Below, one piece after another: positions 1 to 58,049 of a stretch of DNA of 58,049 nt. The position numbers and the translations under genes are program-made. The notes under the pieces are model-generated. The model saw only the letters and a list, made by a program, of their open reading frames with translations. It was not told where the DNA came from and searched no databases. The DNA comes from a virus: IMG/VR virus record IMGVR_UViG_3300045988_088962; one strand, given 5' to 3'. How positions within the stretch are numbered: position 1 is the first letter of the stretch; every line of letters starts with the position of its first letter.

Positions 1-89
1 GCCTTCTTCATCAGGCTTACGGCCTTTTCAATCACCGCGTCAAGCACTTCATCCGTGATGATAGGCTTCAGCCATGCAGGGCAGGCCGC
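1..89. repeat. Terminal direct repeat, left copy. It is identical to 57961-58049, which marks a circular-closure overlap.
   Basis: Both window ends read gccttcttcatcagg...gcagggcaggccgc. The repeat lies inside a minus-strand ORF that stays in frame across the junction. Confidence 0.95.
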
Positions 90-299
90 ACGCAGCGCGT
101 CAAAGACCTGCTTCTTTTTCTTTGCGCCCTGGCCGCTGCCCATGATGCTGTCCTCGGCCTTGCACACGAGGTCATAGGCCAGATCTTTGACCAGCTGCTT
201 ATAGCCCATGCGGATAGCGCCGACAGCCAAAGCCACAAAGCCGACGATGATGAGAACGATTGCGACGGGTGCGGGGATGAAATTAAGAATTGCTGCCAT
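1..299 (-). CDS. Holin, LL-H-like, 5' part. The ORF wraps the window junction and stops at 57924, giving 111 aa in total.
   Basis: ATG at 299. The product begins MAAILNFIPAPVAIVLIIVGFVALAVGAI (one N-terminal TM) followed by a charged tail. 299+57960-57924+1 = 336 nt, so the frame holds. It lies in the lysis cassette. Confidence 0.7.
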   Translation of the reverse strand, partial: MAAILNFIPAPVAIVLIIVGFVALAVGAIRMGYKQLVKDLAYDLVCKAEDSIMGSGQGAKKKKQVFDALRAACPAWLKPIITDEVLDAVIEKAVSLMKK

Positions 300-672
300 G
301 TTTCGTTACTCCTTCTGTCAAATAGTTGTCAATTTCGTCCTTGCTTTTCTGCATGGCCGGAACGTTATTTCCGGTGAGCTGCGCTTCCAACAAGGCACGC
401 ACGGCCTGCAGGGTCAGGCGGTTCACTTCGTCGATGTCTCCAAAGCGGCTCAAATCGCGGGAAAGTGCCGCTGTGTGCTGGGTATAGCCGGTTTCCAGTG
501 CGCCAACGCGCCGGTCAAGGTCGTCAAGCCGCTTGTTTTGCGCCTCGTCCGGCGCTCCGGCCTTTTTGATGTACTTGTGGATGATTTCCAGCACCTTGTC
601 TACCGTGATAGCGCCAGCGCACACGCTGCCAAGGATGCTAGCCACCCACAAGATTGCCTGCTCTTTGGTCAT
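283..672 (-). CDS. Membrane-anchored coiled-coil protein of the lysis cassette (possible holin partner or antiholin).
   Basis: GGGAGGG RBS before the ATG. N-terminal TM ILWVASILGSVCAGAITV followed by a helical charged region. It lies between the endolysin and the holin. Confidence 0.6.
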   Translation of the reverse strand: MTKEQAILWVASILGSVCAGAITVDKVLEIIHKYIKKAGAPDEAQNKRLDDLDRRVGALETGYTQHTAALSRDLSRFGDIDEVNRLTLQAVRALLEAQLTGNNVPAMQKSKDEIDNYLTEGVTKHGSNS

Positions 673-1376
673 GCGCCCTCCCGGAGACGGGTCAGGCCCT
701 TCTTACAGATGATCTTCGGGTAGTTGCGTGTGGTCACATTGAGATCAACGTGACCGGAAATACCAGGAACGCTACCTTTGCTGGTGTGCTGGTGAGTGTT
801 GTAGGCAAAGGTCACGGCAGGTGTCTTTCCCGTGTAGTCGGCCAGCCACACGTCGTAGGGGCTGAGGGCAGCACCGCCCATATACAGGCGCGTCTTAGCA
901 AAGCTGGTGTAGGTATAGAGCTGGGCATAAAAGCCCATGTCTTCCACCTTTTTCAGGGCGTAGGCTGTCAGGTCGGTCAACGCCTGCTTGCCAAGAACCC
1001 TGAACTTGTTGTCCTCCACGTCCACTGCCACAGGCATTTCCAGCGTCTTGCCACGCAGAGCGTCAGCCAGCAAGGAAAGTTCTGCATCGGCCATCGCCTC
1101 GCTGGTGGCGTAGGTATAGTAATACACGCCCACCGCCAGACCTGCCGCCTTTGCGTTGCGGTAGTTTGCTTCAAAGGTCGGGTCGATGTACAGGCCGTCT
1201 GCTCGCTTGGAGAGCCTGCGGTTTGTGCTGACGGTCTTGAGCATGACGCCCTGATAGCCAGCGGCCTTGACCTTCTTCCAGCCCTCCAGTGTAATGTTGC
1301 CCTGATACCGGCTTACGTCGATGTAGCGGTAGGGCGGTGCTCCCGTCCACTCGGTCACCTCAGTCACAGATGCCAT
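669..1376 (-). CDS. Endolysin, GH25 muramidase-like. The ORF is also open upstream to an ATG at 1499.
   Basis: It carries the IDVSRYQGNI motif typical of GH25 lysozymes. The ATG at 1376 is preceded by AGGAGGacaca. The alternative start at 1499 would add a 41-aa hydrophobic extension. Confidence 0.8.
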   Translation of the reverse strand: MASVTEVTEWTGAPPYRYIDVSRYQGNITLEGWKKVKAAGYQGVMLKTVSTNRRLSKRADGLYIDPTFEANYRNAKAAGLAVGVYYYTYATSEAMADAELSLLADALRGKTLEMPVAVDVEDNKFRVLGKQALTDLTAYALKKVEDMGFYAQLYTYTSFAKTRLYMGGAALSPYDVWLADYTGKTPAVTFAYNTHQHTSKGSVPGISGHVDLNVTTRNYPKIICKKGLTRLREGA

Positions 1377-1498
1377 TGTGTCCTCCTGTTCTACCTGTTC
1401 TTCCGCCAAAGCGGCAAAGAAACGGCTCAAAAAGTTAAAAAGTGCGGTCAAAAATGTGTTGTTTATTGCGATCACCCCCCAATGTCCAAGAGTAGGCA

Positions 1499-1657
1499 TT
1501 AAGCGCCATGGACGGCCTCCTGCTGGGCCAGCAGCTGGGTCAGCTCCTTGTACTCGGCCTCGGTGATGCGGCCAATGGCGTAGAAAACGTCCAGCTTGTC
1601 CGCAAGACCAGCGGTCTGTCCGCGCTCGATCAGGCGTTTACAGATACGATACAACAT
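1499..1657 (-). CDS. XkdX-like small protein (52 aa).
   Basis: Sequence MLYRICKRLIERGQTAGLADKLDVFYAIGRITEAEYKELTQLL. AAGGAGG RBS. It has the typical position right after a fibre gene, and its stop overlaps the 1499 ATG (TAATG). It is below the 60-aa cutoff of the ORF track. Confidence 0.6.
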   Translation of the reverse strand: MLYRICKRLIERGQTAGLADKLDVFYAIGRITEAEYKELTQLLAQQEAVHGA

Positions 1658-1669
1658 AGGTTTACCTCC

Positions 1670-2815
1670 TTATGTGGTGGTGTCGTCGGTCATCCCAAGT
1701 TCCAGCATGGCGACGCGGTATTCATGATCTACCGCCATAGCGTCCGTGTCCGCCTGCGCGGACTGCGTCTCGGTCAGCAGCTCTGCCAAGGTGGGGTAGT
1801 GGTAGCCGGTGAATACAACCGATACAGTATTCAGCGTATTGGTAAGGGTACATTCAAGACGTTTTTTGTCGGCCGAAAATAATACTGTGACCTTGAGACT
1901 TCCCGCGCCAAAACTGCCAGTTTCATATGTCATACCAGGGGTAAGATTAAAATCAGTTTCGTTTATGCGGAGGTTAACGTAATCTACACCGTCCTGAACG
2001 TTAATTGTCTCAGTTTTTCTCCTCTCAATCGTTGTTTTTCCGCTCCACACCAGCCGCGCCTCCGACTTTACCGCCACACTGGCCGCGATGGTGTCATACA
2101 GCGTCTTGCCGCTCAGGGTGCCGTCCGGGGCAATGTCCAGATAGTCGCCCACCTTGACGCCGCCCAGCTGGCCCGCCGTAGCGGGCGGCAGGGTGTACGG
2201 CGTGCCGAACTTGGCATCGGCCTGGGCTTTGGTGTAGTAGTCGGAAAGATCGACTTTTTGAATGCTGTCTTTCCACGATTTTGTATCGTTGTCCCACGTC
2301 CAGATGGTGTCGGTCGTTCCGACGACAGCCCACCAGCCGTTTTCGCCTACCGGGACCGCAGCCTTTAACGCCTCTGGTGTGGCATACCATCCCTGTGCTC
2401 CGATGGTGATGGTGCGGACCTGTTCAAAGTATTCTTTTGTGCCCTGCAAATAAGTAGCAGACTGAGATTCCGAACGCTTTGAATTGGTTTCGCTTGTCTT
2501 GGCAGCAGCAGCAGACAAAGCTGCATTTTCGGAGTCTGCTTTTACAATTGCAGAAACGTCTTTTGCGGCATTTTTTGCAGCCTGTTCTGCTTTTGCACGT
2601 TCTTCCGCAGCGGAATTTGCCGCCGAAACGGCTTCCTCTTTTGCGTTGATGGCACCTGCAACTGTACTCAGCTCATTTAAAGTGGATGCGTTGATTGGTG
2701 TGCCGTCCTTTATGGGTTCGTCGTTTCGGACGAGCGTTACAATTTCAGACAACCCATCCTCACGGACTAACGTCCACCTGCCAGGATATTTTGATATGCG
2801 GTCTTCAAAAACCAT
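1670..2815 (-). CDS. Tail fibre / receptor-binding protein.
   Basis: The N-terminus FEDRISKYPGRWTLV...DEPIKDGTPINASTLNEL resembles prophage fibre N-domains. It also has an Ala-rich coiled region, a GGAGG RBS and a distal tail-module position. Confidence 0.65.
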   Translation of the reverse strand: MVFEDRISKYPGRWTLVREDGLSEIVTLVRNDEPIKDGTPINASTLNELSTVAGAINAKEEAVSAANSAAEERAKAEQAAKNAAKDVSAIVKADSENAALSAAAAKTSETNSKRSESQSATYLQGTKEYFEQVRTITIGAQGWYATPEALKAAVPVGENGWWAVVGTTDTIWTWDNDTKSWKDSIQKVDLSDYYTKAQADAKFGTPYTLPPATAGQLGGVKVGDYLDIAPDGTLSGKTLYDTIAASVAVKSEARLVWSGKTTIERRKTETINVQDGVDYVNLRINETDFNLTPGMTYETGSFGAGSLKVTVLFSADKKRLECTLTNTLNTVSVVFTGYHYPTLAELLTETQSAQADTDAMAVDHEYRVAMLELGMTDDTTT

Positions 2816-3263
2816 ATTGGTCCTCCCCAGCCATGTATTCGCCAGAAAAAGTAACGTAAGTTTTGGCGATTGATTCTATGTCTGACAAAATGCTTTCAAG
2901 TTGGTTCATTGTCTCGAATCCGAGCCTATCCATAGACGTAGGCGTCGGCGCAGTTTTGGCGTCTCCTGAGTTTTTAGAACGAATAGATTCGATATTCGAC
3001 AGCCACCTAGTGGCATCTGACGTGGTAAGATACCCGTTTATGTCCCAGTCCGTCTTGACATCTACGTCCGCACCGAGAAGTGAAGCAAGCTCGGATATGC
3101 CGGTTTCTATTCTCGAAAAATCTCTGTAGTCAAGAGCCCCTTTCATACCGGAAAGCCACTCCGCTTTTTCCTCATCCGTCCAGGTCCCGTTCACGGCTTT
3201 ACCATAAATGAACTTTAGGCGGTCAACATCGTCTTGGGTTCTGTCTGTAATCCAAATCGCCAT
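2805..3263 (-). CDS. Tail-fibre-associated protein (hypothetical).
   Basis: AAGGAGGG RBS. It overlaps the downstream fibre gene start by 11 nt and lies in the tail module. Confidence 0.55.
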   Translation of the reverse strand: MAIWITDRTQDDVDRLKFIYGKAVNGTWTDEEKAEWLSGMKGALDYRDFSRIETGISELASLLGADVDVKTDWDINGYLTTSDATRWLSNIESIRSKNSGDAKTAPTPTSMDRLGFETMNQLESILSDIESIAKTYVTFSGEYMAGEDQYGF

Positions 3264-3272
3264 AGTCCCTCC

Positions 3273-5798
3273 TTAAAGCAAAATCTTTTTGTCGTTACCG
3301 ACTTTAGTCGTAGACGGAAGCGTAAAAGCGGGGCTGAACTTGTTGGAACTCCACGCGTTATACGATTCTGAATAGAAAAACGTCTTGCCTCCATTATTTG
3401 TTCCGAGACTGTATGTTCCAACAAGCTGGCCTTGAATGGGATTCCCGGAATAATCTCGCCATGCAGGGGAGCGTGACCATCTGCGGATAAGACGATTGAC
3501 GGAATCATCATAAGACTGAACAAAAACATTTCGGGTTTGCTTTGGTAGTACAGAACCTTCTTTTTTGAAAAATGGGTTACTGCCATTTACATAAACATCT
3601 GCGTTTTTGTCGTCCGGGTCAAACATCTCATAAATAGACGGGAGAAAAACACTGCGAGAAAGCGTTCTGATTTCCGTAGTGCTACCGCCTACCGTGTAAT
3701 AGAAAGAGGTAAGCCCCATTGCGGACTTGACGGTGTCGCTAAATCTGTTTGCGTAATCTCCCTTCAACAGCCTGTCGATGGAGCTTCCGTCGTATGTATT
3801 GACGTGCGTCTGGTTCCACACTGTTTCAGCAAGAGGTTCTTTCCTGATAAGAAGTGTTCTCCCCGGACCATTTAAGCCAGGCTCATACCCATGTTTTGCG
3901 ACAACAAACTCTACATCCGCACCACTTTCTTGAATGTAAACAGACGATCCTTCCGGCATATCCGACAAAGACGGAGCCTGACTGATAACGGTACACTTTG
4001 CAGATACGGAAGACACGAAGGCTGTGACTACGGCATCTCCACTGGAAACAAAAGAAATGTCGCAAACAGAAACGCCGCCTTTGTTGGAAACGACGGAAAT
4101 GGAAACAACGTCGGGAGGAGATGCTTCCCATCCGATTGCTGGGGAATCCTCTGAGGAAGGGACAAGCGTTGCGGTTAAACGAACGGTCTCTCCAGGAGCC
4201 ACAAAAACGGAGTCCTTATCAAGTCTAAGGGCACTCGCACTTTCCACCATATATCCTTCCATCGTACCTTTAAAACATCCGTTAAAGGTATACTTGGCAT
4301 CCGTAACGAGAACGTTCGATGCATATCCAAACTGATGGTTTGCTCTAACAAAAGACAACGCATCAATATGGGGGCTTGCACGAAATTCCAGGTTTACCTT
4401 TCTTCTGTTAGAAAGAAGTGCGTATGTTTCGGTCAACGCATTTTTTGCGCTAGAAGATATAGATTTCGATATAAGCGGATTATTGATGCTTTGGGTCGCT
4501 CCGTTCCCACTAGCTCCGGCTGGATAAAACACGGATTCGCCGCCAACCTTGCACGATACGTTTTTTATTTTTGTCGAAAACGTTATTTCTGGGTATTTAA
4601 AGCTATTCAAGAGCGATATTTCCTCAATATCAGACCTCGTGACTGGAACAAGAGGAACACGTTCAATGTGAATGACCCCATCTCTGGATTGGTAAAGAGC
4701 CATCCCAGCTGCGTTTGCAGCAAGCTGAAGAACGTCTGCGTTTTTATAAGAAGAAGCATCGGAGGAAATGTCGCAAGAATAGTTCTTTAATTCTTCCGAA
4801 ATTTCGTAAGAGATTCCGGGAACATCCAGAAGCTCTAATGCATCAAAACACATCTGATAAAGCGTTCCACTCGTGTGCCCAGTATAAATGGAATCTTGGA
4901 GGAAAGATAGGGCGTCCCTGGCATCAAACGATGCCGTTATGCCATTCGCCGGAATTGTCCATCCAGAAAGAAAGAACTTCCCTCCGTCAATCCATTCGAC
5001 CGCATCTCCAATGTCCATGCCGTATTGAACTGAAATCTCCTGACGTTCATAAAGATACCGATAAAGTCCACCTGGATTTACCGGGTTCCAGCGTTGTTCG
5101 GAGTTATCAACAGAAAACGAAACGGAATCTTTGGAAAGCTGCCCAGAAATCGGGTCGCGTTTTGATTCATGCGTATAAGAAAGCAAATCCGCTTTGCTAA
5201 ATTGGACACGCAGACCAAATTCAACTTGCTCCGCTCTTGCTCTGCGGCCCTGGATGCACCACTCTAAAATTTCCAAAGTGATTGAATCATATCCGGAAAT
5301 CTCAAAATCTACAGAGGATTCAACAGACTGGTTGCCGTCAACTTGTTTTGTTGCAACAAGCTCGCTGCCGTTATAAACCGTCAATTTAAAAGATTTTGCA
5401 TATTCATTTAAAGCGGACGACCACACGATTGTAATTCCGGGGATTCTTTCAGTGTGTGTTTTGCTGAAAGAGAAAGTGATAATCGGATGGTTTGTGTCAG
5501 AAACACAATCCATACTTAAATACCCAGCGTTCTCGTATGGCTCTGAACCTGGGACCAAAAGTTTGCTCCCGTCAAGGACCCACAAATTAGGTTCTCCGGT
5601 GGCATAATTGGCCAAAGAAGCAGAATCCAGGTCTGTGACAGACAACGTGTTGCTGAATAAAGCCTGGTTGGAAGAGCTGGCAATGGCGTCTGCTTGGGCC
5701 TTATCGTCAGAGACGTGGTAAGTGATGCGAACAAACATCTCCGGAACAAGTGTCTTGTCGTATTGTTCAAGCCACTTGTCGGAAGGCAGAAAGCCCAT
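3273..5798 (-). CDS. Tail-tip / minor structural protein (Tal-like) with an Ig-like (Big_2-like) segment.
   Basis: 841 aa, the second gene after the tape measure. It has the stretch APGETVRLTATLVPS...VVTAF and a C-terminal RWSRSPAW...SPAFTLP motif. Confidence 0.7.
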   Translation of the reverse strand: MGFLPSDKWLEQYDKTLVPEMFVRITYHVSDDKAQADAIASSSNQALFSNTLSVTDLDSASLANYATGEPNLWVLDGSKLLVPGSEPYENAGYLSMDCVSDTNHPIITFSFSKTHTERIPGITIVWSSALNEYAKSFKLTVYNGSELVATKQVDGNQSVESSVDFEISGYDSITLEILEWCIQGRRARAEQVEFGLRVQFSKADLLSYTHESKRDPISGQLSKDSVSFSVDNSEQRWNPVNPGGLYRYLYERQEISVQYGMDIGDAVEWIDGGKFFLSGWTIPANGITASFDARDALSFLQDSIYTGHTSGTLYQMCFDALELLDVPGISYEISEELKNYSCDISSDASSYKNADVLQLAANAAGMALYQSRDGVIHIERVPLVPVTRSDIEEISLLNSFKYPEITFSTKIKNVSCKVGGESVFYPAGASGNGATQSINNPLISKSISSSAKNALTETYALLSNRRKVNLEFRASPHIDALSFVRANHQFGYASNVLVTDAKYTFNGCFKGTMEGYMVESASALRLDKDSVFVAPGETVRLTATLVPSSEDSPAIGWEASPPDVVSISVVSNKGGVSVCDISFVSSGDAVVTAFVSSVSAKCTVISQAPSLSDMPEGSSVYIQESGADVEFVVAKHGYEPGLNGPGRTLLIRKEPLAETVWNQTHVNTYDGSSIDRLLKGDYANRFSDTVKSAMGLTSFYYTVGGSTTEIRTLSRSVFLPSIYEMFDPDDKNADVYVNGSNPFFKKEGSVLPKQTRNVFVQSYDDSVNRLIRRWSRSPAWRDYSGNPIQGQLVGTYSLGTNNGGKTFFYSESYNAWSSNKFSPAFTLPSTTKVGNDKKILL

Positions 5799-5813
5799 AA
5801 ATAATCACCTCTC

Positions 5814-6182
5814 TTAAACTTCAACCAGGCTAAGGGATGCCCCGACCCATCCCATAACGTTTCCGTTGGACGGGGAACGCCTCCACATTCCGGCGGTTCT
5901 ATCGGAAACATACATTTGCCTTGTCGTGTAGCTTGCAGTTGCTTGGTTATAAAACCGAACAGTGCAGTAAAAGTTTGTGGTGAACGGCCCGATGACATCC
6001 GCCCACTGTCTTGCGGTAAGATAATTCCATTTTAGGGAAATCTTCGCAACATCGTGCCGCACCACAGACCCAACGACTTTGCCTTGTACGTTTCGTCCAG
6101 AATCGACTATAGTGCTTGTTGTAGCGTCGTAGGAGGAAGGCTCAGGCAGCTCTCTGCCATTTACTGTGACGAGAGATTGCAT
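5814..6182 (-). CDS. Distal tail protein-like small tail component.
   Basis: 122 aa, immediately downstream of the tape measure, with an AAGGAGG RBS. Confidence 0.5.
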   Translation of the reverse strand: MQSLVTVNGRELPEPSSYDATTSTIVDSGRNVQGKVVGSVVRHDVAKISLKWNYLTARQWADVIGPFTTNFYCTVRFYNQATASYTTRQMYVSDRTAGMWRRSPSNGNVMGWVGASLSLVEV

Positions 6183-6197
6183 AAAACGTAAACCTCC

Positions 6198-9100
6198 TTA
6201 GTAGCTGTAAACTTCGTCTCCCATAATCTGAAACCCACGCTCAGACTGCCGTTTCTCAACGGACGCAGTGATCTGCTTCCCGTCGAGGTAAATCTTGAGT
6301 TCTTTTCCTCCGGTGATTTCATCTCCATACCGCTGGAAGATGTCAAGGAATGCGTTATAGCACCCATCATGGACGGCACTGCGGAGCTCTGCGGGGCTCG
6401 CTCCGCTATTGGAAGAACTTGGATAATAGCTCCCAACAGATGTTGTAGAGCCGTTAGCAGAATCGTAATCACTCGTGCCAGGATAGCTCGAATAGTTATT
6501 GTCCACAGACGGGCTGGAGCTTGTTCCGTACTTTCCAACAAGCGTTCCGACAATTCCTGCGATGGCTGCTGCAATTGCAACGCCGCCAGCGATCATGATG
6601 ACACCAGTTGGGATGCCAAGAGATGTCAAGACGCTGCCGATCGTCTGCAAGATGCCCATAAATGCAGCTCCAATTTGACCGATAAGCCCAGCAATGCCAG
6701 CGATGATAGACGGGAACTGACTTAAAACGCCAGAAGAAAGGCCAATACTGATCGCCTTGCCAGATGCCGAGATTGGTCCGATCAGAGAAGAGAACGAGGA
6801 CGCAATTTTACTTCCGAGACTGACGACCTGCGTGGAGATTTCGCCAAACTTGGATGTGATTCCATCCAAAATGTTCTTTCCGACGAGTTTTGCAGAAGAA
6901 AATACTTTGGAACCAACGGTCTTAAGAGCACTGGTAAGATTGGAAACCAAGTCGGAAGCATAAGACTTGACCTGTTTTCTGTTTTCCTCTCCCATCGCCT
7001 TCCAAATGATAGCTGCGGTGTTTTCAGCGACGGTTTGGATATCGCCTTTCTTGACCGCATCGATCATGCCCTTAATCGTGCCAATGAAGTCGCTCTTGAG
7101 ACCGTTGTCGATTTCATTCCACTTTGCGTCAAACGTATTGACCATGTTATCAACAAAGCCATTTGCAACGTCTGCGCCATAGTCAATCATCTCGTTGCCC
7201 TTCTGTTGAACAACGTTTGCCAGATTGGTCATAGCTTGTTCAACATAGGGAGACGCAGCATTGATGCCGTTTGCAAGACCTTGAACGATGTAACCGCCAA
7301 TCTCCGCAAATACAGTAGAAGGGGAGTGAATGCCGAGAGCGTCCTTGAAACCGTTGACAAAACCATCAGTGAAACTCTTGATGCCATTTGTAACGGTACT
7401 CCATGCGTCTTTTAGGCCGTTGATTAGACCGTCCCAAATGAATTTGCCGAGTTTTCTCAATTCGCCAGGAAGTTTTTTGAACTCACTGACAATAGACGAA
7501 ATGATTTTGGGAATTTCAACAACAACAAAAGCCACCATTCTCTTTCGCCATTCGGAAATAGTATCAAGAGTCTTTAAGATTGCAGTCCAAATATTTCCCG
7601 GCAGTTCTTCAAAAAACTTAACAACAGACGAAACGATTTTGGGAACTTCGGTTGTTACAGTAACGACCATGTTTCCAACCCACTCCCCGATTTTGCCGAC
7701 GGCAAAGCCAAGGGCATGGCCGATTTTTTCAGGAAGAGAGCTGAACCACTCGCCAATGCTATTTATGATATCTCCAACCTTTCCGGGAAGAGAAGTCATA
7801 AAATCAATGGCCGCATTCCACTTGGTAACGATAATTTGCTTGATGGCTTCAATGCGCTGCTCAAAAACATTTTCGACATGATGCATTTTAATGTCGGCTT
7901 CTGCGGCAGCATCTGTTTTTTCGCCGCTCTCTTTAGTGCCCCATTTGATACCAGCCCAGTGAAGAACAAGGCCAATACCGACACCAGCAGCGGCAACGGC
8001 TCCAGCAACAGGAAGGCTTGCACCAACAAGCAATGCAACGCCAGCACCAGCAACGCCACCAAAAATTCCCATCAAAGCAGCAATGATGGTATTAAGAACC
8101 GGAAATTCTTTCAGCTTTTCGCCAAGAGAGAATGTGATTCCAGCAAAGGTAATAAGACCTGCAAGACCGATAGAAAGCGTTGCGGCTGTACCAGTGGCTA
8201 CGCCAAGATTAGTGAGCAACGTGATGCCCGCAATGGAACCAAAAGCAGTAGTTAAAGCGGATTGAATCCATGTGCTTGCATCGCCAAGATTTGCTTCGCC
8301 AGTGCCAAGCGCATAAGTAAGACCTGCAAGGCTTGCCACAAAAGCGATGCCCATGCCAAGCGTAATGCCATCTGCGCCCATTGTGCGCCAAAGAACAAAA
8401 GAACCAAACGCAGCAGACACCACTTCGCCTAAAAGCTCAAGAGGATTTCCACTAGATGCGTAGCCTTTTGCAAAACTGAATACTAACGATGCTTCGACAA
8501 CAACCGTTGCAATTGAAAGAGCCAACTTTTGCAATTCTGTCATCTTGGAAATTGCTGTCGCAATGTCCGTCAGAAAATCAACAATTTTCCACAACGCAAG
8601 TGCGGCGGTGATAGCACCAATAATCGGTAGCATATCCTTGATTTTCTGCTTGATAGCATCAATCTGCTTTGCGAACTCTTCATTGTATTGCTTGAACATA
8701 TCGTAGCCGGACAGGTCTACGTCGCCCAAGATATTGCCAGCAGATGCACCGTTACCAGAGCCAGAGCTTCCCTGCGTTGGGTCAATGATGTTCAGTTCAT
8801 CAAAACCCACCGTGTAGTCCTTGAGGGCTTTGGCGGCTTTCTTGGTGGAGTCTGCCGTGTCATCCATTGCGTCACCGATACCGCCAACGCTGTCAGCGCT
8901 TTTAGTGAAATCAGTGAACACGACCTTCACGCCCATTAGCTTTGCCACCCACTCAACAAACTCTCGAATGAGCTGAACAGCGGCAATCAGCGGGGGAAGA
9001 ATGGATTTCAGGGCAGGGTAGAGCAGAGAGCCAACAGACTTTGCCAGCATATCCAGCTGGGCTTTCAGAATCTTAATCTGGTTCGCAGGGCTTTGGATGG

Positions 9101-10316
9101 TCTGTGCAAGGTTGCCCTGCACATTGGCAGTCTGCTTCATAATGGCAATGTAACGCAGAACCGCCTTATCTGCCTGAGACAAGCTGGAAACCTGCTTGTT
9201 AAAGCCCAAAGCAAGAAGCTCCTGCTGTAACCGTGCCTGAGACAGGTCAACGCCCAAACGACGGATAGGCTCAATCTCGCCAGAGATTGCGGAGGACATT
9301 GCGGTAAAGGTCTCTGCAACGTCCTTGTTCCAATAGGAACCTTCATCGTAGGCAAGCTGAGTCAGGTTCTTAGACAGAACGTATGCCTTGTCGCTAGTCA
9401 GACCAAACGAAGTACCTAAGCTCTGAATGGTAGCCATGTAAGTCATCGCTTTGGTCGGGTCAACGCCAAGTAAGCCCTGCATCTTGCTAATGAGTGTATC
9501 GGCTTCACCGCTCAAATTGCCCATAGCGTTATGAAACAGGTCTGTTGCTTCGTAAAAGTCATTAAACTTCGCAACAGCGTTGCCAAGATACTCAGCAATG
9601 GCTTTCAACGAAACCAGCTTTGCTATGTTCCGCATAAAGCCGTTCATCTGATTGGACAGACTGAGATAGCTCTTGCGCTGCTTTTCATTGGCTGCGGTCA
9701 CGCGGTTTGCCTGTGTGACCACTTTGCTCAACTGCGGAGGGAGCTTTGCAAAAGCATTGCCTACCTTGTCGAGCTGAGATGCAAGGGGAGTAAGGGCGGT
9801 AGAAATCTTCTGGCAAGAGCTTGCAAAAGAATCAAGGTCTGTCGCTTTCAGCTTGTCGGTCAGGTCAGGAACCTTTCCGATCGCATTGAAAGCGCTGCCA
9901 AGAACTTTAAGGTTCGATGCGTCCAGAATGGACAGAGGAGCCAAAGCATTAGTAAGCTGAGTGATGCTTCCAGACATGGAGTAGAAATCCACACCGTTCA
10001 AACCGGACACGGTAGCAGGGATTTTCTTGATGGCGTTGACAACGCTGTTGATGCTTTTCACACTGCCGGAAAAATTTGCGTTGCCGATGCCATTCAGAAA
10101 ATTCGTGATGTTGTCCAGCCCAGACAGGCCAACAGATGCCTGTTTCAGCGCAGAAATGGAAGCGGACAGCTTATCAAGGCTGTTCACAACCTTTGTCACG
10201 TTGCCCTTTGTCCGCAAATTAGAAATGGCGGTAGCGAGCTTGTCGATATTAAGCTCTGCGCCCTGCGATTCCGCAGAGATTTCTACGGATAAGCTTGTAA
10301 TATCAACATCAGCCAT
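6198..10316 (-). CDS. Tape measure protein.
   Basis: About 1372 aa (the ORF is open to 10328). It is helical with multi-TM Gly/Ala-rich central blocks, follows the chaperone pair, and is the longest gene in the window. The start at 10316 has GGTGG 5 nt upstream. Confidence 0.9.
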   Translation of the reverse strand: MADVDITSLSVEISAESQGAELNIDKLATAISNLRTKGNVTKVVNSLDKLSASISALKQASVGLSGLDNITNFLNGIGNANFSGSVKSINSVVNAIKKIPATVSGLNGVDFYSMSGSITQLTNALAPLSILDASNLKVLGSAFNAIGKVPDLTDKLKATDLDSFASSCQKISTALTPLASQLDKVGNAFAKLPPQLSKVVTQANRVTAANEKQRKSYLSLSNQMNGFMRNIAKLVSLKAIAEYLGNAVAKFNDFYEATDLFHNAMGNLSGEADTLISKMQGLLGVDPTKAMTYMATIQSLGTSFGLTSDKAYVLSKNLTQLAYDEGSYWNKDVAETFTAMSSAISGEIEPIRRLGVDLSQARLQQELLALGFNKQVSSLSQADKAVLRYIAIMKQTANVQGNLAQTIQSPANQIKILKAQLDMLAKSVGSLLYPALKSILPPLIAAVQLIREFVEWVAKLMGVKVVFTDFTKSADSVGGIGDAMDDTADSTKKAAKALKDYTVGFDELNIIDPTQGSSGSGNGASAGNILGDVDLSGYDMFKQYNEEFAKQIDAIKQKIKDMLPIIGAITAALALWKIVDFLTDIATAISKMTELQKLALSIATVVVEASLVFSFAKGYASSGNPLELLGEVVSAAFGSFVLWRTMGADGITLGMGIAFVASLAGLTYALGTGEANLGDASTWIQSALTTAFGSIAGITLLTNLGVATGTAATLSIGLAGLITFAGITFSLGEKLKEFPVLNTIIAALMGIFGGVAGAGVALLVGASLPVAGAVAAAGVGIGLVLHWAGIKWGTKESGEKTDAAAEADIKMHHVENVFEQRIEAIKQIIVTKWNAAIDFMTSLPGKVGDIINSIGEWFSSLPEKIGHALGFAVGKIGEWVGNMVVTVTTEVPKIVSSVVKFFEELPGNIWTAILKTLDTISEWRKRMVAFVVVEIPKIISSIVSEFKKLPGELRKLGKFIWDGLINGLKDAWSTVTNGIKSFTDGFVNGFKDALGIHSPSTVFAEIGGYIVQGLANGINAASPYVEQAMTNLANVVQQKGNEMIDYGADVANGFVDNMVNTFDAKWNEIDNGLKSDFIGTIKGMIDAVKKGDIQTVAENTAAIIWKAMGEENRKQVKSYASDLVSNLTSALKTVGSKVFSSAKLVGKNILDGITSKFGEISTQVVSLGSKIASSFSSLIGPISASGKAISIGLSSGVLSQFPSIIAGIAGLIGQIGAAFMGILQTIGSVLTSLGIPTGVIMIAGGVAIAAAIAGIVGTLVGKYGTSSSPSVDNNYSSYPGTSDYDSANGSTTSVGSYYPSSSNSGASPAELRSAVHDGCYNAFLDIFQRYGDEITGGKELKIYLDGKQITASVEKRQSERGFQIMGDEVYSY

Positions 10317-10731
10317 CACTACCACCATCCTTTTCCATCATGGAGAACATCATGCGCTTAATGCGCTCCTGTGCTTCTGCAGCACGTTGGTATTCATACT
10401 CTTCTTTCTCCTTTTGAGTAAGGGGAATCGGTCTATCCATATACTTGATGGGTTTAGACCCTTTCTTTCGGAACATATTGCCAACCGTAGAGGAAAGCGC
10501 AGATGCCATGTAAAAACCGTTTCTCCATGCTTCTGCATTAGCTCTGCGTTCTCGCAGCTCCTCTGCGTCACGGTAGACCTTCGCCAGCCAGACATCACCG
10601 TGCCAGAACTGCTCGTAGGTCATGCCGATGGAGATGTAATAGGCTTCTACATCGTGGAACAGCTTAGAGAAGGAGAACGATTCTCCCTCTCCGTCTGGTT
10701 CCTGAGATTGTGCGGTTACACAATCTCCCAC
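10309..10731 (-). CDS. Frameshift-dependent C-terminal extension of the tail assembly chaperone (gpT-like part; the fusion product spans 10309..11063).
   Basis: This is the -1 frame relative to 10716..11063, entered at A_AAA_AAC (10737-10743). There is no independent RBS. Confidence 0.75.
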   Translation of the reverse strand: MGDCVTAQSQEPDGEGESFSFSKLFHDVEAYYISIGMTYEQFWHGDVWLAKVYRDAEELRERRANAEAWRNGFYMASALSSTVGNMFRKKGSKPIKYMDRPIPLTQKEKEEYEYQRAAEAQERIKRMMFSMMEKDGGSDG

Positions 10732-10743
10732 GTTGCGTTTTTT
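10704..10743 (-). promoter_or_regulatory. Programmed -1 ribosomal frameshift signal: a slippery heptamer plus a stimulatory hairpin.
   Basis: The minus strand reads GC A AAA AAC in the zero frame (10743-10737). After a 9-nt spacer comes a perfect 9-bp hairpin GAGATTGTG-taaccg-CACAATCTC (10727-10704). Confidence 0.8.
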
Positions 10744-11063
10744 GCGGTCTTGTCCTCAGTATCAGTTGCCAGCAGAGACTTAGAAGCGTCCATAAACATC
10801 TCAAGCAGCACAGCCATCAGCTCTTCCTTCTCGTCGATGTGGGCAAACATTTCGTCCACGACTTTACGCTTGATGCCACGATTCCGGGCAATAAACGCGC
10901 CGTAGAACAGGGCGCGGGAGTTGGACAGCAGGTTGGTCATCTGGGTGTACTGGCCAATCTGAAAGCCTGCACGTTCGGTAGCTTCCACGCTGTCACGGGT
11001 GAAAGTCAGCTCATAAGCGTTCTTGCCATCGGGGGAATGAAAATTGATAACCTTTGCAGCCAT
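10716..11063 (-). CDS. Tail assembly chaperone (gpG-like).
   Basis: 115 aa, located between the major tail protein and the tape measure. Its 3' end carries the slippery site. Confidence 0.75.
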   Translation of the reverse strand: MAAKVINFHSPDGKNAYELTFTRDSVEATERAGFQIGQYTQMTNLLSNSRALFYGAFIARNRGIKRKVVDEMFAHIDEKEELMAVLLEMFMDASKSLLATDTEDKTAKNATWEIV

Positions 11064-11088
11064 AATAAATGCTCTCCTTTATAAATAG

Positions 11089-11121
11089 GGGCAGAACCAA
11101 ATCCGATGTTCAGTTCTGCCC
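11089..11121 (-). terminator. Hairpin (attenuator or partial terminator) after the major tail gene.
   Basis: GGGCAGAAC / GTTCTGCCC form a 9-bp stem, followed on the minus strand by CTATTTAT. Confidence 0.4.
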
Positions 11122-11149
11122 GGTTTGTTTGATTGATCTGTTTTTTGGT

Positions 11150-11587
11150 TTAGCCGCCAGCGATAGTCAGAGTTTCGCTGAACTCAGGCTTCTTGGTAAA
11201 GATACAGTTGATGGTCATTTCCACGACCTCGTCAACGCCAAAGCCAGACAGGCCAACCTGGTGCATACCCTGCCAAGAAAAGCCGGAACCGTCCTGCATT
11301 TTCAGCGCGTAATACTTAACGGCATTGCTTTCGGAAGTTTCGTCATAACCAGCTTCCTTGACTTTCTTGTAGTCATCCTTGTTATAGTTTGCGGTGAAAG
11401 ACTTGGTGTCGCTCTGGATGATACCAAAGATGTTGACCTGCATGGGGTCAGACAGAGTGGTTGCGTCCAGAAGGTTCGGCTCGGAGATCAGGTCAGGCAC
11501 ATCCTTGATGTCGCACAGCTTCGTCAAAGCGGTTGCGCTGTTGCCACAATACAGGGTGGTATTCAGACCGGAGATAGCAGTACTCAT
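11150..11587 (-). CDS. Major tail (tube) protein, siphovirus type.
   Basis: 145 aa with an AAGGAGG RBS, located immediately upstream of the chaperone pair. No sheath gene is present. Confidence 0.75.
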   Translation of the reverse strand: MSTAISGLNTTLYCGNSATALTKLCDIKDVPDLISEPNLLDATTLSDPMQVNIFGIIQSDTKSFTANYNKDDYKKVKEAGYDETSESNAVKYYALKMQDGSGFSWQGMHQVGLSGFGVDEVVEMTINCIFTKKPEFSETLTIAGG

Positions 11588-11602
11588 AGAATGTTTACCT
11601 CC

Positions 11603-12004
11603 TTAGTTTCGGTAAATCATTCCGTCCTCTCCGATTGTTGCCCCATAGCTGCAATCAATCCGATAGACGGAATTGTTATACAGCCCATTCAACGGGGCAA
11701 ACGATTTGCGATAAAATTTAAGCGGTTCAAGAACAGAATCCACGATTCCAACGATGGAACGTGCTTCTGCAATGCGCCCGGTGTTCTTGTTAGAGTAGAC
11801 CCGCACACGCAGGGAAACGGCAGCGTACTTGCTGTGACCAGCAGAATCAATGTGCACAGGAAGATTGCTGTTTTCCTCTATCTGCACACACGGAAACTTC
11901 TTAACGTTGCTGTCATTGATTTCACCAGTGACAAAGATGCCGGGGACTTGCTTTCGCAGTTCCTTGGCAACAGCCGTGAAGATAGAATTGAAATAATCAA
12001 TCAA
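11603..12004 (-). CDS. Tail terminator / tail-completion protein (assigned by position).
   Basis: 133 aa, between the gp10-like neck protein and the major tail protein. Confidence 0.5.
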   Translation of the reverse strand: MIDYFNSIFTAVAKELRKQVPGIFVTGEINDSNVKKFPCVQIEENSNLPVHIDSAGHSKYAAVSLRVRVYSNKNTGRIAEARSIVGIVDSVLEPLKFYRKSFAPLNGLYNNSVYRIDCSYGATIGEDGMIYRN

Positions 12005-12522
12005 CTATTCCAGACCTCCCTCCACGTTGCTTCGACTTGAGAAGCCATTTCCTCAACAGCTCCCCACATAGCCATAGCCGGTTCGTTACCGTCCGTGTAG
12101 TTAAGCTGTCCCTTGCCGTCCACCGTTTTTACGGGTGTACCAGCATTGCCAGCTTCTCCGTAGTAGTACCATCTGCGGTTTGCTCCTTGCCCTTTGCCGT
12201 AGGAGCCATGCGCACCAACGCCGGGCGGTAGTTCGCCGCCATATCCGTTGTGATGTATGCCAGTGCCAAACTCGATAAAGGCAACTGCCTTACCCTCTGC
12301 AACGATGGTACAGGTGTTTCCGTTCTGCTCAACACGGCAAGAAACATCGTTACTGCCAGCATATTGAGCATTAGCAAAGCGAACTTTTGCCACGTCAAGC
12401 CCTTTGTCAGCCAGTGCCTTTGAAAACTCCTGCGCTTTTTGATTCAGGGTGGTCTTGTGCTCCCGTATCTGACGTTCCGCATCACGAAGTCCGGCATCGC
12501 TCAACCTCACTTTAATTTTCAC
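12001..12522 (-). CDS. HK97 gp10-like neck protein.
   Basis: It contains AVAFIEFGTG, resembling the gp10-family EFGT motif, and lies in the head-tail joining block. Start and stop overlap the neighbouring genes. Confidence 0.55.
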   Translation of the reverse strand: MKIKVRLSDAGLRDAERQIREHKTTLNQKAQEFSKALADKGLDVAKVRFANAQYAGSNDVSCRVEQNGNTCTIVAEGKAVAFIEFGTGIHHNGYGGELPPGVGAHGSYGKGQGANRRWYYYGEAGNAGTPVKTVDGKGQLNYTDGNEPAMAMWGAVEEMASQVEATWREVWNS

Positions 12523-12886
12523 TTGCAGCCACCTCCTTCAGCGCATACAACGTGTCCGTGATATGCTCTGCAACTTTGACCACAATGTAGTTAAAGGGCT
12601 TTGAAACGTCCGTCTGAAACCAAACGTGCGTGCCCTCATAAAGTGGAGTGTTATGCTTTTTGTTGGATGAACTGACCACATAGCTGTAATCCGTGAACGC
12701 CCCAAAAGGGCTTGCTTCCGCAGAACCAGTAGGCGGGCTGACGTTCAGAATCAGCTTTGCAGGGTCACTCCACGTCTGCGATGTCTCGCCAGTTTCGTTT
12801 CCCCATTCGTCCACAACAGGCGTTTTCTCGCCAACAGGGTTCGAGTACCACAGCGGGCGCTTGTCCAGCGGGCTTCCATTGAACAT
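12512..12886 (-). CDS. Head closure / head-tail adaptor protein (assigned by position).
   Basis: 124 aa, with overlapping gene junctions within the connector block. Confidence 0.5.
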   Translation of the reverse strand: MFNGSPLDKRPLWYSNPVGEKTPVVDEWGNETGETSQTWSDPAKLILNVSPPTGSAEASPFGAFTDYSYVVSSSNKKHNTPLYEGTHVWFQTDVSKPFNYIVVKVAEHITDTLYALKEVAASEN

Positions 12887-13230
12887 CAGCCGATAACACC
12901 TACTCTCGGAACAACTTCATTCAGCAGGGACTGCGCCACATCGGAGCTTTCCCACACACGAGTGATGCCGTTGTTGGTATAGCTCGTCTGTCCATTTGCG
13001 CCGATGTGGTTATACAGTTCAGCTGCAATGCGTATCTGCAACGACTGATACTGCAAGGGCAGCTCGTCCGGTCTGTTGCCGAAGGGGTAGCCCTGTGCAA
13101 ATATCTTGTCTTTAGCGAAATCAAGCAGCAGGTCGAAAAGTGGGTAGTCCTCGTCCGTGATTTCGCGGTCAAGTGCAGGAGCAATGTACTGCCCCAGCTT
13201 GACTGCCGCTTCAGAATACTGGTCTCCCAT
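12886..13230 (-). CDS. Head-tail connector protein (gp6-like, assigned by position).
   Basis: 114 aa, the first gene after the capsid gene, with an AGGAGG-like RBS. Confidence 0.5.
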   Translation of the reverse strand: MGDQYSEAAVKLGQYIAPALDREITDEDYPLFDLLLDFAKDKIFAQGYPFGNRPDELPLQYQSLQIRIAAELYNHIGANGQTSYTNNGITRVWESSDVAQSLLNEVVPRVGVIG

Positions 13231-13250
13231 GCTGCTTTCCTCCTTTCGCC

Positions 13251-14327
13251 TTAGTAAGCCTTGATGCAGTACACAGCGTCCATGCGCTCAAAGGACGGCA
13301 GGACGATTTCGGAAGCGTAGACGTTGGCATTGACCGGATGAACGGTCAGCTCGGTGGTGATGGCGACGCCGGTGTTCACGATGGACACGGATGCGCCAGA
13401 CTGGCCGGACAGCAGGTCGGCTTCCTCAGGAGTAGTGCCGTACCAAGTGCTGCCCAGAGCACCGGACGGAGCAACCACCACCATGCCGTCAGGCAGGTAC
13501 TTCTCGCTTGCACTGTACTGGTCTGCCTTGAACATCTTGTCGTACAGATGAATGGTCAGACCGGTTGCAGATTCGATAATCTGCCGTGCTTCAGCGTCCA
13601 GCAGAACGGCGTTCGCCTTTGCGGTGACGGTCATGAACCGGTTCTTCACCTCATCCGAAGCAATCATGTTGCGGAAGGTGGCAGTATTCATGTACACCTC
13701 AGTCACAACCTCGCCCACGCTTGCCAGAACAGCGTCCTTTGCGGCGTTCAGGTCAGCAATGGGGGTGGCGGTGGTGACGTTCCACTTAGACTTTGCGGCA
13801 GAGACTTCCTTGTAGTTGGTGGACTTCCAAGTACCGTCCGGGTCGTAATTGTAGGTGTAATTCACGCCGTTCGCCTTAATGGTGATGCCAGGGACGCCAT
13901 TGGCGGGAGCCAGAAGCTGCCAGATCATGCGCTCAGGAACAATGCGTGCGCCAGTGATAAGCTGTGCGGTGTCATCGTACAGGCGGTTCATCACGTCGCG
14001 GGCATAGGGGTCGTTGCTGTCCAGAACACGCAGGATTTCCTGACGGTCTTTTTCGCCCAGATGGTAGCCCTCACGGAAGAACGGCATCTCGGTCTCATCA
14101 AACTTGAAGCCCTCACGGGTGCGGAACGTAGCCTTTGCGTCAAATGCGCTGGGCATCAGGGAAACGCCAACGCCCTTGTGACCACGCAGCCACTTCAGGT
14201 CAAGACCGGCCTTCTTTTTTGCAGGGAACAGCGCATCAGATGCGAAAGGCATCGCATTAGTGGGGTCATTCGTCCAATAGGCGGCAATTGCAGCCGGGGC
14301 AAAGACTTCCTTAAGATTCAGTGCCAT
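13251..14327 (-). CDS. Major capsid protein (capsid protein E-like).
   Basis: 358 aa. The N-terminus LNLKEVFAPAAIAAYW...LFPAKK resembles the capsid-E family. It follows the scaffold and decoration genes and has a GGAGG RBS. Confidence 0.85.
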   Translation of the reverse strand: MALNLKEVFAPAAIAAYWTNDPTNAMPFASDALFPAKKKAGLDLKWLRGHKGVGVSLMPSAFDAKATFRTREGFKFDETEMPFFREGYHLGEKDRQEILRVLDSNDPYARDVMNRLYDDTAQLITGARIVPERMIWQLLAPANGVPGITIKANGVNYTYNYDPDGTWKSTNYKEVSAAKSKWNVTTATPIADLNAAKDAVLASVGEVVTEVYMNTATFRNMIASDEVKNRFMTVTAKANAVLLDAEARQIIESATGLTIHLYDKMFKADQYSASEKYLPDGMVVVAPSGALGSTWYGTTPEEADLLSGQSGASVSIVNTGVAITTELTVHPVNANVYASEIVLPSFERMDAVYCIKAY

Positions 14328-14343
14328 GTTGTTTTACCTCCTA

Positions 14344-14688
14344 TTAAGCGTTCACGCTGATGTTGTCACGGCAGAAGATGCCAGGGATGGCGGTCTTAAG
14401 TGCAGTAATCGCATCAGAATCATAGGTAAAGCCGGAACTTGCAGCAGCTTTCTTGGTGTCGATAACGCCACGAATCAGCAGGGAAGCATTGGGGTTCTCT
14501 GTCGGGTCAACGTCATACAGAAGAATACCGTCTGCTGTGGCAGAAGTTGCTTTCTTTCCAGCTTTGGTCATGGGATAGCCAGCCTTAACCGCAGCAGCTT
14601 CAGTCACGGTAAAGGGAATGGCAGTGTAGTCATTGGAAGCAAGGATGGTGTCGTTGATTCCGTTGACCGTGTTTCGGGTAAACTTCAT
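14344..14688 (-). CDS. Head decoration-like protein.
   Basis: 114 aa from the ATG at 14688 (AAGGAGGAAAAC upstream), between the scaffold and capsid genes. Confidence 0.5.
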   Translation of the reverse strand: MKFTRNTVNGINDTILASNDYTAIPFTVTEAAAVKAGYPMTKAGKKATSATADGILLYDVDPTENPNASLLIRGVIDTKKAAASSGFTYDSDAITALKTAIPGIFCRDNISVNA

Positions 14689-14701
14689 GTTTTCCTCCTT
14701 G

Positions 14702-15283
14702 TTAATGGAAAGCACTCATTGCGTCACTCGATGCCTTAGAAGTATTGGCATTCTGCTGTGCAAGGCTCTTAGCAAACGCCACGCCCTCACTATCAGAGCT
14801 GCCCTTACCATCCGCACCCGGAGGCGTGGGCATATCCTTCAGCAGAGAAGCCTTGTATGCAGTGTCATGAGCAGTCATGAACTCCGACTGGAACTTAAAC
14901 ACCTTGTCCATGTCGCCGTCAGCCAGTGCAGATGCAGCCTTGCCAGCCAGTTCAGCGTCATAACCCTGTGCAACGAACCTCTCACGGTAAGATGTAAGGG
15001 TCTTTTCCTTGACGAGGTTCTCCTTGTCGGCAGTCAGGGCTTCAATCTGCTTCTGCATCTCTGCCAGCTTGTCAGCCTGTTCCTGTGCGGCGTTCTCGTC
15101 ATCGGTGCGCTTTGCCTTGAGCTGTTTCTTGTACTCAGCAGCTTCACCGTTGGCTTTCGTCACGGCGTTGCGCAGCTTCTCGACCTCTGCGTTAGGGTCT
15201 GCAACCTTTTCCAGCGCAGAAATGATTTCATCGGCGGTCATGCCCTCTTTGTAGGCATTACCAAGCAACACATTGAGTTTCAT
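14702..15283 (-). CDS. Capsid scaffolding protein.
   Basis: A charged coiled-coil protein (…EVEKLRNAVTKANGEAAEYKKQLKAK…) with AGGAGG before the ATG at 15283, located upstream of the capsid gene. Confidence 0.7.
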   Translation of the reverse strand: MKLNVLLGNAYKEGMTADEIISALEKVADPNAEVEKLRNAVTKANGEAAEYKKQLKAKRTDDENAAQEQADKLAEMQKQIEALTADKENLVKEKTLTSYRERFVAQGYDAELAGKAASALADGDMDKVFKFQSEFMTAHDTAYKASLLKDMPTPPGADGKGSSDSEGVAFAKSLAQQNANTSKASSDAMSAFH

Positions 15284-15393
15284 ATCGTTAATTTCCTCCT
15301 GCGTTTTTTTACCGTTGCTTCCCTGCAACGCTGCGAAATTTGTATCCCGGCTTCCCTGCCGGAATATATCAGCCCGCTTATGCGGATTGATTT

Positions 15394-15777
15394 TTAGTCG
15401 ATTCGTTCTCCTGCTGCGTTATAAACCGCTTCTGCGCTTGTGACATCAGGCGCAGAAAAATTTGTAGGGACAAGATAAACCGGCATTCCATAAAGCTTTG
15501 CAGCGTCAGCCTCCACAGTGCAGCCGTTATACAGCCACGCATTATCGCCGCAAATACCGATGAAATAATCAGCCTGCGAGAGGAGTTCGATGCTCTTGCC
15601 AAGATACCAAAGCCCTTCAGTTCTGCACTTAGGTGGTTTATCCTCGATATAGGTAGGGATAACCTCAAGGCTCTCACCGTACACTGCTTCGGCAATCTTG
15701 TGCAAACGGTCAAACGTCATCCGAATTTTTTCTTCCGACCGATTCTTCATCGGGCAAGAAATAAACAGCTTCTTCAT
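15394..15777 (-). CDS. DUF4406 / nucleoside 2-deoxyribosyltransferase-like protein (a moron within the head module).
   Basis: The pattern MKKLFISCPM...LSQADYFIGICGDNAWLYNGCTVEADAAKLYGMPV resembles the DUF4406/NDT fold signature. GGAGG RBS. Confidence 0.5.
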   Translation of the reverse strand: MKKLFISCPMKNRSEEKIRMTFDRLHKIAEAVYGESLEVIPTYIEDKPPKCRTEGLWYLGKSIELLSQADYFIGICGDNAWLYNGCTVEADAAKLYGMPVYLVPTNFSAPDVTSAEAVYNAAGERID

Positions 15778-17276
15778 TTTTGTCCTCCTTCCTTTGCATT
15801 AGCCTGTTCGCCAACCATTTTGCCGTTGTCGGCAATATGGTCAGTAGGCTGTTCCTGCGGTTTCGGAGCTTTGCCATCCTCGCCCAGCTTGCCAGCGGCA
15901 ATCAGAAAGGGTTTGCTCATTTCATAAGCAGCCTGTGGGTCAGGGAACAAACCGGGCGTAGTAAATGCCAGCTGCGGGTCAATCGGCTGCTGAATCATCT
16001 GTGCGAAAATCTGAACCTTGCTCTGCTGGTTATCGTACTGACGGCGTGGCAACTTGATATTGATGTCGCTTGCCATTAGCTTAGAACCAGCCGTATCACG
16101 CAGGATTTTCAGCATCACAGACAGGCTTTGGCGTTCAGCATACTTGAACATATTCTCGTACTGCTGCGCTCTTGCTTCAGTGTGATTCCAGCCATTGCGG
16201 ACGATAACTGCGCCCACGTTGTCGGACGTTGCGTTCTCGCTACCAGTGGCACTAGGCATGGCAGTCAGACTACGGTACACGTTCAACATAGAATCAAGCA
16301 AGGTCTGGCTCTGCTGCTGGTCAAGCTCGTTTGCAATCTGCGAAACAGATGCGGGCAAGCCAGAAGTGGATTTCAAGCACATTGCGCCCAATTCCTTGAC
16401 CTGCTTTAGAGCATTTTCGTCCACAAGGCAGTTCGTGAACACCATGATGGACTGGATAAACTGTGCCACGCCGTCCAAACGGTTGCTTTCAAGGTCGTTG
16501 ATGGCATCCAGAACAGGGATAGCCGGTTCAAACAGACCCATACGCTCCGGGTTGAGCTTGTATTCGACCATCGGCAACATTCCAAGAGAATGGTTCTCCG
16601 ACTTTGTGACCTTGCCATTGTCGATTTCAAAGTACTGGTTTGGCGTATACACGCAAATCAGGTCGTTCAGGTCATTCTGATAATTGCGCGGGATATGCAG
16701 CACGTTGGCAATCGGCTTGTGACCGATGCCGGAGTTGTAAATCACATACGTCATGTCCGGGTCGGGAACGTCCACCAGAAGGGGCGTTTCATCCGGGTAG
16801 TTGCCGCCATACCCCTTGTCAGGGAGAACGATGCGGTATCCCTGTCCGCACTCCAACATCCACTGCCAGAGCCGCCGATCGAGCGCATCCTTGCCCTCAT
16901 ACTGCAAGGCGTTGGACAGCCGGGCGATTTCCTCGCCGTCACCCGTTGCCGTTTCAGACCGCACATAAGAGCAAGGCGTGCCGCTCATATAGCCCGTGTA
17001 AAAGCCCACGCACTCGTTGGCGTGGTTCTCCACAATACGGTTGGTGATTTCAGCGTGGTATTCTTTCGTACGATGGAGGACAGGCTGGCTACCCAAGTAG
17101 TAATTGTGCAGAAAGCGAATCTCGTTCTTGTTCAGCAGATGAATAGGCTCTGCCTTGCCCATGACCACTTTCAGCACGTTCGCCTGATTGATTTCCGTCT
17201 CCGGCGTTTCAATCGGCCTACGTCCGGTCAGCGGTTCATTCAAAAATCCATCAACAACTATCTGATACTCAGCCAT
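15774..17276 (-). CDS. Portal protein (SPP1 gp6-like).
   Basis: 500 aa from the ATG at 17276 (AAGGAGGAACGC upstream), located between the terminase and the scaffold. Confidence 0.85.
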   Translation of the reverse strand: MAEYQIVVDGFLNEPLTGRRPIETPETEINQANVLKVVMGKAEPIHLLNKNEIRFLHNYYLGSQPVLHRTKEYHAEITNRIVENHANECVGFYTGYMSGTPCSYVRSETATGDGEEIARLSNALQYEGKDALDRRLWQWMLECGQGYRIVLPDKGYGGNYPDETPLLVDVPDPDMTYVIYNSGIGHKPIANVLHIPRNYQNDLNDLICVYTPNQYFEIDNGKVTKSENHSLGMLPMVEYKLNPERMGLFEPAIPVLDAINDLESNRLDGVAQFIQSIMVFTNCLVDENALKQVKELGAMCLKSTSGLPASVSQIANELDQQQSQTLLDSMLNVYRSLTAMPSATGSENATSDNVGAVIVRNGWNHTEARAQQYENMFKYAERQSLSVMLKILRDTAGSKLMASDINIKLPRRQYDNQQSKVQIFAQMIQQPIDPQLAFTTPGLFPDPQAAYEMSKPFLIAAGKLGEDGKAPKPQEQPTDHIADNGKMVGEQANAKEGGQK

Positions 17277-17368
17277 GCGTTCCTCCTTTCCGGCAAAATA
17301 AAAAGCGCAGCAAGACAAACCTGTTAAGGTTTATCTCACTGCGCTTACAACTGCGCTTCAAAAGCTAT

Positions 17369-17557
17369 TCAGTTTTTAAACTTTGGTACGGAGACCCATG
17401 TATCTTTTGGAAGGTTGGAATCTCCAATTGTAATCCAATGGCAAAGAGGACACAGAAGGGAGAACTTACCTTCCACTTCGCCAAGATAACGTCCGCAATC
17501 ACACGGATTTCCGTTTGCGTCTTTTCGAGGACGCTTGCATCGTACTTTTGCTACCAT
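17369..17557 (-). CDS. Small zinc-ribbon protein (Com-like architecture).
   Basis: 62 aa with the spacing C..C-C...C-x2-C (RCKRP...CDCGRYL...LCPLCHW). AAAGGAG RBS. Confidence 0.55.
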   Translation of the reverse strand: MVAKVRCKRPRKDANGNPCDCGRYLGEVEGKFSLLCPLCHWITIGDSNLPKDTWVSVPKFKN

Positions 17558-17725
17558 CTGTGCTCCTTTCGTTGGATTTCTGGAAACAGGCTGTTGAGCA
17601 CAGACCTGTCAGAAGCTACTGGGAAACTATTCGCACTTCCAGCCGTGCTATTCTTCGCCCGAAGAAAACCATTGCAGCCTTTACATTCAGTTGTCGGACA
17701 GACGTAAACGGGTCAGCTGCAATTT

Positions 17726-17803
17726 TGGTGCTGCATAATGGATTTGAACCAATGTATGTCCGGTTATGAGCCGGGTGCTCTAGCCTAACTGAGCTAATGC
17801 AAC
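17726..17803 (-). tRNA. tRNA with a CAT anticodon (Met, or Ile2 if lysidinylated), with CCA encoded.
   Basis: I folded it by hand. It has a 7-bp acceptor stem (GTTGCAT/ATGCAGC, one G:U), a D arm GCTC..GAGC, the loop CTCATAA, a T loop TTCAAAT and a 3' ACCA. There is one mismatch each in the anticodon and T stems. Confidence 0.75.
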
Positions 17804-17930
17804 ATAAAAACCCGGCTTGATTGGTTAACCGCTGCTCTTTGCAATGTCATGCCTAAACATCACATTGAGAGCCGGGAATAGCGGTGGAGGTTTTGGAGAA
17901 TAAGTCCATGCAAAGCTAGGTAGTTGGTTG

Positions 17931-18011
17931 TGCTGCGTAACGGAATCGAACCGTTGCTTGCCAGCCGTGGGGGAGACAGGCTGGCATTCCCCTTACAATT
18001 GGAAACGCAAC
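17931..18011 (-). ncRNA. Aberrant tRNA-like gene with a 7-bp anticodon stem and a 12-nt loop.
   Basis: The acceptor GTTGCGT/ACGCAGC and the T arm AACGG-TTCGATT-CCGTT are canonical. The D arm is shifted by 1 nt, and the anticodon arm is GCCAGCC-TGTCTCCCCCAC-GGCTGGC. No CCA follows directly. Confidence 0.5.
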
Positions 18012-18225
18012 ATATAAAGCCCGGTGAAGGCGAAAGAGTGAGAAAACCTCCACCGGTGAAAGGAGGAATATGCTTGTTGACACGCACGCGAGTAAAATGA
18101 CAAAACCCCGCGTGAAAGCTATTCCTTTAAGGGAAGCTGCAAAACTTCCTGCGTACATTATAAGCCTTGTCAAGTGGTGAAATCAAATAAATAGACCCAG
18201 CGAACACAATATATTGTGTTTTTAA

Positions 18226-19893
18226 TCAAAATGGCCTCTTGACAGGCTCGATTTTACTGATTCCGTTATACAATTCATCAGCGAGCTGTGCTAGACTATC
18301 CGGTGCATCATCGTGCGGAACTTTGCCAAGCTGCGTAAACATCGTCACCTGCTCCATGAACGCTTTGTACTCTTTCGACTGGTGCTTCTCGTCAAGGAAG
18401 TAAAACCGCTTGATATCCGGCGCATACTGGATGATTCTGGACAGCTTGCTTTGACCGCTGGGCGCACGCTGGCTGCGGACAGAGCAGTGATAGCCCTGCT
18501 GCCGGAGCTGGCTGTCTACCACATCACAATATTCATCGCCGCCGTTGTTGGCTTCTCCACGCACCACATTGATTTTGTGCTGGATGATTTTGCCCACGAC
18601 TTCCGGTCTGGTCACGGTCTTATCGCCATTATTGAACACAAGGTCAGGAATGAACACGGCATCACCATACACATAGGCGATAGGGCAAGCGGTAAAATCA
18701 CCGCCACCCCATGCAATATCCATGACCATGAGCTTGCGATCGGGCTCACCATCAGGCAGAACGCCGTTAAAATACCGCAGTTCATCGGCAGGGAACAGCA
18801 GACCTTCACGCACATAAGGCTTACCCATGTACTTTGCCCACCATGTTGCATCATCAATGCTGGCTTTCATGTCGGCATAGTAAGCATCGTCAAATCCGAC
18901 GCCATAGTCATAGTTGAAGTTGCTGTGTCCGTTCTCGTCCACCGCAGGAATCACCCGGAATCTATACTTCGGATTGTCTGCGTACTGGTTCTGGATGCGC
19001 CCCAGAGGGTCAAGCACGTTCCAGCGTGTACCGACCATCAGCTCCAATGCACCCTGCTTTTTGCGGTCTTTCAACTGGTTCAAGTAGGCATCGTACTTGT
19101 TGTTCAGACGCTCAACGTTCAGGCTTTCCTCCAAGTCCTCGATCAAGTCATCGCTGTACAGAACACCGCCCTCACCAATTTCAACAGCACCAGTCAGCGT
19201 ACCGCCGATTGAGCGGCAAGTCAGGGTGGGAAAACGCTTCTTTCGGTTCAGGTCAACGCTTTCGTCCTTTGCGCTCTTGTCCACAAGCTGAACGTCAGGG
19301 AAGATTTTGCCCCAGTTATAGGTAACGGGGTCAGTGATAATAGACAGAACTTCACCATAGAAGCCGTTGGTCAGCTTGTCAGAATGTCCGCTCATGACCG
19401 ATGCAACGTCCGGGCGGTTGCCCATAAGCCATGTGATAAAGAAAATGCACAGCGTACTCTTACCTACGCGAGCCGGAAGACTGACCCCCAAGAAATCTAT
19501 CCGCTTATAGAACAAGTCCTCTAGGTCATCTGCTAGCACTTTCAGCACTCTGCGTCTAGGCTGATAAAACTTCTTCTCCGGCGCACGATTCCATTCAAGA
19601 TAAATGCAATAGCTGTCGAACACATCTTTTGCTTCAAACAGGTACGTCCGGCTGATAATGTCATAAACCTTCGCCACGTCCTCGCTTGTTTTCATCTTGC
19701 CCATCATGGCTGCACAGACAGAGCGCAGCTCACCAGAGTATTTGTAGGTATCGAACCGCTTGTCTTGCGGCAGAGCATCTCTAAGGTTCACGACCGCCTG
19801 AAACCAGTCCTCATAGACCTGTGCTTCGGTCGGATTCTGCTTTGCATACGCTTTGATGCTGTCAATGATGGCGATACACTGTTTTGACTGCAT
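18226..19893 (-). CDS. terL: Terminase large subunit.
   Basis: It has a Walker A-like LPARVGKST and the nuclease half is present. It lies upstream of the portal. I chose the start at 19893 because the 30 upstream codons of the ORF run through a terminator hairpin. Confidence 0.9.
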   Translation of the reverse strand: MQSKQCIAIIDSIKAYAKQNPTEAQVYEDWFQAVVNLRDALPQDKRFDTYKYSGELRSVCAAMMGKMKTSEDVAKVYDIISRTYLFEAKDVFDSYCIYLEWNRAPEKKFYQPRRRVLKVLADDLEDLFYKRIDFLGVSLPARVGKSTLCIFFITWLMGNRPDVASVMSGHSDKLTNGFYGEVLSIITDPVTYNWGKIFPDVQLVDKSAKDESVDLNRKKRFPTLTCRSIGGTLTGAVEIGEGGVLYSDDLIEDLEESLNVERLNNKYDAYLNQLKDRKKQGALELMVGTRWNVLDPLGRIQNQYADNPKYRFRVIPAVDENGHSNFNYDYGVGFDDAYYADMKASIDDATWWAKYMGKPYVREGLLFPADELRYFNGVLPDGEPDRKLMVMDIAWGGGDFTACPIAYVYGDAVFIPDLVFNNGDKTVTRPEVVGKIIQHKINVVRGEANNGGDEYCDVVDSQLRQQGYHCSVRSQRAPSGQSKLSRIIQYAPDIKRFYFLDEKHQSKEYKAFMEQVTMFTQLGKVPHDDAPDSLAQLADELYNGISKIEPVKRPF

Positions 19894-19936
19894 AAAAAAA
19901 TAGGCACCCCCTACCTGAAAATGTAAAGAGTGCCTA
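19894..19936 (-). terminator. Rho-independent terminator closing the recombinase island, abutting the terL start.
   Basis: On the minus strand: TAGGCAC..(22-nt loop)..GTGCCTA followed by TTTTTTT, then the ATG of terL. Confidence 0.5.
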
Positions 19937-19998
19937 CAACTGCACAAAAATTGAATATTCGGTTTTATTTTAGTTGCGGACAATGTCAGCTGAAAATA

Positions 19999-20106
19999 TC
20001 ACATGACGCACCTCGCAACCACAACCACAATGAAGAACCCGGTAAGCAGTCCAACGACTGCCCCCGCAAGCCAGTCATACGAGTTTCTGTTGTTCCACTT
20101 ATCCAT
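19999..20106 (-). CDS. 35-aa single-TM peptide.
   Basis: Sequence MDKWNNRNSYDWLAGAVVGLLTGFFIVVVVARCVM, with a GAAAGGAG RBS 7 nt upstream. It is below the ORF-track cutoff. Confidence 0.45.
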   Translation of the reverse strand: MDKWNNRNSYDWLAGAVVGLLTGFFIVVVVARCVM

Positions 20107-20162
20107 AGGCTCTTGCTCCTTTCGCCTGTTCTGTTCAGCAATCCGACACCATGTCTGGCGGG

Positions 20163-20552
20163 TCAAATAATGTTCGCTTGCTCATCAAGCCACGTTTCGC
20201 GGTCAAGTCTTTCCTTCTTTTCGATTAAGGTAGGAGTAAACGTTTTATCGCTCTTCCATCCAGCGTATTTCTTAAAATACGCAAGATAATCTTCTGCTAT
20301 TGCGGGAATGCTTTCCAAAATAAATGTAAGAAGAGCAACTCTCATTTGCCGCTTAAACGTTTCGGAAGGGCCTTCTTTCTTGAAATCAAAAAATATGTTT
20401 TCATCATAAAACAAAACATTGCATTTCTTAGATTGGCATTCCAGCATAAAGGAAGTAAAATCTTTGCAGTTTACAAAATCGAAAACCGAACGAAATGTCA
20501 AATCTGCATCTTTTTTGATAAAATCCCAATAAAACGGTTTTTGCTTTTCCAT
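20163..20552 (-). CDS. Hypothetical protein (AT-rich island cargo).
   Basis: 129 aa with an AAGGAGG RBS. It is visibly AT-rich and I recognised no motif. Confidence 0.6.
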   Translation of the reverse strand: MEKQKPFYWDFIKKDADLTFRSVFDFVNCKDFTSFMLECQSKKCNVLFYDENIFFDFKKEGPSETFKRQMRVALLTFILESIPAIAEDYLAYFKKYAGWKSDKTFTPTLIEKKERLDRETWLDEQANII

Positions 20553-20644
20553 GTTGTCCTCCTTTTCTCTTGCCTGTTGGAGAAAAAAATGGTATACTGT
20601 GGTTGCACCATTCTTTTTCCTGTTTTGATGAAGTTGGTGTACTC

Positions 20645-21301
20645 TTAGCGGTGGCTTGTGGTTGGGCTGCCGCTATTTTTATTTGCGTATCTTTCGACAC
20701 GCTCATACCAAGTGGATTTCCCTATGCCAAGCTGCTTGCAGCACTCTTTTACAGTGATTTCGCCTTTTTTCTGTTGTTTTAATAGGCTTTCAAACTGCTG
20801 CTCGTCAACTTGCTTTTCCTGTCTGCCGAAGCTACGGCCTGTTCTGGCTGACACTCGCTTGCCGTCAACAATGGGCATAGCAGCTATACCCTCTGCCTGA
20901 CGCTGCTTGGTTTTCTTGCGCTCCTGTTCAGCTACTGCGCCCAAAACTTCAATAAGGATGTTGTTCACCATTTCCAGCACCCATGTCTGGTCTTGAAAAT
21001 CAATCAGCGTAGTTGGAATGTCAAGGATGCGAACAATCACGCCTTTTTCTTTAAACCACTGAAGTTCTCGCTTCATCTCGTCTTTGTCACGCCCGAATCG
21101 GTCAAATTCCTTAACAATGACCTCATCCCCAGCCTTGACAGTCTCTTTTAATCGTTTATATTGCGGGCGATCAAAGCTACTGCCTGTCATTTTATCACAA
21201 AATACGTTCTCGTCCGGGATGTCAAACCGATCTCGTGCGATTTTAAGCTGTCTTGCAAGACTTTGTTCCTTACTAGACACTCTAGCTAAGAAGTATTGCA
21301 T
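20645..21301 (-). CDS. Small serine recombinase (resolvase/invertase family).
   Basis: It has the N-terminal YFLARVSSKEQS catalytic-Ser motif and a C-terminal HTH (ITVKECCKQLGIGKSTWY). At 218 aa it has the resolvase-type layout. Confidence 0.85.
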   Translation of the reverse strand: MQYFLARVSSKEQSLARQLKIARDRFDIPDENVFCDKMTGSSFDRPQYKRLKETVKAGDEVIVKEFDRFGRDKDEMKRELQWFKEKGVIVRILDIPTTLIDFQDQTWVLEMVNNILIEVLGAVAEQERKKTKQRQAEGIAAMPIVDGKRVSARTGRSFGRQEKQVDEQQFESLLKQQKKGEITVKECCKQLGIGKSTWYERVERYANKNSGSPTTSHR

Positions 21302-21324
21302 GTCACACCTCCGCCCAATTCGTT

Positions 21325-21546
21325 TTACTCAACATCATATCCGCCATCAACTTTAGTTCCTCTAGGAACCACCATAATTTTATAATCAAGGATTCTCAGC
21401 ATTTCGTCTAAAACTTTCACACTCATGTTTTTTTGAACAAGCCGATTGCAAAAAACATTCGATTTGATTTTTAGTTTATAGCACATATCTGAAACCTTGA
21501 CATTTTGAGATTTCATGATTTCAGAAACAATTTCTCCTGCCCTCAT
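21325..21546 (-). CDS. Small HTH-like regulator, the first gene of the recombinase operon.
   Basis: 73 aa, with AAAGGAAG before the ATG. It sits directly behind a consensus promoter that carries an operator. Confidence 0.55.
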   Translation of the reverse strand: MRAGEIVSEIMKSQNVKVSDMCYKLKIKSNVFCNRLVQKNMSVKVLDEMLRILDYKIMVVPRGTKVDGGYDVE

Positions 21547-21571
21547 TTTGCATCTTCCTTTCTCTGAACCA

Positions 21572-21600
21572 ATTATAACTCAGATATATATGACTGTCAA
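21572..21600 (-). promoter_or_regulatory. Consensus sigma-70-type promoter with an embedded operator.
   Basis: The minus strand reads TTGACA-gtcatatatatctgagt-TATAAT (17-nt spacer). The spacer contains the ACTCAGATATATATGA motif (21578-21593). Confidence 0.7.
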
Positions 21601-21646
21601 GAGTAAAAAATTAAATGTTTACTATCAATAGGGTCAATTTTTCATC

Positions 21647-21775
21647 AACACTTTTTCGTGTTAGTTTACAGCTTGTATAATTATCGTATTATCAAGTTTT
21701 ACTATAAATTTCCTCCCCAATTCTAACACATTAAAGTGTCAAAACCACTATCAAAAATGTACACTAAAACGTGTT
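21647..21775. promoter_or_regulatory. Three ACAC-N6-GTGT palindromic sites (candidate res or accessory recombinase sites).
   Basis: AACACtttttcGTGTT at 21647-21662, AACACattaaaGTGTC at 21725-21740 and TACACtaaaacGTGTT at 21760-21775. Confidence 0.4.
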
Positions 21776-21804
21776 TTAACGTACAAATTATACAAATTGG
21801 GCTG

Positions 21805-21833
21805 TTGACAACTATATACCAAGCGTCTATAAT
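21805..21833 (+). promoter_or_regulatory. Perfect consensus promoter for the plus-strand antirepressor operon.
   Basis: TTGACA-17 nt-TATAAT, read directly from the sequence. Confidence 0.7.
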
Positions 21834-22045
21834 CTAAGGCAGCAGAACACACGATGAATCAGCCAGCAACGGTAGATTTATCCTTTGTGGCATAAAAAAT
21901 AGGCCGCCAGCCCAACCGTCCAAAGTAGTACTGACGACCTATTCCACCACAAAACAGAAGCTGCGCAACCAAGGGCGCAGTCTCGGTTTCTGTCAATTAT
22001 TATAGCAGAAGCAGACCGCTTCTGCAATAGAAAGGAGCAAAAAAC

Positions 22046-22204
22046 ATGAACTTTCCTACGACAACCGAAGAATTTCTAAAAACCCTCACACACGGCAAGG
22101 AGCCGACCAGCGAGGACAGGGAGTACGCAGAAGCGCTGGGCAAGCTGTCCGAGCTGAACTACCGGGCAGGGTACGAAGCCGGAGCAGCCAAAAACAACAG
22201 TTAA
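22046..22204 (+). CDS. Small hypothetical protein (52 aa).
   Basis: AAAGGAG RBS 7 nt before the ATG. It is below the ORF-track cutoff. Confidence 0.45.
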   Translation: MNFPTTTEEFLKTLTHGKEPTSEDREYAEALGKLSELNYRAGYEAGAAKNNS

Positions 22205-22331
22205 ATTTTGTGCAAGTCTACAAACTTTTGGATTTTGTACAGATACCAGTACTACATTAAGCGTTTGCGTAATTGACAAACCACAACATATTGCATATAC
22301 TGGTTGCACCTACATGAAGGGAGGTGAGTTT

Positions 22332-22508
22332 ATGTACAGTCCTTATCTCGAACGGCACAATCACACGTTCACTGTTGCACTGACCGAACGGCAATTCCAG
22401 TGGCTGAAAGCCTATTGCACCGAACACAAGGTCGCACAGGCAGCAGCCATCCGTGACACATTCTTTGAAGTGCATCCAATCCCGGAGACCAATGAAAACG
22501 AAAAATGA
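22332..22508 (+). CDS. Ribbon-helix-helix (CopG/Arc-like) protein.
   Basis: The pattern HTFTVALTERQFQWLKAYCTEHKVAQAAAIRD reads as strand-helix-helix. GGGAGGTGAG lies before the second ATG. Confidence 0.5.
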   Translation: MYSPYLERHNHTFTVALTERQFQWLKAYCTEHKVAQAAAIRDTFFEVHPIPETNENEK

Positions 22509-22630
22509 TACGCTCGCTAAAGTTTGGCGACCGCAGCGAACGTATCATAACACATCCAGAGAGTATAGACCCTCTTTGGGTTATTATACCAAAGATGGCT
22601 TGCTCTCGCAAGACATAAGGATAAAATTTT

Positions 22631-23374
22631 ATGAATAATAGCCTTGAAAACATCCGTATCTTCTCCGAAGATGTTATCCCTGTGTATGATACCGACACTG
22701 GCGAAAAGGTAGTGCTGGGTCGGGAACTGCACGAAAAGCTCAAAATCAAGACCCCTTATCACATCTGGTTTCCCCGTATGGTGGAATACGGGTTTGTCGA
22801 TGGAACGGACTATTTTACGGAGAACAAAAATGTTCACCGTGAAGATGGGCGTAAAATGCCACAGGTTCAAATCGACCACATCATCAAGCTGGACATGGCA
22901 AAGCACATTGCAATGATTCAGCGGACACCTGAGGGTATGGAGATTCGCCAGAAGCTGATCGACCTTGAGAAGAATGTGTCTGTCAACCAGTTCGCAGGGC
23001 TTTCTAAGGAGCTGCAAGCAATCCTTGTGATTGACCAGCGCACCATGAAGCAGGAGCAGCGCATTTCCGCTCTTGAGAACACTATGACCATCGACTACAA
23101 CCAGCAGCGTGTGTTGAAGCGTGTCGTGAACACGGTAGTCATCAACGCTCTTGGCGGCATGGACAGCCCGGCCTACAAGAGCCGCAGCGTCTCTCAAAAG
23201 CTGTTCATGGAATGCAACCGAGACATTCAGGACTGGTTCAATGTAAACAGCAGAAACAACGTGCCGAAGAAGCGGTTTGATGAAGCTGTCGAGTACATCA
23301 AGAAGTGGAGACCGTGTGCGAACTCCGTTATGTTGGTTCAGGTCACAAACGGCCAGACCCAGATGCCCATGTGA
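22631..23374 (+). CDS. Antirepressor (AntA-like N-domain plus ORF6C-like C-domain).
   Basis: The stretch VLGRELHEKLKIKTPYHIWFPRMVEYGFVDGTDYF is typical of AntA/AntB. The C-terminus has a coiled region and ...NRDIQDWF. Confidence 0.65.
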   Translation: MNNSLENIRIFSEDVIPVYDTDTGEKVVLGRELHEKLKIKTPYHIWFPRMVEYGFVDGTDYFTENKNVHREDGRKMPQVQIDHIIKLDMAKHIAMIQRTPEGMEIRQKLIDLEKNVSVNQFAGLSKELQAILVIDQRTMKQEQRISALENTMTIDYNQQRVLKRVVNTVVINALGGMDSPAYKSRSVSQKLFMECNRDIQDWFNVNSRNNVPKKRFDEAVEYIKKWRPCANSVMLVQVTNGQTQMPM

Positions 23375-23387
23375 AAGGAGAATAACT

Positions 23388-23678
23388 ATGCTTACCGCAG
23401 ATAAGATTCAGGATATGGGGGAATACCTCAACTACGCTTTCGAGACCATGCTGAAGCTCTGGCGCGCCGTTGACTACGGCGAGTGCGTCCACGAGCCTGT
23501 TATCGCTTGTGACGGAAAGGTTGTCGATAGTGGTCAGCTTTCCTTTGAACCGGACGAAAACGGCGAGATCGAGCCGGTTCTGCTCCGGGGCAACAAGTGC
23601 ATCATGCACGATGTGAAGTATTGGATGCCCTTGCCCAATGTTGAGTACCATCCCTATCACGGTGAAATTGTAAAGTAA
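23388..23678 (+). CDS. Hypothetical protein with a DUF551-like C-terminus.
   Basis: GAAAGGAG RBS. The C-terminus reads KYWMPLPNVE. Confidence 0.5.
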   Translation: MLTADKIQDMGEYLNYAFETMLKLWRAVDYGECVHEPVIACDGKVVDSGQLSFEPDENGEIEPVLLRGNKCIMHDVKYWMPLPNVEYHPYHGEIVK

Positions 23679-23690
23679 ACAGCCTATAAG

Positions 23691-23731
23691 AAAAGCCAGT
23701 GGTTAGAGAACATCTAGCCGCTGGCTTTTTT
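23691..23731. terminator. Bidirectional rho-independent terminator.
   Basis: AAAAGCCAGTGG..CCGCTGGCTTTTTT, lying between convergent genes. Confidence 0.7.
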
Positions 23732-23739
23732 CGTTTAGA

Positions 23740-23943
23740 TTAACCCGCTGCGAACGAAGCGGAAAGCATAAATTCAAGGTAAGCAAAAATAATAAGCATG
23801 ACAACTATAAGCACAACTTTGCCAGCGCTTATATATTTTCTGTTTTTGCCGCCACATTCAGGGCAGGTCTTAGCCGTTTTTGAAATCATGTGACCGCAGT
23901 GTTCGCAAGGAATCAAATCGCTCTTAGGCGTTTTGTTTTCCAT
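23740..23943 (-). CDS. Zinc-ribbon membrane protein.
   Basis: CEHCGH...CPECGG followed by the TM VVLIVVMLIIFAYLEFML. AAGGAG lies before the ATG at 23943. Confidence 0.6.
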   Translation of the reverse strand: MENKTPKSDLIPCEHCGHMISKTAKTCPECGGKNRKYISAGKVVLIVVMLIIFAYLEFMLSASFAAG

Positions 23944-23953
23944 TATGTTCTCC

Positions 23954-24856
23954 TTATTCATCCACAAGGTCTGCGTACTTTACTTCAATGCGAGGGATTT
24001 CATCTTTTGTCATTGTCAATGCTCTTGTGACTTCAGCTGTCCCGGTAAATTCTCCGTAGATTGTAACAATGTCGTCTTGAAGAATCTTTACAGAGCCGCT
24101 CTCCCTTTTATCAACAGCATAGTATTCGTTTCCAAGGTACATATCATACCCATCTTCGTTATCCTGAACGCGCCATGCCTTGTCGCTGCTGAAAAGAGAA
24201 GCATCCATAATCTGCTGTACCTTTGCCTTGATTACAATTCTTGTTCCAGCGTACTTTTCCGGGTAGCGGCATAAATCCTTGTAGCCTACGGTTCCGCAAG
24301 ATGCTTTGTATTCTTCTTCCGTTTCAACATGGATAGGTTCGCTCTCGGGCTGAGGTTCGCTCTCAACTTCGGGCTCAGACTGGCTTTCAGATACGGATTC
24401 ACTTTCAGCTTGCTGCTCTGCGGATGCAGATTTTGCTTCTTCCGCTGCTTTGATAGATGCAGCTAAGGCTTCAGATGCTACTTTTTCTTCGGAAGCCGCC
24501 GCGCGTTCTGCTTCCAGCTCCTTGTCATACGGAAGATTCATGCCAACAACAACTAGCACTAAGCACACAACTAAAGCAATCAAGTCTTTCTTCGCTGAAT
24601 ACTTTTCGTGCTTAACAATCGACTTCAGGAGATTCCAGATAATCTTTACGCCGTATGCTACAAAGGCCAGCGTACAGCCGATTCCAAAGTCTCTGCCATC
24701 TTTTTGATAGATTCCGTAGAATATACCAAAGCAAATATAACAAGCGATAGACCCGCACCAGAACTTACTGTTCCCTTTTCCTCTAAGTGCATTGATGATA
24801 CAACACACACTTAGAATAAATCCAGCAAGCAGCATGATTCCACTGAACGTTTGCAT
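23954..24856 (-). CDS. Multi-TM membrane protein with an acidic linker and an extracytoplasmic C-domain (possible superinfection exclusion).
   Basis: It has 4-5 TM segments, an E/S/A-rich linker and a beta-rich C-terminal domain. AAAGGTGG RBS. Confidence 0.6.
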   Translation of the reverse strand: MQTFSGIMLLAGFILSVCCIINALRGKGNSKFWCGSIACYICFGIFYGIYQKDGRDFGIGCTLAFVAYGVKIIWNLLKSIVKHEKYSAKKDLIALVVCLVLVVVGMNLPYDKELEAERAAASEEKVASEALAASIKAAEEAKSASAEQQAESESVSESQSEPEVESEPQPESEPIHVETEEEYKASCGTVGYKDLCRYPEKYAGTRIVIKAKVQQIMDASLFSSDKAWRVQDNEDGYDMYLGNEYYAVDKRESGSVKILQDDIVTIYGEFTGTAEVTRALTMTKDEIPRIEVKYADLVDE

Positions 24857-25292
24857 TTTTAATTCCACCTTTCCTTTGCCAGTATAACACATTCAATGGC
24901 TCCGTAAGGGGTCTTTTTGTTTTTTTCGGAATTTTTGGAGACTTGCACAATCAGATAGGGTTTGGTTTGTGAAGGTGGGGTGGGTGTTGGTAAGAGAAAC
25001 GCCTTTTTTGAATTTTTTCTACGAGAGGGGGCGACCGCCCCACCCCGGGCTCTCCCCATATACCCCAGAGGTGGAGACCCCAGCCCCCAGCGCACCCGGA
25101 CAAACTGCACAGCGCAGGCCGTACCAGATGCAAGCGCAGACCATACAAAACACGGCGCACTAACGCGCCCAGATGCTTGACACGTTGCACCGGTCTGCAC
25201 ACGATATCAGGAGACGATCGTGCCAGCGGCGGACGCTGGAGGGTGTGCAGCGTGTCCAGCAAAGTGTACAATTTCGGACGCTATATTTATAC

Positions 25293-25375
25293 TCATTTAT
25301 ATCTGTATTTTTTGTGTAAAGCCCTTGACTACTCAGATATAAATGATATAATATAGACAAGCTCAGAAATAAATG
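25293..25375 (+). promoter_or_regulatory. Promoter (TTGACT-16 nt-TATAAT, 25324-25351) flanked or overlapped by three copies of the CAGA(T/A)ATAAATGA operator.
   Basis: Operator copies lie at 25293-25305 (inverted), 25330-25345 (in the spacer) and 25360-25375. Confidence 0.65.
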
Positions 25376-25414
25376 AGCACAACCACATTGAACCAAAACA
25401 GGAGGACAAAAACC

Positions 25415-26107
25415 ATGAAAATCGATATTACAAAGTACTGGGAACGCCTGTGGGCGGAAGGCCTCTTTGCTGCAATCATCCTTGAAGAGGATTTCAACCT
25501 CGACGAAAACGGGGCACCTCGTGCGGACTGCACCAACTGGGAGCAAGATTTCCGCGCAGAGCTCAACGGCTATATTACCGACAACAAGTGCTGCGAGGAG
25601 CGTAAAGAGGACTACAGCAAGGCTCTTGCGATTCTTGGCGAGATGGAGCAGGCAGCAGCAGAACAGGACAACGCCCCCGCCGCCCCTGCCGCCCCAGACT
25701 ACGCCGCACTTGCCGATACCATCCGCGCCGAACTCAACGCCCGCCACGATCGCAGCGTATGGGATAAGGCCGTCACGCTGTACGCACTCGATCTGTTGGA
25801 CGATGTGCAGGAGGGCGCGGACAACATGGAGCGCTTGCCCCTTGACGGTGCAGAGCTTGAGCGGTGGGCGCTCAACGGTGCAAGCTGCTGGGAGCAGTAC
25901 AGCAATGGCGGTTGCTCCCTCTGCTATGATGCCGATATTGCCGCCCGCGTTTGCACCCCGTCCGAACTCAAGCGTAAACACGGCGGAGCGTATAAGCCCA
26001 ATAGCCGGGAAACGTGGCTTGACGTGCAAGCCCGTGCGCTGTACCAAGCTTGCAACCGTATCCGCACCATCTGCCGCGCCAACGGCCTGTATTATAAGGA
26101 GGTCTAA
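25415..26107 (+). CDS. Hypothetical protein.
   Basis: 230 aa with a CAGGAGGA RBS. It is the first gene of a three-gene operon. Confidence 0.7.
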   Translation: MKIDITKYWERLWAEGLFAAIILEEDFNLDENGAPRADCTNWEQDFRAELNGYITDNKCCEERKEDYSKALAILGEMEQAAAEQDNAPAAPAAPDYAALADTIRAELNARHDRSVWDKAVTLYALDLLDDVQEGADNMERLPLDGAELERWALNGASCWEQYSNGGCSLCYDADIAARVCTPSELKRKHGGAYKPNSRETWLDVQARALYQACNRIRTICRANGLYYKEV

Positions 26108-26109
26108 AA

Positions 26110-26373
26110 ATGACGTTGTTTGAAGAAAAGGTGAACGAATACCGAGAAAACAAGCGGCTTTTAGAAGAGCTTGAAGCAATGAACGAAAGCATTAAAGCAG
26201 ATATTATCTGCATGATGCAAGGTGCGCCGGAAATGGCGCAGGGTACGGCAAAAGCCATTTACAAAGATGTGCAGAGTGTCCGGCTAGATAGCAAGCTACT
26301 CAAGACGCTGCACCCGGATGTGTATGCAGAGTGTAGCAGCAAGACCACCTACAAGCGTTTTAGTGTGGTATAA
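26110..26373 (+). CDS. Hypothetical protein.
   Basis: 87 aa with an AAGGAGG RBS. Confidence 0.65.
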   Translation: MTLFEEKVNEYRENKRLLEELEAMNESIKADIICMMQGAPEMAQGTAKAIYKDVQSVRLDSKLLKTLHPDVYAECSSKTTYKRFSVV

Positions 26374-26386
26374 GGGGGCGCAAATT

Positions 26387-26605
26387 ATGTTATATTATCG
26401 TGTTCCGGCAGGGCTTGACGGGCGGGCGGTTGTGTCCGCTGGCGCATATTGCGGCAAGGTCAAGCGGTATTTAATCGGCGGCGAACTGTACACGGCCAAA
26501 GAGTGCGCCCGTTATGGTATCAGCACGGAAGGGCTTGACCTTGTTACAATCTCACAGCGTCGCACCTTTACCAATTTTGGCGTTAGACTGGAGGTGCACG
26601 CATGA
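26387..26605 (+). CDS. Hypothetical protein.
   Basis: 72 aa from the ATG at 26387 (AAGGGGG upstream). Confidence 0.55.
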   Translation: MLYYRVPAGLDGRAVVSAGAYCGKVKRYLIGGELYTAKECARYGISTEGLDLVTISQRRTFTNFGVRLEVHA

Positions 26606-26678
26606 TGCTATCTTGCATCCTGTTCATCTTTTGGTTTTTCTCAGCGCTGTTTAAGGCGTCCAAATAAGAAGCATTCCA

Positions 26679-26744
26679 CCCGGTCAGAAATGGCCGGGCT
26701 TTTCTTTTGCCTTGCACCTGCTGAGGGTGCAGGGCTTTTATTTT
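26679..26744 (+). terminator. Tandem rho-independent terminators.
   Basis: CCCGG..CCGGG followed by CTTTTCTTTT, then CCTTGCACC-tgctgag-GGTGCAGGG followed by CTTTTATTTT. Confidence 0.7.
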
Positions 26745-27360
26745 GCCCGGCGGCGTATCAGCCACACGCAAGCGTTTACAGTGGCTTTTCTGTCGTCCGT
26801 GCAATTATACTGTCACAGAGCCAAAACCGTTTACAAGGCTTTACAGCGGCGTTTCCGTTGATTTTACCCATTTCAGCGCGCACAATACAGCAGTCACACA
26901 AGCCGCCTATACGCCAACTACGCCACGCTGGAAAGCATACCGTCAAGCGCTACACCTCCGCCAATACCAGATACCACCGCCACGCCGGACGCTGTACAGA
27001 CCAGCACAGACAGCCTATTATAATAATGTATATAAGGGCGCACCGCTGCCCCCCTGTTATGGATTCATGCCAGACAGTGCAGCATATCACAGACCATGCC
27101 AGCCCGGTGGGGTCAGCTCCTACTGTGTGTGGATCGATGGCAAGTGCTGCACCCGGCGCACCTGCTGAGGGGTGCAGCGTCTCCACCTGTACAGGGTCAG
27201 CCCGGCGGCTTGCAGTCTGGCACCGGGTCAGCAGTCAGGGCGCACCCTGCACCCGGCGGGGCGGTCCAGCAGCAGAAGCGCGGCGGGCGGGCGGAACTAC
27301 TGGCGGCTTGCCGCCACTTCTCTTTTCGGGCTTTCGCCCGATAGCCAATAGAGGTCAGAA

Positions 27361-28261
27361 ATAGTCGCAGCGTTCCGGCTGGAATAGTCGTAACAGCTTC
27401 TGGAATAGTCGTAGTTTCTCCCGGCGGATAGTCGTGGGATAGTCGTAAAGTCGTCAGATGACTAGCTTTTGAAAGTCCTATATATCGTATAGTAACAAGC
27501 AGTCCGCTGATAGTCGTAGATCAATAGTCGTAGCGTTTTCTTGCGAATTGCCGTCAAATAGTCGTGTAATTTTTGTGTGAAATAGTCGTTTGCCTTTTAG
27601 GAAAAGAGAGGCGCGATAGTCGATAAGCCATCCGACCACCCCCAAAATCAATATATGTCAAGACACCTGTCAATTTTATTCTCATCTAGCCATACCAAAT
27701 TCGTATGCCAACAGTACTTATTATAATATACGCTTATATATCCTAGTAACTATCTAGGGATTATTCTGCTGAAATAGTCGTATCATCCGATTCGGTTTGT
27801 TCCTGCTCGATTTAATTCCCAGTAACACGCTATGGTATATCGTTCAATCCATAGCATTCTGCTAGGAATAGTATATGCAACATTTGTACATATCAAACCG
27901 ACTACAAAATGAAGTCAATTCTCCATGCGAAATAGTCGTAGACTGTCCACCAGTCCGAACCTCACGCTAGTTCTTTCCTATGGTATGCTCTACTGGCTAA
28001 CGGTCTGGCTTTTGGAGATAGAGGGTTGTAGGGAGAAAGAACCTTTGCAAAACATCCGATTGTCGTTTCCGGTTGTCGCAGTTGTCGCACCATTTTTGCG
28101 TGGGGGCCTCAAACAATTTATTTGTTTGAGGGGGAAGTTAAGGGGATTATAGGAGGTAATAGGGGTTATAGGGGAAAGAGGGGGAAGAAAGGGGGGAAGA
28201 TTGGATGCAAACGCATACAAGTGCATTCATTTGCATTCAAACGCATCTTTCCGATAGTCGC
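27361..28261 (+). repeat. Iteron field, the candidate phage origin of replication: at least 13 same-orientation copies of ATAGTCG(T/C).
   Basis: Copies start at 27361, 27384, 27405, 27428, 27439, 27510, 27524, 27558, 27582, 27616, 27774, 27932 and 28254. An AT-rich block lies at about 27640-27760. The field is adjacent to the replication genes. Confidence 0.7.
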
Positions 28262-28449
28262 AGTCATTCTTTGCTTCCGTCTCACTTTGCCATGCGATTA
28301 GACGATTCTTTCTCAAATTCAGACCTTGCCGTTTTCTCCTGATAAATAACAAGAGAAAAAAGCACGGATTAGTCGCAGAGGGTAGTTTTACCACCTGACA
28401 CCATTCCATGCTTTCTGATACAGTAGTTTTGTAGCCGCGCGAGCTAAGA

Positions 28450-28752
28450 TTAGATATTCTTGGCTTCTCTTGCCTTACGCAAACGCTCTGCCAGTGCTTC
28501 ACGCTGCTCTTCGCTGATCTCACGAGTGACAGGCGGTCGGAACTTCACAAGACGTTTCGGCATCGAATAGGTCTTAGATTCCTTGCACCGCTTGGCAGAC
28601 AGCTCCGCCATAAACTTGTATGTATCGGGGAACTGCTCACAGAGCTTGTCCAGCTTGCGAATGTAAACCGGGTCTGCCGTGTAGATTTCTGCGGTATCTT
28701 CCGCTGCGTTGAAGTTGATGATAGTCTCACGTTCGATGTTTGTAAGCGCCAT
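28450..28752 (-). CDS. Hypothetical protein, the last gene of the early operon.
   Basis: 100 aa with a GGAGAA RBS. Confidence 0.6.
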   Translation of the reverse strand: MALTNIERETIINFNAAEDTAEIYTADPVYIRKLDKLCEQFPDTYKFMAELSAKRCKESKTYSMPKRLVKFRPPVTREISEEQREALAERLRKAREAKNI

Positions 28753-28882
28753 AGCTGTTTTTCTCCTGTATTTTGTGTAGCGAAAAATATTTATTGGGTT
28801 CAGACGATAACTTTATCGCCCTGACCCTGTTATCTGTTTTTCTTGCCTATTCTACTGTAATAATTGGAGCGCAGAAGCGATG

Positions 28883-30106
28883 TTACATCCACACACATTC
28901 TTTGAACTGCTGTGTCTCCATCTGAAACGTGATGTCCAGTGAGCCTACGTTGCCCTCTTTGTTCTTCTCAAGCGCAAAGTGATAATGCTCTTCTGGTCTC
29001 TTTTGCGTTTTCACTTTCTGTGCCAGCAAGATGATCGCATCTGCGTCCTGCTCGATCTGTCCGCTCTCTCGTAGGTCTGCGGCGGTCGGTGGGATGCCCG
29101 CTCTTGCGGTCTCTCGATTGAGCTGCGCCAGTGCCACCACCAGCGTTCCCGTGGACTGTGCGAACTCATGCAGTGCTATGCTGATTTCCGTGACGGCACT
29201 GTATCGGTCTTTCGCTCCGGCTTGATGGATAAGCTGCAAATAGTCGATGAACACCACTTTTGCCTGCATCCTGATGGACTGCGTTCTAATCCACCCAACG
29301 CTCTTACCAGCAGCAGAACGGACGAATAGCGGATATTTCTTGATAGCTGCCAGTCGGTCAAGCTCGTTAATGCTGACTGTTTTGTTTTTGACTGTGTGCA
29401 GCGGTACGCCTAGCTGGTTTGCGATGATACGAGCGTAGAGCGTGTCTGGGTCAGTCTCTAGGCTGAAATACGCCACCTTGCGTCCGCTCTTGGCTATTTC
29501 ACAGGCAAGTTGCAGTGACAGAGCGGTCTTACCAGCAGACGGTCTGCCGCCGATCACAACGAAGTTGCCCGGCACAAGATGCAAGTTGTTATCCAGCACT
29601 CTGAGCCCTGTGCTGATATACTCCGGCTTATCATCCAGCTTGCGGATGTAATTGTCTATACCATCGCACATCGGGATGAAATCGCTTCTCTCGCTGTGCA
29701 GGTTGATAGCTTCGCCTAGCTGCTCATAGATGCCCGTCAAGTCTGCGTATCGGGTCGAGCCATCAACGATTTTGAAAGCAAGCCCTCTGGCTCTGGTCAA
29801 TGCTGCCTGTTCCTTGACGATTCTAGCCCAGCCCTGCATCATGTCATGGGTGACGTTGCGGATGAACTCTGCACCAAAGGCATCTAGGCATTCGCCCATA
29901 GCTTTCTTGCAGTTATCGTACCGGCCCATGACTTCTACCGGGTTCCACTTGTCATTGTGTTCCCAATAGCCAAGAATGGCAGCGAATGTATCACGCAGTT
30001 CTGGGCAAAAATCGTCGATTTTAAGGTCTTGTAGCACATCGGCGTATTCCGAGAACGTGAGGACTGCTCCCAGCAGGATGTATTGAATCTGATTTTCAAT
30101 ATTCAC
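28883..30106 (-). CDS. dnaB: Replicative DNA helicase (DnaB-like).
   Basis: It has Walker A GGRPSAGKTA and a DnaB-type N-domain. The GTG start overlaps the upstream stop (GTGA). Confidence 0.85.
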   Translation of the reverse strand: MNIENQIQYILLGAVLTFSEYADVLQDLKIDDFCPELRDTFAAILGYWEHNDKWNPVEVMGRYDNCKKAMGECLDAFGAEFIRNVTHDMMQGWARIVKEQAALTRARGLAFKIVDGSTRYADLTGIYEQLGEAINLHSERSDFIPMCDGIDNYIRKLDDKPEYISTGLRVLDNNLHLVPGNFVVIGGRPSAGKTALSLQLACEIAKSGRKVAYFSLETDPDTLYARIIANQLGVPLHTVKNKTVSINELDRLAAIKKYPLFVRSAAGKSVGWIRTQSIRMQAKVVFIDYLQLIHQAGAKDRYSAVTEISIALHEFAQSTGTLVVALAQLNRETARAGIPPTAADLRESGQIEQDADAIILLAQKVKTQKRPEEHYHFALEKNKEGNVGSLDITFQMETQQFKECVWM

Positions 30107-30783
30107 CGCAGAAAGTCTCCCTCGTCAGGCAATTCAGCCATTGTCTGCTGATAGCCACCGTTCCAGTCCTTTACGTTACGCATCCAGTTTCGTGCAGCGG
30201 CTTTCCAGTCCTTCATAGGCGATTTGCCGACCTTCCAACCATTTGCCGTGAAATGGTCAACAAACCGCTCTGCTTCCGATTCTATGTAGCCCTTCTCGGA
30301 AAAGTATTCTCTTGCTTGCTCGGCAGTCGGTGCTTTGAAGCGTTTGACTTCGTTGGTATTTTTCTTTTCACATTTTTCTTTTTTATCAGATTCAGATACA
30401 GAATCAGATACAGATAAGCTACCATTCGTATCAGTTGGTATGTTTGGTATACTATTTATACCATTCGTATCCTGCGATACCATTGGTATGCTTTCGTATT
30501 TTTTATCATTCCAACGCTTGTTTATATTTTTCTTGTTTGCTTCTCGTCTACGCTTATCACGTTCTTCCATTTTCTGCACGTTCATATCATCAAACGCCTT
30601 AACAACTTTCCAAAGCATCCGCATAGCACGGTCGTTGTCGTATGCTGGCTCAAGTCTGGTCTCAACGTATTGTGCATAGTTGCGGACGAACGCTCCAAAT
30701 TCCTCGTCCGTCAATTCGTCCATAGCATGGACGTGTTCCAACAGAAGAATCATTGATGTTCTCGGCTTGTGTTGCTGATCCAT
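30103..30783 (-). CDS. Replication protein (replisome organizer / DnaD-like, candidate iteron binder).
   Basis: It is directly coupled to dnaB. The C-terminus reads EYFSEKGY...FVDHFTANGWKVGKSPMKDWKAAARNW. The ATG at 30783 lies 2 nt after the upstream stop. Confidence 0.55.
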   Translation of the reverse strand: MDQQHKPRTSMILLLEHVHAMDELTDEEFGAFVRNYAQYVETRLEPAYDNDRAMRMLWKVVKAFDDMNVQKMEERDKRRREANKKNINKRWNDKKYESIPMVSQDTNGINSIPNIPTDTNGSLSVSDSVSESDKKEKCEKKNTNEVKRFKAPTAEQAREYFSEKGYIESEAERFVDHFTANGWKVGKSPMKDWKAAARNWMRNVKDWNGGYQQTMAELPDEGDFLR

Positions 30784-30785
30784 AT

Positions 30786-31076
30786 TCAGTCCTCTTTGTA
30801 GCGTTTGTTCCATGCTTCGACAGCATCCTCTGCCGTGTCAAACAGTGCGCCACCCATGCTTTGATTGTCTCCATCCGTGCAAAGGATACATTTGCCCCAT
30901 CCTTCGTGATGCAAGTCATAAGAAAGCCCGCTCCACGGGTCTTGTTCGTACTCGCATCCCAAACGACCATGAAAGTTGCCTTCATCATCGCACACGCCAA
31001 TGTAAACTGCGTTCTTGCCGCAGAACGGGCATCTCTTGAGTTCTTCCATTTTTTTACCCTTTTCGTCCATGCTCAT
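30786..31076 (-). CDS. lar: Lar-like restriction alleviation protein.
   Basis: The pattern LKRCPFCGKNAV...C..C...DAVEAWNKR matches the Lar family signature. Confidence 0.6.
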   Translation of the reverse strand: MSMDEKGKKMEELKRCPFCGKNAVYIGVCDDEGNFHGRLGCEYEQDPWSGLSYDLHHEGWGKCILCTDGDNQSMGGALFDTAEDAVEAWNKRYKED

Positions 31077-31273
31077 GTCCTTTTGCTCCTTCTCTTGATT
31101 TTCTCACCCGGAATCATGTAGTAGACGTTCGTACACATGCTCCAACGCCAGTCCATCATCTTGCTGTAATCATCTCGATTACTTGGTGCAGAACGGAAGA
31201 ACCGGCTCAGTATAGTGAAATTGTTTCTGCGCCTGTAAATCTGTTTCAGGTGCTTCTTTGACAAGTTTTTCAC
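31073..31273 (-). CDS. Small basic hypothetical protein.
   Basis: 66 aa. The GTG start overlaps the upstream stop (GTGA) and GAGGGA lies upstream. Confidence 0.45.
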   Translation of the reverse strand: MKNLSKKHLKQIYRRRNNFTILSRFFRSAPSNRDDYSKMMDWRWSMCTNVYYMIPGEKIKRRSKRT

Positions 31274-31446
31274 TTTCTAAATCCCTCTCTTGTTCTCGTG
31301 ATTCGCTTATGCGCCTTGACAGGTTTTGTGCCTTTGCCGTATGCTGGGCGGATATGCTTCGCCTTAATGTACCCGCAAGGCGGCTTCGGCCCGAAGTCAA
31401 AAAGGCTCAAGTTCATAATGATGATGCCAAACTTCTTGTTCGTCAT
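31270..31446 (-). CDS. Small hypothetical protein (58 aa).
   Basis: TAGGAGGG RBS before the ATG at 31446. Confidence 0.5.
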   Translation of the reverse strand: MTNKKFGIIIMNLSLFDFGPKPPCGYIKAKHIRPAYGKGTKPVKAHKRITRTREGFRK

Positions 31447-31457
31447 GTTTAGCCCTC

Positions 31458-31691
31458 CTATACCATCGGGAACGCCATCCAGTGCGTCACAGTCACACCT
31501 TCCGGCAGTCTCTCGCCTATCTCGTCCCAGAACTGACCGTCCGCGTAGCATCCGAGAAAGTACGCTGTCGGCGAGATTCCTTGCAACATTTTTCCATCTT
31601 TATCGCGCCACGTTTTCTTAGTTGCAAGCACCAAAGGTGTCGTTCGCTCTCGTGGCTGTTCGCTTGCTGGATGCCAGACCATGTTATTCAC
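31458..31691 (-). CDS. DUF551-like protein.
   Basis: The C-terminus reads VTVTHWMAFP. The GTG start has GGGAGGG upstream. Confidence 0.5.
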   Translation of the reverse strand: MNNMVWHPASEQPRERTTPLVLATKKTWRDKDGKMLQGISPTAYFLGCYADGQFWDEIGERLPEGVTVTHWMAFPMV

Positions 31692-32057
31692 TTAATCGCC
31701 CTCCCATACACCGTCAGGCCGCATCTTTGCAAACGCCAGCAGTCCGTACAGCGCACGTTTTGCATTGCCTTCTGTTGCGTTCCAGTAGTCGCTATCGTCT
31801 ACATCGTCACCTAGTGCGAAGATGGCCTTTTCAAGCATCGGAATGCTCTCTGCGCCTGTTTTGCCATAGATGGAGCGGATGCCGTTCTCACCAAACACTT
31901 CCGGTTGATAATAAAAGTGACTATAATTATAGGTGACGTTGATCCACAGTTCTTTCGTTCCGCCCATAGCGCGCATACCACCAGCGATAAAATGCGTACT
32001 ATCCGCTTTGAGCGGTTTGTGCGTTACTGGGTCGCACAGTGAAATATCATAGCTCAT
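31692..32057 (-). CDS. Hypothetical protein.
   Basis: 121 aa with an AAAGGAGAAAGCC RBS. Confidence 0.6.
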   Translation of the reverse strand: MSYDISLCDPVTHKPLKADSTHFIAGGMRAMGGTKELWINVTYNYSHFYYQPEVFGENGIRSIYGKTGAESIPMLEKAIFALGDDVDDSDYWNATEGNAKRALYGLLAFAKMRPDGVWEGD

Positions 32058-32527
32058 GGCTTTCTCCTTTCGATTTCTGCGCAAACAGCATCGTAAAATT
32101 TATCCCATTCTTCGTGGTCGAAACTTTTGTCAAACAAAAAGTACACGCTCTTTCTATCATCAATATCTTTTTTGATATATTCGAGCATATCATCAGGCAG
32201 ATTTGGCAAAAGTGGCGTAATATAGTCGCAAACATATTTTGTTCTGCTTGTCGGTCTGCACAGGCAATAACATACCGCACATTCGCAAATATCGCCAAAT
32301 CCATCATCTTGTAGATTTACTAAATACTTAGGAACGTCAGGCATTATATCGGAAACGCTACATTGCAAAGCGTTGGCGATAATTTCATATTCATCATCTC
32401 GCAGATTTCTAACATCAAGTTCAACTTCAGTCATAAATCTTACTGGAACGCCAATTTCTTTGGCAAAATCCCTGCGAGTAATACTTAATTTTCTTCTGCG
32501 CTTTCTAATCTTCTCCCCTGCTGTCAT
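32054..32527 (-). CDS. HTH XRE-family protein with a Cys-rich C-domain.
   Basis: The stretch EKIRKRRRKLSITRRDFAKEIGVPVRFMTEVE is XRE-like. The gene is AT-rich. Confidence 0.6.
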   Translation of the reverse strand: MTAGEKIRKRRRKLSITRRDFAKEIGVPVRFMTEVELDVRNLRDDEYEIIANALQCSVSDIMPDVPKYLVNLQDDGFGDICECAVCYCLCRPTSRTKYVCDYITPLLPNLPDDMLEYIKKDIDDRKSVYFLFDKSFDHEEWDKFYDAVCAEIERRKP

Positions 32528-32720
32528 ACTCGTCCAGTTCCTTTCTGATTTGCTGGCGTTCAATCTGCTTCAATCTTGCTTTTGCCAGCTTGCGATTGTC
32601 AGCCTTTCGGATAGCCCAGTTATTGCGGTGGTTTGCCCAGCAAGCGTATCTGTGGCTAAATTCGCTTTGGTCGTACCGGCCCTTGCCAATAAGCCCTTTA
32701 TAGGTCTGCTGACGTTTCAT
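32505..32720 (-). CDS. Small basic hypothetical protein.
   Basis: 71 aa with a GGGAG RBS. Confidence 0.45.
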   Translation of the reverse strand: MKRQQTYKGLIGKGRYDQSEFSHRYACWANHRNNWAIRKADNRKLAKARLKQIERQQIRKELDEYDSRGED

Positions 32721-32949
32721 CTTTTTTCTCCCATTCCTTGCATCCACGTTCATCCCACACGAAGTCTGCAACGTGTTCTGACTGATCGTTCACACACACG
32801 CCCTCCGGCTCTGCGTACCATTTGCAAGAGCCACAGGACGGCTCGGATTTGTTCTTACAGGATTCTGCCGTATAGCGGATAGCCTTGCCAGCAGAGAACT
32901 GCTCGATGCCCATGCAAGAGCAATGTTCGGTGGTGCAATAAAAACTCAT
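32698..32949 (-). CDS. Cys-rich hypothetical protein.
   Basis: 83 aa with many Cys pairs and a GGGAGA RBS. Confidence 0.5.
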   Translation of the reverse strand: MSFYCTTEHCSCMGIEQFSAGKAIRYTAESCKNKSEPSCGSCKWYAEPEGVCVNDQSEHVADFVWDERGCKEWEKKDETSADL

Positions 32950-33152
32950 TTTTTATCTCCCATGAATTTTTGCATCAGCTTTCCGTATTCTTCACGGCAT
33001 TCAGGACACAGTTCTCCAACGCTAAAAAAGCTTCCCAAACCAGTTTCCCAACCTTGTAACGCTTTCCAATCGAACTCGCCATCGTTATACCGTTCTGCGA
33101 ACGTTTGTTTTCCGCATCTGTTGCAAACAAACATCATGCCGTTAATTCTCAT
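32946..33152 (-). CDS. Zinc-ribbon protein (paralog A).
   Basis: CNRCG...W...LCPECREEY, with an AAGGAGG RBS. Confidence 0.6.
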   Translation of the reverse strand: MRINGMMFVCNRCGKQTFAERYNDGEFDWKALQGWETGLGSFFSVGELCPECREEYGKLMQKFMGDKK

Positions 33153-33349
33153 TTTTTCCTCCTTCTGTTGGCATTGAACCGCCCGATCACTCGCTTATAC
33201 TCCTCATAGCACTCCGGGCACAGGTCGCCGGTGTCCCTGCGCCATGCCCAGCCCTTGAAGTATTCGTCAGGGTTCATCATCCTGCCGCCAAGAACTGCTC
33301 CGCAGCGGTCGCATACTCGCTTGTGGTAGATTCCTCTGTCAGTCTGCAT
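33149..33349 (-). CDS. Zinc-ribbon protein (paralog B).
   Basis: CDRCG...W...LCPECYEEY, with a GGGGAGG RBS. It lies in tandem with paralog A. Confidence 0.6.
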   Translation of the reverse strand: MQTDRGIYHKRVCDRCGAVLGGRMMNPDEYFKGWAWRRDTGDLCPECYEEYKRVIGRFNANRRRKK

Positions 33350-34134
33350 TAGTCATCCTCCCCAACGTTCTTGAACAAGACTTCTTTGTCATCTTTCCAG
33401 TCTTTGATTTTGCACGGAATGTCCGTGCCTGGCACGGTCTTTTTTAGCCCATCCATCTGCCAGATGTTCCATGAGATGATAGCAGCCATGTTGCGAACCT
33501 TCCCAGCGTCAGGCTCTATGCCGAACAGCCACTTAAAGTTCTCTCGCCATGTCAGGAGCATATTTGCTCTTGCAAGCAACAGGCTGTCACCCTGCCACTC
33601 ATAGCCGTATGTAGTCGTCGCTGCGTCCTCTGCCACATCGTGCCATGTCCAGACATTCCAATCAAACCAGTTGTTTACACATTTCAGTTTGCGGTCAAAC
33701 AGTCCTTTCCGTTTTGGTACTGGAATCTTTTTGCCTGTTACCGTGTCGTATCGGTTCACAAGGAATGGTGCTTCTCCGCAGGTGATTTCAAGGACTGTCG
33801 AATGGATGTACTTGATAGGCTCTTTCTTCATATCGGGCATCGCACCGTTTTCTTCGCCCATGTCTATCATCTTTTCGCAGACCCAAGAAGGAGTGAAAAC
33901 CTCTGCTTTTGCTTTGGTTCTCTTCTTCTGCTCATCCAGACGCTTGAGAACTCGTGGCACTGGCGGGAATTTCTTGATTTGTTCTAACGTGATTTCATCT
34001 GCAAAGCCAACGCCAAGCTCAGGCGGCGGGTCTGTCGCCCAGATGATGTTTTTGCCGGTCGTACGGTCTTTCAGCAAAATAAACAGCGCCGCTGACAGAA
34101 TCGGGTCGGAGAAGTCAACCAACCGTTGTTTCAT
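33349..34134 (-). CDS. Methyltransferase-like protein. N6-MTase N-terminal motifs are present, but I saw no NPPY/DPPY catalytic motif.
   Basis: AEVFTPSWV and VLEITCGEAPFLV resemble gamma-class motifs X and I. No motif IV was found. Confidence 0.4.
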   Translation of the reverse strand: MKQRLVDFSDPILSAALFILLKDRTTGKNIIWATDPPPELGVGFADEITLEQIKKFPPVPRVLKRLDEQKKRTKAKAEVFTPSWVCEKMIDMGEENGAMPDMKKEPIKYIHSTVLEITCGEAPFLVNRYDTVTGKKIPVPKRKGLFDRKLKCVNNWFDWNVWTWHDVAEDAATTTYGYEWQGDSLLLARANMLLTWRENFKWLFGIEPDAGKVRNMAAIISWNIWQMDGLKKTVPGTDIPCKIKDWKDDKEVLFKNVGEDD

Positions 34135-34882
34135 TTTCCGTTACCTCTCTGTACTCCACGTCAATCCCCTTCGGCAAAGCCGTCTGGTACTTCTGTGCGA
34201 GCTGCTCTGCGCTCTGGGCATCGCCCAACGGCTGTTCAGGCGGCGCAACGGTGACTTCCACGTTGTCACGCATACCAAAGTAGTTCTTGGCTCGGAAAAT
34301 CCACTCTGCCGGATTTTCCTGACCGTACATACCGTTATACGCCCACATGGACTGCATTTGCAGAATCAACTTGAGGATGTATTTCTGCTGCAAGCTGTCG
34401 TCACGGCGTTTGCCTGTCATAATCTGTCTCAGGCTAGGCCATTCGATGCCAAGCACCAGCGCAATCCATTCCACCACAGGGGAGATTCTGGCTTCGATGC
34501 AAGCGTCAAAGAAGAAATCAAGACGCTGCTGCACTTCAATCGGGTTGTTCATGTCCACGCTCGGAAGGTCGCCAAAATACTTGGCTGCAATCATGCCAAC
34601 GACCTTCTTGTCCTCTTCGTTACCGATTCTTGACTGCAAATCGCCTGTGTTCATCATCTTCAGCTTTTCGATAGCCAACGCCTGTTGCTCCTTTACCTTC
34701 TTACTGACCTGTGATCGGATGCTCTTGTTCTTGTTGAGGTTCTGTATTCGCTTCTTCTCTCGCTCTTTTTCACGCTTCGCAGCGGCTTCTTCTTTTGCCT
34801 TTTGCGCTCGCTTCTCACGCTTTTTCTTTTCAGCTTCGGTCAGCGGTGGTCTGCCACGACCACGCTTCGGGGGTGTTGCCAT
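34115..34882 (-). CDS. terS: Terminase small subunit (gp3-packaging-like).
   Basis: It has an N-terminal GRGRPP, then ...VVEWIALVLGIEWPSL... and AEWIFRAKNYFGMRD, which resemble the TerS gp3 family. AAGGAGG RBS. Confidence 0.65.
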   Translation of the reverse strand: MATPPKRGRGRPPLTEAEKKKREKRAQKAKEEAAAKREKEREKKRIQNLNKNKSIRSQVSKKVKEQQALAIEKLKMMNTGDLQSRIGNEEDKKVVGMIAAKYFGDLPSVDMNNPIEVQQRLDFFFDACIEARISPVVEWIALVLGIEWPSLRQIMTGKRRDDSLQQKYILKLILQMQSMWAYNGMYGQENPAEWIFRAKNYFGMRDNVEVTVAPPEQPLGDAQSAEQLAQKYQTALPKGIDVEYREVTENETTVG

Positions 34883-34885
34883 GTA

Positions 34886-35092
34886 TCAGACCTCCTTTGG
34901 CAGTTCAGGAAGGGGCATCCAATGCGTAACGCTCCATGTTTTTGACGATAAATAAGATCGGCGTTTCCAAATGTTCGTTTCTACATCGTAAAACGCCCTA
35001 TCAACAAATCTAACAGAAAGCCCTTGAGCGACAACTAAATATGCGCCAGATTTTTCTGGTGTTCTGCTATCAATCGCAATCCAGTCTTTCAT
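34886..35092 (-). CDS. DUF551-like protein.
   Basis: MKDWIAIDSRTPE...VTHWMPLPELP, with an AAGGAG RBS. Confidence 0.6.
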   Translation of the reverse strand: MKDWIAIDSRTPEKSGAYLVVAQGLSVRFVDRAFYDVETNIWKRRSYLSSKTWSVTHWMPLPELPKEV

Positions 35093-35094
35093 TT

Positions 35095-35346
35095 TTACTC
35101 CTTGCCCGGAGCACAAGGCAATGGTGTCCAGTGTGTAATTTCTACGTTATACGGTCTATCGTCCAACGCAAATCCGGCATCATCTACCCATCCACTGGCG
35201 CACATAAAAGCTCTTCTGCACACTTCAACATTTTCTTCGTTTGTAAAAACCATGTTCTCGTTTACCGTGTTCTTCTCAAAAACGAGAACCCTAACACCGA
35301 TTTCCGGCAATCGGTCATGTACACTAATCCATTCATTCATAATCAT
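35095..35346 (-). CDS. DUF551-like protein.
   Basis: EWISVHDRLPE...ITHWTPLPCAP. Confidence 0.6.
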   Translation of the reverse strand: MIMNEWISVHDRLPEIGVRVLVFEKNTVNENMVFTNEENVEVCRRAFMCASGWVDDAGFALDDRPYNVEITHWTPLPCAPGKE

Positions 35347-35350
35347 GTTC

Positions 35351-35491
35351 TCACCTCTTCATTTTCGTTTCGATTTTATCCAGCTCGGTTGCAATCCACC
35401 AGACTGCACAGCAACCGTCCAACTGCCGCCACCAAGCGCACTTTTCTTTCTCACAGATGCACCGACCAAGCGGATTGCTGGTCATCTTCAT
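35351..35491 (-). CDS. Small Cys/Trp-rich protein (46 aa).
   Basis: Sequence MKMTSNPLGRCICEKEKCAWWRQLDGCCAVWWIATELDKIETKMKR. It is below the ORF-track cutoff. Confidence 0.4.
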   Translation of the reverse strand: MKMTSNPLGRCICEKEKCAWWRQLDGCCAVWWIATELDKIETKMKR

Positions 35492-35518
35492 CGGACAGTA
35501 AAGTTCATTATCTATTGG

Positions 35519-35710
35519 TTATTCCCCGTTCATCTCATAACATTTGCTGTCGTTATCGTTGAATCCCAAACACCAAGCTAACTCGGAAGCAATTTTCTGA
35601 TAAATGCCTTTGGCGTTAAGCTCAGTTTCGGATTCCGCACAGCCGCTATAAAGACCATACAGAAAAGCCAGTCTTTCACGCCCTACCATGTTAATTTCCT
35701 GAATCATCAT
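35519..35710 (-). CDS. Hypothetical protein.
   Basis: 63 aa, with an ATGA overlap on the upstream stop. Confidence 0.45.
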   Translation of the reverse strand: MMIQEINMVGRERLAFLYGLYSGCAESETELNAKGIYQKIASELAWCLGFNDNDSKCYEMNGE

Positions 35711-35889
35711 TTCCGCCCCATCATAATTGCCGTACAAACGGCCAGACACACGTTGACGAACAGCCAGACGAGCATTGCCTGCCGTTCCTCAAACAGGCTG
35801 TTCGCCATGTTCTTGATTGTCCGTTCAGACTGAACTACTACCGCCAGCAGGACTAAGCAGACCAGCCAGCGGGTTACAAATTCAAACAT
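35707..35889 (-). CDS. Small two-TM membrane protein.
   Basis: MFEFVTRWLVCLVLLAVVV...LVWLFVNVCLAVCTAIMM, with a GGAGGTAACA RBS. Confidence 0.55.
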   Translation of the reverse strand: MFEFVTRWLVCLVLLAVVVQSERTIKNMANSLFEERQAMLVWLFVNVCLAVCTAIMMGRK

Positions 35890-35891
35890 TG

Positions 35892-36149
35892 TTACCTCCA
35901 TCTAACATCCTCTATGATGTTTGGATTTTCGTGCGATTGAAACTCATATAGACTGCATATGGTTTTCTTTCCGCAAATCGGGCAACTAGGAGTTTTTCCG
36001 CTATCCGCTAGAGTAGTTGCAATACGTTCATCGCACACATCGACGCTAGTGGTGCAGAAGTCGCAAGTGAACGTGGCTCTTTTAATGCGACAAAACTTCG
36101 GATTTCTTGAAGTAATCTCCGAAATGTCCTCTACCGACAACATTGCCAT
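35892..36149 (-). CDS. Zinc-ribbon protein.
   Basis: CDFC...CPICG. The start is uncertain (GTG at 36158 or ATG at 36149). Confidence 0.5.
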   Translation of the reverse strand: MAMLSVEDISEITSRNPKFCRIKRATFTCDFCTTSVDVCDERIATTLADSGKTPSCPICGKKTICSLYEFQSHENPNIIEDVRWR

Positions 36150-36165
36150 TAGCTCCACATCTCCC

Positions 36166-36351
36166 TTATTTCAAACCTTTCTTCTCTGCTCCAGACCAAT
36201 CAAATTCCGCTTTGCACACAACACAGCACTTTGGTTTGTAATCCATCGGATTTTTCATCATCGGAAATCCGATTCTTGTTTTGCAAATTGGACATCCGAG
36301 ATACCAATCATTAAAAAATTCATCTCGAATCATTTCAGGTTTAACGCTCAT
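36166..36351 (-). CDS. Zinc-ribbon protein.
   Basis: CPIC...CCVVC, with an ATGA overlap on the upstream gene. Confidence 0.5.
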   Translation of the reverse strand: MSVKPEMIRDEFFNDWYLGCPICKTRIGFPMMKNPMDYKPKCCVVCKAEFDWSGAEKKGLK

Positions 36352-36671
36352 GTGCACATCTCCCTTAACCGTTTCTCGCACTCGCCGGACTTTGCGGTGA
36401 TGTAATCCGCAAACTCGTCAGGGGTCATGTCCTCTTCTTTGAACTTGCCGACCATCTCCCAGTACCTGTCACCAATGCGGATGATTTTCTGCACCTGTTC
36501 ATCGGTTAGGTCTGCATCGCACCGAAGGTTCTGAATCAGTGCGCCCCATGTGGCAGCGATGCCATCCAGAGCTATGCGGAATCCGTACAACTGGTTCTGT
36601 CGTGCGATTTTGCGGAGGTTGGTCGGCTTGACCTGTTTGCCGCACAAAGGGCAGTTCCCGAATTTATTCAT
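36348..36671 (-). CDS. Hypothetical protein with an N-terminal CxxC.
   Basis: MNKFGNCPLCGK..., with an AAGGAG RBS. Confidence 0.5.
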   Translation of the reverse strand: MNKFGNCPLCGKQVKPTNLRKIARQNQLYGFRIALDGIAATWGALIQNLRCDADLTDEQVQKIIRIGDRYWEMVGKFKEEDMTPDEFADYITAKSGECEKRLREMCT

Positions 36672-36972
36672 CCGACTGCTCCTTATCTTGAAGGCGATGG
36701 AGCCAACGGTAGTATTTTTCACTTGCAATAATTTCAATTCGCTCATGCGCTTTTCTTTCATCCGAAGCACCAAGCGCAACCATGCACACCATAACATCTG
36801 CGTATTCCTCTTCAAACGCCTTTCGGCATTCTTCAACGCTCTTCGGTGTCGGGTTCGTTCCATCCAGCGCACGGCGCAGTTTCAACGCTGCCTGTGCCAG
36901 TTCGGACGCTTCTTCTGCCAACTGTGCCAAGATTTCCGTCTTGGGCAGGATGTCTGAAACTTTCTTACTCAT
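36664..36972 (-). CDS. MazG-like nucleotide pyrophosphohydrolase.
   Basis: LAEEASELAQAALK...EEEYADVMVCMVAL resembles the MazG EExxE/ADV signature. Confidence 0.6.
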   Translation of the reverse strand: MSKKVSDILPKTEILAQLAEEASELAQAALKLRRALDGTNPTPKSVEECRKAFEEEYADVMVCMVALGASDERKAHERIEIIASEKYYRWLHRLQDKEQSDE

Positions 36973-37154
36973 TTCTGTTCTCCTTTTAGCCAGTTGTTAA
37001 GTGCAGCCATGCAAGAGGGGCAAAGAACGAACGACCTGTCAGGCGAGCACTCGTATCCACGCTCTTTGATTTTGATTTTTCGGATTCCGTCTGTTTCTCC
37101 GTGCCACGAAAAGCACTCTCCGCAACGGTCACAAATTGCAACCTCGATGCTCAT
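36969..37154 (-). CDS. Zinc-ribbon protein.
   Basis: CDRCGE...CPSC. Confidence 0.5.
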   Translation of the reverse strand: MSIEVAICDRCGECFSWHGETDGIRKIKIKERGYECSPDRSFVLCPSCMAALNNWLKGEQK

Positions 37155-37671
37155 TTTCTCTCTCCAATCTTTTTAACAGTGCATCCACGTCATACCGCCA
37201 ATGGACACGCAGCCTTTTTGCTTTGACCTCTATCCCCTCTTGTTCCGCCCACTGCCAAGGGATGCTCTTGCGGCTCTCGTTGTAGCGGAACGTCAAAACC
37301 TTGCTGGCAGGGATTGCAAAGGTGCGGTTGACCGCCCGGTAATTTACTATCACATGGGCGGTCTGACCGCTGTACCCCATTGCATCCACCATGTCAGTGA
37401 TGTGTTTTTCCTTGCGGTATTTGCACTTTACCTTGTCGTACTTGCCAAACACCTTTTCCAGAGGAATAGAGGGCGTTTCAATGGTTTTCAGCTCAAATAG
37501 GTGGTTCATCGGATATCGGTACACAAGAAAGTCGCAGATGTTGTCGATGGAGAAGGACAGGTTCTCGTTGCCGCCGTAATAGGTAGCAGCACTGTCCTTC
37601 AGCCGGTAGCACCACGCATCGGATGGGACGGATGCTTTGAAGTCTGATTCAAACTGCTTTCCGGTGTTCAT
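37129..37671 (-). CDS. recU: Holliday junction resolvase (RecU-like).
   Basis: GKQFESDFKAS...CDFLVY...FELKT resembles the RecU/PBP-related factor A motifs. Confidence 0.6.
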   Translation of the reverse strand: MNTGKQFESDFKASVPSDAWCYRLKDSAATYYGGNENLSFSIDNICDFLVYRYPMNHLFELKTIETPSIPLEKVFGKYDKVKCKYRKEKHITDMVDAMGYSGQTAHVIVNYRAVNRTFAIPASKVLTFRYNESRKSIPWQWAEQEGIEVKAKRLRVHWRYDVDALLKRLERENEHRGCNL

Positions 37672-38024
37672 GATTCAAAATCCGGAAAGCCGGGAAGATA
37701 CATCCAATGCGTAACCGTGTCGTCGGCTAATTGGTATGTCCTGTTCCATTCCTTTGTTTTGCTGTCAAGCCATCCGATGTCTCTAAAGCATTCTCCGTTA
37801 GGTCTTACAACCACAATCAAGAGAGGTTCATCGTATTCCGGCTTTTCGTCTTCAACTCTTATCCACGCATCCGCCCCAAACGCTTCCTCAGGAAAAAATT
37901 TTTCCAAATTGCTATCGCACGTCTTTACAGAAACACGACGTACATTCTCAAAAATTTTGTCCGAACCAACAGGAAGCACAACTTCAAGCGTGTTTTCCTC
38001 AAGATTGTTTGCTTTACAAATCAT
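37668..38024 (-). CDS. DUF551-like protein.
   Basis: AWIRVEDEKPE...VTHWMYLPGFP. Confidence 0.55.
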   Translation of the reverse strand: MICKANNLEENTLEVVLPVGSDKIFENVRRVSVKTCDSNLEKFFPEEAFGADAWIRVEDEKPEYDEPLLIVVVRPNGECFRDIGWLDSKTKEWNRTYQLADDTVTHWMYLPGFPDFES

Positions 38025-38239
38025 CCTCGTTCACCTCTAAATTCACTTCCGAGAAACTGTTTCTTCCCTTTTTCCCGGTGCTTGTCCTCGTAATTGCGGT
38101 GGTACACGCTCTGGCTGTTGTTCAGCTCATGCACGAACGCCTTGCGCTCCTCGAAGTCTTTTTTCTCTGCCTTGTACTTCTCGCAAGTGTCGTGGCAAGC
38201 TGTGCAGCGTGATGTGCAGTTGAGACAACAAGTAATCAT
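38021..38239 (-). CDS. Cys-rich small protein.
   Basis: MITCCLNCTSRCTACHDTC... Confidence 0.45.
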   Translation of the reverse strand: MITCCLNCTSRCTACHDTCEKYKAEKKDFEERKAFVHELNNSQSVYHRNYEDKHREKGKKQFLGSEFRGERG

Positions 38240-38292
38240 TTTTCCAAACGCCCGTCCAGCCAGATAGTGCAGCTCTTATATAAGGTAGGCGG

Positions 38293-38703
38293 TCAAGACG
38301 AAGGGACTTCTTCGCATATAGTTTCGAGTTCTTCAACATCTGCTGGCTCAAAAACAAGAGATGCGCCTTCGCATTCATATTTCTTTGCTTCCCAGTCCAC
38401 TTTGAATTTTTCAAAATCGTTCTTGTATCGAGGGAATGGATGCGTTTGCTCTGCGTAATAAACGCCCATCATAACTTTTTCATCATCTTCTGGCTTCCAG
38501 CTTTCGAGATGATAGCTTTCGTGGTTGTCATACTCCCAAAGGGACAGTTCAACAATCAATCCAGAAAAAACATCGTACATCTGTTGGAGACTTTCAAAAT
38601 CCCGATAAACCAGCCCTTGCCCCTTGTGAAATTCTTTGATTTGTTCGATGCTTTTCCCGCCAGTTTTCAGGCGGCATCGAACTACTTTCGGACGGTAAAA
38701 CAT
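38293..38703 (-). CDS. Hypothetical protein.
   Basis: 136 aa with an AAAGGAAC RBS. Confidence 0.6.
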   Translation of the reverse strand: MFYRPKVVRCRLKTGGKSIEQIKEFHKGQGLVYRDFESLQQMYDVFSGLIVELSLWEYDNHESYHLESWKPEDDEKVMMGVYYAEQTHPFPRYKNDFEKFKVDWEAKKYECEGASLVFEPADVEELETICEEVPSS

Positions 38704-38742
38704 AGTGTTCCTTTCTCGCCTTTTGTCCCGGTAGCGTAACCG

Positions 38743-39162
38743 TTAGTCAAAAGGGAGATCAGAACTGTCGTCAATCACAGAGAAGTCATCCGTGTTGCCC
38801 TGAGAGTAGTTCTGCGGTGCATCCTGCGCCCGATCGGCGGGTTTGCTGTCAGACTTGCCACCGCAGAAGTCAACCTTGTTCGCCATGATTTCCGTTGCGG
38901 TGCGGTTGTTCCCCTGCTTGTCGGTATACTTCCGGGTCTGGATGCTGCCAGTCACCAGAATTAGGCTGCCCTTCTGGAACCACTTGGAAACGAACAGTGC
39001 CGTATTACCAAATGCGGTGCAGTTAAAGAAGTCGGTTTCCTTCTGACCACCACTCTGGCGGTCGCAAGCAATGCTGAACGTACAAACATCCTTGCCAGAC
39101 TTCGTGACCTTAGCTTCAGGCGTGTGAACCAGACGCCCCTGAATTGCGATAGAGTTAAGCAT
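38743..39162 (-). CDS. ssb: Single-stranded DNA-binding protein.
   Basis: It has an OB-fold N-terminus (NSIAIQGRLVHTPE..) and an acidic tail ending DDSSDLPFD. AAGGAGGG RBS. Confidence 0.85.
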   Translation of the reverse strand: MLNSIAIQGRLVHTPEAKVTKSGKDVCTFSIACDRQSGGQKETDFFNCTAFGNTALFVSKWFQKGSLILVTGSIQTRKYTDKQGNNRTATEIMANKVDFCGGKSDSKPADRAQDAPQNYSQGNTDDFSVIDDSSDLPFD

Positions 39163-39165
39163 TAT

Positions 39166-39774
39166 TTAGCCCTCCTTCGGCTGTTTCTGAGCACAGTCCC
39201 AACACAGAACGCGCCCAAAGCGTTTCTTTGTGCTTCTTGCAGTTTCCAGCGGTGATACAGTTCGATTGTTGTACTGGACAGGCTGCAACTGTTTTCCACA
39301 ACAAGCGCACGGAGGAATATTTTCTGCCTCCGCTTGCTTTTGGACAGGCTTGCTTGCCCTGCTTGTGGTCTGCTTCTGGTACTCGTCCGTGTCAGCGTCC
39401 TTTGTATCGTCAATGCAGAACAGACCGTTCAGAGCGTACTTTCTGGCGTAGCTACTAGACGTTCCAGTCACCTGCGCTGCATCCATCTTGGTTTTTTGCT
39501 CCGGTTCTCTTGCGTAAGCAGTAACCGTTACGCATCCACCATCCAGAGCTTCCACCTTTGCGGTCGCTTCGATGTAATGCCACCCCTCTAACACTTTAGG
39601 TTCATCAGAAAGGGTAAGAAGCAAACCGTGTTCTTTCAGAATTGGTTTGACTGCTTCCAAAATGTCCTCACAAGAGCGATACTTGTAACCGCCAAATGTG
39701 TTCATCTGCCCCTTCGGGGCTTTCAACTCTGATTGAACAGCCATCAAGGCTTCATGAATTTTGCTGTTGTCCAT
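39166..39774 (-). CDS. ERF-family single-strand annealing recombinase with a C-terminal Zn finger.
   Basis: It has IHEALMAVQSELKAPKGQMNTFGGYKYRSCEDILEAVKPIL and lies adjacent to ssb. Confidence 0.7.
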   Translation of the reverse strand: MDNSKIHEALMAVQSELKAPKGQMNTFGGYKYRSCEDILEAVKPILKEHGLLLTLSDEPKVLEGWHYIEATAKVEALDGGCVTVTAYAREPEQKTKMDAAQVTGTSSSYARKYALNGLFCIDDTKDADTDEYQKQTTSRASKPVQKQAEAENIPPCACCGKQLQPVQYNNRTVSPLETARSTKKRFGRVLCWDCAQKQPKEG

Positions 39775-39841
39775 ACGTTTCCTTTCTTCGGCTTCATTAG
39801 GCTTCATTATTAATACTTTGGCTTAATATGGCTGTACAAAA

Positions 39842-40036
39842 TCAACTAGCCATCAGTTCTGCCAGTTGTGCACGGAGGTCTTTCAAGTCCGTTTCCCTCT
39901 CATCGATTTCAGCCTGCAAGTCCTCAATCGCTGCCAGCCGGTCGGCTTCCTTCGCTTGCGCCATCTGTTCGTTGGTCATAAAATACACGCCATCATCCGG
40001 CTCTGTCACGCCACCAAATCTGTCAAGGTTAATCAT
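39842..40036 (-). CDS. Small coiled-coil protein.
   Basis: 64 aa with a GGGAGACAAAAAG RBS. Confidence 0.5.
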   Translation of the reverse strand: MINLDRFGGVTEPDDGVYFMTNEQMAQAKEADRLAAIEDLQAEIDERETDLKDLRAQLAELMAS

Positions 40037-40223
40037 CTTTTTGTCTCCCTCTCTTGCGTTCCTCTTTGATTTGCAGTGCGCTGTACCACTGGTCTTTGTC
40101 GATTTCGATGGTAGACCACCGGTAGTTACATACAAGGCACTTTTTTCTGCGAACGATGCTGTCGGGGGCAGACCGGCTGTCAACCGTTGTGATGTTGTCG
40201 CTACCGCATAACGGGCATTTCAT
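40029..40223 (-). CDS. NrdR-like zinc-ribbon protein lacking the ATP-cone.
   Basis: MKCPLCGSDNITTVDSRSAPDSIVRRKKCLVCNYRWSTIE follows the NrdR N-terminal pattern C-P-x-C..DSR..RRxxxCxxCxxR(F/W)(T/S)T.E. It is only 64 aa long. Confidence 0.55.
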   Translation of the reverse strand: MKCPLCGSDNITTVDSRSAPDSIVRRKKCLVCNYRWSTIEIDKDQWYSALQIKEERKRGRQKDD

Positions 40224-40495
40224 CGTGCATCCCTCCACTCGTTTGTGTTCCACTCGTTGGTGTGGTGAGGAATGCGTTTTACTTTGCGGTTTTCCTGTTC
40301 AATACGTTCATTTTCAGAGCTGACACCAATGGCACACAAGACGAGTGCTGCGGCGAGGAAGCTACACGAAAGAAAAACGTATCCAAACATTGCTACTGTG
40401 TTTTGGCTTTTCTGGATTGCATCGCCGCATCCTACCGAAAAGATTGCTAACGCGATTCCAAGCGTACAAAGGACATTAGCTTTCAGGCTTTTCAC
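40220..40495 (-). CDS. Membrane protein (two TM segments).
   Basis: The GTG start has GGAGG 8 nt upstream. The TM segments are VLCTLGIALAIFSV and VFLSCSFLAAALVLCAIGV. Confidence 0.45.
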   Translation of the reverse strand: MKSLKANVLCTLGIALAIFSVGCGDAIQKSQNTVAMFGYVFLSCSFLAAALVLCAIGVSSENERIEQENRKVKRIPHHTNEWNTNEWRDAR

Positions 40496-40685
40496 TCTTA
40501 TTACCTCCAAAACTAAGTATCCATGCCGTAGCCATTGCCACAGATACCGTGATGATTCCACGGGCAGCTGATGTGCCTACCAGAATTCCGATGTGATGCA
40601 CCATCCAGAAGTTCAGCAGAAATACCGCCAAAACCACTGCCAGTGCTATGCCCCACATCAGGGCAACTTCAATAAACGCTTTCAT
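40476..40685 (-). CDS. Membrane protein (two TM segments).
   Basis: MKAFIEVALMWGIALAVVLAVFLLNFW..., with an AAAGGAG RBS. Confidence 0.5.
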   Translation of the reverse strand: MKAFIEVALMWGIALAVVLAVFLLNFWMVHHIGILVGTSAARGIITVSVAMATAWILSFGGNKSEKPES

Positions 40686-40703
40686 CTTGTCTCCTTTCAT
40701 TTT

Positions 40704-40962
40704 TTGCCATTGCAAATCACGGCTATACCATGCTTTTCCGTTGCTTTTCGATGAATTGCTTTGCCTTTGCTGTCCTGCTCCTAGCTACTCAATGCCTTAG
40801 CCTATTGTTTCTATTCTTTGCCATTGCGTCGCACGTCGCCGTTCGATGCCTTTGCTTATCAAAGCTACACCTTGCATCCATAGCCGTTGCATCTCGGTTC
40901 TAAGCAGCGCCTTTCCGTTGCCGTTCTGCTCGTGTCGTGTCAAATCCACGCCTTGCCATTGC
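40704..40962 (+). repeat. Three dispersed TTGCCATTGC-nnnTC(A/G)C repeats in a 311-bp non-coding gap.
   Basis: Copies lie at 40704, 40818 and 40953. The region is rich in (C)GTTGC and CTTTGC motifs, and the plus strand is pyrimidine-rich. Confidence 0.5.
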
Positions 40963-41026
40963 TAGTCACCTCAAGTCGTTGCTTTGTCTTCGCCGCACAA
41001 GTCGCTGATTCGCAATGCCATAGCGG

Positions 41027-41650
41027 TTAATTAAGGATTTCGTAAGTATATCGCCCCTTGCCACTGTTGCGCCACTGTCCGATACCACGCAGAGCTCCGT
41101 AGTCCAGCCATTCACGCACGACCTTCTCGTGAGAATCGTCCAGAAGAACGATTTCAAACTCGCAGGTCGAACCAGCTGGAATCTGCTCGCTGTTGGCAAG
41201 GCTTACACGTTCGCCCTGCGCCGTCTGGGCACGCAGCGGACGCTGGCACTCGGTAATCTCGCCGTTCACATGAATGGGAATCATCCGGGGAGACACGAAA
41301 ATAAGACCATCAATGACTTTTTTGTAGGCCGTCAGCTTGCCGGATTCATTCACGGCTTTCTTCTTTCCGGTTTCGGTCTTGCCGCCGATACGACCCAGCA
41401 TACCGCAGGAATCCTTGAAGAACCCCTTGATTTGGTAGTCATACAAGATAGGCTCGCCGTTCTCGTTCCGGGGGAAAACCGTCATGCCCTTGTCTGCTAC
41501 TGCGTCAGCACCCAAAGCTGCAACTTCGTCCTCGATAGTGTTTGCATCAGGGGACTTGCTGGCGATAAACTCTCGCGCAATGTTCTGGTTGCTAGGCCAA
41601 GTGCCGAGAACTGCTTCGATGAATGTGATTCTGACTTTGATTTTTTTCAT
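41027..41650 (-). CDS. Hypothetical protein.
   Basis: 207 aa with a plausible RBS. I could not securely place any motif. Confidence 0.65.
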   Translation of the reverse strand: MKKIKVRITFIEAVLGTWPSNQNIAREFIASKSPDANTIEDEVAALGADAVADKGMTVFPRNENGEPILYDYQIKGFFKDSCGMLGRIGGKTETGKKKAVNESGKLTAYKKVIDGLIFVSPRMIPIHVNGEITECQRPLRAQTAQGERVSLANSEQIPAGSTCEFEIVLLDDSHEKVVREWLDYGALRGIGQWRNSGKGRYTYEILN

Positions 41651-41733
41651 TTTTGCTCACTCTTTCTTTCTCGATGCGTTCCAGCCGGTCTTTCTCCCGG
41701 CTGTGCCAGCGGATTTCCCGCTTTCCGTAATAC

Positions 41734-42159
41734 TTACCGTTCATCGGGAGGGTCTACCTTTCCTTGTGCAAGCAAGCCGCTGTAATGCCCATAACTCATT
41801 CCAAGTTCTTTCGCCTTGTCATTTACCTGTTTAAGGCTGTACTTCGGCTTTTCTTTCGTTGTATTTCCTTCCTGTCTAGATTCATCGGAAGAAGTTCTGA
41901 TGTAGTCTTGGTGTTCCCTCCACCAGTCTGCGGTCGTTTTTCGCTTTGCGGCGTTTGCGCATTTCTTATGGTATTTTTGATGCTTGTATAATTTGCGCAT
42001 CGGCCTTTTGCACCATTCGCACGGAACAACACCATATGGAGCGCGGCGTTCAGTCTGTTTTTCTTTTTGAACCAATATCGCACATTCTTTGCAATACCGT
42101 CTTGTCGGTCTAACCACTCCAAGATACAGACCGCATCGCTCACAGTACTTTTCTTCCAC
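41734..42159 (-). CDS. Zinc-finger protein with a C-terminal HTH-like segment.
   Basis: CERCG..CKEC..CEWC. The GTG start has GAGGAG upstream. Confidence 0.55.
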   Translation of the reverse strand: MEEKYCERCGLYLGVVRPTRRYCKECAILVQKEKQTERRAPYGVVPCEWCKRPMRKLYKHQKYHKKCANAAKRKTTADWWREHQDYIRTSSDESRQEGNTTKEKPKYSLKQVNDKAKELGMSYGHYSGLLAQGKVDPPDER

Positions 42160-42331
42160 GCTGCATCTCCTCTTTCAGTCTTGCTTCCCGATTGTGCCGT
42201 TCAAAGCACTGGTTGATGGACTTCTCCATCCAAAGCACTTTGTTGGCATCGTTTCTGGATACGCCAGCAGCCATTGCCAGCTTCATTCTGCGTTTGCGGC
42301 TTTGCGCCCTGCGAAAATTCGTCACCAGCAC
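42140..42331 (-). CDS. Small basic hypothetical protein.
   Basis: The start overlaps the upstream stop. The RBS is weak. Confidence 0.35.
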   Translation of the reverse strand: MLVTNFRRAQSRKRRMKLAMAAGVSRNDANKVLWMEKSINQCFERHNREARLKEEMQRGRKVL

Positions 42332-42714
42332 TCACCAGCCTTTTTAATGATGAACGCGGGCACGTTTCTGTCGGTAGCCCGACACAGGCAAACACACTTG
42401 GCAACCCAAGTATCAAAAGAAGCAGAAGGGATGCAGCACGTTGCATTTCGCTTAAAGCTTTCATCATCCGGTTTACTAAGCCAAACAGAAAGCGCCTTGT
42501 AGTCATACGCTTCCGTGACTCTGCACCATTCGATGCTATACTCATCAAAACACAGTCGGTTCATAATACGCATTGCCGTAAGCTTTGCTTCGGAGAGTTC
42601 CGCTTCCGTCCACTTGAGCTTGTCCGCTTCGTAAACCTTGACTGCTTCATCAATGGCAAACTTTGCATCATCTGGATGCTCAAGGTCAACCTTTAAGGTG
42701 ATAATCTGTTTCAT
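42322..42714 (-). CDS. Hypothetical protein.
   Basis: 130 aa within the operon. Confidence 0.55.
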   Translation of the reverse strand: MKQIITLKVDLEHPDDAKFAIDEAVKVYEADKLKWTEAELSEAKLTAMRIMNRLCFDEYSIEWCRVTEAYDYKALSVWLSKPDDESFKRNATCCIPSASFDTWVAKCVCLCRATDRNVPAFIIKKAGECW

Positions 42715-42716
42715 GT

Positions 42717-43469
42717 TCAGCCATCCGCTTTCTTGTTTTTCTCCGTCTTTAAGAAGAAATTAACGAAATAGACCTGACCAATTCCGGTCACCTTCGGGGT
42801 CTTATTGATAGAAGTGTGCCCATCGGAATGTGCAATGGACGTTTCCTTGATTTCAAACAAGCGAAGTTCCATAGACTTCTGCGTTGGCATATTGTAGTCC
42901 ATCTGCTTCTTGTCTTTAATCAGGTATCCGTTCTCACGCATCCACTGGAACAGGCGGTTCTGCCCCATCTGGATGCCGTTCTGCGACAGTAGCTTTGCCA
43001 TTTCACCAACAAGAATGCTCTGGCTGCTTGCGCTCACTGCGTCAGCAAAAAGAGCTTTCGGCTTCATGGTTTCAATCTGCTTGTCCTTCTCTTCCAGCTC
43101 TTCGTGCGCTGCGATCAGCGCAGTTGCAAGGAGCTGTGAGCGGGTAAGCTGCGGCTGTTCAGCCAGCTTCTTTTCCATTTCGTTGAACGCTGCAATGTAC
43201 TTGAGCTTCCACTCAAGAGCAGCCTTGCCGGTAAACCCCATAGCCAGCAGGGTGAAGCCGTCACGGTTCATCAGGTACATGGGGTACTGCTTGCCCCTGT
43301 TCTCAAACGTGGTTTCGTAGAACATGGATTTGGTGGCGGAATTTTCCGCCGCCAAAATCTGCCGGATACTCTCCAAAGTGTCCTTGTGTTCCTTTCCGAA
43401 GTTCTCGGCAACCTGACGGCTAGACGCTACCGGTTCGCCACTTTTCGTTGATAGTACGATTTCGCTCAT
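42717..43469 (-). CDS. Rha-family regulator with a KilAC/ANT antirepressor C-domain.
   Basis: VASSRQVAENFGKEHKDTLESIR...LMNRDGFTLLAMGFTG is Rha-like. The C-terminus ILVGEMAKLLSQNGIQMGQNRLFQWMRENGYL is KilAC-like. Confidence 0.7.
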   Translation of the reverse strand: MSEIVLSTKSGEPVASSRQVAENFGKEHKDTLESIRQILAAENSATKSMFYETTFENRGKQYPMYLMNRDGFTLLAMGFTGKAALEWKLKYIAAFNEMEKKLAEQPQLTRSQLLATALIAAHEELEEKDKQIETMKPKALFADAVSASSQSILVGEMAKLLSQNGIQMGQNRLFQWMRENGYLIKDKKQMDYNMPTQKSMELRLFEIKETSIAHSDGHTSINKTPKVTGIGQVYFVNFFLKTEKNKKADG

Positions 43470-43529
43470 TTTTCCTCTCTTTCTTTTTTGTGTTTTCATG
43501 TTCAAATATTTTCGCTGTCACAATTCAGG

Positions 43530-43751
43530 TTAATTTTCAGGTTTCTGCTTGATTTCCAGAATCTTACAGATGCTCTGGATAATCTTCTCCGGCTTTCGCT
43601 CGCCACGAAGAATCTTGTAGAGGTACGAATCATCAAGGAACAATCCAGTATCGCTTCGAACCGCCTGAATCAGCTCCGCTTGCTTCATACCTCGCTGTAA
43701 CAGCTTCATCTTCACTTCCAGCTCAAAGCCAGAACGGAAGTTTTCTTTCAA
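43530..43751 (-). CDS. Cro-like HTH regulator, the first gene of the early operon.
   Basis: The TTG start has GGAGGTGG 5 nt upstream. The HTH is MKQAELIQAV...SYLYKILRGER. It is divergent from the CI-like gene. Confidence 0.6.
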   Translation of the reverse strand: MKENFRSGFELEVKMKLLQRGMKQAELIQAVRSDTGLFLDDSYLYKILRGERKPEKIIQSICKILEIKQKPEN

Positions 43752-43778
43752 AATTCCACCTCCATTTGCTAAAATCTA

Positions 43779-43921
43779 TTGACAAGTACGGAAAACTGTA
43801 CTAATATAATGGTGTAGAGAGTTCATATTGTACAGTGTTCTGTACTGCCTATGTCTGTATTATAGTACAGAACACTGTACAAGTCAACTATTTTGTACAA
43901 AATTATGTGCATTTGTATACT
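43779..43921. promoter_or_regulatory. Lysis-lysogeny switch region: three 18-bp palindromic operators plus at least three candidate promoters.
   Basis: Operators: O3 AGTACGGAAAACTGTACT (43785-43802), O2 TGTACAGTGTTCTGTACT (43829-43846) and O1 AGTACAGAACACTGTACA (43864-43881). The minus-strand promoter is TTGACT-17-TATAAT (43887-43859). The plus-strand candidates are TTGACA-17-TAATAT (43779-43807) and TTGTAC-17-TATACT (43893-43921). Confidence 0.7.
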
Positions 43922-43944
43922 TGCACAAATATGGGAGTGTTCTT

Positions 43945-44274
43945 ATGTCGGACTTGTACAGCAATATCCATGCACTCTGCGAAAAAGAGGGAATCAAAGA
44001 CGGAACTCTTTGTGCCAACATCGGTATTCGCCGTAGTTTTCTTTCCGAGCTGAAAGCCGGGAGAACAAAAAGCCTGTCCGCAGAGGTTCTTTCTAAAATT
44101 GCAGCCTACTTCAACGTATCGGTAGACTACCTTCTCACTGGCGAACAAAAAGAAAACCCGCACCAGCAGCCGCAAAGTGAAGTTGATGCAGCAGTGGAAA
44201 GGATTAGAAAAAAGCTTGAATCTATGCCGACAGCGCAACGTGAAGCGCTGATGAACCTAATCGAGAAGATGTGA
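43945..44274 (+). CDS. CI-like repressor (HTH XRE family, no peptidase domain).
   Basis: LCEKEGIKDGTLCANIGIRRSFLSELKAGRTKSLSAEVLSKIAAYFNVSVDYLL. It is divergent from the cro-like gene. Confidence 0.7.
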   Translation: MSDLYSNIHALCEKEGIKDGTLCANIGIRRSFLSELKAGRTKSLSAEVLSKIAAYFNVSVDYLLTGEQKENPHQQPQSEVDAAVERIRKKLESMPTAQREALMNLIEKM

Positions 44275-44303
44275 GGAAATGGTTCTGACCCGGTAAAATA
44301 AAG

Positions 44304-44350
44304 ACCCCTTGTGCCGGGCTGGTGTAGCTCTGCGCAAGGGGTTTTCTGTT
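44304..44350. terminator. Bidirectional rho-independent terminator.
   Basis: ACCCCTTGTGC..GCGCAAGGGGT forms an 11-bp stem with one G:U, flanked by A- and T-runs. Confidence 0.7.
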
Positions 44351-44450
44351 ATTCCAGGTCTAATGCTTGCTCCGCTGCTGGAATCTTATCAGGATGTTCC
44401 AACAGCCATGCGATAAATCTGTCAATCTTAGCTCTTTCTTGTTCGCTCAT
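44349..44450 (-). CDS. Stand-alone 33-aa micro-gene.
   Basis: It has its own TTGACT-16-TATAAT promoter (about 44483-44510 on the minus strand), a GGGAGG RBS, the product MSEQERAKIDRFIAWLLEHPDKIPAAEQALDLE and its own terminator. Confidence 0.45.
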   Translation of the reverse strand: MSEQERAKIDRFIAWLLEHPDKIPAAEQALDLE

Positions 44451-44640
44451 TGCAGCATATCCTCCCGATCAGTAAATACGATTGTTCATTTGATACGATT
44501 ATACATCTTTCAGTTGTATAGTCAATACAATTTGAACAACTTCGCAAAAATCAAACGTTTTTTTGCATCCGTTACTTTACATCGGGAAAGCCACGAGCGT
44601 TCAAGTCAAAAGGGACAACGCCTATCCATCTTTCCTCCAA

Positions 44641-44844
44641 TCACAGCTCTACGAGCTGTCCGTTAATGCGTTCGATGCTATCTGCCGGGTCGCGCCCATC
44701 GTCTAAGGCGGCTACGGCACGATCTAGGACGGCTTTTGCTTCTTCGTAAGCAAACTTATCAGCATCGTTGTTTGCAAGGTTGTAGACCAGCTTTAAGGCG
44801 GTCTGGCGGGCATAGGGTATAAGCATGGTGTCGATTTGGTTCAT
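44641..44844 (-). CDS. Hypothetical protein (67 aa).
   Basis: It is preceded by a 23-codon ORF (44848-44919) that has a strong AGGAGG RBS. Confidence 0.5.
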   Translation of the reverse strand: MNQIDTMLIPYARQTALKLVYNLANNDADKFAYEEAKAVLDRAVAALDDGRDPADSIERINGQLVEL

Positions 44845-45060
44845 ATACTAGCCCTCCCACGGTTTTGGCGTTCTGCTTTCGGTCGGTTCAGATGCGGGCA
44901 TCCCGTCAATGATAATCATGTTGTTACCTCCTGTTTGATTATTTTTTCGATGTTACAGTTATAACATAGGCTGCTGTTGGTTCTCCATAGCAGCTTTTTC
45001 CATTTTTTGGCTTGTCGAATCCGGCAGTTTTGCAGAATTTTGTTGAAAGGGCGTGAATTT

Positions 45061-45654
45061 ATGGATGAATATTTGTTAAGAACTGCAAAGGCATTGGAAA
45101 TGGCACGGATGCGTTCCGGTCTGAGCCAGCAGAAATTAGCAGCACGAATGGGCGTGAATCGTGGCACGATTGCCAACTGGGAGCAAGGTCTGGCGGCTAT
45201 TTCCCTACCAATGGCTATGCGCTGGTTCACCTGCTGCGGCGTATCGGCGGCTCGATACATGGACGCTTGCATTTATCCTGGACTGCTGGAGCATCTGGAA
45301 GACGACCTTTCCAACATGGAAAAGCGTCAGATTCTCATAGATGCCATGATTGAATGTTCTTCCTACGAGATAGATGCTTTGTTGTACATCCGGTACGGAG
45401 ACCACGGTTCAGACCACATGGGCGTGCTGACGGAGGTTCTGGCAAACCTCCATACGCCATTGAAGGACAGGGTCTCTGTTTGCCGGATGGTATCGGGCAA
45501 CTATGAGATAGCGCAGGCTACCGGGACAGACCCAGACCCGAATGGAACCGCCCCGAAGATGGAGATTCTTTATCAAGCGCAAGATGCCGGGACAGAAGCA
45601 GCCATGAAGTCCAACGATTCCTATACTGTTAATCCCAATAATATAAGCGGTTGA
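45061..45654 (+). CDS. HTH XRE-family regulator upstream of the plasmid-type origin.
   Basis: MARMRSGLSQQKLAARMGVNRGTIANWEQG. Confidence 0.6.
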   Translation: MDEYLLRTAKALEMARMRSGLSQQKLAARMGVNRGTIANWEQGLAAISLPMAMRWFTCCGVSAARYMDACIYPGLLEHLEDDLSNMEKRQILIDAMIECSSYEIDALLYIRYGDHGSDHMGVLTEVLANLHTPLKDRVSVCRMVSGNYEIAQATGTDPDPNGTAPKMEILYQAQDAGTEAAMKSNDSYTVNPNNISG

Positions 45655-45697
45655 TTGTCGAATTATCGCAGTTTTTGAGGAACATTTTGTCCACGTT

Positions 45698-46193
45698 TAT
45701 CCACTTTTTGTACACCTATCGGGCAAATCTACCTTGTCATTCCGTCCCCCATAGGCTATGAACCGACAATATTTGCGCATAATAAACAACGAATTAGCGC
45801 TAATTTATCGTTTGCGATTAAGCAGCTTGTCAATCCGTCCCCCATAACACCGGCTTAAAATTTTTTTATCCACTTTTTGTACACGTTAGGTAAACCTAAC
45901 CGTTAAGCGTTTCAACCTTTCGGATGTTAAGCATCTGTTTATTTAGCAGTATTCGCTTTGTGTTTTCCACTTTTCAGGAGAAAAAGAAAAGATTTTGTGG
46001 AAAATTTTCTTCTTCTGCTATTAGTAGAAGTTATTTTATAATCTTGTTAATAGTCTTGTTTTATATAATGTAAAGAGGTGTACAAAAAATGGATATAGGT
46101 GTACAGATTGTGGAAATGGGTGTACGAAATGTGGACGGTTAGGTGTACAAAAAGTGGAAACAGGTGTACGTTAACTATTGACTTGTACACCTG
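45698..46193. repeat. Rep iterons (GGTGTAC-N7-8-GTGGA), a plasmid-type origin.
   Basis: Forward copies start at 46077, 46098, 46119, 46142 and 46163 (21-23 bp spacing). Inverted copies lie at 45698-45716, 45867-45884 and 46183-46193. The inverted copies contain the DnaA-box-like TTATCCACT. Confidence 0.75.
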
Positions 46194-46206
46194 TTTGCGA
46201 TATACT
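46178..46206 (+). promoter_or_regulatory. rep promoter overlapped by an inverted iteron half-site.
   Basis: TTGACT-17-TATACT, with a spacer that contains TGTACACCTG. Confidence 0.6.
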
Positions 46207-46223
46207 ATTATACGAGAGGAGGC

Positions 46224-47318
46224 GTGATAAGAGTGTCCGATATTAAAGGCGGGAACTTGGTTGAAAAGAGCCGACAGCTTGTTTGGGCAAAGTTCACTGA
46301 TTATACAGCAGGAGAGCTTCGGTTGCTTGAAGTGTATCTTAGCCGTATCAATCCGAGAGACCCCGAAACTTCAACGGTTCAGTTTACGTTACAAGAATAT
46401 TGCGAATTTTTGGGGTTGAAAATCAACTCTAGGAATTTGAAAGCGCAGGTCAAGCATTTCATCGACAACTCCGTTGAAGTTCCTAGAGGCGACGGTTCAG
46501 GCTCGTTTGACTTGTATCCCCTGTTCAGTAGAGCAACGGTAAACTTTGAACCTAGTTTGATGAATATTACTGTGTCATTGTGTTGCAATCCGCTTCTGCA
46601 ACCTGTTTTCTTCGACATTGCGGAGCGTGGATATGTCAAGTACCGCTTGCGCTACACAGCGAATATGAAATCGCAGTATAGCATTTTGCTGTATTCAATT
46701 CTCCGAGAGTTCATCGGACGTGGCGTGAGCCAGCCCGAAATTACGTTGGATAGATTAAGGGAACAGCTTGGCGCAAGAGAACCTAGCTATCAAGAGTTCA
46801 AGCATCTTAGGCGGCGTGTCATTGATATTGCGGTAGCTGAAATAAACGAAGTATCAGACCTGTGCGTTGAATATGACAAGGTCATGAGAGGTCGCAATGC
46901 GGTTGCTGTGAAGTTCGATGTAGCTTTCAAGTCTAATGAGCCAGTCATAGACGTGGAAGCTAACGAGGTTGAAAGCGTAGAGCTAAAAGATGTTCCAAAG
47001 AGCCAACGACCTGCCAGAAAGCCCCGCAGTGGCGCATATGAGGATGTGGATTGGGCATCTATTGCGCCGGAGATGTCTAAAAGCCAGTGTATCTTGACTG
47101 CAAAACTGGTGGCAAAGAGATTGCCGGAGAAGTATCCGAACATCAAGCCTAACAAGAAAAAAGAAGCTGTTGTGAACATCATTGAGAATGCATACAGGAT
47201 TCTTGTCAGTGAGCGACTTGATAGGATTGAAAAAGACCCCGGCGCTTATATGTACTCAATTTTGAAAGAAGCAGACATTGACGATTATGCTACGTTTGAC
47301 GATAGCTTCTTGAAGTAG
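46224..47318 (+). CDS. rep: Plasmid replication initiator (Rep_3/RepB-like).
   Basis: LVEKSRQLVWAKFTDYTAGELRLLEVYLSRINPRD...FTLQEYCEFLGL resembles the Rep_3 N-domain, and iterons lie immediately upstream. It has a GTG start (46224 or 46233) after AGGAGG. Confidence 0.75.
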   Translation: MIRVSDIKGGNLVEKSRQLVWAKFTDYTAGELRLLEVYLSRINPRDPETSTVQFTLQEYCEFLGLKINSRNLKAQVKHFIDNSVEVPRGDGSGSFDLYPLFSRATVNFEPSLMNITVSLCCNPLLQPVFFDIAERGYVKYRLRYTANMKSQYSILLYSILREFIGRGVSQPEITLDRLREQLGAREPSYQEFKHLRRRVIDIAVAEINEVSDLCVEYDKVMRGRNAVAVKFDVAFKSNEPVIDVEANEVESVELKDVPKSQRPARKPRSGAYEDVDWASIAPEMSKSQCILTAKLVAKRLPEKYPNIKPNKKKEAVVNIIENAYRILVSERLDRIEKDPGAYMYSILKEADIDDYATFDDSFLK

Positions 47319-47378
47319 TCAGATACAACGCATTATGCAGAATGAGCACAGCGAGCAAATAAAGCAGAAAGGAGCGGT

Positions 47379-47645
47379 ATGAAGAAACAGGAAATTGTGT
47401 GGTATTCCGTTAAAGATGATGGGATGCCAACACAAGAAATCATTGAAAAAGCGAAAGGTCGGTTCTTGTGTTCGGTAAAAACGGCCTATCTAAAAGATGA
47501 ATCTATAACGGCAACAAACACAGTCGCAGCGTTTATTGAAAAGAGCGAGTTTGTAAACACATCGTTTCAGAGGTTGAACATTTCTTCGGACGCTTGCTTT
47601 ATTGCAAGAGTGGAAGCGTGGGCAGAAATGCCGATATACGAATAA
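47379..47645 (+). CDS. DUF551-like small protein.
   Basis: EIVWYSVKDDGMP...VEAWAEMP. Confidence 0.45.
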   Translation: MKKQEIVWYSVKDDGMPTQEIIEKAKGRFLCSVKTAYLKDESITATNTVAAFIEKSEFVNTSFQRLNISSDACFIARVEAWAEMPIYE

Positions 47646-47660
47646 AGAAAGAGTGATAAA

Positions 47661-48437
47661 ATGGCAAAAATCATAGCGGTCGCCAACCAGAAGGGCGGCA
47701 CAGGAAAGACCACCACAAGCACCTGTCTGGCTGGTGCGTTGCAGTTGCTTGGCAAGAAGGTGTTGCTGGTGGACTGCGATGCCCAGTGCAACGCAACGGA
47801 CACATACGGCGCACAGACAGAGGACGTGTGCACTCTGTTCGATGTAATGACCCGGCAAGGTACAGTAGAGGAAGGAATTCAGCACTGCGAAGCCGGTGAC
47901 ATTCTGCCGTCAGACAACGCATTGAAGGACATTGACGAGCAGCTTGTCCGGGACATTGGCAAGAACTTCCGGCTGCGTGAAGCGCTGGAATCCGTGTCTG
48001 CACAGTACGATTACATCGTTCTGGACACTCCCCCGCAGCTCGGTCTTGCGCTTGTAAACGCTCTGATCGCCGCTAACAGCATCATCGTTCCCATTACAGC
48101 AGACCGCTATGCGCTTGCCGGATTGAGCCAACTTTCGCAGACCATCGGCGATGTTCGCAGATACTTCAACCCGACTTTGAAGATTGAAGGTCTGCTTCTG
48201 AACCAGTACAAGAGCCGTGAGAACCTGTCCAAAGAGGTTGTAGAGCAGCTTCCTGTGATTGCAGAAAGCATGGGAACGAGGCTTTTGGGCGTAAAGATTA
48301 GACCGTCTATGGGTGTTCGTAAGGCGCAGGCAGAGCGGCACAGCCTGTTTAGCGGCGACACGGCAAAGAGCACCAGCGCAGAGGACTTTAAGGCTTTGGC
48401 GCAGATGATTGTAGAGGGGAAAGAAAAATGCGACTGA
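47661..48437 (+). CDS. parA: ParA/Soj-family partition ATPase.
   Basis: It has the deviant Walker A AVANQKGGTGKTTT and is 258 aa long. Confidence 0.9.
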   Translation: MAKIIAVANQKGGTGKTTTSTCLAGALQLLGKKVLLVDCDAQCNATDTYGAQTEDVCTLFDVMTRQGTVEEGIQHCEAGDILPSDNALKDIDEQLVRDIGKNFRLREALESVSAQYDYIVLDTPPQLGLALVNALIAANSIIVPITADRYALAGLSQLSQTIGDVRRYFNPTLKIEGLLLNQYKSRENLSKEVVEQLPVIAESMGTRLLGVKIRPSMGVRKAQAERHSLFSGDTAKSTSAEDFKALAQMIVEGKEKCD

Positions 48438-48739
48438 TTGATGCAGAAAATTTAAAAGAAACATACAAAAGCTGGATTTCAGAATATATTCAAAAAGGCA
48501 ACAATTCTTCTAAAGTAGAAGCAACCAGAAAATGTATCATGATGATAGATTATATAAATTCTTATAACGAAGAAGACGCAAGGCCTTCTGCGGAATGGGT
48601 TGTTACGGACGAAGAGAGAGATTGTGCTTGTTGCAGTAGGTGTGGATGGTATATCGACAGACCGAATGCTTCGTTTGCAATTTCAAGATATAAATATTGC
48701 CCAAATTGTGGTGCATGGATGGGAGGAATTGTGAGATGA
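48428..48739 (+). CDS. Hypothetical Zn-ribbon protein within the par operon.
   Basis: CACCSRCG...CPNCG. It overlaps both neighbouring genes. Confidence 0.55.
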   Translation: MRLIDAENLKETYKSWISEYIQKGNNSSKVEATRKCIMMIDYINSYNEEDARPSAEWVVTDEERDCACCSRCGWYIDRPNASFAISRYKYCPNCGAWMGGIVR

Positions 48740-49308
48740 AGTCAACCAGCAAAAAAACATCCGGTTTGTTGGGCGGGTTTGACTTCCAGCCTGTTTTTTC
48801 GGAACAGACATTAAGCCGAAGTGAACCAAAGGAAGAAGAAGTAAGCCAAACAAAGCCGAATAATGCCGAACAAGCACCGATTAAGCCTAGTGGAGCCACA
48901 GACAGCCATGCACGGCCGAGTGAAGCAGAATTAAGCAGTATTAAGCCGAAGCGAGTCAAAGACAGCGAAAGACAGCCAAATGATGCCGTATTAGGCGAAG
49001 GTAAGCCGAAGAAGCTGAAACAGGCGAAAGAAACGAAGCGGCTGATTGAACAGGGCAATATTCCCGGCGCACTAGCCGAAGCTGGCTTGACAAAGAAAAA
49101 AATCCCGATGCCGGAATCGCATCAGGGCGTTGCAAGCGGTGACGGCAAGCGTTCTAAGCGCATTACCATCCTTATGAGCGAGGAAGAACGCAAGTACATC
49201 AACCGTGAAGCCAGACGGCACGGAATGACGATTGGACAGTTCGTGTACGCTCTGGCTGCTGCTGCGGCAGACGGGAAGATTGAACTGGAGGATTTCTTGG
49301 AGGATTGA
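48736..49308 (+). CDS. RHH (ParG/CopG-like) candidate centromere-binding protein with a repeat-containing N-terminal tail.
   Basis: The C-terminus KRITILMSEEERKYINREARRHGMTIGQFVYALAAAA is RHH-like. GGGAGG lies before the ATG at 48736, and there is an alternative internal ATG at 49108. Confidence 0.6.
   Translation: MKSTSKKTSGLLGGFDFQPVFSEQTLSRSEPKEEEVSQTKPNNAEQAPIKPSGATDSHARPSEAELSSIKPKRVKDSERQPNDAVLGEGKPKKLKQAKETKRLIEQGNIPGALAEAGLTKKKIPMPESHQGVASGDGKRSKRITILMSEEERKYINREARRHGMTIGQFVYALAAAAADGKIELEDFLED
48811..49020 (+). repeat. Twenty-one tandem degenerate 10-bp units (nnaAGCCgaa), a candidate partition centromere embedded in the coding sequence.
   Basis: Read directly: ttaagccgaa gtgaaccaaa ggaagaagaa gtaagccaaa caaagccgaa taatgccgaa ... 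gtaagccgaa gaagctgaaa. Confidence 0.7.
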
Positions 49309-49311
49309 TGT

Positions 49312-49869
49312 ATGATTGTTTATAGACCTCATCGTGGTTCTTTGGAAGATGCCATGAAAGAAGTAAAAACATTTGACAACTGGTATCAGATGACACATTA
49401 TATTGCAAATAATTGGAATTTGGCGGTTGGCAAGAAAGTGATAGACCCTGACGATATTGTTATGGACGACAAACCGGTCAATGATGACCGTGTTGGTTGG
49501 AAAGACGTTCACATGGTTTTGGCAACTCGTATTTGGAATGACAATTTTATGGAAAAATACGGAAACTCGCAGTGTATCGGGTATTGCACTTACGATGTCT
49601 CAAGTGTCAAAAAATACTTAACACCGAAAGAAGTAGGGGGCGAAAACTTTTATTGGGTCAAAATCCAGTACGATGATGACGAAAAATGCAGACACTTTCA
49701 AGCTCAGTTCGTCTTGTTTGCAAATGACAAGGATGAAGCAAAGGCTAAAATCGAGCGAGAAGTCCCCGGAAAATTCTCCATCGTTGGCATAGTTGAGCTT
49801 GATAAGAGCCTTGTATTCCATCCGCAAGACTTATTTGACATAAAAGCTAGGTCTGTACTTTGGGAATGA
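49312..49869 (+). CDS. Hypothetical protein.
   Basis: 185 aa within the operon. Confidence 0.6.
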   Translation: MIVYRPHRGSLEDAMKEVKTFDNWYQMTHYIANNWNLAVGKKVIDPDDIVMDDKPVNDDRVGWKDVHMVLATRIWNDNFMEKYGNSQCIGYCTYDVSSVKKYLTPKEVGGENFYWVKIQYDDDEKCRHFQAQFVLFANDKDEAKAKIEREVPGKFSIVGIVELDKSLVFHPQDLFDIKARSVLWE

Positions 49870-49882
49870 GGGTGGAGAAATT

Positions 49883-50290
49883 ATGCGCACATATAAGCCA
49901 CACAAGCGCAGGAGCAAAGAGGAACAAGCCAAAATAAATGCAGAGGCAACAAAACGTAAAGCAAAACTGGCTGAAAAGTACAATACTGGCACTCAATATT
50001 ACAAGGGTATTCCTGTTGAGCTGATTGTAAGAGAGGACTACGGTTGCTACAAAGCAAAGCGTTTCAAAATCAATAATAGCAATCAGAATGTGTGGATTCC
50101 AAACTGCTATCTCGAAGATGACGGAACAATCAAGGCGAATATGAACATTGACTTTGTATTCCGTAAGTCTGTAAACCAGTTAAACAAAGCTGGAATCACG
50201 CAAGCAATTATCGGCATCAAACGTAAAATGCCGGAAGCAGATGTGCCAAATCTCAAAAGCACCATGCAGAAAATCGGAGATAAGATTTAA
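49883..50290 (+). CDS. Hypothetical protein.
   Basis: 135 aa with a GGGTGGAG RBS. Confidence 0.6.
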   Translation: MRTYKPHKRRSKEEQAKINAEATKRKAKLAEKYNTGTQYYKGIPVELIVREDYGCYKAKRFKINNSNQNVWIPNCYLEDDGTIKANMNIDFVFRKSVNQLNKAGITQAIIGIKRKMPEADVPNLKSTMQKIGDKI

Positions 50291-50302
50291 GGAGAGATTG
50301 CT

Positions 50303-50560
50303 ATGACTTACGGAGAAATGAGCAACTATATCACTCATATTAGTGACAATGACTTGGTTGCGTTGTGCAAGAGCGTTTACGAGTTCAAGAATGGAAATGG
50401 TGTGTTGGAGCCCACTTCGACACTCAAAATTCTTGCAGAAAACCTACAGTTTTCTGATGTGAGAGCGTTGGAATATGCCATTACAGAAGAAGCGCATAAA
50501 CGGTATGGACAGATTGTATTGCTTCTCATGAAAGATGCCCCGTCGCATTATTTGAAATGA
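50303..50560 (+). CDS. Hypothetical protein.
   Basis: 85 aa with an AAGGAGAG RBS. Confidence 0.6.
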   Translation: MTYGEMSNYITHISDNDLVALCKSVYEFKNGNGVLEPTSTLKILAENLQFSDVRALEYAITEEAHKRYGQIVLLLMKDAPSHYLK

Positions 50561-50581
50561 TGAGTTTTAAGGAGAATCATA

Positions 50582-50749
50582 ATGGGTAAGTATGTGAAGC
50601 GAGAAAATGTCTTAAAAAAGCTAAAAGATGTATCAAAATTGGCAGACGGAAAATCTGGCAAAGCGGTGATTGCGTTACTTAGAGCATCTTTGGAGAACAT
50701 TCCTTACATTGTGGTTGAAGAAGGAATTAAGCAAAACGATAAAAACTAA
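50582..50749 (+). CDS. Small hypothetical protein (55 aa).
   Basis: AAGGAG RBS. It is below the ORF-track cutoff. Confidence 0.45.
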   Translation: MGKYVKRENVLKKLKDVSKLADGKSGKAVIALLRASLENIPYIVVEEGIKQNDKN

Positions 50750-50816
50750 GTTCTAAAGTTAAAATAGAAGAACCCCTGTGTAGCCACAACGACCGCACAG
50801 GGGAGAAAGGAATAAT

Positions 50817-51086
50817 ATGAGCGAAAAAGCAAGAATGTACATAAAATGTTGCCTAGAGAGAAACAAAAGAATTATATATCACGATTTATTGTTTCTTTTG
50901 TTTTCTGCGTTGATTGAGGGATATTTTATTCGTCAATTCATATTTGAAAATCATTCGTTTGTTTATATTGTGCTTATTATGCTGGATGCTTTTCTCGCAT
51001 TCAATGTAGCAAAAGAGCTATCCGAATTTGAAAAAGAATCTGAAATCTTAAAAAATATATTAGAAAAAGGTGATGAAAAGTGCTAA
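50817..51086 (+). CDS. Two-TM membrane protein (AT-rich cassette).
   Basis: LLFLLFSALIEGYFI and FVYIVLIMLDAFLAF are the TM segments. AAAGGAATAAT lies before the ATG. Confidence 0.55.
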   Translation: MSEKARMYIKCCLERNKRIIYHDLLFLLFSALIEGYFIRQFIFENHSFVYIVLIMLDAFLAFNVAKELSEFEKESEILKNILEKGDEKC

Positions 51087-51186
51087 TATATGTTTTTGTA
51101 GGAATATGTTGTATAGGGATGTTTATTTGCGTGAGTTCTTTTTTGCAGAGCCATTTGACAACGAGGGCGGAAAAGAATATGCAATA

Positions 51187-51543
51187 ATGGCTGTTGCGGG
51201 GATTGTTTTAACAATACTTGGCGTTGTTCTGATGATAGCAAACGTAGAATACAATTCGTCCCATCCTATCGTATCGAATTATGATTTACAAGAAATCGAA
51301 CCGGGAATATATGCCTATACATCGACTGTCGTTTCAAATATTCCAGCGGAAAATTATGAAATGTGTACAGTTTTAATAAATGGGCAGTACATTACAATTA
51401 AAGGAACCGTAAAAATAGCGAAATCGGATGGAAGCACTCCTAAAATAAAATGGGAAAACAGGCGCATAGTCAACGGAGATACTGTTACGATTTATGCTGA
51501 TATAAACCAAATAAAAAATAATGGCGTAAGAGCCATATCTTAA
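51187..51543 (+). CDS. Signal-anchored beta-rich protein (AT-rich cassette). The ORF is open from 51070.
   Basis: MAVAGIVLTILGVVLMIANV is followed by a soluble domain. The start is uncertain. Confidence 0.5.
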   Translation: MAVAGIVLTILGVVLMIANVEYNSSHPIVSNYDLQEIEPGIYAYTSTVVSNIPAENYEMCTVLINGQYITIKGTVKIAKSDGSTPKIKWENRRIVNGDTVTIYADINQIKNNGVRAIS

Positions 51544-51553
51544 CGAGGGCTTT

Positions 51554-51736
51554 ATGGAAGAGTATAAAGATAGTATTGCGATTATTGAAGAAAACGAAAT
51601 CGAAAAACGAAAGTCTGAATATGGAAATCGCTTTTGTAAAATAACTAAAGAAATGATAGAAAGTTTAGTAAACGAGAAAATTCTAATGATAAATAACGGA
51701 GAATATTGTACTTTTTTAAAATATTTCCAAGATTAA
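51554..51736 (+). CDS. Small hypothetical protein (AT-rich cassette).
   Basis: 60 aa, immediately followed by a terminator. Confidence 0.45.
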   Translation: MEEYKDSIAIIEENEIEKRKSEYGNRFCKITKEMIESLVNEKILMINNGEYCTFLKYFQD

Positions 51737-51741
51737 ACAAA

Positions 51742-51781
51742 CCCCTGTGCGGTCATTACAACTGCACAGGGGTTTTCTGTT
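51742..51781. terminator. Bidirectional terminator between convergent operons.
   Basis: CCCCTGTGC-13 nt-GCACAGGGG followed by TTTTCTGTTTT, with an A-rich tract upstream. Confidence 0.75.
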
Positions 51782-52420
51782 TTACTTATCAGCAATGCAA
51801 TCCCAGTAGAGATACGCCTTACCATCTACGGCATCTGCGTCCTCAAGAAACGCCTTTGCCATGTCAGCGTAGAAGCCCGGAGTGTCAACAGACTGGCGCT
51901 TTGCGACCTGACAATAATCCGAGTACATCATGTTCATGACAGCCCAGAAATCGTTCGGGTCGCAGGTGATGTTGCGCTGTTTGGCAACATCCTGTGTCTG
52001 CTCCAGCGTCCAATGACAACCCTTCGTGCCGTCAGCGTTCACCATGCTGTCGCACCATTCCTCCGCTTCATCGTGGGTGAGGTGCTGGCGTGGCATCTTG
52101 ATGGAGCGGCTGTCCGCACCACCATGCTCATAATGCCCAGACCGCTTGTCCCAGTCTTCGCTCTGCGAGAAGCCAATCTGCGGCATCTTGCGCCCATACT
52201 CTACGTCAGGGTAGCGGGGGATAGGGTAGGGGTCAATGTAGCGATTCTCCTCCTGCGGATAGTAAGGATAACGGTCGTTGCCGTCTTCCAGCTTACGCAG
52301 ACGGCGTTCAAACTCACGCTCCCTGCGATCGCGCTCTTCCTCAAGGCGGTCACGTTCCGGCTCACGGTCTTTGTCGTGGTCACGGAGCATCATCATGCGG
52401 CGAAAATTAGTCTTGCCCAT
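51782..52420 (-). CDS. Hypothetical protein with an R/E/D-rich N-terminal half (orphan operon gene 6).
   Basis: GAGGAGG RBS. It contains DRLEEERDRREREFERRLRKLED and a C-terminal Cys/Trp-containing domain. Confidence 0.65.
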   Translation of the reverse strand: MGKTNFRRMMMLRDHDKDREPERDRLEEERDRREREFERRLRKLEDGNDRYPYYPQEENRYIDPYPIPRYPDVEYGRKMPQIGFSQSEDWDKRSGHYEHGGADSRSIKMPRQHLTHDEAEEWCDSMVNADGTKGCHWTLEQTQDVAKQRNITCDPNDFWAVMNMMYSDYCQVAKRQSVDTPGFYADMAKAFLEDADAVDGKAYLYWDCIADK

Positions 52421-52433
52421 AATCTATACCTCC

Positions 52434-52805
52434 TCAAGAAATGGACGCAGGCGCACCGGCGTGGGAACGGCAGAAGCAGCCAAGATACTTGAACGTGCCG
52501 GTGCCGGTAGCGGACGTTGCCACACGAGTAGCATATCGGGTGCGGGTGTGAATGCTCTCGGCCGTCGCCTGAGCGCAGTTGCAGTCGGTCAGAGGGTATG
52601 CGGTCGTGCCTGCACCGATGGTAATGACCACAGGGGCGTTGATGGTGGTCGTGTCCGGCAAGCTCTGAGCAACCACGATACAATACTTTTCTCCGTTCTG
52701 GTATGCGCCAGCAGGGATGTTGATGGTCAGAGTATCGTCGGCAAACGTGACTGCCTGACTGATGACCAAGTGCGGGCAGAGTTTGCAGCTTGTTTTGCAA
52801 GCCAT
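52434..52805 (-). CDS. Cys-rich hypothetical protein (orphan operon gene 5).
   Basis: TAGGAGG RBS. The N-terminus is MACKTSCKLCPH, and DCNC and GCFC motifs are present. Confidence 0.65.
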   Translation of the reverse strand: MACKTSCKLCPHLVISQAVTFADDTLTINIPAGAYQNGEKYCIVVAQSLPDTTTINAPVVITIGAGTTAYPLTDCNCAQATAESIHTRTRYATRVATSATGTGTFKYLGCFCRSHAGAPASIS

Positions 52806-52890
52806 AGTATTTTCCTCCTAAAAAATCAGGGGCAGAGGTGTCTTACCCCTGCCCCGATGGTTCACCCGGTGTTATCGGGGAGTGTGTAGG

Positions 52891-53763
52891 TTAGCAGCAG
52901 CCGCAGCAGTTCACGCCAACGTTGGGGTTTGCCACCTGATAAGCGGGAATCGGACGAGGATTGACCCGGTTCAGGATGGTATCGGTCTGCTGGGACATCA
53001 CGGTGGTCAGAAGCGCATTCTGACGATCCTGAGAAGCGGCGAACTTCAGGCTCTGGTTCTCAGCGGTCAGAGTGGCAATCTTATCCTGCGTGAAGTAGTC
53101 CATCATGCTGCGGAAGTTGGCGTTGCAGTTGTCCACGATGGCGCGGGCGTTGTCTGCGATGGCCTGCCGGGTAGCGCAGTCCTGCTGTGCAATGGTGTAC
53201 TTCAGGTCGCCGATGAGCTGCTTGTTCTCGCAGCAGAAAGATGCAAGCTGCGTGGCAAGTGCGGTCTGACCAGCCTGACGTGCGTTGCCCTCCTGCATGA
53301 TGGCGAGGCTGATGGCGTTGTCGCCGTTGGACACGCTGCGTTCCAGACCGTTCACAAGCTGTGCGTTCTGGTAGCCGAGCTGACAGATCGCCTGATTAGT
53401 ACCAGCAAAGCCGCCCGCAACGGCAGCGTTGAGGGTGTTCATCTGTGCAAGCTGGTCATAGCCCAGAGAGCAGATACCGCTTTGGATGCCAGCCAGAGAG
53501 CGAGAGGTGTCCTGCTGGTAGAAGCCCTCAGACAAAGCCGCACGAGTATCTGCGCCGCCCTGACCGGTTGCACCGGTGCCCACCAGATAGGGGATGTAGC
53601 TGTTCATGCCGTTGTCACCACCGTTCCGACCGTAGCCGTTTGTGCCCCAGCCGAAGATGATAGCGAGAATGATAACCGCCCACAGACCCTCGTTTCCGAA
53701 GAATCCGCCGTTGTTATTACCGCCGTCCTGCCCAGCCAGATAGCCAGTTGCAAAATCGTCCAT
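52891..53763 (-). CDS. Gly/Asn-rich single-TM protein with a C-terminal CCGCC (orphan operon gene 4).
   Basis: AAGGAG RBS. It has GGNNNGGFFGNEGLWAVIILAIIFGWG, a duplicated ICxLGYxxxQxxN motif, and ends NVGVNCCGCC. Confidence 0.7.
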   Translation of the reverse strand: MDDFATGYLAGQDGGNNNGGFFGNEGLWAVIILAIIFGWGTNGYGRNGGDNGMNSYIPYLVGTGATGQGGADTRAALSEGFYQQDTSRSLAGIQSGICSLGYDQLAQMNTLNAAVAGGFAGTNQAICQLGYQNAQLVNGLERSVSNGDNAISLAIMQEGNARQAGQTALATQLASFCCENKQLIGDLKYTIAQQDCATRQAIADNARAIVDNCNANFRSMMDYFTQDKIATLTAENQSLKFAASQDRQNALLTTVMSQQTDTILNRVNPRPIPAYQVANPNVGVNCCGCC

Positions 53764-53885
53764 AACAAAACTCCTTTCAGTTTTGCGTTATGCTATCCCA
53801 CCGCCGTGTGCGGTGGGCGAAGCCAAACAAAAGCGGTTTTTGTCAAGTCCGCAAAACTGAGAAGCGTTTCGCTTAGAGGGATGCG

Positions 53886-54035
53886 TTATTCAGCATTATC
53901 TTCATTTGGATTTCGAGCAAGCCAAAAGATGATGGCGAGAAGCATCAGCCCAGATTTGTCATTTCCGTCAAAGATATTTTTTTCGAAGTTTTTTTCAATA
54001 TTTTCTTCAGGGGAAACAGACTTTGATTCTTCCAT
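53886..54035 (-). CDS. 49-aa single-TM peptide (orphan operon gene 3).
   Basis: Sequence MEESKSVSPEENIEKNFEKNIFDGNDKSGLMLLAIIFWLARNPNEDNAE. It is below the ORF-track cutoff. Confidence 0.4.
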   Translation of the reverse strand: MEESKSVSPEENIEKNFEKNIFDGNDKSGLMLLAIIFWLARNPNEDNAE

Positions 54036-54046
54036 ACAAACCACCG

Positions 54047-54298
54047 TTATTTGGGCAGTGTCAGGTTCAGGACGCTTGCGAGCTGGTTCAGGTCAATGCC
54101 ACGCTCTTTGGCGAGGTTCTGTGCCATTGTCCTGAGCTGTGCTTCGTTTTTGCCCTGAATCAAGTTCAAGCCCTGCATGATGGGGGTATTCTGCCCGCTT
54201 AACTGCTGGATAAGCCCCATCGGGTTTTGCCCGGCGCGAGCCAGATTTGCAAGCTGCATGATTGGGCTGTGAGTAATCACATCAAACGGAGAGGACAT
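54047..54298 (-). CDS. Hypothetical protein (orphan operon gene 2).
   Basis: 83 aa with an AAAGGAGAATAACA RBS. Confidence 0.6.
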   Translation of the reverse strand: MSSPFDVITHSPIMQLANLARAGQNPMGLIQQLSGQNTPIMQGLNLIQGKNEAQLRTMAQNLAKERGIDLNQLASVLNLTLPK

Positions 54299-54300
54299 TG

Positions 54301-54819
54301 TTATTCTCCTTTCTTTGCTGTGGCAGTAGGCTTAGAAAAGCTCTTCTGCCACTTTTCCAGTTCATCCAGCCGGTGCACGAGGGCATTGTACTGCTCAATA
54401 GGCACATACTGCTGTGTCGGTGCAGCGGTCTGCTGTGCCTGTTGTGCTTGCATCTGCCGCCATGCTTCCGGACTGTAGAACTCCTGCACATAGGATTCGC
54501 AGGTGTCCGGGTTGAGACGTTTGCAGTAGATCACGCCGCTGCGCAGGTCGGGGCAGTAGGTAGGTCTGCCGTACAGGTCAGACGGTATCGCCAAAAACTC
54601 TTCCCTGCTGGAAACAGGTCTGCCCAGCAGCCAACCGCCATCCTGTGCCGACTGCTGAACAGGCTGCTGCCCATTCATCGGCTGCGGACGCTGCGGTTGT
54701 GCCTGTTGCATCTGCGTGTTCGGCAGAGGAGTTGCAAGCCCGACCGTGCCCATGCCGCCGTAAGGGTTGACAGGCTGCTGCGGAACGTAGGGCGTTCCGG
54801 ATGCCGGATAATAGCTCAT
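54301..54819 (-). CDS. Gln/Pro-rich hypothetical protein (orphan operon gene 1).
   Basis: AAGGAGGG lies before the ATG at 54819. The N-terminal 60 aa are P/Q-rich. Confidence 0.65.
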   Translation of the reverse strand: MSYYPASGTPYVPQQPVNPYGGMGTVGLATPLPNTQMQQAQPQRPQPMNGQQPVQQSAQDGGWLLGRPVSSREEFLAIPSDLYGRPTYCPDLRSGVIYCKRLNPDTCESYVQEFYSPEAWRQMQAQQAQQTAAPTQQYVPIEQYNALVHRLDELEKWQKSFSKPTATAKKGE

Positions 54820-54891
54820 AATACATCCCTCCTTGTGCATCTAGTGTACCGCATCAGCAAAAAGTGAAAGACAACGAAGGCACAACGAAGG

Positions 54892-54936
54892 ACAAAAAAG
54901 AAAAGCGCCCACACGGAAAAATCCGCATGAGCGCTT
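54892..54936 (-). terminator. Strong rho-independent terminator (T2) just upstream of the orphan operon.
   Basis: It has a 15-bp stem. Three C:A/A:C mismatches on the plus strand become G:U pairs only in the minus-strand RNA. UUCUUUUUU follows. Confidence 0.7.
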
Positions 54937-55020
54937 AACTGTAAGGATACACACGTTGGAGTGCAATGCTAAGATATCACATCATCCAATATATGGCAAT
55001 GCTTTCGACAAAACTGGTAA

Positions 55021-55059
55021 GAATAAAACAAAATCCACCAGCCTAAAAGCTGATGGATT
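55021..55059 (-). terminator. Rho-independent terminator (T1) within the leader / sRNA region.
   Basis: AAUCCAUCAGC-uuuuag-GCUGGUGGAUU has its single odd pair as G:U only on the minus strand. UUUGUUUUAUUC follows. Confidence 0.65.
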
Positions 55060-55263
55060 ATAAGCGAGCGAGTAATCGCCCTGCCACCGAAGCGGCAAAA
55101 TTGCGTCTCCCGCATGGTACGCACTGTAAGTAGGCGGGTGGGAGACTGTTCAGCGCCGAATCTGGCGACTGCTTTTTTAATTCTCCGTTGAGCACGGAGT
55201 TGGCTCTTGGATGCCCCGGCCTAATGCGAATCGTTGAGAGGCCGGTCGGGTTTCCTTGGGTAT

Positions 55264-55272
55264 ATTATACCA
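55264..55272 (-). promoter_or_regulatory. Extended -10 promoter element (TGGTATAAT) on the minus strand.
   Basis: It was read on the reverse complement. It lies just downstream of the 55286-55321 terminator. The -35 element is weak. Confidence 0.4.
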
Positions 55273-55285
55273 CAAATCGTGTAAA

Positions 55286-55321
55286 AAGAAAAGCGGCAGA
55301 CCCGAAAGCCTGCCGCTTTTG
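55286..55321. terminator. Bidirectional terminator after the HTH/sigma-like ORF.
   Basis: AAAAGCGGCAG-10 nt-CTGCCGCTTTT. Confidence 0.7.
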
Positions 55322-55369
55322 GATAACCAGAGCAAAAACTCCGACTAATCCCTAGACAAGATTAGTATA

Positions 55370-55759
55370 TCACGCATTCAGCATTTTATCAATAATTTTT
55401 AGCCTATTGCTGATTGATGTCCGACAATACGGCACACGCGCTGCAATATCAACTTGGCATAGCTGGTCAACGTACCGCAACCGGGCGATTTTCCGGTCAT
55501 ACCTCCCAAGCGGCGCACGTTTTATCACAGCTTTTATCTGTTCTGCATTAAGCCCTTGCAACGCTGGCGGAAAGACTATGCGAGCCGCCGCCACAGGCAG
55601 CACCGAGCCAGAAGGGCTGCGGCAGCTGTCCGGCGTTGCGCACCATATTGTTAAGCACGGCGAAATGGTGATGCTCACGACATTTGTTTCGAGAGCATAC
55701 CATTTTCGTGACGCGCCGAAATTGCTCTTGTGCGGCGTACATTTTGTTGACGCCAACAA
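55370..55759 (-). CDS. Sigma-70 region-4 / ArpU-like HTH ORF. The start is undefined and it may be fused to 55548..55823 by a +1 shift.
   Basis: Its C-terminal 65 aa are LNAEQIKAVIKRAPLGRYDRKIARLRYVDQLCQVDIAARVPYCRTSISNRLKIIDKML. No in-frame start has an RBS. Confidence 0.4.
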   Translation of the reverse strand: MLASTKCTPHKSNFGASRKWYALETNVVSITISPCLTIWCATPDSCRSPSGSVLPVAAARIVFPPALQGLNAEQIKAVIKRAPLGRYDRKIARLRYVDQLCQVDIAARVPYCRTSISNRLKIIDKMLNA

Positions 55760-55823
55760 AATGGTGACGTTTTGTCACCGTTTCGCCATAACCGGCAAAA
55801 TGGTCGTATGTAGTGCTTGCCAT
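55548..55823 (-). CDS. His-rich ORF with a strong RBS that overlaps the sigma-like ORF in another frame.
   Basis: AAGGAGGATATC lies before the ATG at 55823. The peptide has three HHF..N.MV repeats that coincide with DNA inverted repeats. Confidence 0.4.
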   Translation of the reverse strand: MASTTYDHFAGYGETVTKRHHFVGVNKMYAAQEQFRRVTKMVCSRNKCREHHHFAVLNNMVRNAGQLPQPFWLGAACGGGSHSLSASVARA

Positions 55824-55833
55824 GATATCCTCC

Positions 55834-56049
55834 TTATTGCGTGATTTCCTCCGCGTCCTCCGCGTCCAGAGCGTCGTAGTACGCCTGCGCAAGGGCTTCC
55901 ACCTCTGCAATGTCGTCCTCCGTCAGCAGTCCGTTGTCGTAGTGCATATATGCTTTATCCAGCCAGAACGCAACATCGCGTCCTGCTGCAATTTCCCGCT
56001 TGATGCTGCGCAGCGTCAGGTCATGCCTGGCTCTACTTTTAATTGCCAT
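55834..56049 (-). CDS. Small acidic protein downstream of the collagen-like fibre gene.
   Basis: 71 aa with an AAGGAGG RBS. Confidence 0.6.
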   Translation of the reverse strand: MAIKSRARHDLTLRSIKREIAAGRDVAFWLDKAYMHYDNGLLTEDDIAEVEALAQAYYDALDAEDAEEITQ

Positions 56050-56063
56050 ATGTATGTACCTCC

Positions 56064-57920
56064 TTATGTGTTGGTCATTGATGCCACAGCATCCTCAAGG
56101 TCCGTAATTCGTTTGATGGGGTCTGCTCTGCCGGTGACGGTCGCACTATCAGCATCGGTCATCAAGGTGTTCACGCCGCTCAGAGAAGAGATAGGCTGTG
56201 CGCCGGTTGCGGTGAAAGGCACAGGCTCTGCCAGCTTGTAAGCGATTTGCACCGGGGTTCCGGCGGCGTACTGGGCGGCAAGGTAGGATTTTAAGTCGTC
56301 AACGGTATCAAAACCGCACGTGTGTAATCCAACGTTAACGTTTCTATTTTCAGCGTATAGGGCGTTAGTGTTTGCTGTTTTTGTGCCGCTCCAATGGCTT
56401 GCCACTACCGTGCTAGTAGGCACGGATACTGGCAGCACTAAGTTGATTTCAAATAAATCAAACCTATCTCGCTTGTATATCCTCTCCGTTCCCGTCAGCG
56501 TCAGCAAATCCCACGTCTCCTGCCCATCTCCCGTCACTGCATCCACCGTGCCGCCGTAGATGGTGCGGGGCAGGGTCAGGGTGGAGGTTTGGCCGGTGTA
56601 AGGGGCGTAGGCGGTAGGGGCGGTGGTGCCAACGATGAGCATTGGATTTGTTCCAATAAACCCTTCTGTGCTTGAGTGAAGTAGCAAGGAACGTGCTTTT
56701 TCTGGAATTTTCGTTGGGGCGTTATAGAATAGTGCTGTGTCAGACAAATATTTATTGTCACCAGTTAAAAATGTTGCACGTGCATTAAGATTGATACTGT
56801 AAAACGTAGTAAAAATCAGATACTGTCCCGGCTCTATTTTGATTGGCTGCAAAGCTCTTTGTTGCCGTCCTATTCCGTCAACTTTTTCCCCATTTTCATA
56901 AATACCATTTTCAATGTTTTCAGGTGACGAGTTCAGTAGGTTCTCCCCGCACCTTGTCACCATCACGCTGTTCCTGCCCTTAATTGGGCGAACATTGTCA
57001 GGTGATGGGTCACCGCTGCCATCCTGCACAGGTTCCCAACTCACCTTACAGCCCAACGGATATCCCGCCACAGGATAGCACACCATTGGGTTGCCGGTCT
57101 CAGAGATGGGCGGGCAGAGCATGTCCACAATGTGCTTGCTACTCCATGGGGCAGAGTCGGTCACGGTGGTGTCATCAATTTGCGGGGCATCTTTGCCGTC
57201 TGCACCTGCTGGGCCGGGGTCGCCTTTAGGCCCTTGCTCACCACGAGGACCAGTTTCACCCTGTGGGCCAGTGGCACCCGTATCGCCTGTGGGGCCTTGA
57301 GGGCCTTGCTCACCCTGCGGGCCAACCGGGCCGATGGGACCAGTGTCGCCCTTGTCGCCTTTCTCGCCTTTGAAGTTACCAGCGGCAATGCCGTCTTTCA
57401 GCTCCTGTAAGCTGTCAGCGGCTTCCTGAGCGCTCTGGGCTGCATTGCCCGCACTGGTGGCTGCTTCACTGGCGGCAGTCTGTGCATCGGTCTTGGCCTG
57501 CTCTGCGGCGGTGGCATCGGTGTGAACGGCCCCCACCAGCTCCTGCCAGGCAGGTGTGCCGGGCTCCGGCATGCTGCCGTCATCCGTGCCGGAGTTGGCG
57601 GCCACACGGTAGCGCAGATCTGCACTTGTCACGGTGCGGGTGCCATCGCTGCCCTCAAAGGTGATACAGCCATTGCCGGGCTGTGCGGTCACGCTGGCAG
57701 GCACGGCCACATAGCCGTCCACTACCAGCGAGGACGCCGGGTCCTTGCCGTCCGGGACGTGCCAGAAAGCCCGGATGGTCAGGCCTTCCCACTCACCGGT
57801 TGCATCGATGTGCAGGCGGTACACGCCCCGGTTTTTGGTGTAGCCAAAGCGCACCAGCTGCTCATAGCCCGGCACTTTGACGACGCCATTGGATGCGAGA
57901 GATACGCTTAGCTCGATCAT
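56064..57920 (-). CDS. Collagen-repeat tail fibre protein (second fibre gene).
   Basis: Its G-X-Y run is [58 protein letters not shown]. It has a phage-fibre-like N-domain. The start lies 4 nt after the holin stop. Confidence 0.8.
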
Positions 57921-57923
57921 GCT

Positions 57924-58049
57924 TTACTCCTTGTTGATGGTAGGCTTCTTTTCTGCCAGTGCCTTCTTCATCAGGCTTACGGCCTTTTCAATCACCGCGT
58001 CAAGCACTTCATCCGTGATGATAGGCTTCAGCCATGCAGGGCAGGCCGC
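57924..58049 (-). CDS. Holin 3' part (the same gene as 1..299, continued across the circular junction).
   Basis: The frame continues ...SLMKKALAEKKPTINKE then TAA at 57924-57926. Confidence 0.7.
   Translation of the reverse strand, partial: AACPAWLKPIITDEVLDAVIEKAVSLMKKALAEKKPTINKE
57961..58049. repeat. Terminal direct repeat, right copy (identical to 1-89).
   Basis: Exact 89-nt identity with the first 89 bases of the window. Confidence 0.95.

Follow-up and report, generated by a model that had tools for sequence, protein, structure and literature searches.

Phage P1 has an iteron-binding initiator, five iterons at its origin and further iterons outside it, and a ParA-based partition operon adjoins this replicon; the phage also has a dimer-resolving site-specific recombinase and a separate lytic replicon, and lacks an integrase. 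Phage N15 is linear and has a protelomerase, and Burkholderia phage KS14 persists as a plasmid prophage. In type Ib partition systems (ParF/ParG of TP228; delta/omega of pSM19035), a small Walker-type ParA is followed by a ribbon-helix-helix (RHH) protein. Phage-plasmids (Pfeifer et al. 2021, PMC7969092) include those of Bacillus and Clostridia and are reported to be frequent in Clostridia, and 6.2% of gut vOTUs have been grouped with phage-plasmids (bioRxiv 10.1101/2025.02.07.636470). The lifestyle is already known; the phage family described here, which is uncultured and very common and abundant in the gut, would be a new addition to it.

The window analysed here is the whole 58,049-nt stretch of IMG/VR record IMGVR_UViG_3300045988_088962 (GC content 49% genome-wide). 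An exact 89-bp direct terminal repeat agrees with the claim of an earlier note that all of its genes share one circle, circular assembly being an outcome also of replicating or circularly permuted phage DNA. The window most likely represents the full circular genome of a temperate, siphovirus-type tailed phage from the human gut that infects Bacillota, and assignment to a Bacillota ('Firmicutes-type') host is plausible from its relatives. The full virion, lysis and lysogeny-switch gene set described in that note was recovered: Pfam comparison revealed complete virion and lysis genes (GH25 lysin, 1376-aa tape measure, capsid E, SPP1-type portal and TerL), and Cro/CI-type repressors and two antirepressors are encoded. 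The prophage is predicted not to integrate and is probably maintained as a circular plasmid of low copy number; its extrachromosomal state, its copy number and its host are what we infer from the sequence. This reading, which the earlier note had proposed, was supported by every sequence-level feature predicted of a phage-plasmid. The switch repressor and the rightward block that contains the plasmid module comprise the following features.

43828-44274, plus strand: Cro/CI-type HTH repressor candidate (HTH_26, E = 8.7e-8; HTH_3, E = 4.8e-7; Phage_CI_repr, E = 1e-3).
45061-45654, plus strand: HTH_3 protein of 197 aa (HTH_3, E = 7e-10; PHROG transcriptional repressor families).
45682-45886, no strand: conserved distal array 5' of the origin (A1, A2, B1 and B2 repeats).
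45976-46076, no strand: AT-rich region adjoining the iterons (23% GC, by composition).
46077-46169, plus strand: five direct iterons, GGTGTAC-N5-6-(A/G)TGGA (repeat search).
46178-46206, plus strand: rep promoter, TTGACT-17-TATACT (promoter scan, 10/12).
46224-47318, plus strand: Rep_3-family replication initiator, WH1+WH2 (Pfam; PHROG 4402 'replication initiation protein').
47379-47645, plus strand: variable small ORF of 88 aa between rep and parA (in 6/80 relatives only).
47661-48437, plus strand: ParA-type Walker ATPase of 258 aa (AAA_31, E = 7.8e-54; CbiA, E = 3.9e-25).
48428-48739, plus strand: variable zinc-ribbon-like ORF of 103 aa between parA and the RHH gene (in 3-4/80 relatives).
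48736-49308, plus strand: RHH partner protein of 190 aa (NikA-like RHH match; present in 78/80 relatives).
49312-51775, plus strand: variable cargo genes of low GC content (37%) at the end of the rightward block.

By analogy, P1 appears to be the closest system in logic, given that an iteron Rep, par genes, a dimer-resolving recombinase, a separate lytic replicon and the lack of an integrase are common to both. The components differ. P1 RepA is not a Pfam Rep_3 protein, whereas the Rep described here is (WH1+WH2); P1 partition is of type Ia, with a large ParA that includes an HTH, ParB and parS, whereas a small ParA and an RHH protein are found here in a type Ib-like arrangement; and the P1 resolvase is the tyrosine recombinase Cre rather than a small serine enzyme. 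P1 is also a 94-kb myovirus of Proteobacteria, as against a 58-kb siphovirus-type genome with a presumed Bacillota host. The earlier note had invoked both P1 and N15; the first analogy is apt, but the second does not fit because N15 is linear with a protelomerase, which was not found in the ORFs searched here. With the phage-plasmids of Pfeifer et al., the genome has in common a phage core joined to genes for plasmid replication and partition, the lack of an integrase and a possible dimer-resolving recombinase. It differs from known phage-plasmids in that no DNA match was found among PLSDB plasmids and no cultured or annotated phage was closer than 52% TerL identity. The sole near relatives among GenBank phages were unannotated 'Bacteriophage sp.' fragments from human faeces, and a literature search found no paper describing this family.

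The HTH-ori-Rep-ParA-RHH block was present in essentially all of >160 related IMG/VR contigs of about 55-61 kb, in which Rep occupied arbitrary positions and orientations, indicating arbitrary start points on a circle. The plasmid module, which spans 45.66-49.31 kb, was kept in 77-80 of 80 relatives. The wider gene order (early genes, HTH, ori, Rep, ParA, RHH, cargo, lysis/tail) recurred across the >160 IMG/VR contigs and in independent ENA, Logan, JGI and NCBI assemblies. Such recurrence across independent assemblies effectively refutes the explanation that the mixture of phage and plasmid genes is an artefact of chimeric assembly or of a prophage inserted in a plasmid. Metagenome assemblies of this family do form between-strain chimeras, but a genome of 55-61 kb has no space for a separate plasmid backbone, and conjugation or mobilisation genes were not found in the genome; we therefore regard an artefact as extremely improbable.

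The Rep_3-type initiator and the five iterons at 21-23-bp spacing claimed previously were both confirmed. Residues 13-160 of Rep matched Rep3_N (E = 3.4e-21) and residues 174-232 matched Rep3_C (E = 7.2e-16), each exceeding the gathering score; a 130-aa C-terminal extension follows WH2. Its start is probably the GTG at 46233, which yields 361 aa as in database homologues and is favoured because of its better spacing to the AGGAGG at 46216-46221. Copies of the iteron GGTGTACnnAnnnTGGA begin at 46077, 46098, 46119 and 46142, and a fifth core, GGTGTAC, lies at 46163, giving a two-helical-turn spacing of 21, 21, 23 and 21 bp. Across the 58-kb window, the motif had six matches, all within 45700-46158, against 0.12 expected. 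These direct repeats are likely to be the Rep-binding sites of a plasmid origin. The adjoining AT-rich region, in which a TCTTGTT pair was kept across all Rep variants in a 12-variant alignment, may act as the DNA-unwinding element. Between the hexamers of the rep promoter lies an inverted half-iteron, GTACACCTGTTT (46185-46196), which forms a perfect 12-nt palindrome with iteron 5 and would be suited to serve as an autorepression operator.

Among the relatives, Rep fell into five variants (identities of 100, about 69, 55, about 50 and about 50%), each with 4-5 direct repeats 5' of the gene. The iteron cores were distinct in four of these (GGTGTAC, CG(A/T)GGAC, GGTATAC and GGGGGAC), and that of the fifth, (C/T)GTGTAC, resembled the type-1 repeat; iteron sequence tracked the Rep variant in 82/82 loci examined. 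Origins of types 1, 2, 4 and 5 also carried their own inverted half-iteron in the rep promoter. The distal array contains two inverted copies of the window's own iteron (A1, 45696-45717; A2, 45865-45886) together with two inverted copies of a 21-bp B repeat (B1, 45733-45753; B2, 45826-45846). Within the window, the B repeat was confined to this array (0 expected), and it resembled the iterons of the type-4 Rep variant: with a type-4 iteron weight matrix, B1 and B2 gave the best two scores in the window (23.8 and 22.5 bits), the next being 16.0. Among 62 distinct sequences, the repeat blocks of the array were conserved at 0.87-0.93, compared with 0.72-0.74 for the spacers. The combination of inverted iterons of its own and of another Rep type is an unusual detail.

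A plasmid ancestry for Rep is suggested by sequence comparison. Its nearest relatives outside the phage family (42% identity) are initiators carried on small, mobilisable Mob_Pre plasmids of gut Clostridia (3-6.6 kb), the NCBI source name for this plasmid relative being a [Clostridium] leptum MAG, and tblastn with Rep matched 2284 plasmid records versus 11 phage records. One of these 11 was phage KS14. Few cultured phages have a detectable homologue of Rep, and the KS14 protein, annotated as a replication initiation protein, is 34% identical to it over residues 127-238; KS14 is, however, a P2-like myovirus of a proteobacterium, and the similarity is limited to the WH2 region. The locus shares with Rep_3 iteron plasmids (pSC101, pPS10, F RepE, R6K Pi) a WH1+WH2 initiator, an inverted repeat in the rep promoter and direct iterons of about 22 bp beside an AT-rich region. 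It differs from them in the position of the replicon inside a phage genome, in the C-terminal extension of Rep and in the conserved distal array with inverted iterons of more than one specificity. The 88-aa ORF that follows rep matched no Pfam or PHROG family and is considered accessory, outside the core module; the rep-parA gap of relatives holds other small genes, e.g. DUF551.

Identification of the partition ATPase was equally in line with the earlier claim, the protein also matching PHROG 164 'ParA-like partition protein' (E = 1e-57). ParA was 85-97% identical in 78/80 relatives, irrespective of the Rep variant. For the claimed RHH partner, the NikA-like match was weak (E = 2.6e-5; 24.7 bits, below the cutoff of 27), and an RHH match was on record for most homologue clusters among those listed. 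Alignment of the partner showed that its N-terminal peptide (MKSTSKK..GLLGGFDFQP) is invariant; a low-complexity linker that varies and a ribbon-helix-helix at the C-terminus follow. An AlphaFold2 model of low confidence (mean pLDDT 57.5) placed a strand-region/helix/helix at residues 141-178, as expected for an RHH protein, with helices 149-161 and 166-178 (pLDDT about 80) after a KRITILM segment. Translation probably starts, as called in relatives, from the ATG at 48736, where it overlaps the stop codon of the ORF before it; the mechanical ORF spans 48697-49308. That preceding 103-aa ORF, which gave a weak Zn_Ribbon_1 match and matched PHROG 22543 (function unknown there), is considered accessory.

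The RHH protein may thus be the centromere-binding adaptor for ParA, although no centromere repeats were identified adjoining the partition operon. Likeness to type Ib systems extends to the lack of an N-terminal DNA-binding extension in ParA and to the unstructured N-terminal part of the RHH protein. By contrast, the partner described here is longer (190 aa versus about 70-80 aa); its variable linker is long, residues 91-115 may form an additional pair of helices, and the rep, parA and RHH genes are separated by variable small genes.

The absence of an integrase reported previously was upheld by profile search. Pfam comparison of all 65 six-frame ORFs with a length of 150 aa or above revealed no tyrosine integrase (Phage_integrase), Recombinase/large-serine enzyme, DDE transposase (rve) or protelomerase, and two ORFs at the circular junction (86 and 111 aa) were inspected and encode no integrase. 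As the earlier note had stated, the only site-specific recombinase found was a resolvase/invertase-type enzyme.

20645-21301, minus strand: small serine recombinase of resolvase/invertase type, 218 aa (Resolvase N-domain, E = 2e-21).

Of 186 contigs with a relative, 80 were kept, and this core protein was 97-100% identical in them; no inverted segment was observed in the 80 loci, and one relative has a different 193-aa resolvase at the same position. It may be the multimer-resolution enzyme of a plasmid prophage. Its conservation as a core gene could also suit a temperate phage that integrates without the usual integrase, using either the small serine recombinase itself or a XerCD-type host recombinase and a dif-like site; the Rep/Par module would then be transient only, or the lifestyle mixed between integrated and episomal states. 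The phage-plasmid literature does recognise elements that switch between an integrated and a plasmid state (PMC7969092). The architecture of the enzyme argues against integration, since it matched PHROG 125 'DNA invertase' over its full length, and a large-serine 'integrase' PHROG was matched only by its catalytic domain, large-serine C-terminal domains being absent.

Assembly data also weigh against integration. The exact resolvase protein was found in 737 assemblies, 242 of which had it on contigs of 50-200 kb and none (0/737) on a contig >200 kb; another Rep variant, found in 129 assemblies, likewise had no contig >200 kb. No family member was found in 185,579 GTDB species-representative genomes. 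Several oversized contigs exist (66-115 kb in IMG/VR; 74 kb in GCA_027494455.1) besides the 84.5-kb contig, which was the one walked. In the latter, two copies of the portal gene (100% and 96% identical to the query) are separated by about 56 kb, and the first 16 kb matches positions 56.5-71.7 kb with 72-94% identity, which marks the contig as a concatemer of two strains; no host DNA was found in the 81% of it that was read. Integration is thus considered unlikely, and a non-integrating plasmid prophage remains the preferred reading.

Replication functions are also encoded in the leftward early operon.

28883-30813, minus strand: DnaB-type helicase and DUF6291 protein (DnaB_C, 28883-30106; DUF6291, 30103-30813).

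With ERF, these form a second, complete phage-type replication module, presumably the lytic replicon. The earlier note had described a separate DnaB/organizer module with its own iterons; DnaB_C and DUF6291 were confirmed, and the iterons were borne out in part, as three TACCATT(C/G)GTAT repeats within the DUF6291 gene (30420-30511). Apart from these, 13 copies of ATAGTCG form an array at 27361-28254.

The nearest cultured phage by TerL is Clostridium phage Maintenon (ON453900; host [Clostridium] innocuum; 51.9% amino acid identity over 82% of the query). It resembles the present phage in genome size (57,045 bp), DnaB-type replication module, antirepressor and siphovirus-type late operon. It differs in having a classical lysogeny module of integrase, LexA-like SOS-response repressor/protease and Cro-like repressor, and no Rep_3, ParA or RHH gene is annotated in its first 50 kb. 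The plasmid module here occupies the place of Maintenon's integrase and LexA-like repressor, so that the pair resemble an integrating and a plasmid version built on a similar chassis.

These comparisons bear on the proposal that Rep_3 and its iterons are the phage's own lytic or early origin, with a ParA that does not function in partition, in a virulent or pseudolysogenic phage. Iteron-binding initiators do occur in ordinary phages, lambda O being one. For certain Bacillus phages, a role of ParA homologues in sporulation instead of partition has been suggested (PMC7969092), and lysogeny is here predicted from gene content. However, the early operon already supplies a complete phage-type module, the nearest relatives of Rep are plasmid initiators, and the pairing of ParA with an RHH protein is the architecture of type Ib partition. 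Moreover, rep-parA-RHH lies in a rightward unit beside repressor-type genes, at the integrase position of Maintenon, and the Cro/CI-type repressors and two antirepressors indicate a temperate switch. An origin of this kind is accordingly judged improbable in comparison with maintenance as a plasmid prophage.

In the scheme that we infer for Rep and RHH binding, the resolvase and the distal sites, Rep monomers would occupy the five direct iterons (46077-46169) and melt the neighbouring 23%-GC stretch, and theta replication would then start with host factors. Rep dimers bound to the inverted half-iteron in the rep promoter would repress synthesis of Rep, and A1 and A2 may provide extra Rep sites for copy-number control by pairing ('handcuffing'), like P1 incA. 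ParA and the RHH protein, from the same rightward transcription unit as rep, would segregate the copies at cell division, and the serine recombinase would resolve plasmid dimers. Upon induction, controlled by the antirepressors together with the Cro/CI-type switch, replication could pass to the DnaB/DUF6291 module and the ERF recombinase, after which the leftward late operon would yield virions.

Cargo genes in the 49312-51775 region had no Pfam or PADLOC matches and occurred patchily across relatives; a strong hairpin terminator at 51739-51775 closes the region. At the opposite side, the repressor candidate at 43828-44274 is accompanied by divergent promoter-like sites (43779-43807, plus strand; 43887-43859, minus strand) and belongs to the lysis/lysogeny switch outside the plasmid module, divergent from the leftward early operon. 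The HTH_3 gene opens the rightward block and was found in 77/80 loci, always immediately 5' of the origin; its start at 45061 is that called in relatives, the mechanical ORF beginning at 44977. The HTH_3 protein, which may be a regulator or a second repressor, occurs as two alleles (about 90-100% and 54-61% identity), whose distribution is independent of Rep type.

The 58,049-bp window carries an exact 89-bp direct terminal repeat, and the assembly is thus circular or circularly permuted, with a unit length of 57,960 bp. The leftward strand dominates 1-45 kb and 51.8-58 kb, and both the GC and AT skews change sign at a rightward block of 44.98-51.74 kb. Gene content was assessed by a Pfam scan of all ORFs of ≥150 aa in six frames, and junction-crossing ORFs were inspected as well; the circular junction is crossed by two ORFs of 86 and 111 aa, the latter resembling a small membrane protein. 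Matches were obtained for late genes (TerL, SPP1-type portal, capsid E, a 1376-aa tape measure, tail proteins and a GH25 lysin), for replication and recombination genes (DnaB helicase, DUF6291 and ERF) and for regulators (Cro/CI-type HTH proteins and the antirepressors Rha/ANT and AntA/ORF6C). A Cro/CI-type gene (43828-44274) lies opposite the leftward early operon, with divergent promoter-like sites between them. The full virion, lysis and lysogeny-switch set claimed in the earlier note was thereby recovered, from TerL to the GH25 lysin and including HTH repressors and antirepressors.

The criteria for a phage-plasmid were those of Pfeifer et al. (2021; PMC7969092): a full phage gene set (packaging, virion, lysis and lysogeny control), a replication initiator and/or partition system and, typically if not obligatorily, no integrase. 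The window holds the full phage set together with an initiator bearing Rep3_N and Rep3_C domains and a ParA, and it contains no integrase. The profile search proposed in the earlier note (Rep_3, ParA, integrase and large serine recombinase) returned the first two and neither of the last two; Phage_integrase, large-serine recombinase, DDE transposase and protelomerase matches were all absent from the ORFs of ≥150 aa in six frames and from the junction ORFs. The proposed Rep_3/iteron/ParA/RHH module without an integrase was confirmed by Pfam, PHROG and the iterons, the RHH match being sub-threshold. Its features are as follows.

Features of the origin, rep and partition module
45655-46223, non-coding region of 570 bp preceding rep
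45682-45886, distal array, in which two inverted iterons bracket two 21-bp repeats
45696-45717 and 45865-45886, A1 and A2, inverted iteron copies
45733 and 45826, B1 and B2, copies of the 21-bp repeat CTTGTCAWTCCGTCCCCCATA
45976-46076, AT-rich stretch (23% GC versus 49% for the genome)
46077, 46098, 46119, 46142 and 46163, five direct iterons, GGTGTAC-N5-6-(A/G)TGGA, at 21-23 bp spacing
46178-46206, rep promoter TTGACT-17-TATACT, its spacer containing GTACACCTGTTT, a perfect inverted copy of iteron 5
46224-47318, Rep_3 initiator, likely start GTG 46233
47379-47645, variable 88-aa ORF between rep and parA
47661-48437, ParA, 258 aa
48428-48739, variable 103-aa zinc-ribbon-like ORF between parA and the RHH gene
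48736-49308, putative RHH partner, 190 aa, with a weak C-terminal NikA-like ribbon-helix-helix match

The initiator matched Rep3_N (PF01051, E 3.4e-21) and Rep3_C (PF21205, E 7.2e-16), both above the Pfam gathering scores, and thus has the two winged-helix domains, WH1 and WH2, of a Rep_3 protein. Further parts of a Rep_3 replicon are also present: the direct repeats, spaced 21-23 bp and matched to the initiator variant, lie beside rep, the AT-rich stretch at 45976-46076 adjoins them as the predicted unwinding region, and the iteron inverted repeat, a predicted element of autoregulation, lies between the promoter hexamers. The iteron pattern has six matches in the window, all at this locus, where 0.12 would be expected. 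Taken together, the origin iterons, the unwinding element and the predicted autoregulatory operator have the layout of a textbook Rep_3 theta replicon. The consensus DnaA box is TTATCCACA; a candidate DnaA box, TTATCCACT (8/9 match), occurs at 45698-45706 and 45867-45875, where it overlaps the inverted iterons. No antisense or copy-control RNA of known type was detected by Rfam across the whole window, the sole match being a tRNA-Met.

Comparison with relatives provides the main support for assigning a function to the iterons. The Rep search returned at least 162 related IMG/VR contigs, and locus counts were taken from the best 80. These are circularly permuted contigs, most of them 55-61 kb long, in which the place and orientation of Rep vary arbitrarily. 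At least five Rep variants (types 1-5, the window carrying type 1) were distinguished by identity to the window protein: 97-100%, ∼69-71%, 55%, ∼50% (type 4) and ∼50% (type 5). Four variants have four or five direct repeats with a core of their own (GGTGTAC, CG(A/T)GGAC, GGTATAC or GGGGGAC), and the type 5 core, (C/T)GTGTAC, is almost the type 1 repeat. An inverted half-iteron with the variant's own core lies within the promoter of type 2, 4 and 5 origins, as it does in type 1; none was seen in type 3. The iteron core tracked the Rep variant in every one of the 82 loci examined, and no other evidence from sequence alone argues as strongly that the repeats would be functional Rep sites. By contrast, ParA is 85-97% identical across all Rep variants, which implies that the unwinding element, iterons and rep are swapped together, as one cassette, while the backbone is conserved. 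The loci displaying this exchange are L001-L080, L087 and L095-L099 (Rep gene plus 200 bp upstream). The upstream HTH protein occurs as two alleles (∼92% and ∼59%), which assort independently of Rep type.

Outside the phage family, the closest Rep homologues (42% identity) are found on plasmids of 3-6.6 kb with Mob_Pre relaxases, and the NCBI name attached to that 42% homologue is a [Clostridium] leptum MAG. The top PLSDB match of Rep is a 6.9-kb plasmid of Mediterraneibacter gnavus, and Rep homologue records number 2284 from plasmids versus 11 from phages.

The distal array upstream of the origin is retained in all Rep types (L001-L080, L087, L095 and L097; essentially all family members). 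Across 62 distinct sequences, the A and B blocks are conserved at 0.87-0.93, versus 0.72-0.74 for the spacers. By sequence match, the A sites are inverted type 1/type 5 iterons and the B sites inverted type 4 iterons. When a matrix built from eight type 4 iterons of two other genomes was applied to the window, the two top matches were B1 and B2 (23.8 and 22.5 bits), the next scoring 16.0. Given that 1 of 20 shuffles reached 23.1 bits, it is the pairing and location of the sites that carry the argument, and neither score alone. In type 2 and type 3 genomes, inverted own-type iterons are added at the proximal edge of the array, and type 3 copies are also present as foreign sites in several genomes that have another Rep type. 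Every genome thus combines auxiliary predicted sites of its own Rep type with those of one or more foreign types. A type 2 iteron was also sought in the window array, where only the core plus spacer CGTGGACAAAATGT was found, at 45682, and the full-length matrix does not favor it.

On the basis of these predicted sites, the array might act in cross-incompatibility or serve as a universal adaptor. It is conceivable that a co-infecting sibling would have its initiator titrated or handcuffed by the array, giving replication-level exclusion or engineered incompatibility between competing phage-plasmids. It is also conceivable that recombination between conserved flanks would allow the unwinding element-iteron-rep cassette to be swapped, so that the phage escapes incompatibility. 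If either function is true, plasmid incompatibility would shape phage populations in a manner not described before. Given that the backbones are very similar, recent cassette exchange by itself could account for the persisting foreign sites. That the ∼200-bp array would constitute a multi-specificity "iteron bank", with inverted sites for own and sibling Reps in every member, is put forward as a doubtful proposal, and its type 2 part is weak for the window genome.

ParA matched AAA_31 (E 7.8e-54), with CbiA also above its gathering score, and the PHROG "ParA-like partition protein" (E 1e-57). With an AAA_31 match from residue 2 onwards and a Walker A motif, KGGTGKTT, at residues 11-18, it is a small Walker-type ParA without an N-terminal HTH, as in type Ib systems. 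The NikA-like match of its partner scored 24.7 bits, under the Pfam cutoff of 27, and the family is recorded for most homologue clusters. An alignment of ten homologues, one merely 45% identical, revealed an invariant N-terminal MKSTSKK..GLLGGFDFQP, a low-complexity variable linker and a conserved C-terminal KRITILMSEEERKYINREARRHGMTIGQFVYALA segment. The AlphaFold2 model (mean pLDDT 57.5) places helices at 149-161 and 166-178 (pLDDT ∼80), after a conserved KRITILM, and a further helical pair at 91-115 in this low-confidence model. A PDB sequence search with the RHH protein profile gave no significant match. We infer from the alignment and model that the protein would fit a type Ib adaptor, with a ParA-stimulating tail and an RHH DNA-binding domain. 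The N-terminal segment MKSTSKKxxGLLGGFDFQP (48736-48795, residues 1-19), of which 17 of 19 residues are the same in the 45%-identical homologue, is a candidate ParA-interaction motif. No centromere repeats were found in 47300-47680 or beside the RHH gene; the distal array (45682-45886) and an array of ATAGTCG repeats at 27361-28254 are tentative candidates for centromere sites elsewhere in the window.

The sole site-specific recombinase found in the window is as follows.

20645-21301, serine recombinase, 218 aa

This enzyme has a Resolvase domain (residues 5-141) and a full-length match to the "DNA invertase" PHROG 125 (residues 6-212), in agreement with the resolvase/invertase-type assignment made from the sequence at the outset. 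Its similarity to the large-serine "integrase" PHROG is confined to the catalytic domain, and its architecture is that of a small serine recombinase, a catalytic N-domain followed by a short C-terminal DNA-binding domain. The gene lies between variable segments. A relative was present in 186 contigs, and in the 80 of these that were kept the protein is conserved at 97-100% identity. In the contig IMGVR_UViG_3300029466_000004 (L382, 12149-14502), a different 193-aa resolvase (Resolvase plus HTH_17) occupies the same position, with an RtcB RNA-ligase gene after it; this place is thus retained by a small serine recombinase even where the allele differs. Dimer resolution would be the most economical role for the enzyme, and no res-like repeats were found near its gene. 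Control of an invertible segment was also considered. The sole inverted repeat flanking the recombinase gene is 27 nt long with an 89% match (20176-20202 and 26005-26031), and its copies code for RETWLD(E/V)QA close to the C-terminus in two genes that point in opposite directions and are not otherwise related. Since the repeat reflects shared peptide coding and the segment is inverted in none of 80 relatives, a resolvase-controlled invertible segment was rejected; the repeat is possibly a recombination joint.

Evidence for a chromosomal location was sought in assemblies and genome databases. The exact resolvase protein occurs in 737 assemblies, in 242 of which the longest contig carrying it is 50-200 kb and in none >200 kb; the same contig picture was obtained with a second Rep variant (129 assemblies). 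No family members were detected in 185,579 GTDB species-representative genomes with Rep and ParA as queries, cluster look-ups gave no organism names for the host, and no DNA similarity to PLSDB plasmids was found. Among the oversized IMG/VR contigs of 66-115 kb, the one walked was the 84.5-kb IMGVR_UViG_3300029466_000004 (loci L465, L038, L303, L382 and L462), of which 81% was read. Two portal genes, with 100 and 96% identity to the query, are separated by ∼56 kb; the opening 16 kb of the contig corresponds to its positions 56.5-71.7 kb at 72-94% identity, and phage tail genes extend beyond the left edge of the middle segment. Such an arrangement indicates a 1.5-unit concatemer of two co-occurring strains, and the contig, with only phage DNA in the 81% read, was rejected as an integrated prophage. 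The remaining contigs of 66-115 kb in the family may be artefacts of this sort, which would inflate genome-size estimates. We infer that the prophage would be extrachromosomal in the lysogen, and the host is presumed to belong to the Bacillota. The predicted phage-plasmid lifestyle is well supported by gene content, comparative evidence and the absence of chromosomal context.

Judged by TerL (52%), the closest phage in culture is Clostridium phage Maintenon, a 57-kb phage of [Clostridium] innocuum, which carries an integrase, LexA-like repressor, Cro and antirepressor at the place where the window phage has HTH-ori-rep-parA-RHH. The closest functional analogue is P1, and the parts of the window phage have their sources in Rep_3 plasmids that carry partition systems of type Ib. 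A literature search returned reviews and gut surveys of phage-plasmids and no description of this family; the kind of element is already known, and the family is very abundant and uncultured. Recognition of phage-plasmids is growing, but to our knowledge almost all that is understood of their mechanisms comes from Proteobacteria (P1, N15 and SSU5).

Though uncultured, the family is found extremely often in metagenomes of the human gut: 737 assemblies contain one of its core proteins without change, the partner protein forms 831 clusters at 90% identity and the portal is common to 575 viral contigs. Integrase-based lifestyle predictors would probably return "virulent" or "unknown" for such phages, and genome binning probably omits them; the family may thus contribute to the still unexplained surplus of phage genomes over phage particles in the gut. 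With ori, rep and par in 3.7 kb, the module is a compact testable replicon for gut Clostridia. The five Rep/iteron specificities, carried on backbones that are otherwise almost identical, form a natural series, a ready system for studies of phage-plasmid incompatibility and cassette exchange.

Within the 80 loci, the core of the module is nearly constant (HTH 77/80, Rep 80/80, ParA 79/80, RHH 78/80 and the leftward DUF7841 gene 71/80), and the small interspersed ORFs and cargo are patchy. The rep-parA and parA-RHH gaps are insertion hot spots in which the core genes remain undisturbed (L088 and L293-L302), and the small genes in them differ by relative (DUF551, zinc-ribbon ORFs and others). 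The cargo gave no PADLOC or Pfam matches to defence or toxin-antitoxin genes. Similar GC-rich hairpins (AACCCCTGTG...CACAGGGGTT) at 50771-50803 and 51739-51775 flank three small ORFs (50817-51736). This 37%-GC cassette has no counterpart among the 80 relatives and looks like a recently acquired moron.

Elsewhere in the window, the stretch from the portal gene to the TerL gene holds the phage tRNA-Met (CAT; 17726-17803, minus strand). Three TACCATT(C/G)GTAT repeats (30420-30511) lie within the DUF6291 gene adjoining DnaB and resemble an origin embedded in an initiator/organizer gene, as in lambda O. The motif ATAGTCG occurs in 13 same-strand copies at 27361-28254, many 21-24 bp apart, in a mostly non-coding stretch downstream of the DnaB module, with three further copies genome-wide. 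This array is kept in relatives L287-L292 (9-18 copies) and could be a lytic origin, centromere or packaging site. In some relatives, a RepA_N (PF06970) protein, of a second plasmid-type initiator family, is encoded downstream of DnaB.

L287, 2507-3211, RepA_N protein
L288, 2400-3104, RepA_N protein
L291, 2468-3172, RepA_N protein
L292, 2945-3649, RepA_N protein

The window is without this protein, and the end of its DUF6291 protein resembles only the C-terminal 50 aa of the RepA_N protein.

Follow-up and report, generated by a model that had tools for sequence, protein, structure and literature searches.

A candidate type Ib-like centromere or operator array lying in frame within the gene of its putative RHH binding protein in a human-gut phage

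The par2 locus of pB171 (ParA/ParB, with parC1 and parC2) is a type Ib partition system in which an RHH protein acts on the ATPase through its flexible N-terminal tail and degenerate arrays of short boxes, which double as operator, lie on both sides of the operon, the downstream one non-coding, and in B. subtilis a parS site lies inside spo0J, the gene of its own ParB. Also of type Ib is the ParF/ParG/parH system of TP228, in which the flexible N-terminal tail of an RHH centromere-binding protein acts on the ATPase and the centromere, which is also the operator, is a degenerate array of short boxes (PMC3130281). On pCXC100 of Leifsonia xyli, an RHH ParB binds nine unspaced, degenerate 9-bp direct repeats (AGNTGGAAA) cooperatively (PMC3074162). 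The centromere site parT of SCP2 is located inside the gene of its own ParB (PMC12260392), and dispersed centromere-like sites are described for pMF1 and, as cited there, for N15, RK2 and pSM19035 (PMC3235114).

The window analysed here is the whole 58,049-nt stretch of the virus record IMGVR_UViG_3300045988_088962. It carries a ParA/RHH gene pair in which a long array of short repeats forms part of the coding sequence of the RHH protein. The reading preferred here, with a probability of roughly 0.65, is that of a type Ib-like centromere or operator array that forms an in-frame part of the gene of the protein binding it. The features of the par locus are as follows.

47661..48437, + strand: parA, encoding a 258-aa Walker-type partition ATPase (Pfam, PHROG 164)
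48428..48739, + strand: variable 103-aa zinc-ribbon-like ORF between parA and the RHH gene, present in 6 of 82 related loci
48736..49308, + strand: gene of the candidate centromere-binding protein (CBP, 190 aa), a 573-nt ORF compared in 82 loci
48736..48810, + strand: part of that gene encoding the conserved N-terminal peptide MKSTSKKTSGLLGGFDFQPVFSEQT, with a coding substitution pattern
48811..49020, + strand: candidate intragenic centromere or operator array, 21 contiguous 10-bp direct repeats of consensus kwAAGCCrAA
49147..49305, + strand: predicted C-terminal RHH DNA-binding domain, residues 138-190 (Pfam NikA-like, Foldseek)

ParA matches Pfam AAA_31 on residues 2-175 (7.8e-54), CbiA on residues 5-227 (3.9e-25) and PHROG 164, 'ParA-like partition protein' (1.1e-57). 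It is without an N-terminal DNA-binding domain and has the size that defines type Ib ATPases (~200-260 aa, no type Ia N-terminal domain); the small CBP gene downstream of parA is likewise as in type Ib. The parA gene precedes the RHH gene in 81 of 82 related loci, with no gap between them in some, and it lies next to every diverged homologue examined: the parA and CBP genes overlap or are no more than 3 nt apart in L168, L169, L172, L173 and L174, and L170 has one ORF between them. The first-pass annotation had placed the array inside the open frame of an RHH protein that follows parA; the array is indeed inside that frame, but in the window the 103-aa ORF intervenes between the two genes. The product of this ORF has a weak Zn_Ribbon_1 match and falls in PHROG 22543, whose function is not annotated, and comparison of the loci places it outside the conserved parA/CBP pair.

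From its N- to its C-terminus, CBP consists of the conserved peptide, a disordered linker encoded by the array, a helical hairpin and the RHH domain. AlphaFold2 gives residues 19-89 a pLDDT below 50 and predicts helices at 92-105, 109-115, 149-161 and 166-178. The RHH domain is itself a prediction. The sole Pfam match of CBP at E <= 0.01 is NikA-like (E 2.3e-5), at 24.9 bits under the curated cut-off of 27 bits; the same match was made by 15 of 24 members of the CBP family. The best Foldseek matches are RHH proteins (CopG 1ea4, CdbA, Arc, AtaR and NikA), that of CopG having a target TM-score of 0.86 and an rmsd of 1.0 A over 41 columns, with E-values for these RHH matches above 1, which are not significant for so small a domain. 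The predicted beta-strand, which precedes the helices at 149-161 and 166-178, is K141-R-I-T-I-L-M147, in which R142 and M147 are invariant. Pfam detected no ParG, ParB-family or HTH domain in CBP, and no match was found in the PDB sequence set, family profile included; the description of the protein as 'ParG-like' is thus apt as an analogy of architecture and not as a statement of sequence homology.

Two other identities were considered and rejected. A relaxosome accessory protein of the NikA/MobC type does not suit a gene whose neighbours are Rep_3, ParA and phage genes, and no relaxase was present among the called genes of the homologue loci. A ParB-CTPase/parS system was dismissed because CBP has no ParB-family or HTH domain and the repeats of the array are direct, not palindromic. 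Relatives were found in IMG/VR (498) and among protein clusters (831). DNA similarity searches returned nothing from plasmids and two unannotated faecal contigs alone from a phage collection, and a collection of species-representative genomes contained no relative by protein or by family profile. A search of IMG/VR for relatives of P0132 returned nothing; the DNA of P0132 was obtained by exact-protein look-up.

The array occupies 210 bp, or 37% of the CBP ORF, and its 21 head-to-tail units are those that had been listed from the sequence at first sight. Matches to the consensus at unit positions 1-10 number 9, 8, 14, 15, 18, 17, 15, 10, 16 and 17 (each out of 21 units), which defines the core as A3 A4 G5 C6 C7. 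A9 A10. Units 3, 7 and 21 fit poorly. The self-identity of the array is 0.55, 0.50, 0.47, 0.49, 0.53 and 0.58 at lags of 10, 20, 30, 40, 50 and 60, and ~0.25 at lags outside the 10-bp series. Autocorrelation at lags 10 and 30, a check proposed in the first-pass annotation, gave 0.55 and 0.47; as the signal at the shorter lag is no weaker, the array is built of 10-bp DNA units rather than of 30-bp units that encode a 10-aa peptide. When all 58 kb were scanned in sliding segments of 210 bp, the array scored 0.516 against a mean of 0.252 (sd 0.025) and was the top lag-10 signal, ~10 sd over background, the next unrelated region reaching 0.369. Searched to 4 kb around the gene, 82 loci yielded no AAGCC array besides the one inside the CBP ORF.

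Since the period is not a multiple of 3, one motif is translated in all three phases, and the array encodes CBP residues 26-95 as seven decapeptides of the form xSxxKPxxAE, in agreement with the original reading. The units whose first base falls on codon position 3 do avoid TTAAGCC, as had been observed; this avoidance had been taken as a sign of dual constraint, but it follows automatically from the openness of the frame.

The array is translated. The CBP ORF of 573 nt has no indels and no stops in 82 related phage loci. All 76 distinct genes have this frame open, each other frame being stopped in some or all of them, and not one stop arises from the 171 variant alleles (P ~1e-4). The rarer CBP variants of 180 and 170 aa depart from the usual length in whole steps of 30 bp, equal to three units. 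The proposal that the array is constrained as coding sequence is upheld on all these counts. Upstream of the array, the start codon ATG at 48736 overlaps the preceding stop codon (ATGA), has GGAGG 9 nt before it, and is the point at which homology to the relatives begins. In the 24 codons ahead of the array, pi is 0.133 at first, 0.020 at second and 0.217 at third codon positions, which is a coding substitution pattern, and the N-terminal peptide, MKxTSKKxSGLLG, is conserved in all diverged homologues. The DNA encoding this peptide is 98% identical between two CBP types whose ParA proteins are 96-98% identical, and the peptide is presumed to be the ParA-interacting tail.

It had also been suggested that the true start might be the in-frame ATG at 49108, which would make the array a non-coding parC in front of a short RHH gene. 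Something of the kind exists in L083 and L084, which have a 5'-truncated copy (106 aa, from GTG) with ~6 units ahead of it. For the window this alternative is scarcely credible and was rejected: the absence of stops and indels and the stepping of length by 30-bp multiples extend through the array, the 24 N-terminal codons evolve as coding sequence and persist in distant homologues, the GGAGG ribosome-binding site and the ATGA overlap belong to 48736, and no Shine-Dalgarno-like sequence precedes 49108. An antisense ORF of 151 aa (48603-49058) was also considered as the source of constraint and rejected, being interrupted by stops in 48 of 76 relatives.

Several properties of the array would be expected if the repeats were a by-product of slippage that lengthens a fast-evolving disordered linker, with no function in cis and with a 10-bp period that is an accident of the founding duplication. 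The segment encoded by the array is predicted to be disordered and is the most variable part of CBP, copy number varies in a minority of relatives (the 180- and 170-aa forms), and homologues have middle regions of unlike length and composition. Substitution patterns make this explanation quite unlikely. Pooled over 76 distinct genes, the NG86 dS of the array is 0.227 and that of the other three parts of the gene 0.46-0.52; dN/dS is 0.35 versus 0.04-0.14. Two-fold synonymous sites have a pi of 0.055 in the array and 0.162 elsewhere (Mann-Whitney p = 8.5e-7), four-fold sites 0.179 and 0.265 (p = 0.027), whereas amino-acid variability is 0.100 in the array and 0.037 elsewhere (p = 5e-12). Where the unit is informative, pi is 0.048 for bases in agreement with the motif (n=116) and 0.198 for bases that deviate from it (n=31; p = 1.3e-6), a contrast present at each codon position. 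At third positions, it amounts to 0.066 versus 0.227. The moderate effect of unit position on per-site diversity (eta-squared 0.116, p = 0.003) was equalled by that of period 6, and therefore weight is put on the comparison of matching and deviating bases and on the synonymous-site tests.

Synonymous recoding according to the phage's own codon usage lowered the lag-10-family identity from 0.516 to 0.318 +/- 0.025 (z = 7.9), none of 2000 recoded versions reaching the observed value. The array thus differs from an ordinary peptide repeat in that recoding abolishes its periodicity, its synonymous sites are less variable and its amino acids are more so. These patterns indicate selection on the array at the level of a DNA motif, as the first-pass annotation had supposed, with synonymous diversity suppressed and conservation following the motif rather than the codon. 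Slippage leaves unexplained the halved dS, the near invariance of two-fold synonymous sites, the four-fold stronger conservation of motif bases at all codon positions, and the unequal information over the ten unit positions. Nor does it explain why ~10-bp periods recur independently with different motifs, although a 10-bp unit can change in copy number in frame only by threes, or why the motifs occur also in non-coding DNA upstream of parA.

Homologues at 35-50% identity, all of them beside parA, have arrays of their own in the corresponding part of the gene. The array of L170 has 12 units of 10 bp (GTCAGwGGAA), those of L169 and L172 have ~10 and ~24 units of 10 bp (TACAGCGrAr), that of L083 has 19 units of 9 bp (CAGAWTGAR), and that of L173 has units of ~20 bp; the middle regions that contain them vary in both length and composition. 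In L169, L170, L172 and L173, no lag-10 signal of the locus exceeds that of the array, and the z-scores upon recoding are 8.1 (L170), 6.6 (L172) and 4.6 (L169). The arrangement of an array within the gene is general in the family. Motif and beta-strand vary together: RITI[LI]M pairs with [AC]AGC[CG]GAA, RVSV[PA]M with CAGAAT, and RMAIAM with GTCAGwGGAA, in a covariation that comprises five lineages only. ParA can stay 96-98% identical while the array motif and the RHH beta-strand change together, and in L083 and L084 an array remnant travels with its RHH domain. The assignment of the array to the RHH protein, already made at first sight, is strengthened by these lineage-specific arrays and by the reappearance of the motif upstream of parA.

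Smaller clusters of such units, here called satellites, are found outside the main arrays. Two are present in the window.

39787..39826, - strand: satellite of four phased 10-bp units (TTAAGCCAAA, GTATTAATAA, TGAAGCCTAA and TGAAGCCGAA) in the leader, just upstream of an Erf-like gene
47320..47373, + strand: six phased 9-bp units (CAGATACAA, CGCATTATG, CAGAATGAG, CACAGCGAG, CAAATAAAG and CAGAAAGGA), identified by PWM match

The first of these lies ahead of the start of the Erf-like gene at 39774 and has a phased-4 PWM score of 30.7, the next best being 9.7 on its strand and 13.8 on the other. It is conserved in about half of 80 erf loci, where it varies at unit positions 4 and 8 just as the array does, and it is non-coding because one relative has an in-frame stop. 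Overlap of this cluster with a promoter was rejected: neither the cluster nor the array received a sigma-70-like call, and relatives do not conserve the -10-like TATTAAT of the window. The second cluster, which lies between rep and orf88 and ahead of the par genes, fits the 9-bp array motif of the other CBP type (P0127 type). It is the best phased match of the window to the L083-array PWM (k=5 23.5, shuffle maximum 9.8) and was found in 27 of 82 window-type loci as well as in L083, L084 and L087. In three lineages the motif of the main array recurs in a small non-coding cluster ahead of parA or of the par operon. L170 possesses 6-7 non-coding units between rep and parA (phased PWM 40.6, shuffle maximum 16.6), L173 has three CACTTTG boxes with 10-bp spacing directly upstream of parA, and the P0127 type has 4-5 units after rep and before the par genes. 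The satellite cluster of L169 is located inside a 171-aa ORF.

No covariation was found between the erf-upstream cluster and CBP type. The AAGCC cluster is missing from 5 of 13 window-type contigs and present in the L113/L085 phage, whose 8.5-kb locus has only the other CBP type. The independence of this satellite from CBP type and the window's own 9-bp cluster of the other type are points against the preferred reading, and both would be accommodated if the array were bound by a different protein (a phage regulator, the Rep initiator or a host factor) and its place in the RHH gene were incidental. A different binder is nonetheless unlikely: the Rep iterons are a distinct ~21-bp repeat (AGGTGTACAAAAAGTGGA at 45682-46169), the co-change of motif and RHH beta-strand in five lineages can take place while ParA remains 96-98% identical, and the remnant in L083 and L084 moves with its RHH domain.

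Like the big arrays, all five satellites run in the sense direction of the local transcript (chance ~1 in 32 for the satellites); two of the satellites are inverted on the DNA with respect to the array and are still sense for the local transcript. Each occupies a leader or falls in the initial 100-150 nt of an ORF. Satellites in the sense orientation only are not expected from a DNA-binding model, and a role at the level of RNA is possible, in which the sense motif in the 5' parts of transcripts would be recognized by an RNA-binding factor or would affect translation or stability. Such a role is very unlikely as the explanation of the array. Periods of 10, 20 and 9 nt fit the known spacings of RHH proteins on DNA, for which RNA recognition gives no reason; the element is always in or beside an RHH gene, with a motif that shifts with the RHH beta-strand; and the purine-rich sense motifs may just mirror strand composition.

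If the array is the centromere or operator of the RHH protein encoded around it, the following mechanism may be envisaged for a phage with plasmid-type replication and partition genes. The array would be the cis element of a type Ib-like ParA/RHH module and would offer 21 degenerate 10-bp sites to the RHH domain of CBP. RHH dimers would load cooperatively on successive units, approximately one per helical turn, and form a nucleoprotein filament. From the filament each bound CBP would extend its conserved N-terminal peptide on a long disordered tether, and this peptide would engage nucleoid-bound ParA, whereby the replicon would be positioned and segregated. With CBP bound on its own transcription unit, feedback on par expression is probable. 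The array bases, read in three phases, specify the tether itself, residues 26-95 of CBP, which would need to be little more than open to translation and flexible. We infer that the RHH protein binds the array and that the array serves as a centromere rather than as an operator only; one stretch of DNA is probably both coding sequence and centromere or operator.

A more ambitious version may be put forward tentatively, as somewhat more doubtful than not: that a single 210-bp stretch is the main centromere, a sensor through which CBP, by occupying it, throttles transcription of its own gene, and the coding sequence of the tether between the ParA-activating peptide and the DNA-binding domain, and that throughout the family the array and RHH domain form a swappable cassette. 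If so, exchange of the cassette would change partition incompatibility while ParA and the N-terminal peptide remain constant, and the design would be family-wide in abundant human-gut phages that have replication and partition genes of plasmid type, not an oddity of a single genome.

The preferred reading, if true, would make this a clear, large-scale natural instance of dual coding, in which the main constraint on more than one third of a gene comes from its being a DNA array bound by protein, one that is read in all three phases and whose product peptide serves as a disordered linker. It locates the likely centromere of a very common group of uncultured human-gut phages and suggests that partition specificity is exchanged as a cassette. 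The locus also provides a compact model (rep-ori, parA and one gene) for the assembly of RHH segrosomes on long arrays, and a warning for annotation that low-complexity 'linkers' of small DNA-binding proteins can be cis elements.

Compared with known systems, the window type departs from type Ib in that its candidate centromere is not in non-coding DNA. L170 and L173 resemble pB171 in having one array upstream and one downstream of parA, but the downstream arrays of TP228 and pB171 are non-coding, whereas that of the window encodes CBP residues 26-95. Like SCP2 parT and the parS site in spo0J, the array is a centromere site, here a candidate one, within the coding sequence of its own (candidate) binding protein; those sites are single palindromes of 16-18 bp that occupy about six codons and are bound by HTH proteins of the ParB family, in contrast to a direct-repeat array of 210 bp. 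With pCXC100 the window shares a small ParA and, after it, a small CBP whose RHH domain is C-terminal, as well as short, unspaced, modestly conserved repeats, an architecture common to the 9- and 10-bp arrays of the family; pCXC100 has nine units and such repeats are generally near the par operon, whereas the window has 21 units in the CBP frame (PMC3074162). No sequence homology was detected between the pCXC100 system and that of the window. Additional putative site clusters in ORFs, promoters or leaders, such as the erf-upstream cluster and that of L169, are reminiscent of pMF1, N15, RK2 and pSM19035, but the main sites of those replicons are non-coding, whereas the main array of the phage lies within the CBP gene.

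The window, about 58 kb long, is the genome of a tailed phage and has genes for a tape-measure protein, large terminase, portal, major head protein, tail fibre, DnaB-like helicase and Erf-like annealing protein. Its relatives are abundant in human-gut viromes: IMG/VR holds 498 matching stretches, on contigs mostly of 55-60 kb, GenBank holds two related faecal 'Bacteriophage sp.' contigs, and the protein relatives form 831 clusters at E <= 0.001; no relative was found among species-representative genomes. The plus strand carries a plasmid-type maintenance block that encodes, in order, Rep_3, an 88-aa ORF, parA, a 103-aa ORF and a 190-aa ORF, the last being a candidate centromere-binding protein (CBP). 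The features discussed here are:

39826-39787, minus strand, erf-leader cluster: four phased AAGCC units, a PWM hit in the leader of the Erf-like gene
45682-45719 and 45865-45884, inverted copies of ~21-bp iterons (AGGTGTACAAAAAGTGGA)
46072-46169, direct array of the same iterons
46178-46206, sigma-70-like promoter (TTGACT-17-TATACT), just 5' of rep
46224-47318, plus strand, Rep_3 initiator, flanked by the direct and inverted iterons of 45682-46169
47320-47373, intergenic between rep and orf88, upstream of the par genes: six phased 9-bp units (CAnAnnnAG)
between rep and parA, plus strand, 88-aa ORF (orf88)
47661-48437, plus strand, parA, 258 aa
48428-48739, plus strand, zinc-ribbon-like ORF (CxxC...CxxC), 103 aa, between parA and the CBP gene
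48736-49308, plus strand, CBP gene, 190 aa, with a predicted C-terminal ribbon-helix-helix (RHH) domain
48811-49020, inside the CBP gene, array of 21 contiguous 10-bp units

Positions 45682-46204 constitute a plasmid-type origin adjoining the Rep_3 initiator gene, and the promoter upstream of rep is the best, and the sole good promoter-like site, of the block. The 103-aa ORF is found in only 6 of 82 related loci; in other relatives the space between parA and the CBP gene is occupied by different small ORFs or is without one. From this presence and absence, its position looks like a variable insertion slot.

The array units share the core A3 A4 G5 C6 C7. A9 A10. Self-identity of the array is 0.55, 0.50, 0.47, 0.49, 0.53 and 0.58 at lags 10 to 60, compared with about 0.25 elsewhere, and a scan of the window gives the array the strongest lag-10 signal, about 10 sd above the mean, so that the 21-unit repeat described in the first-pass annotation is confirmed. 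The autocorrelation check proposed there is also informative: because lag 10 (0.55) is not weaker than lag 30 (0.47), what repeats is a 10-bp stretch of DNA rather than a 10-aa peptide. Second to the array in lag-10 strength within the window comes 28071-28246, where short tandem repeats of period 9-19 bp are clustered (AGGGGATTATAGGGGAAAG, then CAAACGCATT about four times), ~640 bp away from the end of the ORF for the DnaB-like helicase (28883-30106).

The array is translated. At 48736, the ATG shares bases with the stop codon of the ORF before it (ATGA) and is preceded by GGAGG at 9 nt, and in two relatives whose upstream gene differs, homology begins at this start codon. The CBP gene is 573 nt long, with no indel and no stop, in all 82 related loci; its frame alone is open in all 76 distinct sequences, an antisense 151-aa ORF over the array being broken in 48 of them. 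Stops are created by none of the 171 alleles of array variants, as against 5.2% of possible changes (P about 1e-4). The 24 codons on the 5' side of the array show coding-type evolution (pi is 0.133 at codon position 1, 0.020 at position 2 and 0.217 at position 3) and encode an MKxTSKKxSGLLG... peptide that is kept in every distant homologue. Rarer CBP length variants of 180 and 170 aa are offset by multiples of 30 bp, equal to three units. A true start at 49108 preceded by a non-coding parC, which had been suggested as an alternative to an array within the open RHH-protein frame, is therefore rejected on the start signals, the open frame without indels, the coding-type evolution and conserved peptide of the N-terminal codons, and the 30-bp length steps.

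Pooled dS is 0.227 in the array versus 0.46-0.52 in the three other segments of the CBP gene, dN/dS is 0.35 versus 0.04-0.14, and amino acids vary 2.7 times as much in the array as elsewhere. At two-fold synonymous sites, pi is 0.055 in the array and 0.162 in parA and the remainder of the CBP gene taken together (p = 8.5e-7); 61% of such sites are invariant in the array as against 24% elsewhere, and Lys, Glu and Ser codons each individually show reduced synonymous diversity. At informative unit positions, motif-matching bases have a pi of 0.048 and deviating bases 0.198 (p = 1.3e-6), a contrast present at codon positions 1, 2 and 3; at third positions, deviating bases (0.227) resemble neutral sites elsewhere, whereas motif-matching bases are at 0.066. 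When the array peptide is recoded synonymously according to the codon usage of the phage, the periodicity drops from 0.516 to 0.318 +/- 0.025 (z = 7.9); among the natural CBP genes, 76 of 76 keep it (0.50-0.57). Judged from these substitution patterns, the array is under selection as DNA, with conservation that tracks the motif, and the dual constraint first proposed, on a DNA repeat and on coding sequence, is well founded.

The CBP family is narrow, comprising 22 clusters at 50% identity. Its diverged members have the N-terminal peptide and RHH domain in common and differ in the middle, and parA adjoins the CBP gene in every one examined. In the middle, these members too have short-period DNA arrays, each lineage of related phage loci (L numbers, with their proteins in brackets) having its own motif:

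L170 (P0132), GTCAGwGGAA, 12 units of 10 bp
L169 and L172 (P0157 and P0148), TACAGCGrAr, ~10 and ~24 units of 10 bp, respectively
L083 (P0127), CAGAWTGAR, 19 units of 9 bp
L173 (P0136), CACTTyAnrGCAGAATr, units of ~20 bp

The suggested comparison of DNA phase with peptide repeat among homologues favours the DNA: recoding gives z = 8.1 for L170, 6.6 for L172 and 4.6 for L169, and the recurring peptides TAE/K, YSE and QR of L169 and L172 are the TACAGCGrAr motif in three reading phases. Only weak periodicity is present in the CBP genes of L168 and L174 (P0153 and P0144). This most distant lineage is in a different gene context: in L168 its surroundings include an integrase and an HTH_36 protein, and in L174 its contig includes the genes for ribosomal proteins L13 and S9.

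Across lineages, the array motif changes with the RHH beta-strand: RITI[LI]M accompanies [AC]AGC[CG]GAA, RVSV[PA]M accompanies CAGAAT, and RMAIAM accompanies GTCAGwGGAA. By alignment with the DNA-contacting residues of CopG (KRLTITL), the alternate residues R-T-L, R-S-P/A and R-A-A would be the ones directed at the bases. ParA can be 96-98% identical between two CBP types that are themselves only 43% identical, which suggests that the array and RHH domain together behave as a specificity module. Another homologue, P0138 (309 aa), has the beta-strand KRITILM as in the window protein, and a long unrelated N-terminal region replaces its ParA-tail and array.

In two P0127-type loci, the P0127-type CBP gene and a 77-aa zinc-ribbon ORF are followed by a second RHH gene (L083 4594-5219; L084 about 4900-5185). 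This second gene is a window-type copy truncated at its 5' end, consisting of the last ~6 AAGCC units, linker and RHH domain; in L083 it is 91% identical to window 48957-49309, with a 106-aa ORF from GTG 4898. Window 48735-48794 is the same as the start of the P0127-type gene. The truncated copies and this shared stretch indicate that the two types are related by a replacement whose endpoints fall within the N-terminal coding part and within the array, and that an array and its RHH domain move together. In L083, the truncated copy is followed by a 293-aa ORF that has a P-loop-like motif, GQSGCGKT.

Lineage motifs are also found in non-coding DNA at the canonical place, upstream of parA or the par genes. 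The rep-parA intergenic region of L170 is filled by 6-7 phased units of its own motif, scoring 40.6 with a PWM built from the intragenic units alone (shuffle maximum 16.6, next-best site 8.8). In L173, three CACTTTG boxes with 10-bp spacing and then three A-AATG boxes are located just 5' of parA, and five of the seven CACTTTG words of the locus are in the cluster upstream of parA or in the CBP gene. P0127-type phages have a 9-bp cluster after rep, and L169 has a 5-unit cluster within the 5' part of another ORF.

The best explanation, with a probability of roughly two in three, is a type Ib-like partition module whose CBP gene contains its own candidate binding-site array. DNA-level selection, lineage-specific arrays and upstream motifs thus lend comparative support, short of proof, to the intragenic centromere of the first-pass annotation. 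With the array as centromere, RHH dimers would bind successive units cooperatively. CBP residues 19-89 are predicted to be disordered (pLDDT below 50), and this tether of ~70 residues, which is encoded by the candidate binding sites themselves, would carry the N-terminal peptide of each bound CBP and let it reach nucleoid-bound ParA. Binding within its own transcription unit may feed back on expression.

Two satellites (small clusters of array-like units outside the CBP arrays) fit this partition module poorly. The erf-leader cluster scores 30.7, versus 9.7 for the next site on that strand and 13.8 on the other strand, and varies among relatives at unit positions 4 and 8, as the array does; its presence does not track CBP type. 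The short intergenic cassette that bears it follows any of three different genes, and the cluster is missing from about half of erf loci, in which the upstream gene overlaps the erf start. The cluster at 47320-47373, kept in 27 of 82 window-type loci, matches the motif of the P0127-type 9-bp intragenic array and not the window's own AAGCC array. Each of the five satellites reads in the sense direction of its local transcript, a uniformity that is not predicted by a DNA-binding model; action of the repeats at the RNA level is therefore retained as a minor rival to the partition module.

Short degenerate direct-repeat arrays for RHH partition proteins, dispersed sites, and a single parS in a parB gene are already known. 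B. subtilis spo0J has a single palindromic parS within the gene of its own ParB. The same arrangement is found in SCP2 parT (PMC12260392), and dispersed extra sites are found in pMF1 (PMC3235114). Models for the cooperative RHH loading proposed on the window array are pCXC100, in which RHH dimers bind nine unspaced degenerate 9-bp repeats cooperatively (PMC3074162), and parH, in which they bind degenerate boxes cooperatively (PMC3130281). In the literature searched, no report was found of a long RHH-type repeat array in frame within a CBP gene, of such an array with a period not divisible by three and hence one motif in three phases, or of such an in-gene design kept across a family with lineage-specific motifs. 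Whereas the parS in the parB genes of SCP2 and spo0J is a single palindrome, the window has a long direct-repeat array in its CBP gene.

Follow-up and report, generated by a model that had tools for sequence, protein, structure and literature searches.

Does the block of minus-strand genes at positions 51782-54819 of this viral genome form a functional unit, and what might such a unit do? The window, meaning the whole 58,049-nucleotide stretch analyzed (IMG/VR record IMGVR_UViG_3300045988_088962), is a circular phage genome whose first and last 89 nt are identical. A first-pass annotation had described the block as an orphan six-gene operon with no recognizable family, lying outside the head, tail, and lysis gene order. 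We found a real five-gene cassette with one optional small open reading frame (ORF), located just past the lysis genes. Its most likely product is a membrane-anchored coiled-coil assembly under tight regulation. The features of the locus are as follows.

55370..55561, minus strand: small HTH regulator, 63-aa core (PHROG 36 "transcriptional regulator," E = 3e-4)
54903..55320, minus strand: regulatory intergenic region, with the hairpins and promoter match of the next two lines
55320-55289, 55059-55032, and 54936-54903, minus strand: three terminator-like hairpins upstream of g1
54999-54971, minus strand: sigma-70-like promoter match
54871..54891, minus strand: candidate operator, a tandem 10-nt direct repeat (CCTTCGTTGT, two copies, spacing 11)
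54301..54819, minus strand: g1, 172 aa counted from the ATG preceded by a ribosome-binding site (RBS)
54047..54298, minus strand: g2, 83 aa
53886..54044, minus strand: g3, 49 aa from the ATG at 54035 (53886-54035)
53764..53885, minus strand: conserved structured RNA leader of g4
52891..53763, minus strand: g4, 290 aa, the core protein
52829..52855, minus strand: terminator-like hairpin between g4 and g5
52434..52805, minus strand: g5, 123 aa
51782..52420, minus strand: g6, 212 aa
51739..51775, both strands: bidirectional terminator closing the cassette
669-1499: GH25 endolysin
Spanning the origin: holin, 111 aa, whose L087 orthologue has a weak Phage_holin_6_1 match

Conservation and position of the cassette

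All six minus-strand ORFs are present as first annotated, together with the motifs quoted for them (GLWAVIILAIIFGWG, two ICxLGY repeats, a terminal NCCGCC, MACKTSCKLC, DCNC, and GCFC) and the R/E/D-rich N-terminal half of g6. A strong RBS had been assigned to every gene; five have one of the AAGGAG/AGGAGG type, and g3 has only GGTGG. Compared with three relatives, g1, g2, g4, g5, and g6 have dN/dS values of 0.02-0.18 (0.03-0.05 for g1 and 0.03-0.10 for g2), which indicates that the five are real genes under strong purifying selection.

In 86 Clostridia loci the genes follow the same order. Among close relatives with enough sequence, 64 of 66 carry the cassette, which takes either of two allelic types (A or B); these are interchangeable and swap between otherwise near-identical phages. 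Two deletion variants lack it, so the cassette is dispensable, at least for persistence. The first-pass annotation had staked its idea on co-occurrence of the genes in other genomes, and the set proved to be conserved as a unit. This applies to five of the six genes; g3 is an optional insert rather than a conserved member. It is AT-rich, is present with variable sequence in ~15 of 37 close type-A relatives, is missing from L007 and L087, and is different in L001. Nor does g3 qualify as the single-transmembrane peptide proposed, as its hydrophobicity is under the transmembrane threshold (KD19 1.11).

The order on the circular map is GH25 endolysin, a 129-aa protein, holin, a 618-aa collagen fiber, a 71-aa ORF, HTH regulator, and cassette, which corrects the earlier placement and puts the cassette in the slot just after the lysis genes. 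This slot recurs behind GH25 (the window and L087), CHAP (L088), a C39_2-like protein (L090), and holin (L006). In crAss cr125_1, cassette homologues immediately follow a holin and a LysB-like protein. In the cultured, plaque-forming Bacteroides phage C3_41T2LP, the homologous set sits among recombination genes, not lysis genes.

The cassette has a wide distribution among gut viruses, with hosts in Clostridia, Bacteroides, and archaea, and its proteins have no known function. Clostridia hosts were inferred from the AGGAGG RBSs and from homologous loci in Clostridia genomes (Anaerotruncus, Lachnospira, Enterocloster, and Oscillospiraceae metagenome-assembled genomes). g4 and DUF7841, the family of g6, also co-occur in Crassvirales and C3_41T2LP, and g4 homologues extend to Methanomassiliicoccales viruses. 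In an archaeal provirus, the g4 homologue adjoins a surface-repeat protein and a multi-transmembrane protein, before the integrase.

The proteins and their families

From its N-terminus, g4 consists of an acidic, Gly/Asn-rich N-tail, a Trp-flanked hydrophobic anchor, and a Gly-rich linker. These are followed by a low-charge helical stalk of ~180 residues containing the LGY repeats and a CCC triplet, then by a Pro-rich segment, with CCGCC at the C-terminus. The hydrophobic core of the anchor is 13-15 residues with Gly/Trp flanks (KD19 1.70), features that resemble a viral fusion peptide more than a classical 20-residue transmembrane helix. Through this predicted short, Gly-bracketed anchor, g4 would be seated in the cytoplasmic membrane. 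The flanking charges are an acidic N-tail (mean 0.5 K/R versus 3.8 D/E) and a neutral C-flank, and in crAss and archaeal homologues the N-terminal regions are 45-75 residues. The stalk is A/Q/N/T/S/G-rich with 13% charged residues. Alignments of homologues showed conserved cysteines at CCC, C196, and the C-terminus. An AF2 model, of low confidence, has helices at 27-37, 87-144, and 152-267 (~180 helical residues). A membrane-anchored, Cys-stapled assembly is the best structural reading of these features.

There are >6,400 g4 homologues. g4 matches PHROG 16490 with E = 6.3e-37, and the homologue in archaeal virus vir215 carries phrog_16490 in its record annotation. Other annotators have labeled crAss homologues "spike protein/glycoprotein" and some homologues "outer capsid protein/viral fiber." Natural in-frame chimeras join a fiber N-domain to the g4 C-half (P0053, P0065, and P0070), in a detection biased toward in-frame fusions, the only kind detectable.

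The most conserved cassette protein is g5, which retains 65-75% identity even where g4 is at ~40%; its 1,670 homologues form 369 clusters at 50% identity. AF2 predicts a β-sandwich (pLDDT 57, pTM 0.54) with eight cysteines, in an N-terminal CxxxCxxC, a CNC, and a C-terminal CxC/CC. In BFVD, this model of pLDDT 57 matched C-terminal domains of tail-fiber/collagen proteins (E 6e-4 to 2e-2, TM about 0.5), and its best PDB match, a phage baseplate/tail-fiber chain, was not significant (E 0.18, TM 0.46). A search of the PDB with the profile of the type-B counterpart, g5', did not match the BclA C-terminal domain.

g1 begins with a disordered, P/Q/Y-rich N-arm, continues into a small globular domain, and ends in a coiled coil. 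It matches PHROG 21718 (E = 2e-9) and was found in 73 of the 86 loci, always 5' of g4; a PDB search gave no match. g2 is helical, rich in Met and Gln, and contains a GQNP motif; the g4 proteins from crAss, Bacteroides, and archaeal viruses carry a g2-like motif, KGVDPxLxAML, in their N-terminal regions. g6 joins an R/E/D/Y-rich disordered N-half to a C-terminal DUF7841 domain (PF25223), which matched residues 109-202 at 91.7 bits (E = 4.9e-26; gathering threshold, 25.2 bits); homologues of g6 carry a precomputed PF25223 label. DUF7841 proteins adjoin g4 homologues in crAss cr125_1 and C3_41T2LP, and in crAss a charged low-complexity arm remains paired with DUF7841 despite inverted domain order.

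By HMM score, g6, g4, g1, and g5' are bona fide members of DUF7841, PHROG 16490, PHROG 21718, and PHROG 20016, respectively. With thousands of homologues, the genes are not orphans. None of these four families has an assigned function, a literature search found no mention of DUF7841, and we found no description of them as a single co-inherited module. The earlier statement that no standard phage function could be recognized holds, in that no characterized homologue was found in Pfam, NCBIfam, PADLOC, PHROGs, PDB sequences, or Foldseek.

Regulatory sequences of the cassette

The description of the block as an autonomous, insulated unit is supported. Its downstream bidirectional terminator is as described, and low-GC plus-strand genes converge on it. 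Upstream, two terminators had been counted where we found three hairpins. One more hairpin follows g4 and is possibly an attenuator or mRNA-stability element. The HTH regulator gene overlaps a conserved 91-aa ORF (55551-55823) just upstream of the cassette and is kept beside both cassette types in 60+ relatives. At its position, L090 has a 76-aa Sigma70_r4 protein, and BLASTP between the two proteins was not significant. Type-A and type-B relatives lose homology to each other at a point within the intergenic region. The tandem repeat lies between the last upstream terminator and the g1 RBS; analogous tandem repeats, often -35-like (TTGAYA), occupy the equivalent place in L003, L014, L056, and L082.

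Low diversity, compensatory changes, and folding energy mark the g4 leader as a structured RNA. The 3' strand of its closing helix, P1 (UCAGUUUU/AAAACUGA), abuts the g4 Shine-Dalgarno sequence. Hairpin P2 (GCGG...CCGC), with the conserved loop UCUUGAnAAAAA, is followed by a GC-rich hairpin, P3. Judged by its nucleotide diversity of 0.041, versus 0.16-0.22 for third codon positions, the leader is under purifying selection. Compensatory changes in P1 and P2 were seen across L011, L013, L014, L021, and L040, and the minimum free energy is -50.7 kcal/mol (z = -5.06). An Rfam cmscan gave no match with E ≤ 1 inside 53764-53885.

Possible functions of the cassette

Tentatively, we favor a gated, membrane-active late module. 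The cassette would be self-contained and under separate regulation, with g4 as its core: an anchor held in the membrane, a long charge-poor helical stalk, a conserved Cys-triplet staple, and a Pro/Cys-rich tip. The Cys-rich β-sandwich of g5 may dock on the stalk tip as a knob. g1, g2, and g6, with their disordered low-complexity arms and small folded domains, would join g4 from the cytoplasmic side or, alternatively, meet it once the holin opens the membrane. One gate may be formed by the HTH regulator, terminator hairpins, and tandem operator-like repeats before g1, and a second by the structured leader pairing with sequence that abuts the g4 RBS. Membrane-toxic lysis proteins are kept under this kind of double gating, and by that likeness the module may act on the cell membrane or envelope as the lytic cycle ends, either by providing an accessory membrane-disrupting or release step, spanin- or fusion-protein-like, or by controlling lysis timing.

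The consistent place of the block after the lysis genes, the anchor and stalk architecture of g4, its conserved cysteines, the Shine-Dalgarno-abutting leader, the independent "spike protein/glycoprotein" label, and g3 as an optional anchor mimic all count for this membrane-release reading. Near-universal presence with two swappable alleles is more typical of a functional late module than of a moron, and the hosts of g4-bearing viruses, which include monoderms, diderms, and archaea, suggest that the shared target is the cytoplasmic membrane. Against the reading, we found no homology to any lysis protein, and the genome already supplies a canonical holin and endolysin. Firmicutes hosts lack an outer membrane, which makes a spanin function unnecessary there. 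Terminators between the lysis genes and g1 imply transcription apart from the late operon, the C3_41T2LP set lies off the lysis module, and cassette-free deletion variants exist. The low confidence of the AF2 models also weighs against it, as do the acidic N-tail and neutral C-flank. It is possible, if on the doubtful side, that the cassette is a new viral membrane machinery of Firmicutes, Bacteroidota, and methanogen gut viruses, serving envelope-independent release or a block to entry at the cytoplasmic membrane. A fusion-peptide-anchored, Cys-stapled coiled-coil g4, with its knob and disordered partners, would then be gated by a new RNA leader.

A rather unlikely alternative is an accessory fiber decorating the head or tail of the virion, in which g4 would form a trimeric coiled-coil stalk, g5 a distal knob, and g1, g2, and g6 assembly or attachment factors. 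A predicted helical stalk with a β-sandwich partner of weak fold similarity recalls phage fibers in which a coiled-coil or collagen-like stalk bears a separate tip, such as a β-sandwich or C1q-TNF-like knob, as do the adjacent collagen-repeat fiber gene, itself after the lysis genes, and the fiber-g4 chimeras. The stalk composition is like that of extracellular fibers, the partner proteins lack signal peptides as virion proteins do, the cassette is near-universal and allelic in its lineage, and the "outer capsid protein/viral fiber" label fits. However, the strongly hydrophobic, membrane-type N-terminus would be odd for a soluble fiber. Terminators part the cassette from the structural genes, and it has its own regulator and a leader atypical of structural genes. 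Receptor-binding tips are usually the most variable component, yet g5 is the most conserved. The C3_41T2LP set lies outside the structural module, the fold matches come from the pLDDT 57 model, and the chimera evidence is biased. The first-pass annotation had suggested lysogenic conversion or exclusion, and we also regard as doubtful that a prophage-made membrane or surface structure blocks phage DNA or alters the envelope. A slot between lysis genes and integrase is the classic moron position, and the promoter-like site, regulator, and flanking terminators agree with it. Swapping of the two types between near-identical phages suggests conflict-driven diversification, and the neighbors of the archaeal g4 homologue fit as well. 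As a general function, however, conversion is weakened by the homologous sets in Crassvirales and the plaque-forming Bacteroides phage, by near-universality where a moron would be sporadic, and by the absence of any export signal from four of the five conserved proteins, which by sequence would not be exportable from a living cell. Moreover, the six proteins gave no PADLOC-DB match below E = 0.026, and five co-conserved proteins are far above known superinfection exclusion systems.

Less probable still is a cytoplasmic, membrane-tethered scaffold with g4 oriented N-out, C-in and Cys clusters binding Zn or Fe-S, in which prion-like g1 and g6 arms would form a membrane condensate organizing late events (assembly or host takeover). 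The acidic N-tail, with almost no K/R, favors that topology, all partners are cytoplasmic by sequence, and CxxxCxxC, CCC, and CxCxC are typical of metal sites in anaerobes; the conserved charged arm-DUF7841 pairing in crAss points the same way. Cytoplasmic coiled coils differ from this low-charge, N/Q/A-rich stalk, though, the crAss and archaeal N-terminal regions are long for signal-less translocation, and no homology to any scaffold or metalloprotein was found. The composition of the proteins and the neighboring collagen-like gene also raised the idea that the phage encodes coat or exosporium proteins with which it remodels the surface of spores, an idea we consider highly improbable. g1, g4, g5, and g6 have a fitting composition (Cys-, Tyr/Arg/Asp-, Pro/Gln-, and Gly/Asn-rich), many hosts are spore-forming Clostridia, and mother-cell-made coat proteins likewise lack signal peptides. 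This reading is largely refuted by host distribution: homologues of g4 and DUF7841 are also carried by Bacteroides phages, crAss phages, and archaeal viruses, all with non-sporulating hosts. Pfam and NCBIfam searches matched no coat or exosporium family (CotY/ExsY, CdeC/CdeM, or BclA), and no sporulation-type promoter is evident.

For the membrane-active module, the nearest likenesses are to spanins (lambda Rz/Rz1 and the T1 gp11 u-spanin) and class I viral fusion proteins, which share with the predicted architecture of g4 an N-terminal membrane anchor, a long helical stalk, conserved intermolecular-type cysteines, and a Pro-rich distal segment. Spanin genes also lie beside holin and endolysin genes. 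However, neither group has sequence or profile homology to g4, which is about twice the size of Rz and has four co-conserved soluble partners. No lipobox-bearing ORF for an o-spanin was found in any frame of the cassette strand across 51700-54900, and the outer membrane of spanin hosts is absent in most cassette hosts (monoderm Clostridia), the crAss and Bacteroides homologues excepted.

As a holin itself, g4 was rejected: it has 290 aa where holins are under about 150 aa, its stalk is low in charge, the phage has a separate 111-aa holin, and no cassette protein matched a holin in Pfam. T4-type holin/antiholin systems (holin T, whose extracytoplasmic domain is large, and the antiholins RI and RIII) share with g4 one membrane segment and a large Cys-containing domain, and with the cassette extra small partners. 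They have no homology to it, the cassette phage has its separate canonical Phage_holin_6_1-like holin, and g4 has a fibrous stalk in place of a globular domain, with a hydrophobic segment of only 13-15 residues. The hydrophobic stretch of g3 mimics the g4 anchor, which is reminiscent of holin/antiholin pairs, and the g4 leader resembles the lambda S sdi in placing RNA structure beside a translation start.

Position of the cassette on the circular map

The window represents a circular contig whose first 89 nt recur at its end; a related record, L001, crosses the junction. In circular order, the late operon on the minus strand opens with terminase, portal, tape measure, and tail proteins and a GH25 endolysin. 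The endolysin is followed, in order, by a 129-aa protein, a 111-aa holin, a 618-aa collagen-repeat fiber protein, and a 71-aa ORF. Overlapping 91-aa and HTH ORFs come next, and then a terminator-rich spacer of ~500 nt and the cassette (51782-54819). Because the holin gene runs through the point where the two ends meet, the ORF listing of the linear window lacks it.

669-1499, minus strand: GH25 endolysin (PF01183, 2e-26)
283-672, minus strand: 129-aa protein with a hydrophobic stretch at the N-terminus
1-299 plus 57924-57960, spanning the origin, minus strand: 111-aa holin (the L087 ortholog has a weak Phage_holin_6_1 match)
Within 55370-55823, minus strand: HTH ORF (PHROG 36, 3e-4)

This late-operon order places the cassette immediately after the lysis genes, and the first-pass view that it lies outside the canonical order does not hold. 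In every annotated context, the cassette comes after lysis genes, and it precedes the integrase in integrase-bearing relatives. The window carries Rep-, ParA-, and ParB-like genes at 46224-49308 and a serine recombinase at 20645-21301, as in a phage-plasmid (functions read from sequence). Close relatives that share its late genes (L087, L088, and L114 compared) instead have a tyrosine integrase 3' of the cassette.

Several neighboring features were observed. The 91-aa ORF (starting MASTTY) overlaps the HTH ORF in a different frame within 55370-55823, and both are kept in all relatives; the pair may represent separate genes or a single frameshifted regulator. At 50000-51736, low-GC (0.37) plus-strand small ORFs, one of 157 aa with a hydrophobic segment, converge on the cassette terminator, and this block resembles an accessory island that was acquired separately. 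A reverse transcriptase gene of the diversity-generating retroelement type (L088, 4179-5309; L093, 4152-5186) sits after the tail genes and upstream of the cassette in a Clostridia phage and likewise in the Methanomassiliicoccales virus vir215.

Gene families, conservation, and allelic types

All six predicted minus-strand ORFs (g1, 172 aa; g2, 83 aa; g3, 49 aa; g4, 290 aa; g5, 123 aa; g6, 212 aa) were found where the first-pass annotation had placed them, together with the motifs quoted for them. Strong ribosome-binding sites had been claimed for all six; five have AAGGAG or AGGAGG, whereas g3 has only GGTGG. Pairwise comparison with three relatives gave dN/dS of 0.02-0.18 for g1, g2, g4, g5, and g6, indicating that these are real, selected genes. 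The 49-aa peptide read as transmembrane in the first pass, g3, exists as an ORF but is a presence/absence polymorphism: it is an AT-rich optional insert in the g2-g4 spacer (53886-54044), present in ~15 of 37 relatives. L001 holds a different 55-aa ORF there that starts MDDF, like g4. In both ORFs, a hydrophobic stretch mimics the N-terminal anchor of g4.

The cassette is not an orphan, since g6 belongs to Pfam DUF7841 and g4 and g1 belong to PHROG 16490 and PHROG 21718, both function-less families. Homologs were numerous for g4 (>6,400 at E ≤ 0.001) and g5 (1,670, in 369 clusters at 50% identity), with 227 for g6, and none of these carried a functional name. Scans of the six proteins and their type-B analogs against Pfam, NCBIfam, PADLOC, and PHROGs returned unknown-function families only, with nothing for the cassette proteins in NCBIfam and PADLOC. 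PDB sequence and profile searches with g4, g5, g6, g1, and g5' (the type-B counterpart of g5) gave no significant match, and nothing relevant was found in the literature searched on DUF7841, crAss annotations, and the archaeal-virus compendium. The cassette thus belongs solely to families without assigned function. The first-pass observation is correct in the main, and its description of the cassette as an undescribed system stands, strengthened by the breadth, allelic structure, and RNA leader of the cassette. A single match among PLSDB plasmids, to a Vescimonas megaplasmid, argues that the cassette is not a plasmid trait.

The gene set is conserved as a unit, as had been proposed: distant g4 homologs (~40% identity) retain the order ~165 aa, ~80 aa, g4, ~130 aa, and DUF7841. 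Iterated HMMs were run on 86 loci, 80 of which represent one genome per species. They detected g1 in 73 loci, always 5' of g4, g2 in 42, g5 in 28, and g6 in 19. Most other loci contain non-homologous positional analogs, with g5' (PHROG 20016) present in 52 and the R/G/Y/S/D-rich g6' in 60. Homology was not detectable by hhalign between g5 and type-B g5', g6' and DUF7841, g5 and crAss 136-180-aa proteins, or g1 and crAss 168-186-aa proteins; on these sequence comparisons, g5', g6', and the crAss small proteins are treated as positional analogs only. Host labels were Clostridia (Oscillospiraceae, Acutalibacteraceae, Lachnospiraceae, and Christensenellaceae), and isolates with loci include Anaerotruncus colihominis, Lachnospira intestinalis, and Enterocloster hominis, with a homologous locus in cultured A. 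colihominis DSM 17241 (NZ_CP102255.1, 1.669-1.687 Mb).

IMG/VR contains at least 80 relatives (L095-L174) with an endolysin ≥82% identical, 66 of which have enough downstream DNA to judge. Among the relatives listed, 40 of the 66 were type A (g1-g2-g4-g5-g6), 24 were type B (g1-g2'-g4-g5'-g6'), and only 2 had the cassette deleted. The cassette is near-universal and allelic in this phage lineage, and its alleles are interchangeable in otherwise near-identical phages. Homology between the types ends just past the HTH gene, near window 55100-55467. The examined type-B loci (L031 and L114) also have a 126-aa Cys/His-motif protein (PHROG 3754) immediately 5' of g1.

Homologs also extend beyond Firmicutes. 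Crassvirales have clear homologs of g4 (HMM 7e-34 and 1e-22) and DUF7841 (5e-31); the order in crAss cr125_1 is holin, LysB-like protein, DUF7841, g4-like, 142-aa protein, and 186-aa protein. The cultured Bacteroides uniformis phage C3_41T2LP carries g4-like, 180-aa, 177-aa coiled-coil, 77-aa, and DUF7841 proteins adjoining recombination genes, and Methanomassiliicoccales viruses have g4 homologs between tail/DGR genes and an integrase. A charged low-complexity arm is N-terminal in g6 but C-terminal to DUF7841 in crAss; because arm and domain stay together despite the inverted order, the pairing itself is conserved. HExxH metallopeptidase-like small proteins, one annotated "PolyVal metallopeptidase," flank crAss/Bacteroides cassettes (L091, 4886-5233 and 7466-7861; L094, 9770-10234).

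Terminators and the g4 RNA leader

The first-pass annotation described the cassette as insulated by two upstream terminators and a bidirectional one downstream. A consensus scan bore out the downstream terminator and placed three hairpins upstream.

55320-55289, 55059-55032, and 54936-54903, minus strand: terminator-like hairpins upstream of g1
54871-54891, minus strand: 10-nt tandem repeat between the last upstream terminator and g1
53764-53885, minus strand: structured RNA leader of g4 (122-nt g2-g4 spacer)
52855-52829, minus strand: terminator-like hairpin after g4
51739-51775, both strands: bidirectional terminator downstream of the cassette

The leader of g4 is under purifying selection, with a diversity of 0.041 that is similar to first and second codon positions (third positions, 0.16-0.22). 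Its predicted fold has an energy of -50.7 kcal/mol (z = -5.06). Two elements are kept across divergent type-A loci: a closing helix, the 3' strand of which directly adjoins the Shine-Dalgarno sequence of g4, and a hairpin carrying the conserved loop UCUUGAnAAAAA. Both helices show compensatory changes among these loci. The leader matched no Rfam family, and Rfam searches over 51000-58049 gave two sub-threshold matches only, both outside the leader; one, to ctRNA_pGA1 at 54890-54957, was weak (E = 0.18). This covarying leader could become a new cis-regulatory model.

Repeats analogous to the 10-nt repeat, often TTGAYA-like, precede g1 in other loci. Type-B loci instead have a hairpin with an ATAAAT-like box after it; this motif, defined post hoc, occurred in 37 of 71 loci compared with 19.5 ± 3.4 in shuffles. 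Promoter-like sites at 55392-55364 and 54999-54971 are each followed after ~40-70 nt by a terminator-like hairpin; these pairs (54841-55392) could be short leader/sRNA transcripts or attenuators. The window HTH was compared with the Sigma70_r4 protein of L090, and the similarity was rejected as not significant.

Architecture of g4 and candidate roles

The N-terminal tail of g4 is acidic and Gly/Asn-rich (mean of 0.5 K/R vs 3.8 D/E) and leads into a Trp-flanked hydrophobic core of 13-15 residues (KD19 1.70). A Gly-rich linker and ~180 residues predicted to be helical follow; the helical region is A/Q/N/T/S/G-rich with only 13% charged residues. LGY repeat number varies, CCC is nearly invariant, and the protein ends in a PxPxPAYxVPNP segment and a Cys/Gly tail. 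The AF2 monomer model was too poor for Foldseek (pLDDT 53, pTM 0.24), as expected of an oligomeric coiled coil. A double-glycine leader/bacteriocin reading of the N-terminus had been prompted by the type-B Cys/His protein and by a C39_2-like peptidase close by in L090; it was rejected in view of the nonhydrophobic residue at position -4 and the 290-aa length of g4.

Collectively, our results show that the cassette is a module of five conserved genes under selection, insulated separately, that centers on a coiled-coil protein of membrane type, is linked with the lysis region, and is common to very different hosts. A g4-anchored complex would act at the membrane late in infection. We tentatively favor a role in gated, membrane-active release or lysis control, given the fusion-peptide/spanin-like architecture of g4, the position of the cassette, and the leader abutting the Shine-Dalgarno sequence. 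The spanin reading is rejected because two defining features are absent: the cassette has no lipoprotein partner, and its hosts are monoderm. By their defining tests, it is also not a holin, a coat protein, or a known defense system. Exclusion or lysogenic conversion is an unlikely reading. A membrane role in lysis or exclusion would extend the holin-endolysin(-spanin) paradigm by a new element and could explain how gut phages complete their release under osmotically protective conditions.

The g5 protein, with invariant cysteines C7, C10, C42, and C77, was modeled as a β-sandwich (pLDDT 57, pTM 0.54). Foldseek found no significant match to this model in the PDB; in BFVD, its own family came first, followed by C-terminal domains of tail-fiber/collagen proteins (TM ~0.5), and one crAss DUF7841 protein also matched (TM ~0.5). 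It is unlikely that the cassette is a virion fiber, which would represent a new split stalk/knob design. A resemblance of g5' to the BclA/C1q knob found no support in any of the searches. Hydrophobic or signal segments are lacking in g1, g2, g5, and g6, and the cassette has no lipobox anywhere. A cytoplasmic scaffold is quite improbable as a role. A spore-coat role has next to no probability and is rejected on the basis of host range.

Gut metagenomes of humans and animals contain thousands of g4-family members, the carrier phage lineage is abundant in the gut, and the family spans Firmicutes, Bacteroidota, and archaeal hosts, with all cassette components functionally dark. The cassette is tractable through the cultured A. 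colihominis DSM 17241 locus, phage C3_41T2LP, two alleles in an isogenic background, and natural deletions. Four in-frame chimeras (P0053, P0065, P0070, and P0068) have the C-terminal half of g4 as partner: three, on 53-56 kb contigs, join it to the N-terminal domain of the 618-aa collagen fiber, and one, on a 12-kb contig, joins it to g1. The junctions differ, each lying at a short Q/A/T-rich microhomology, and the chimeras look like natural deletion variants.
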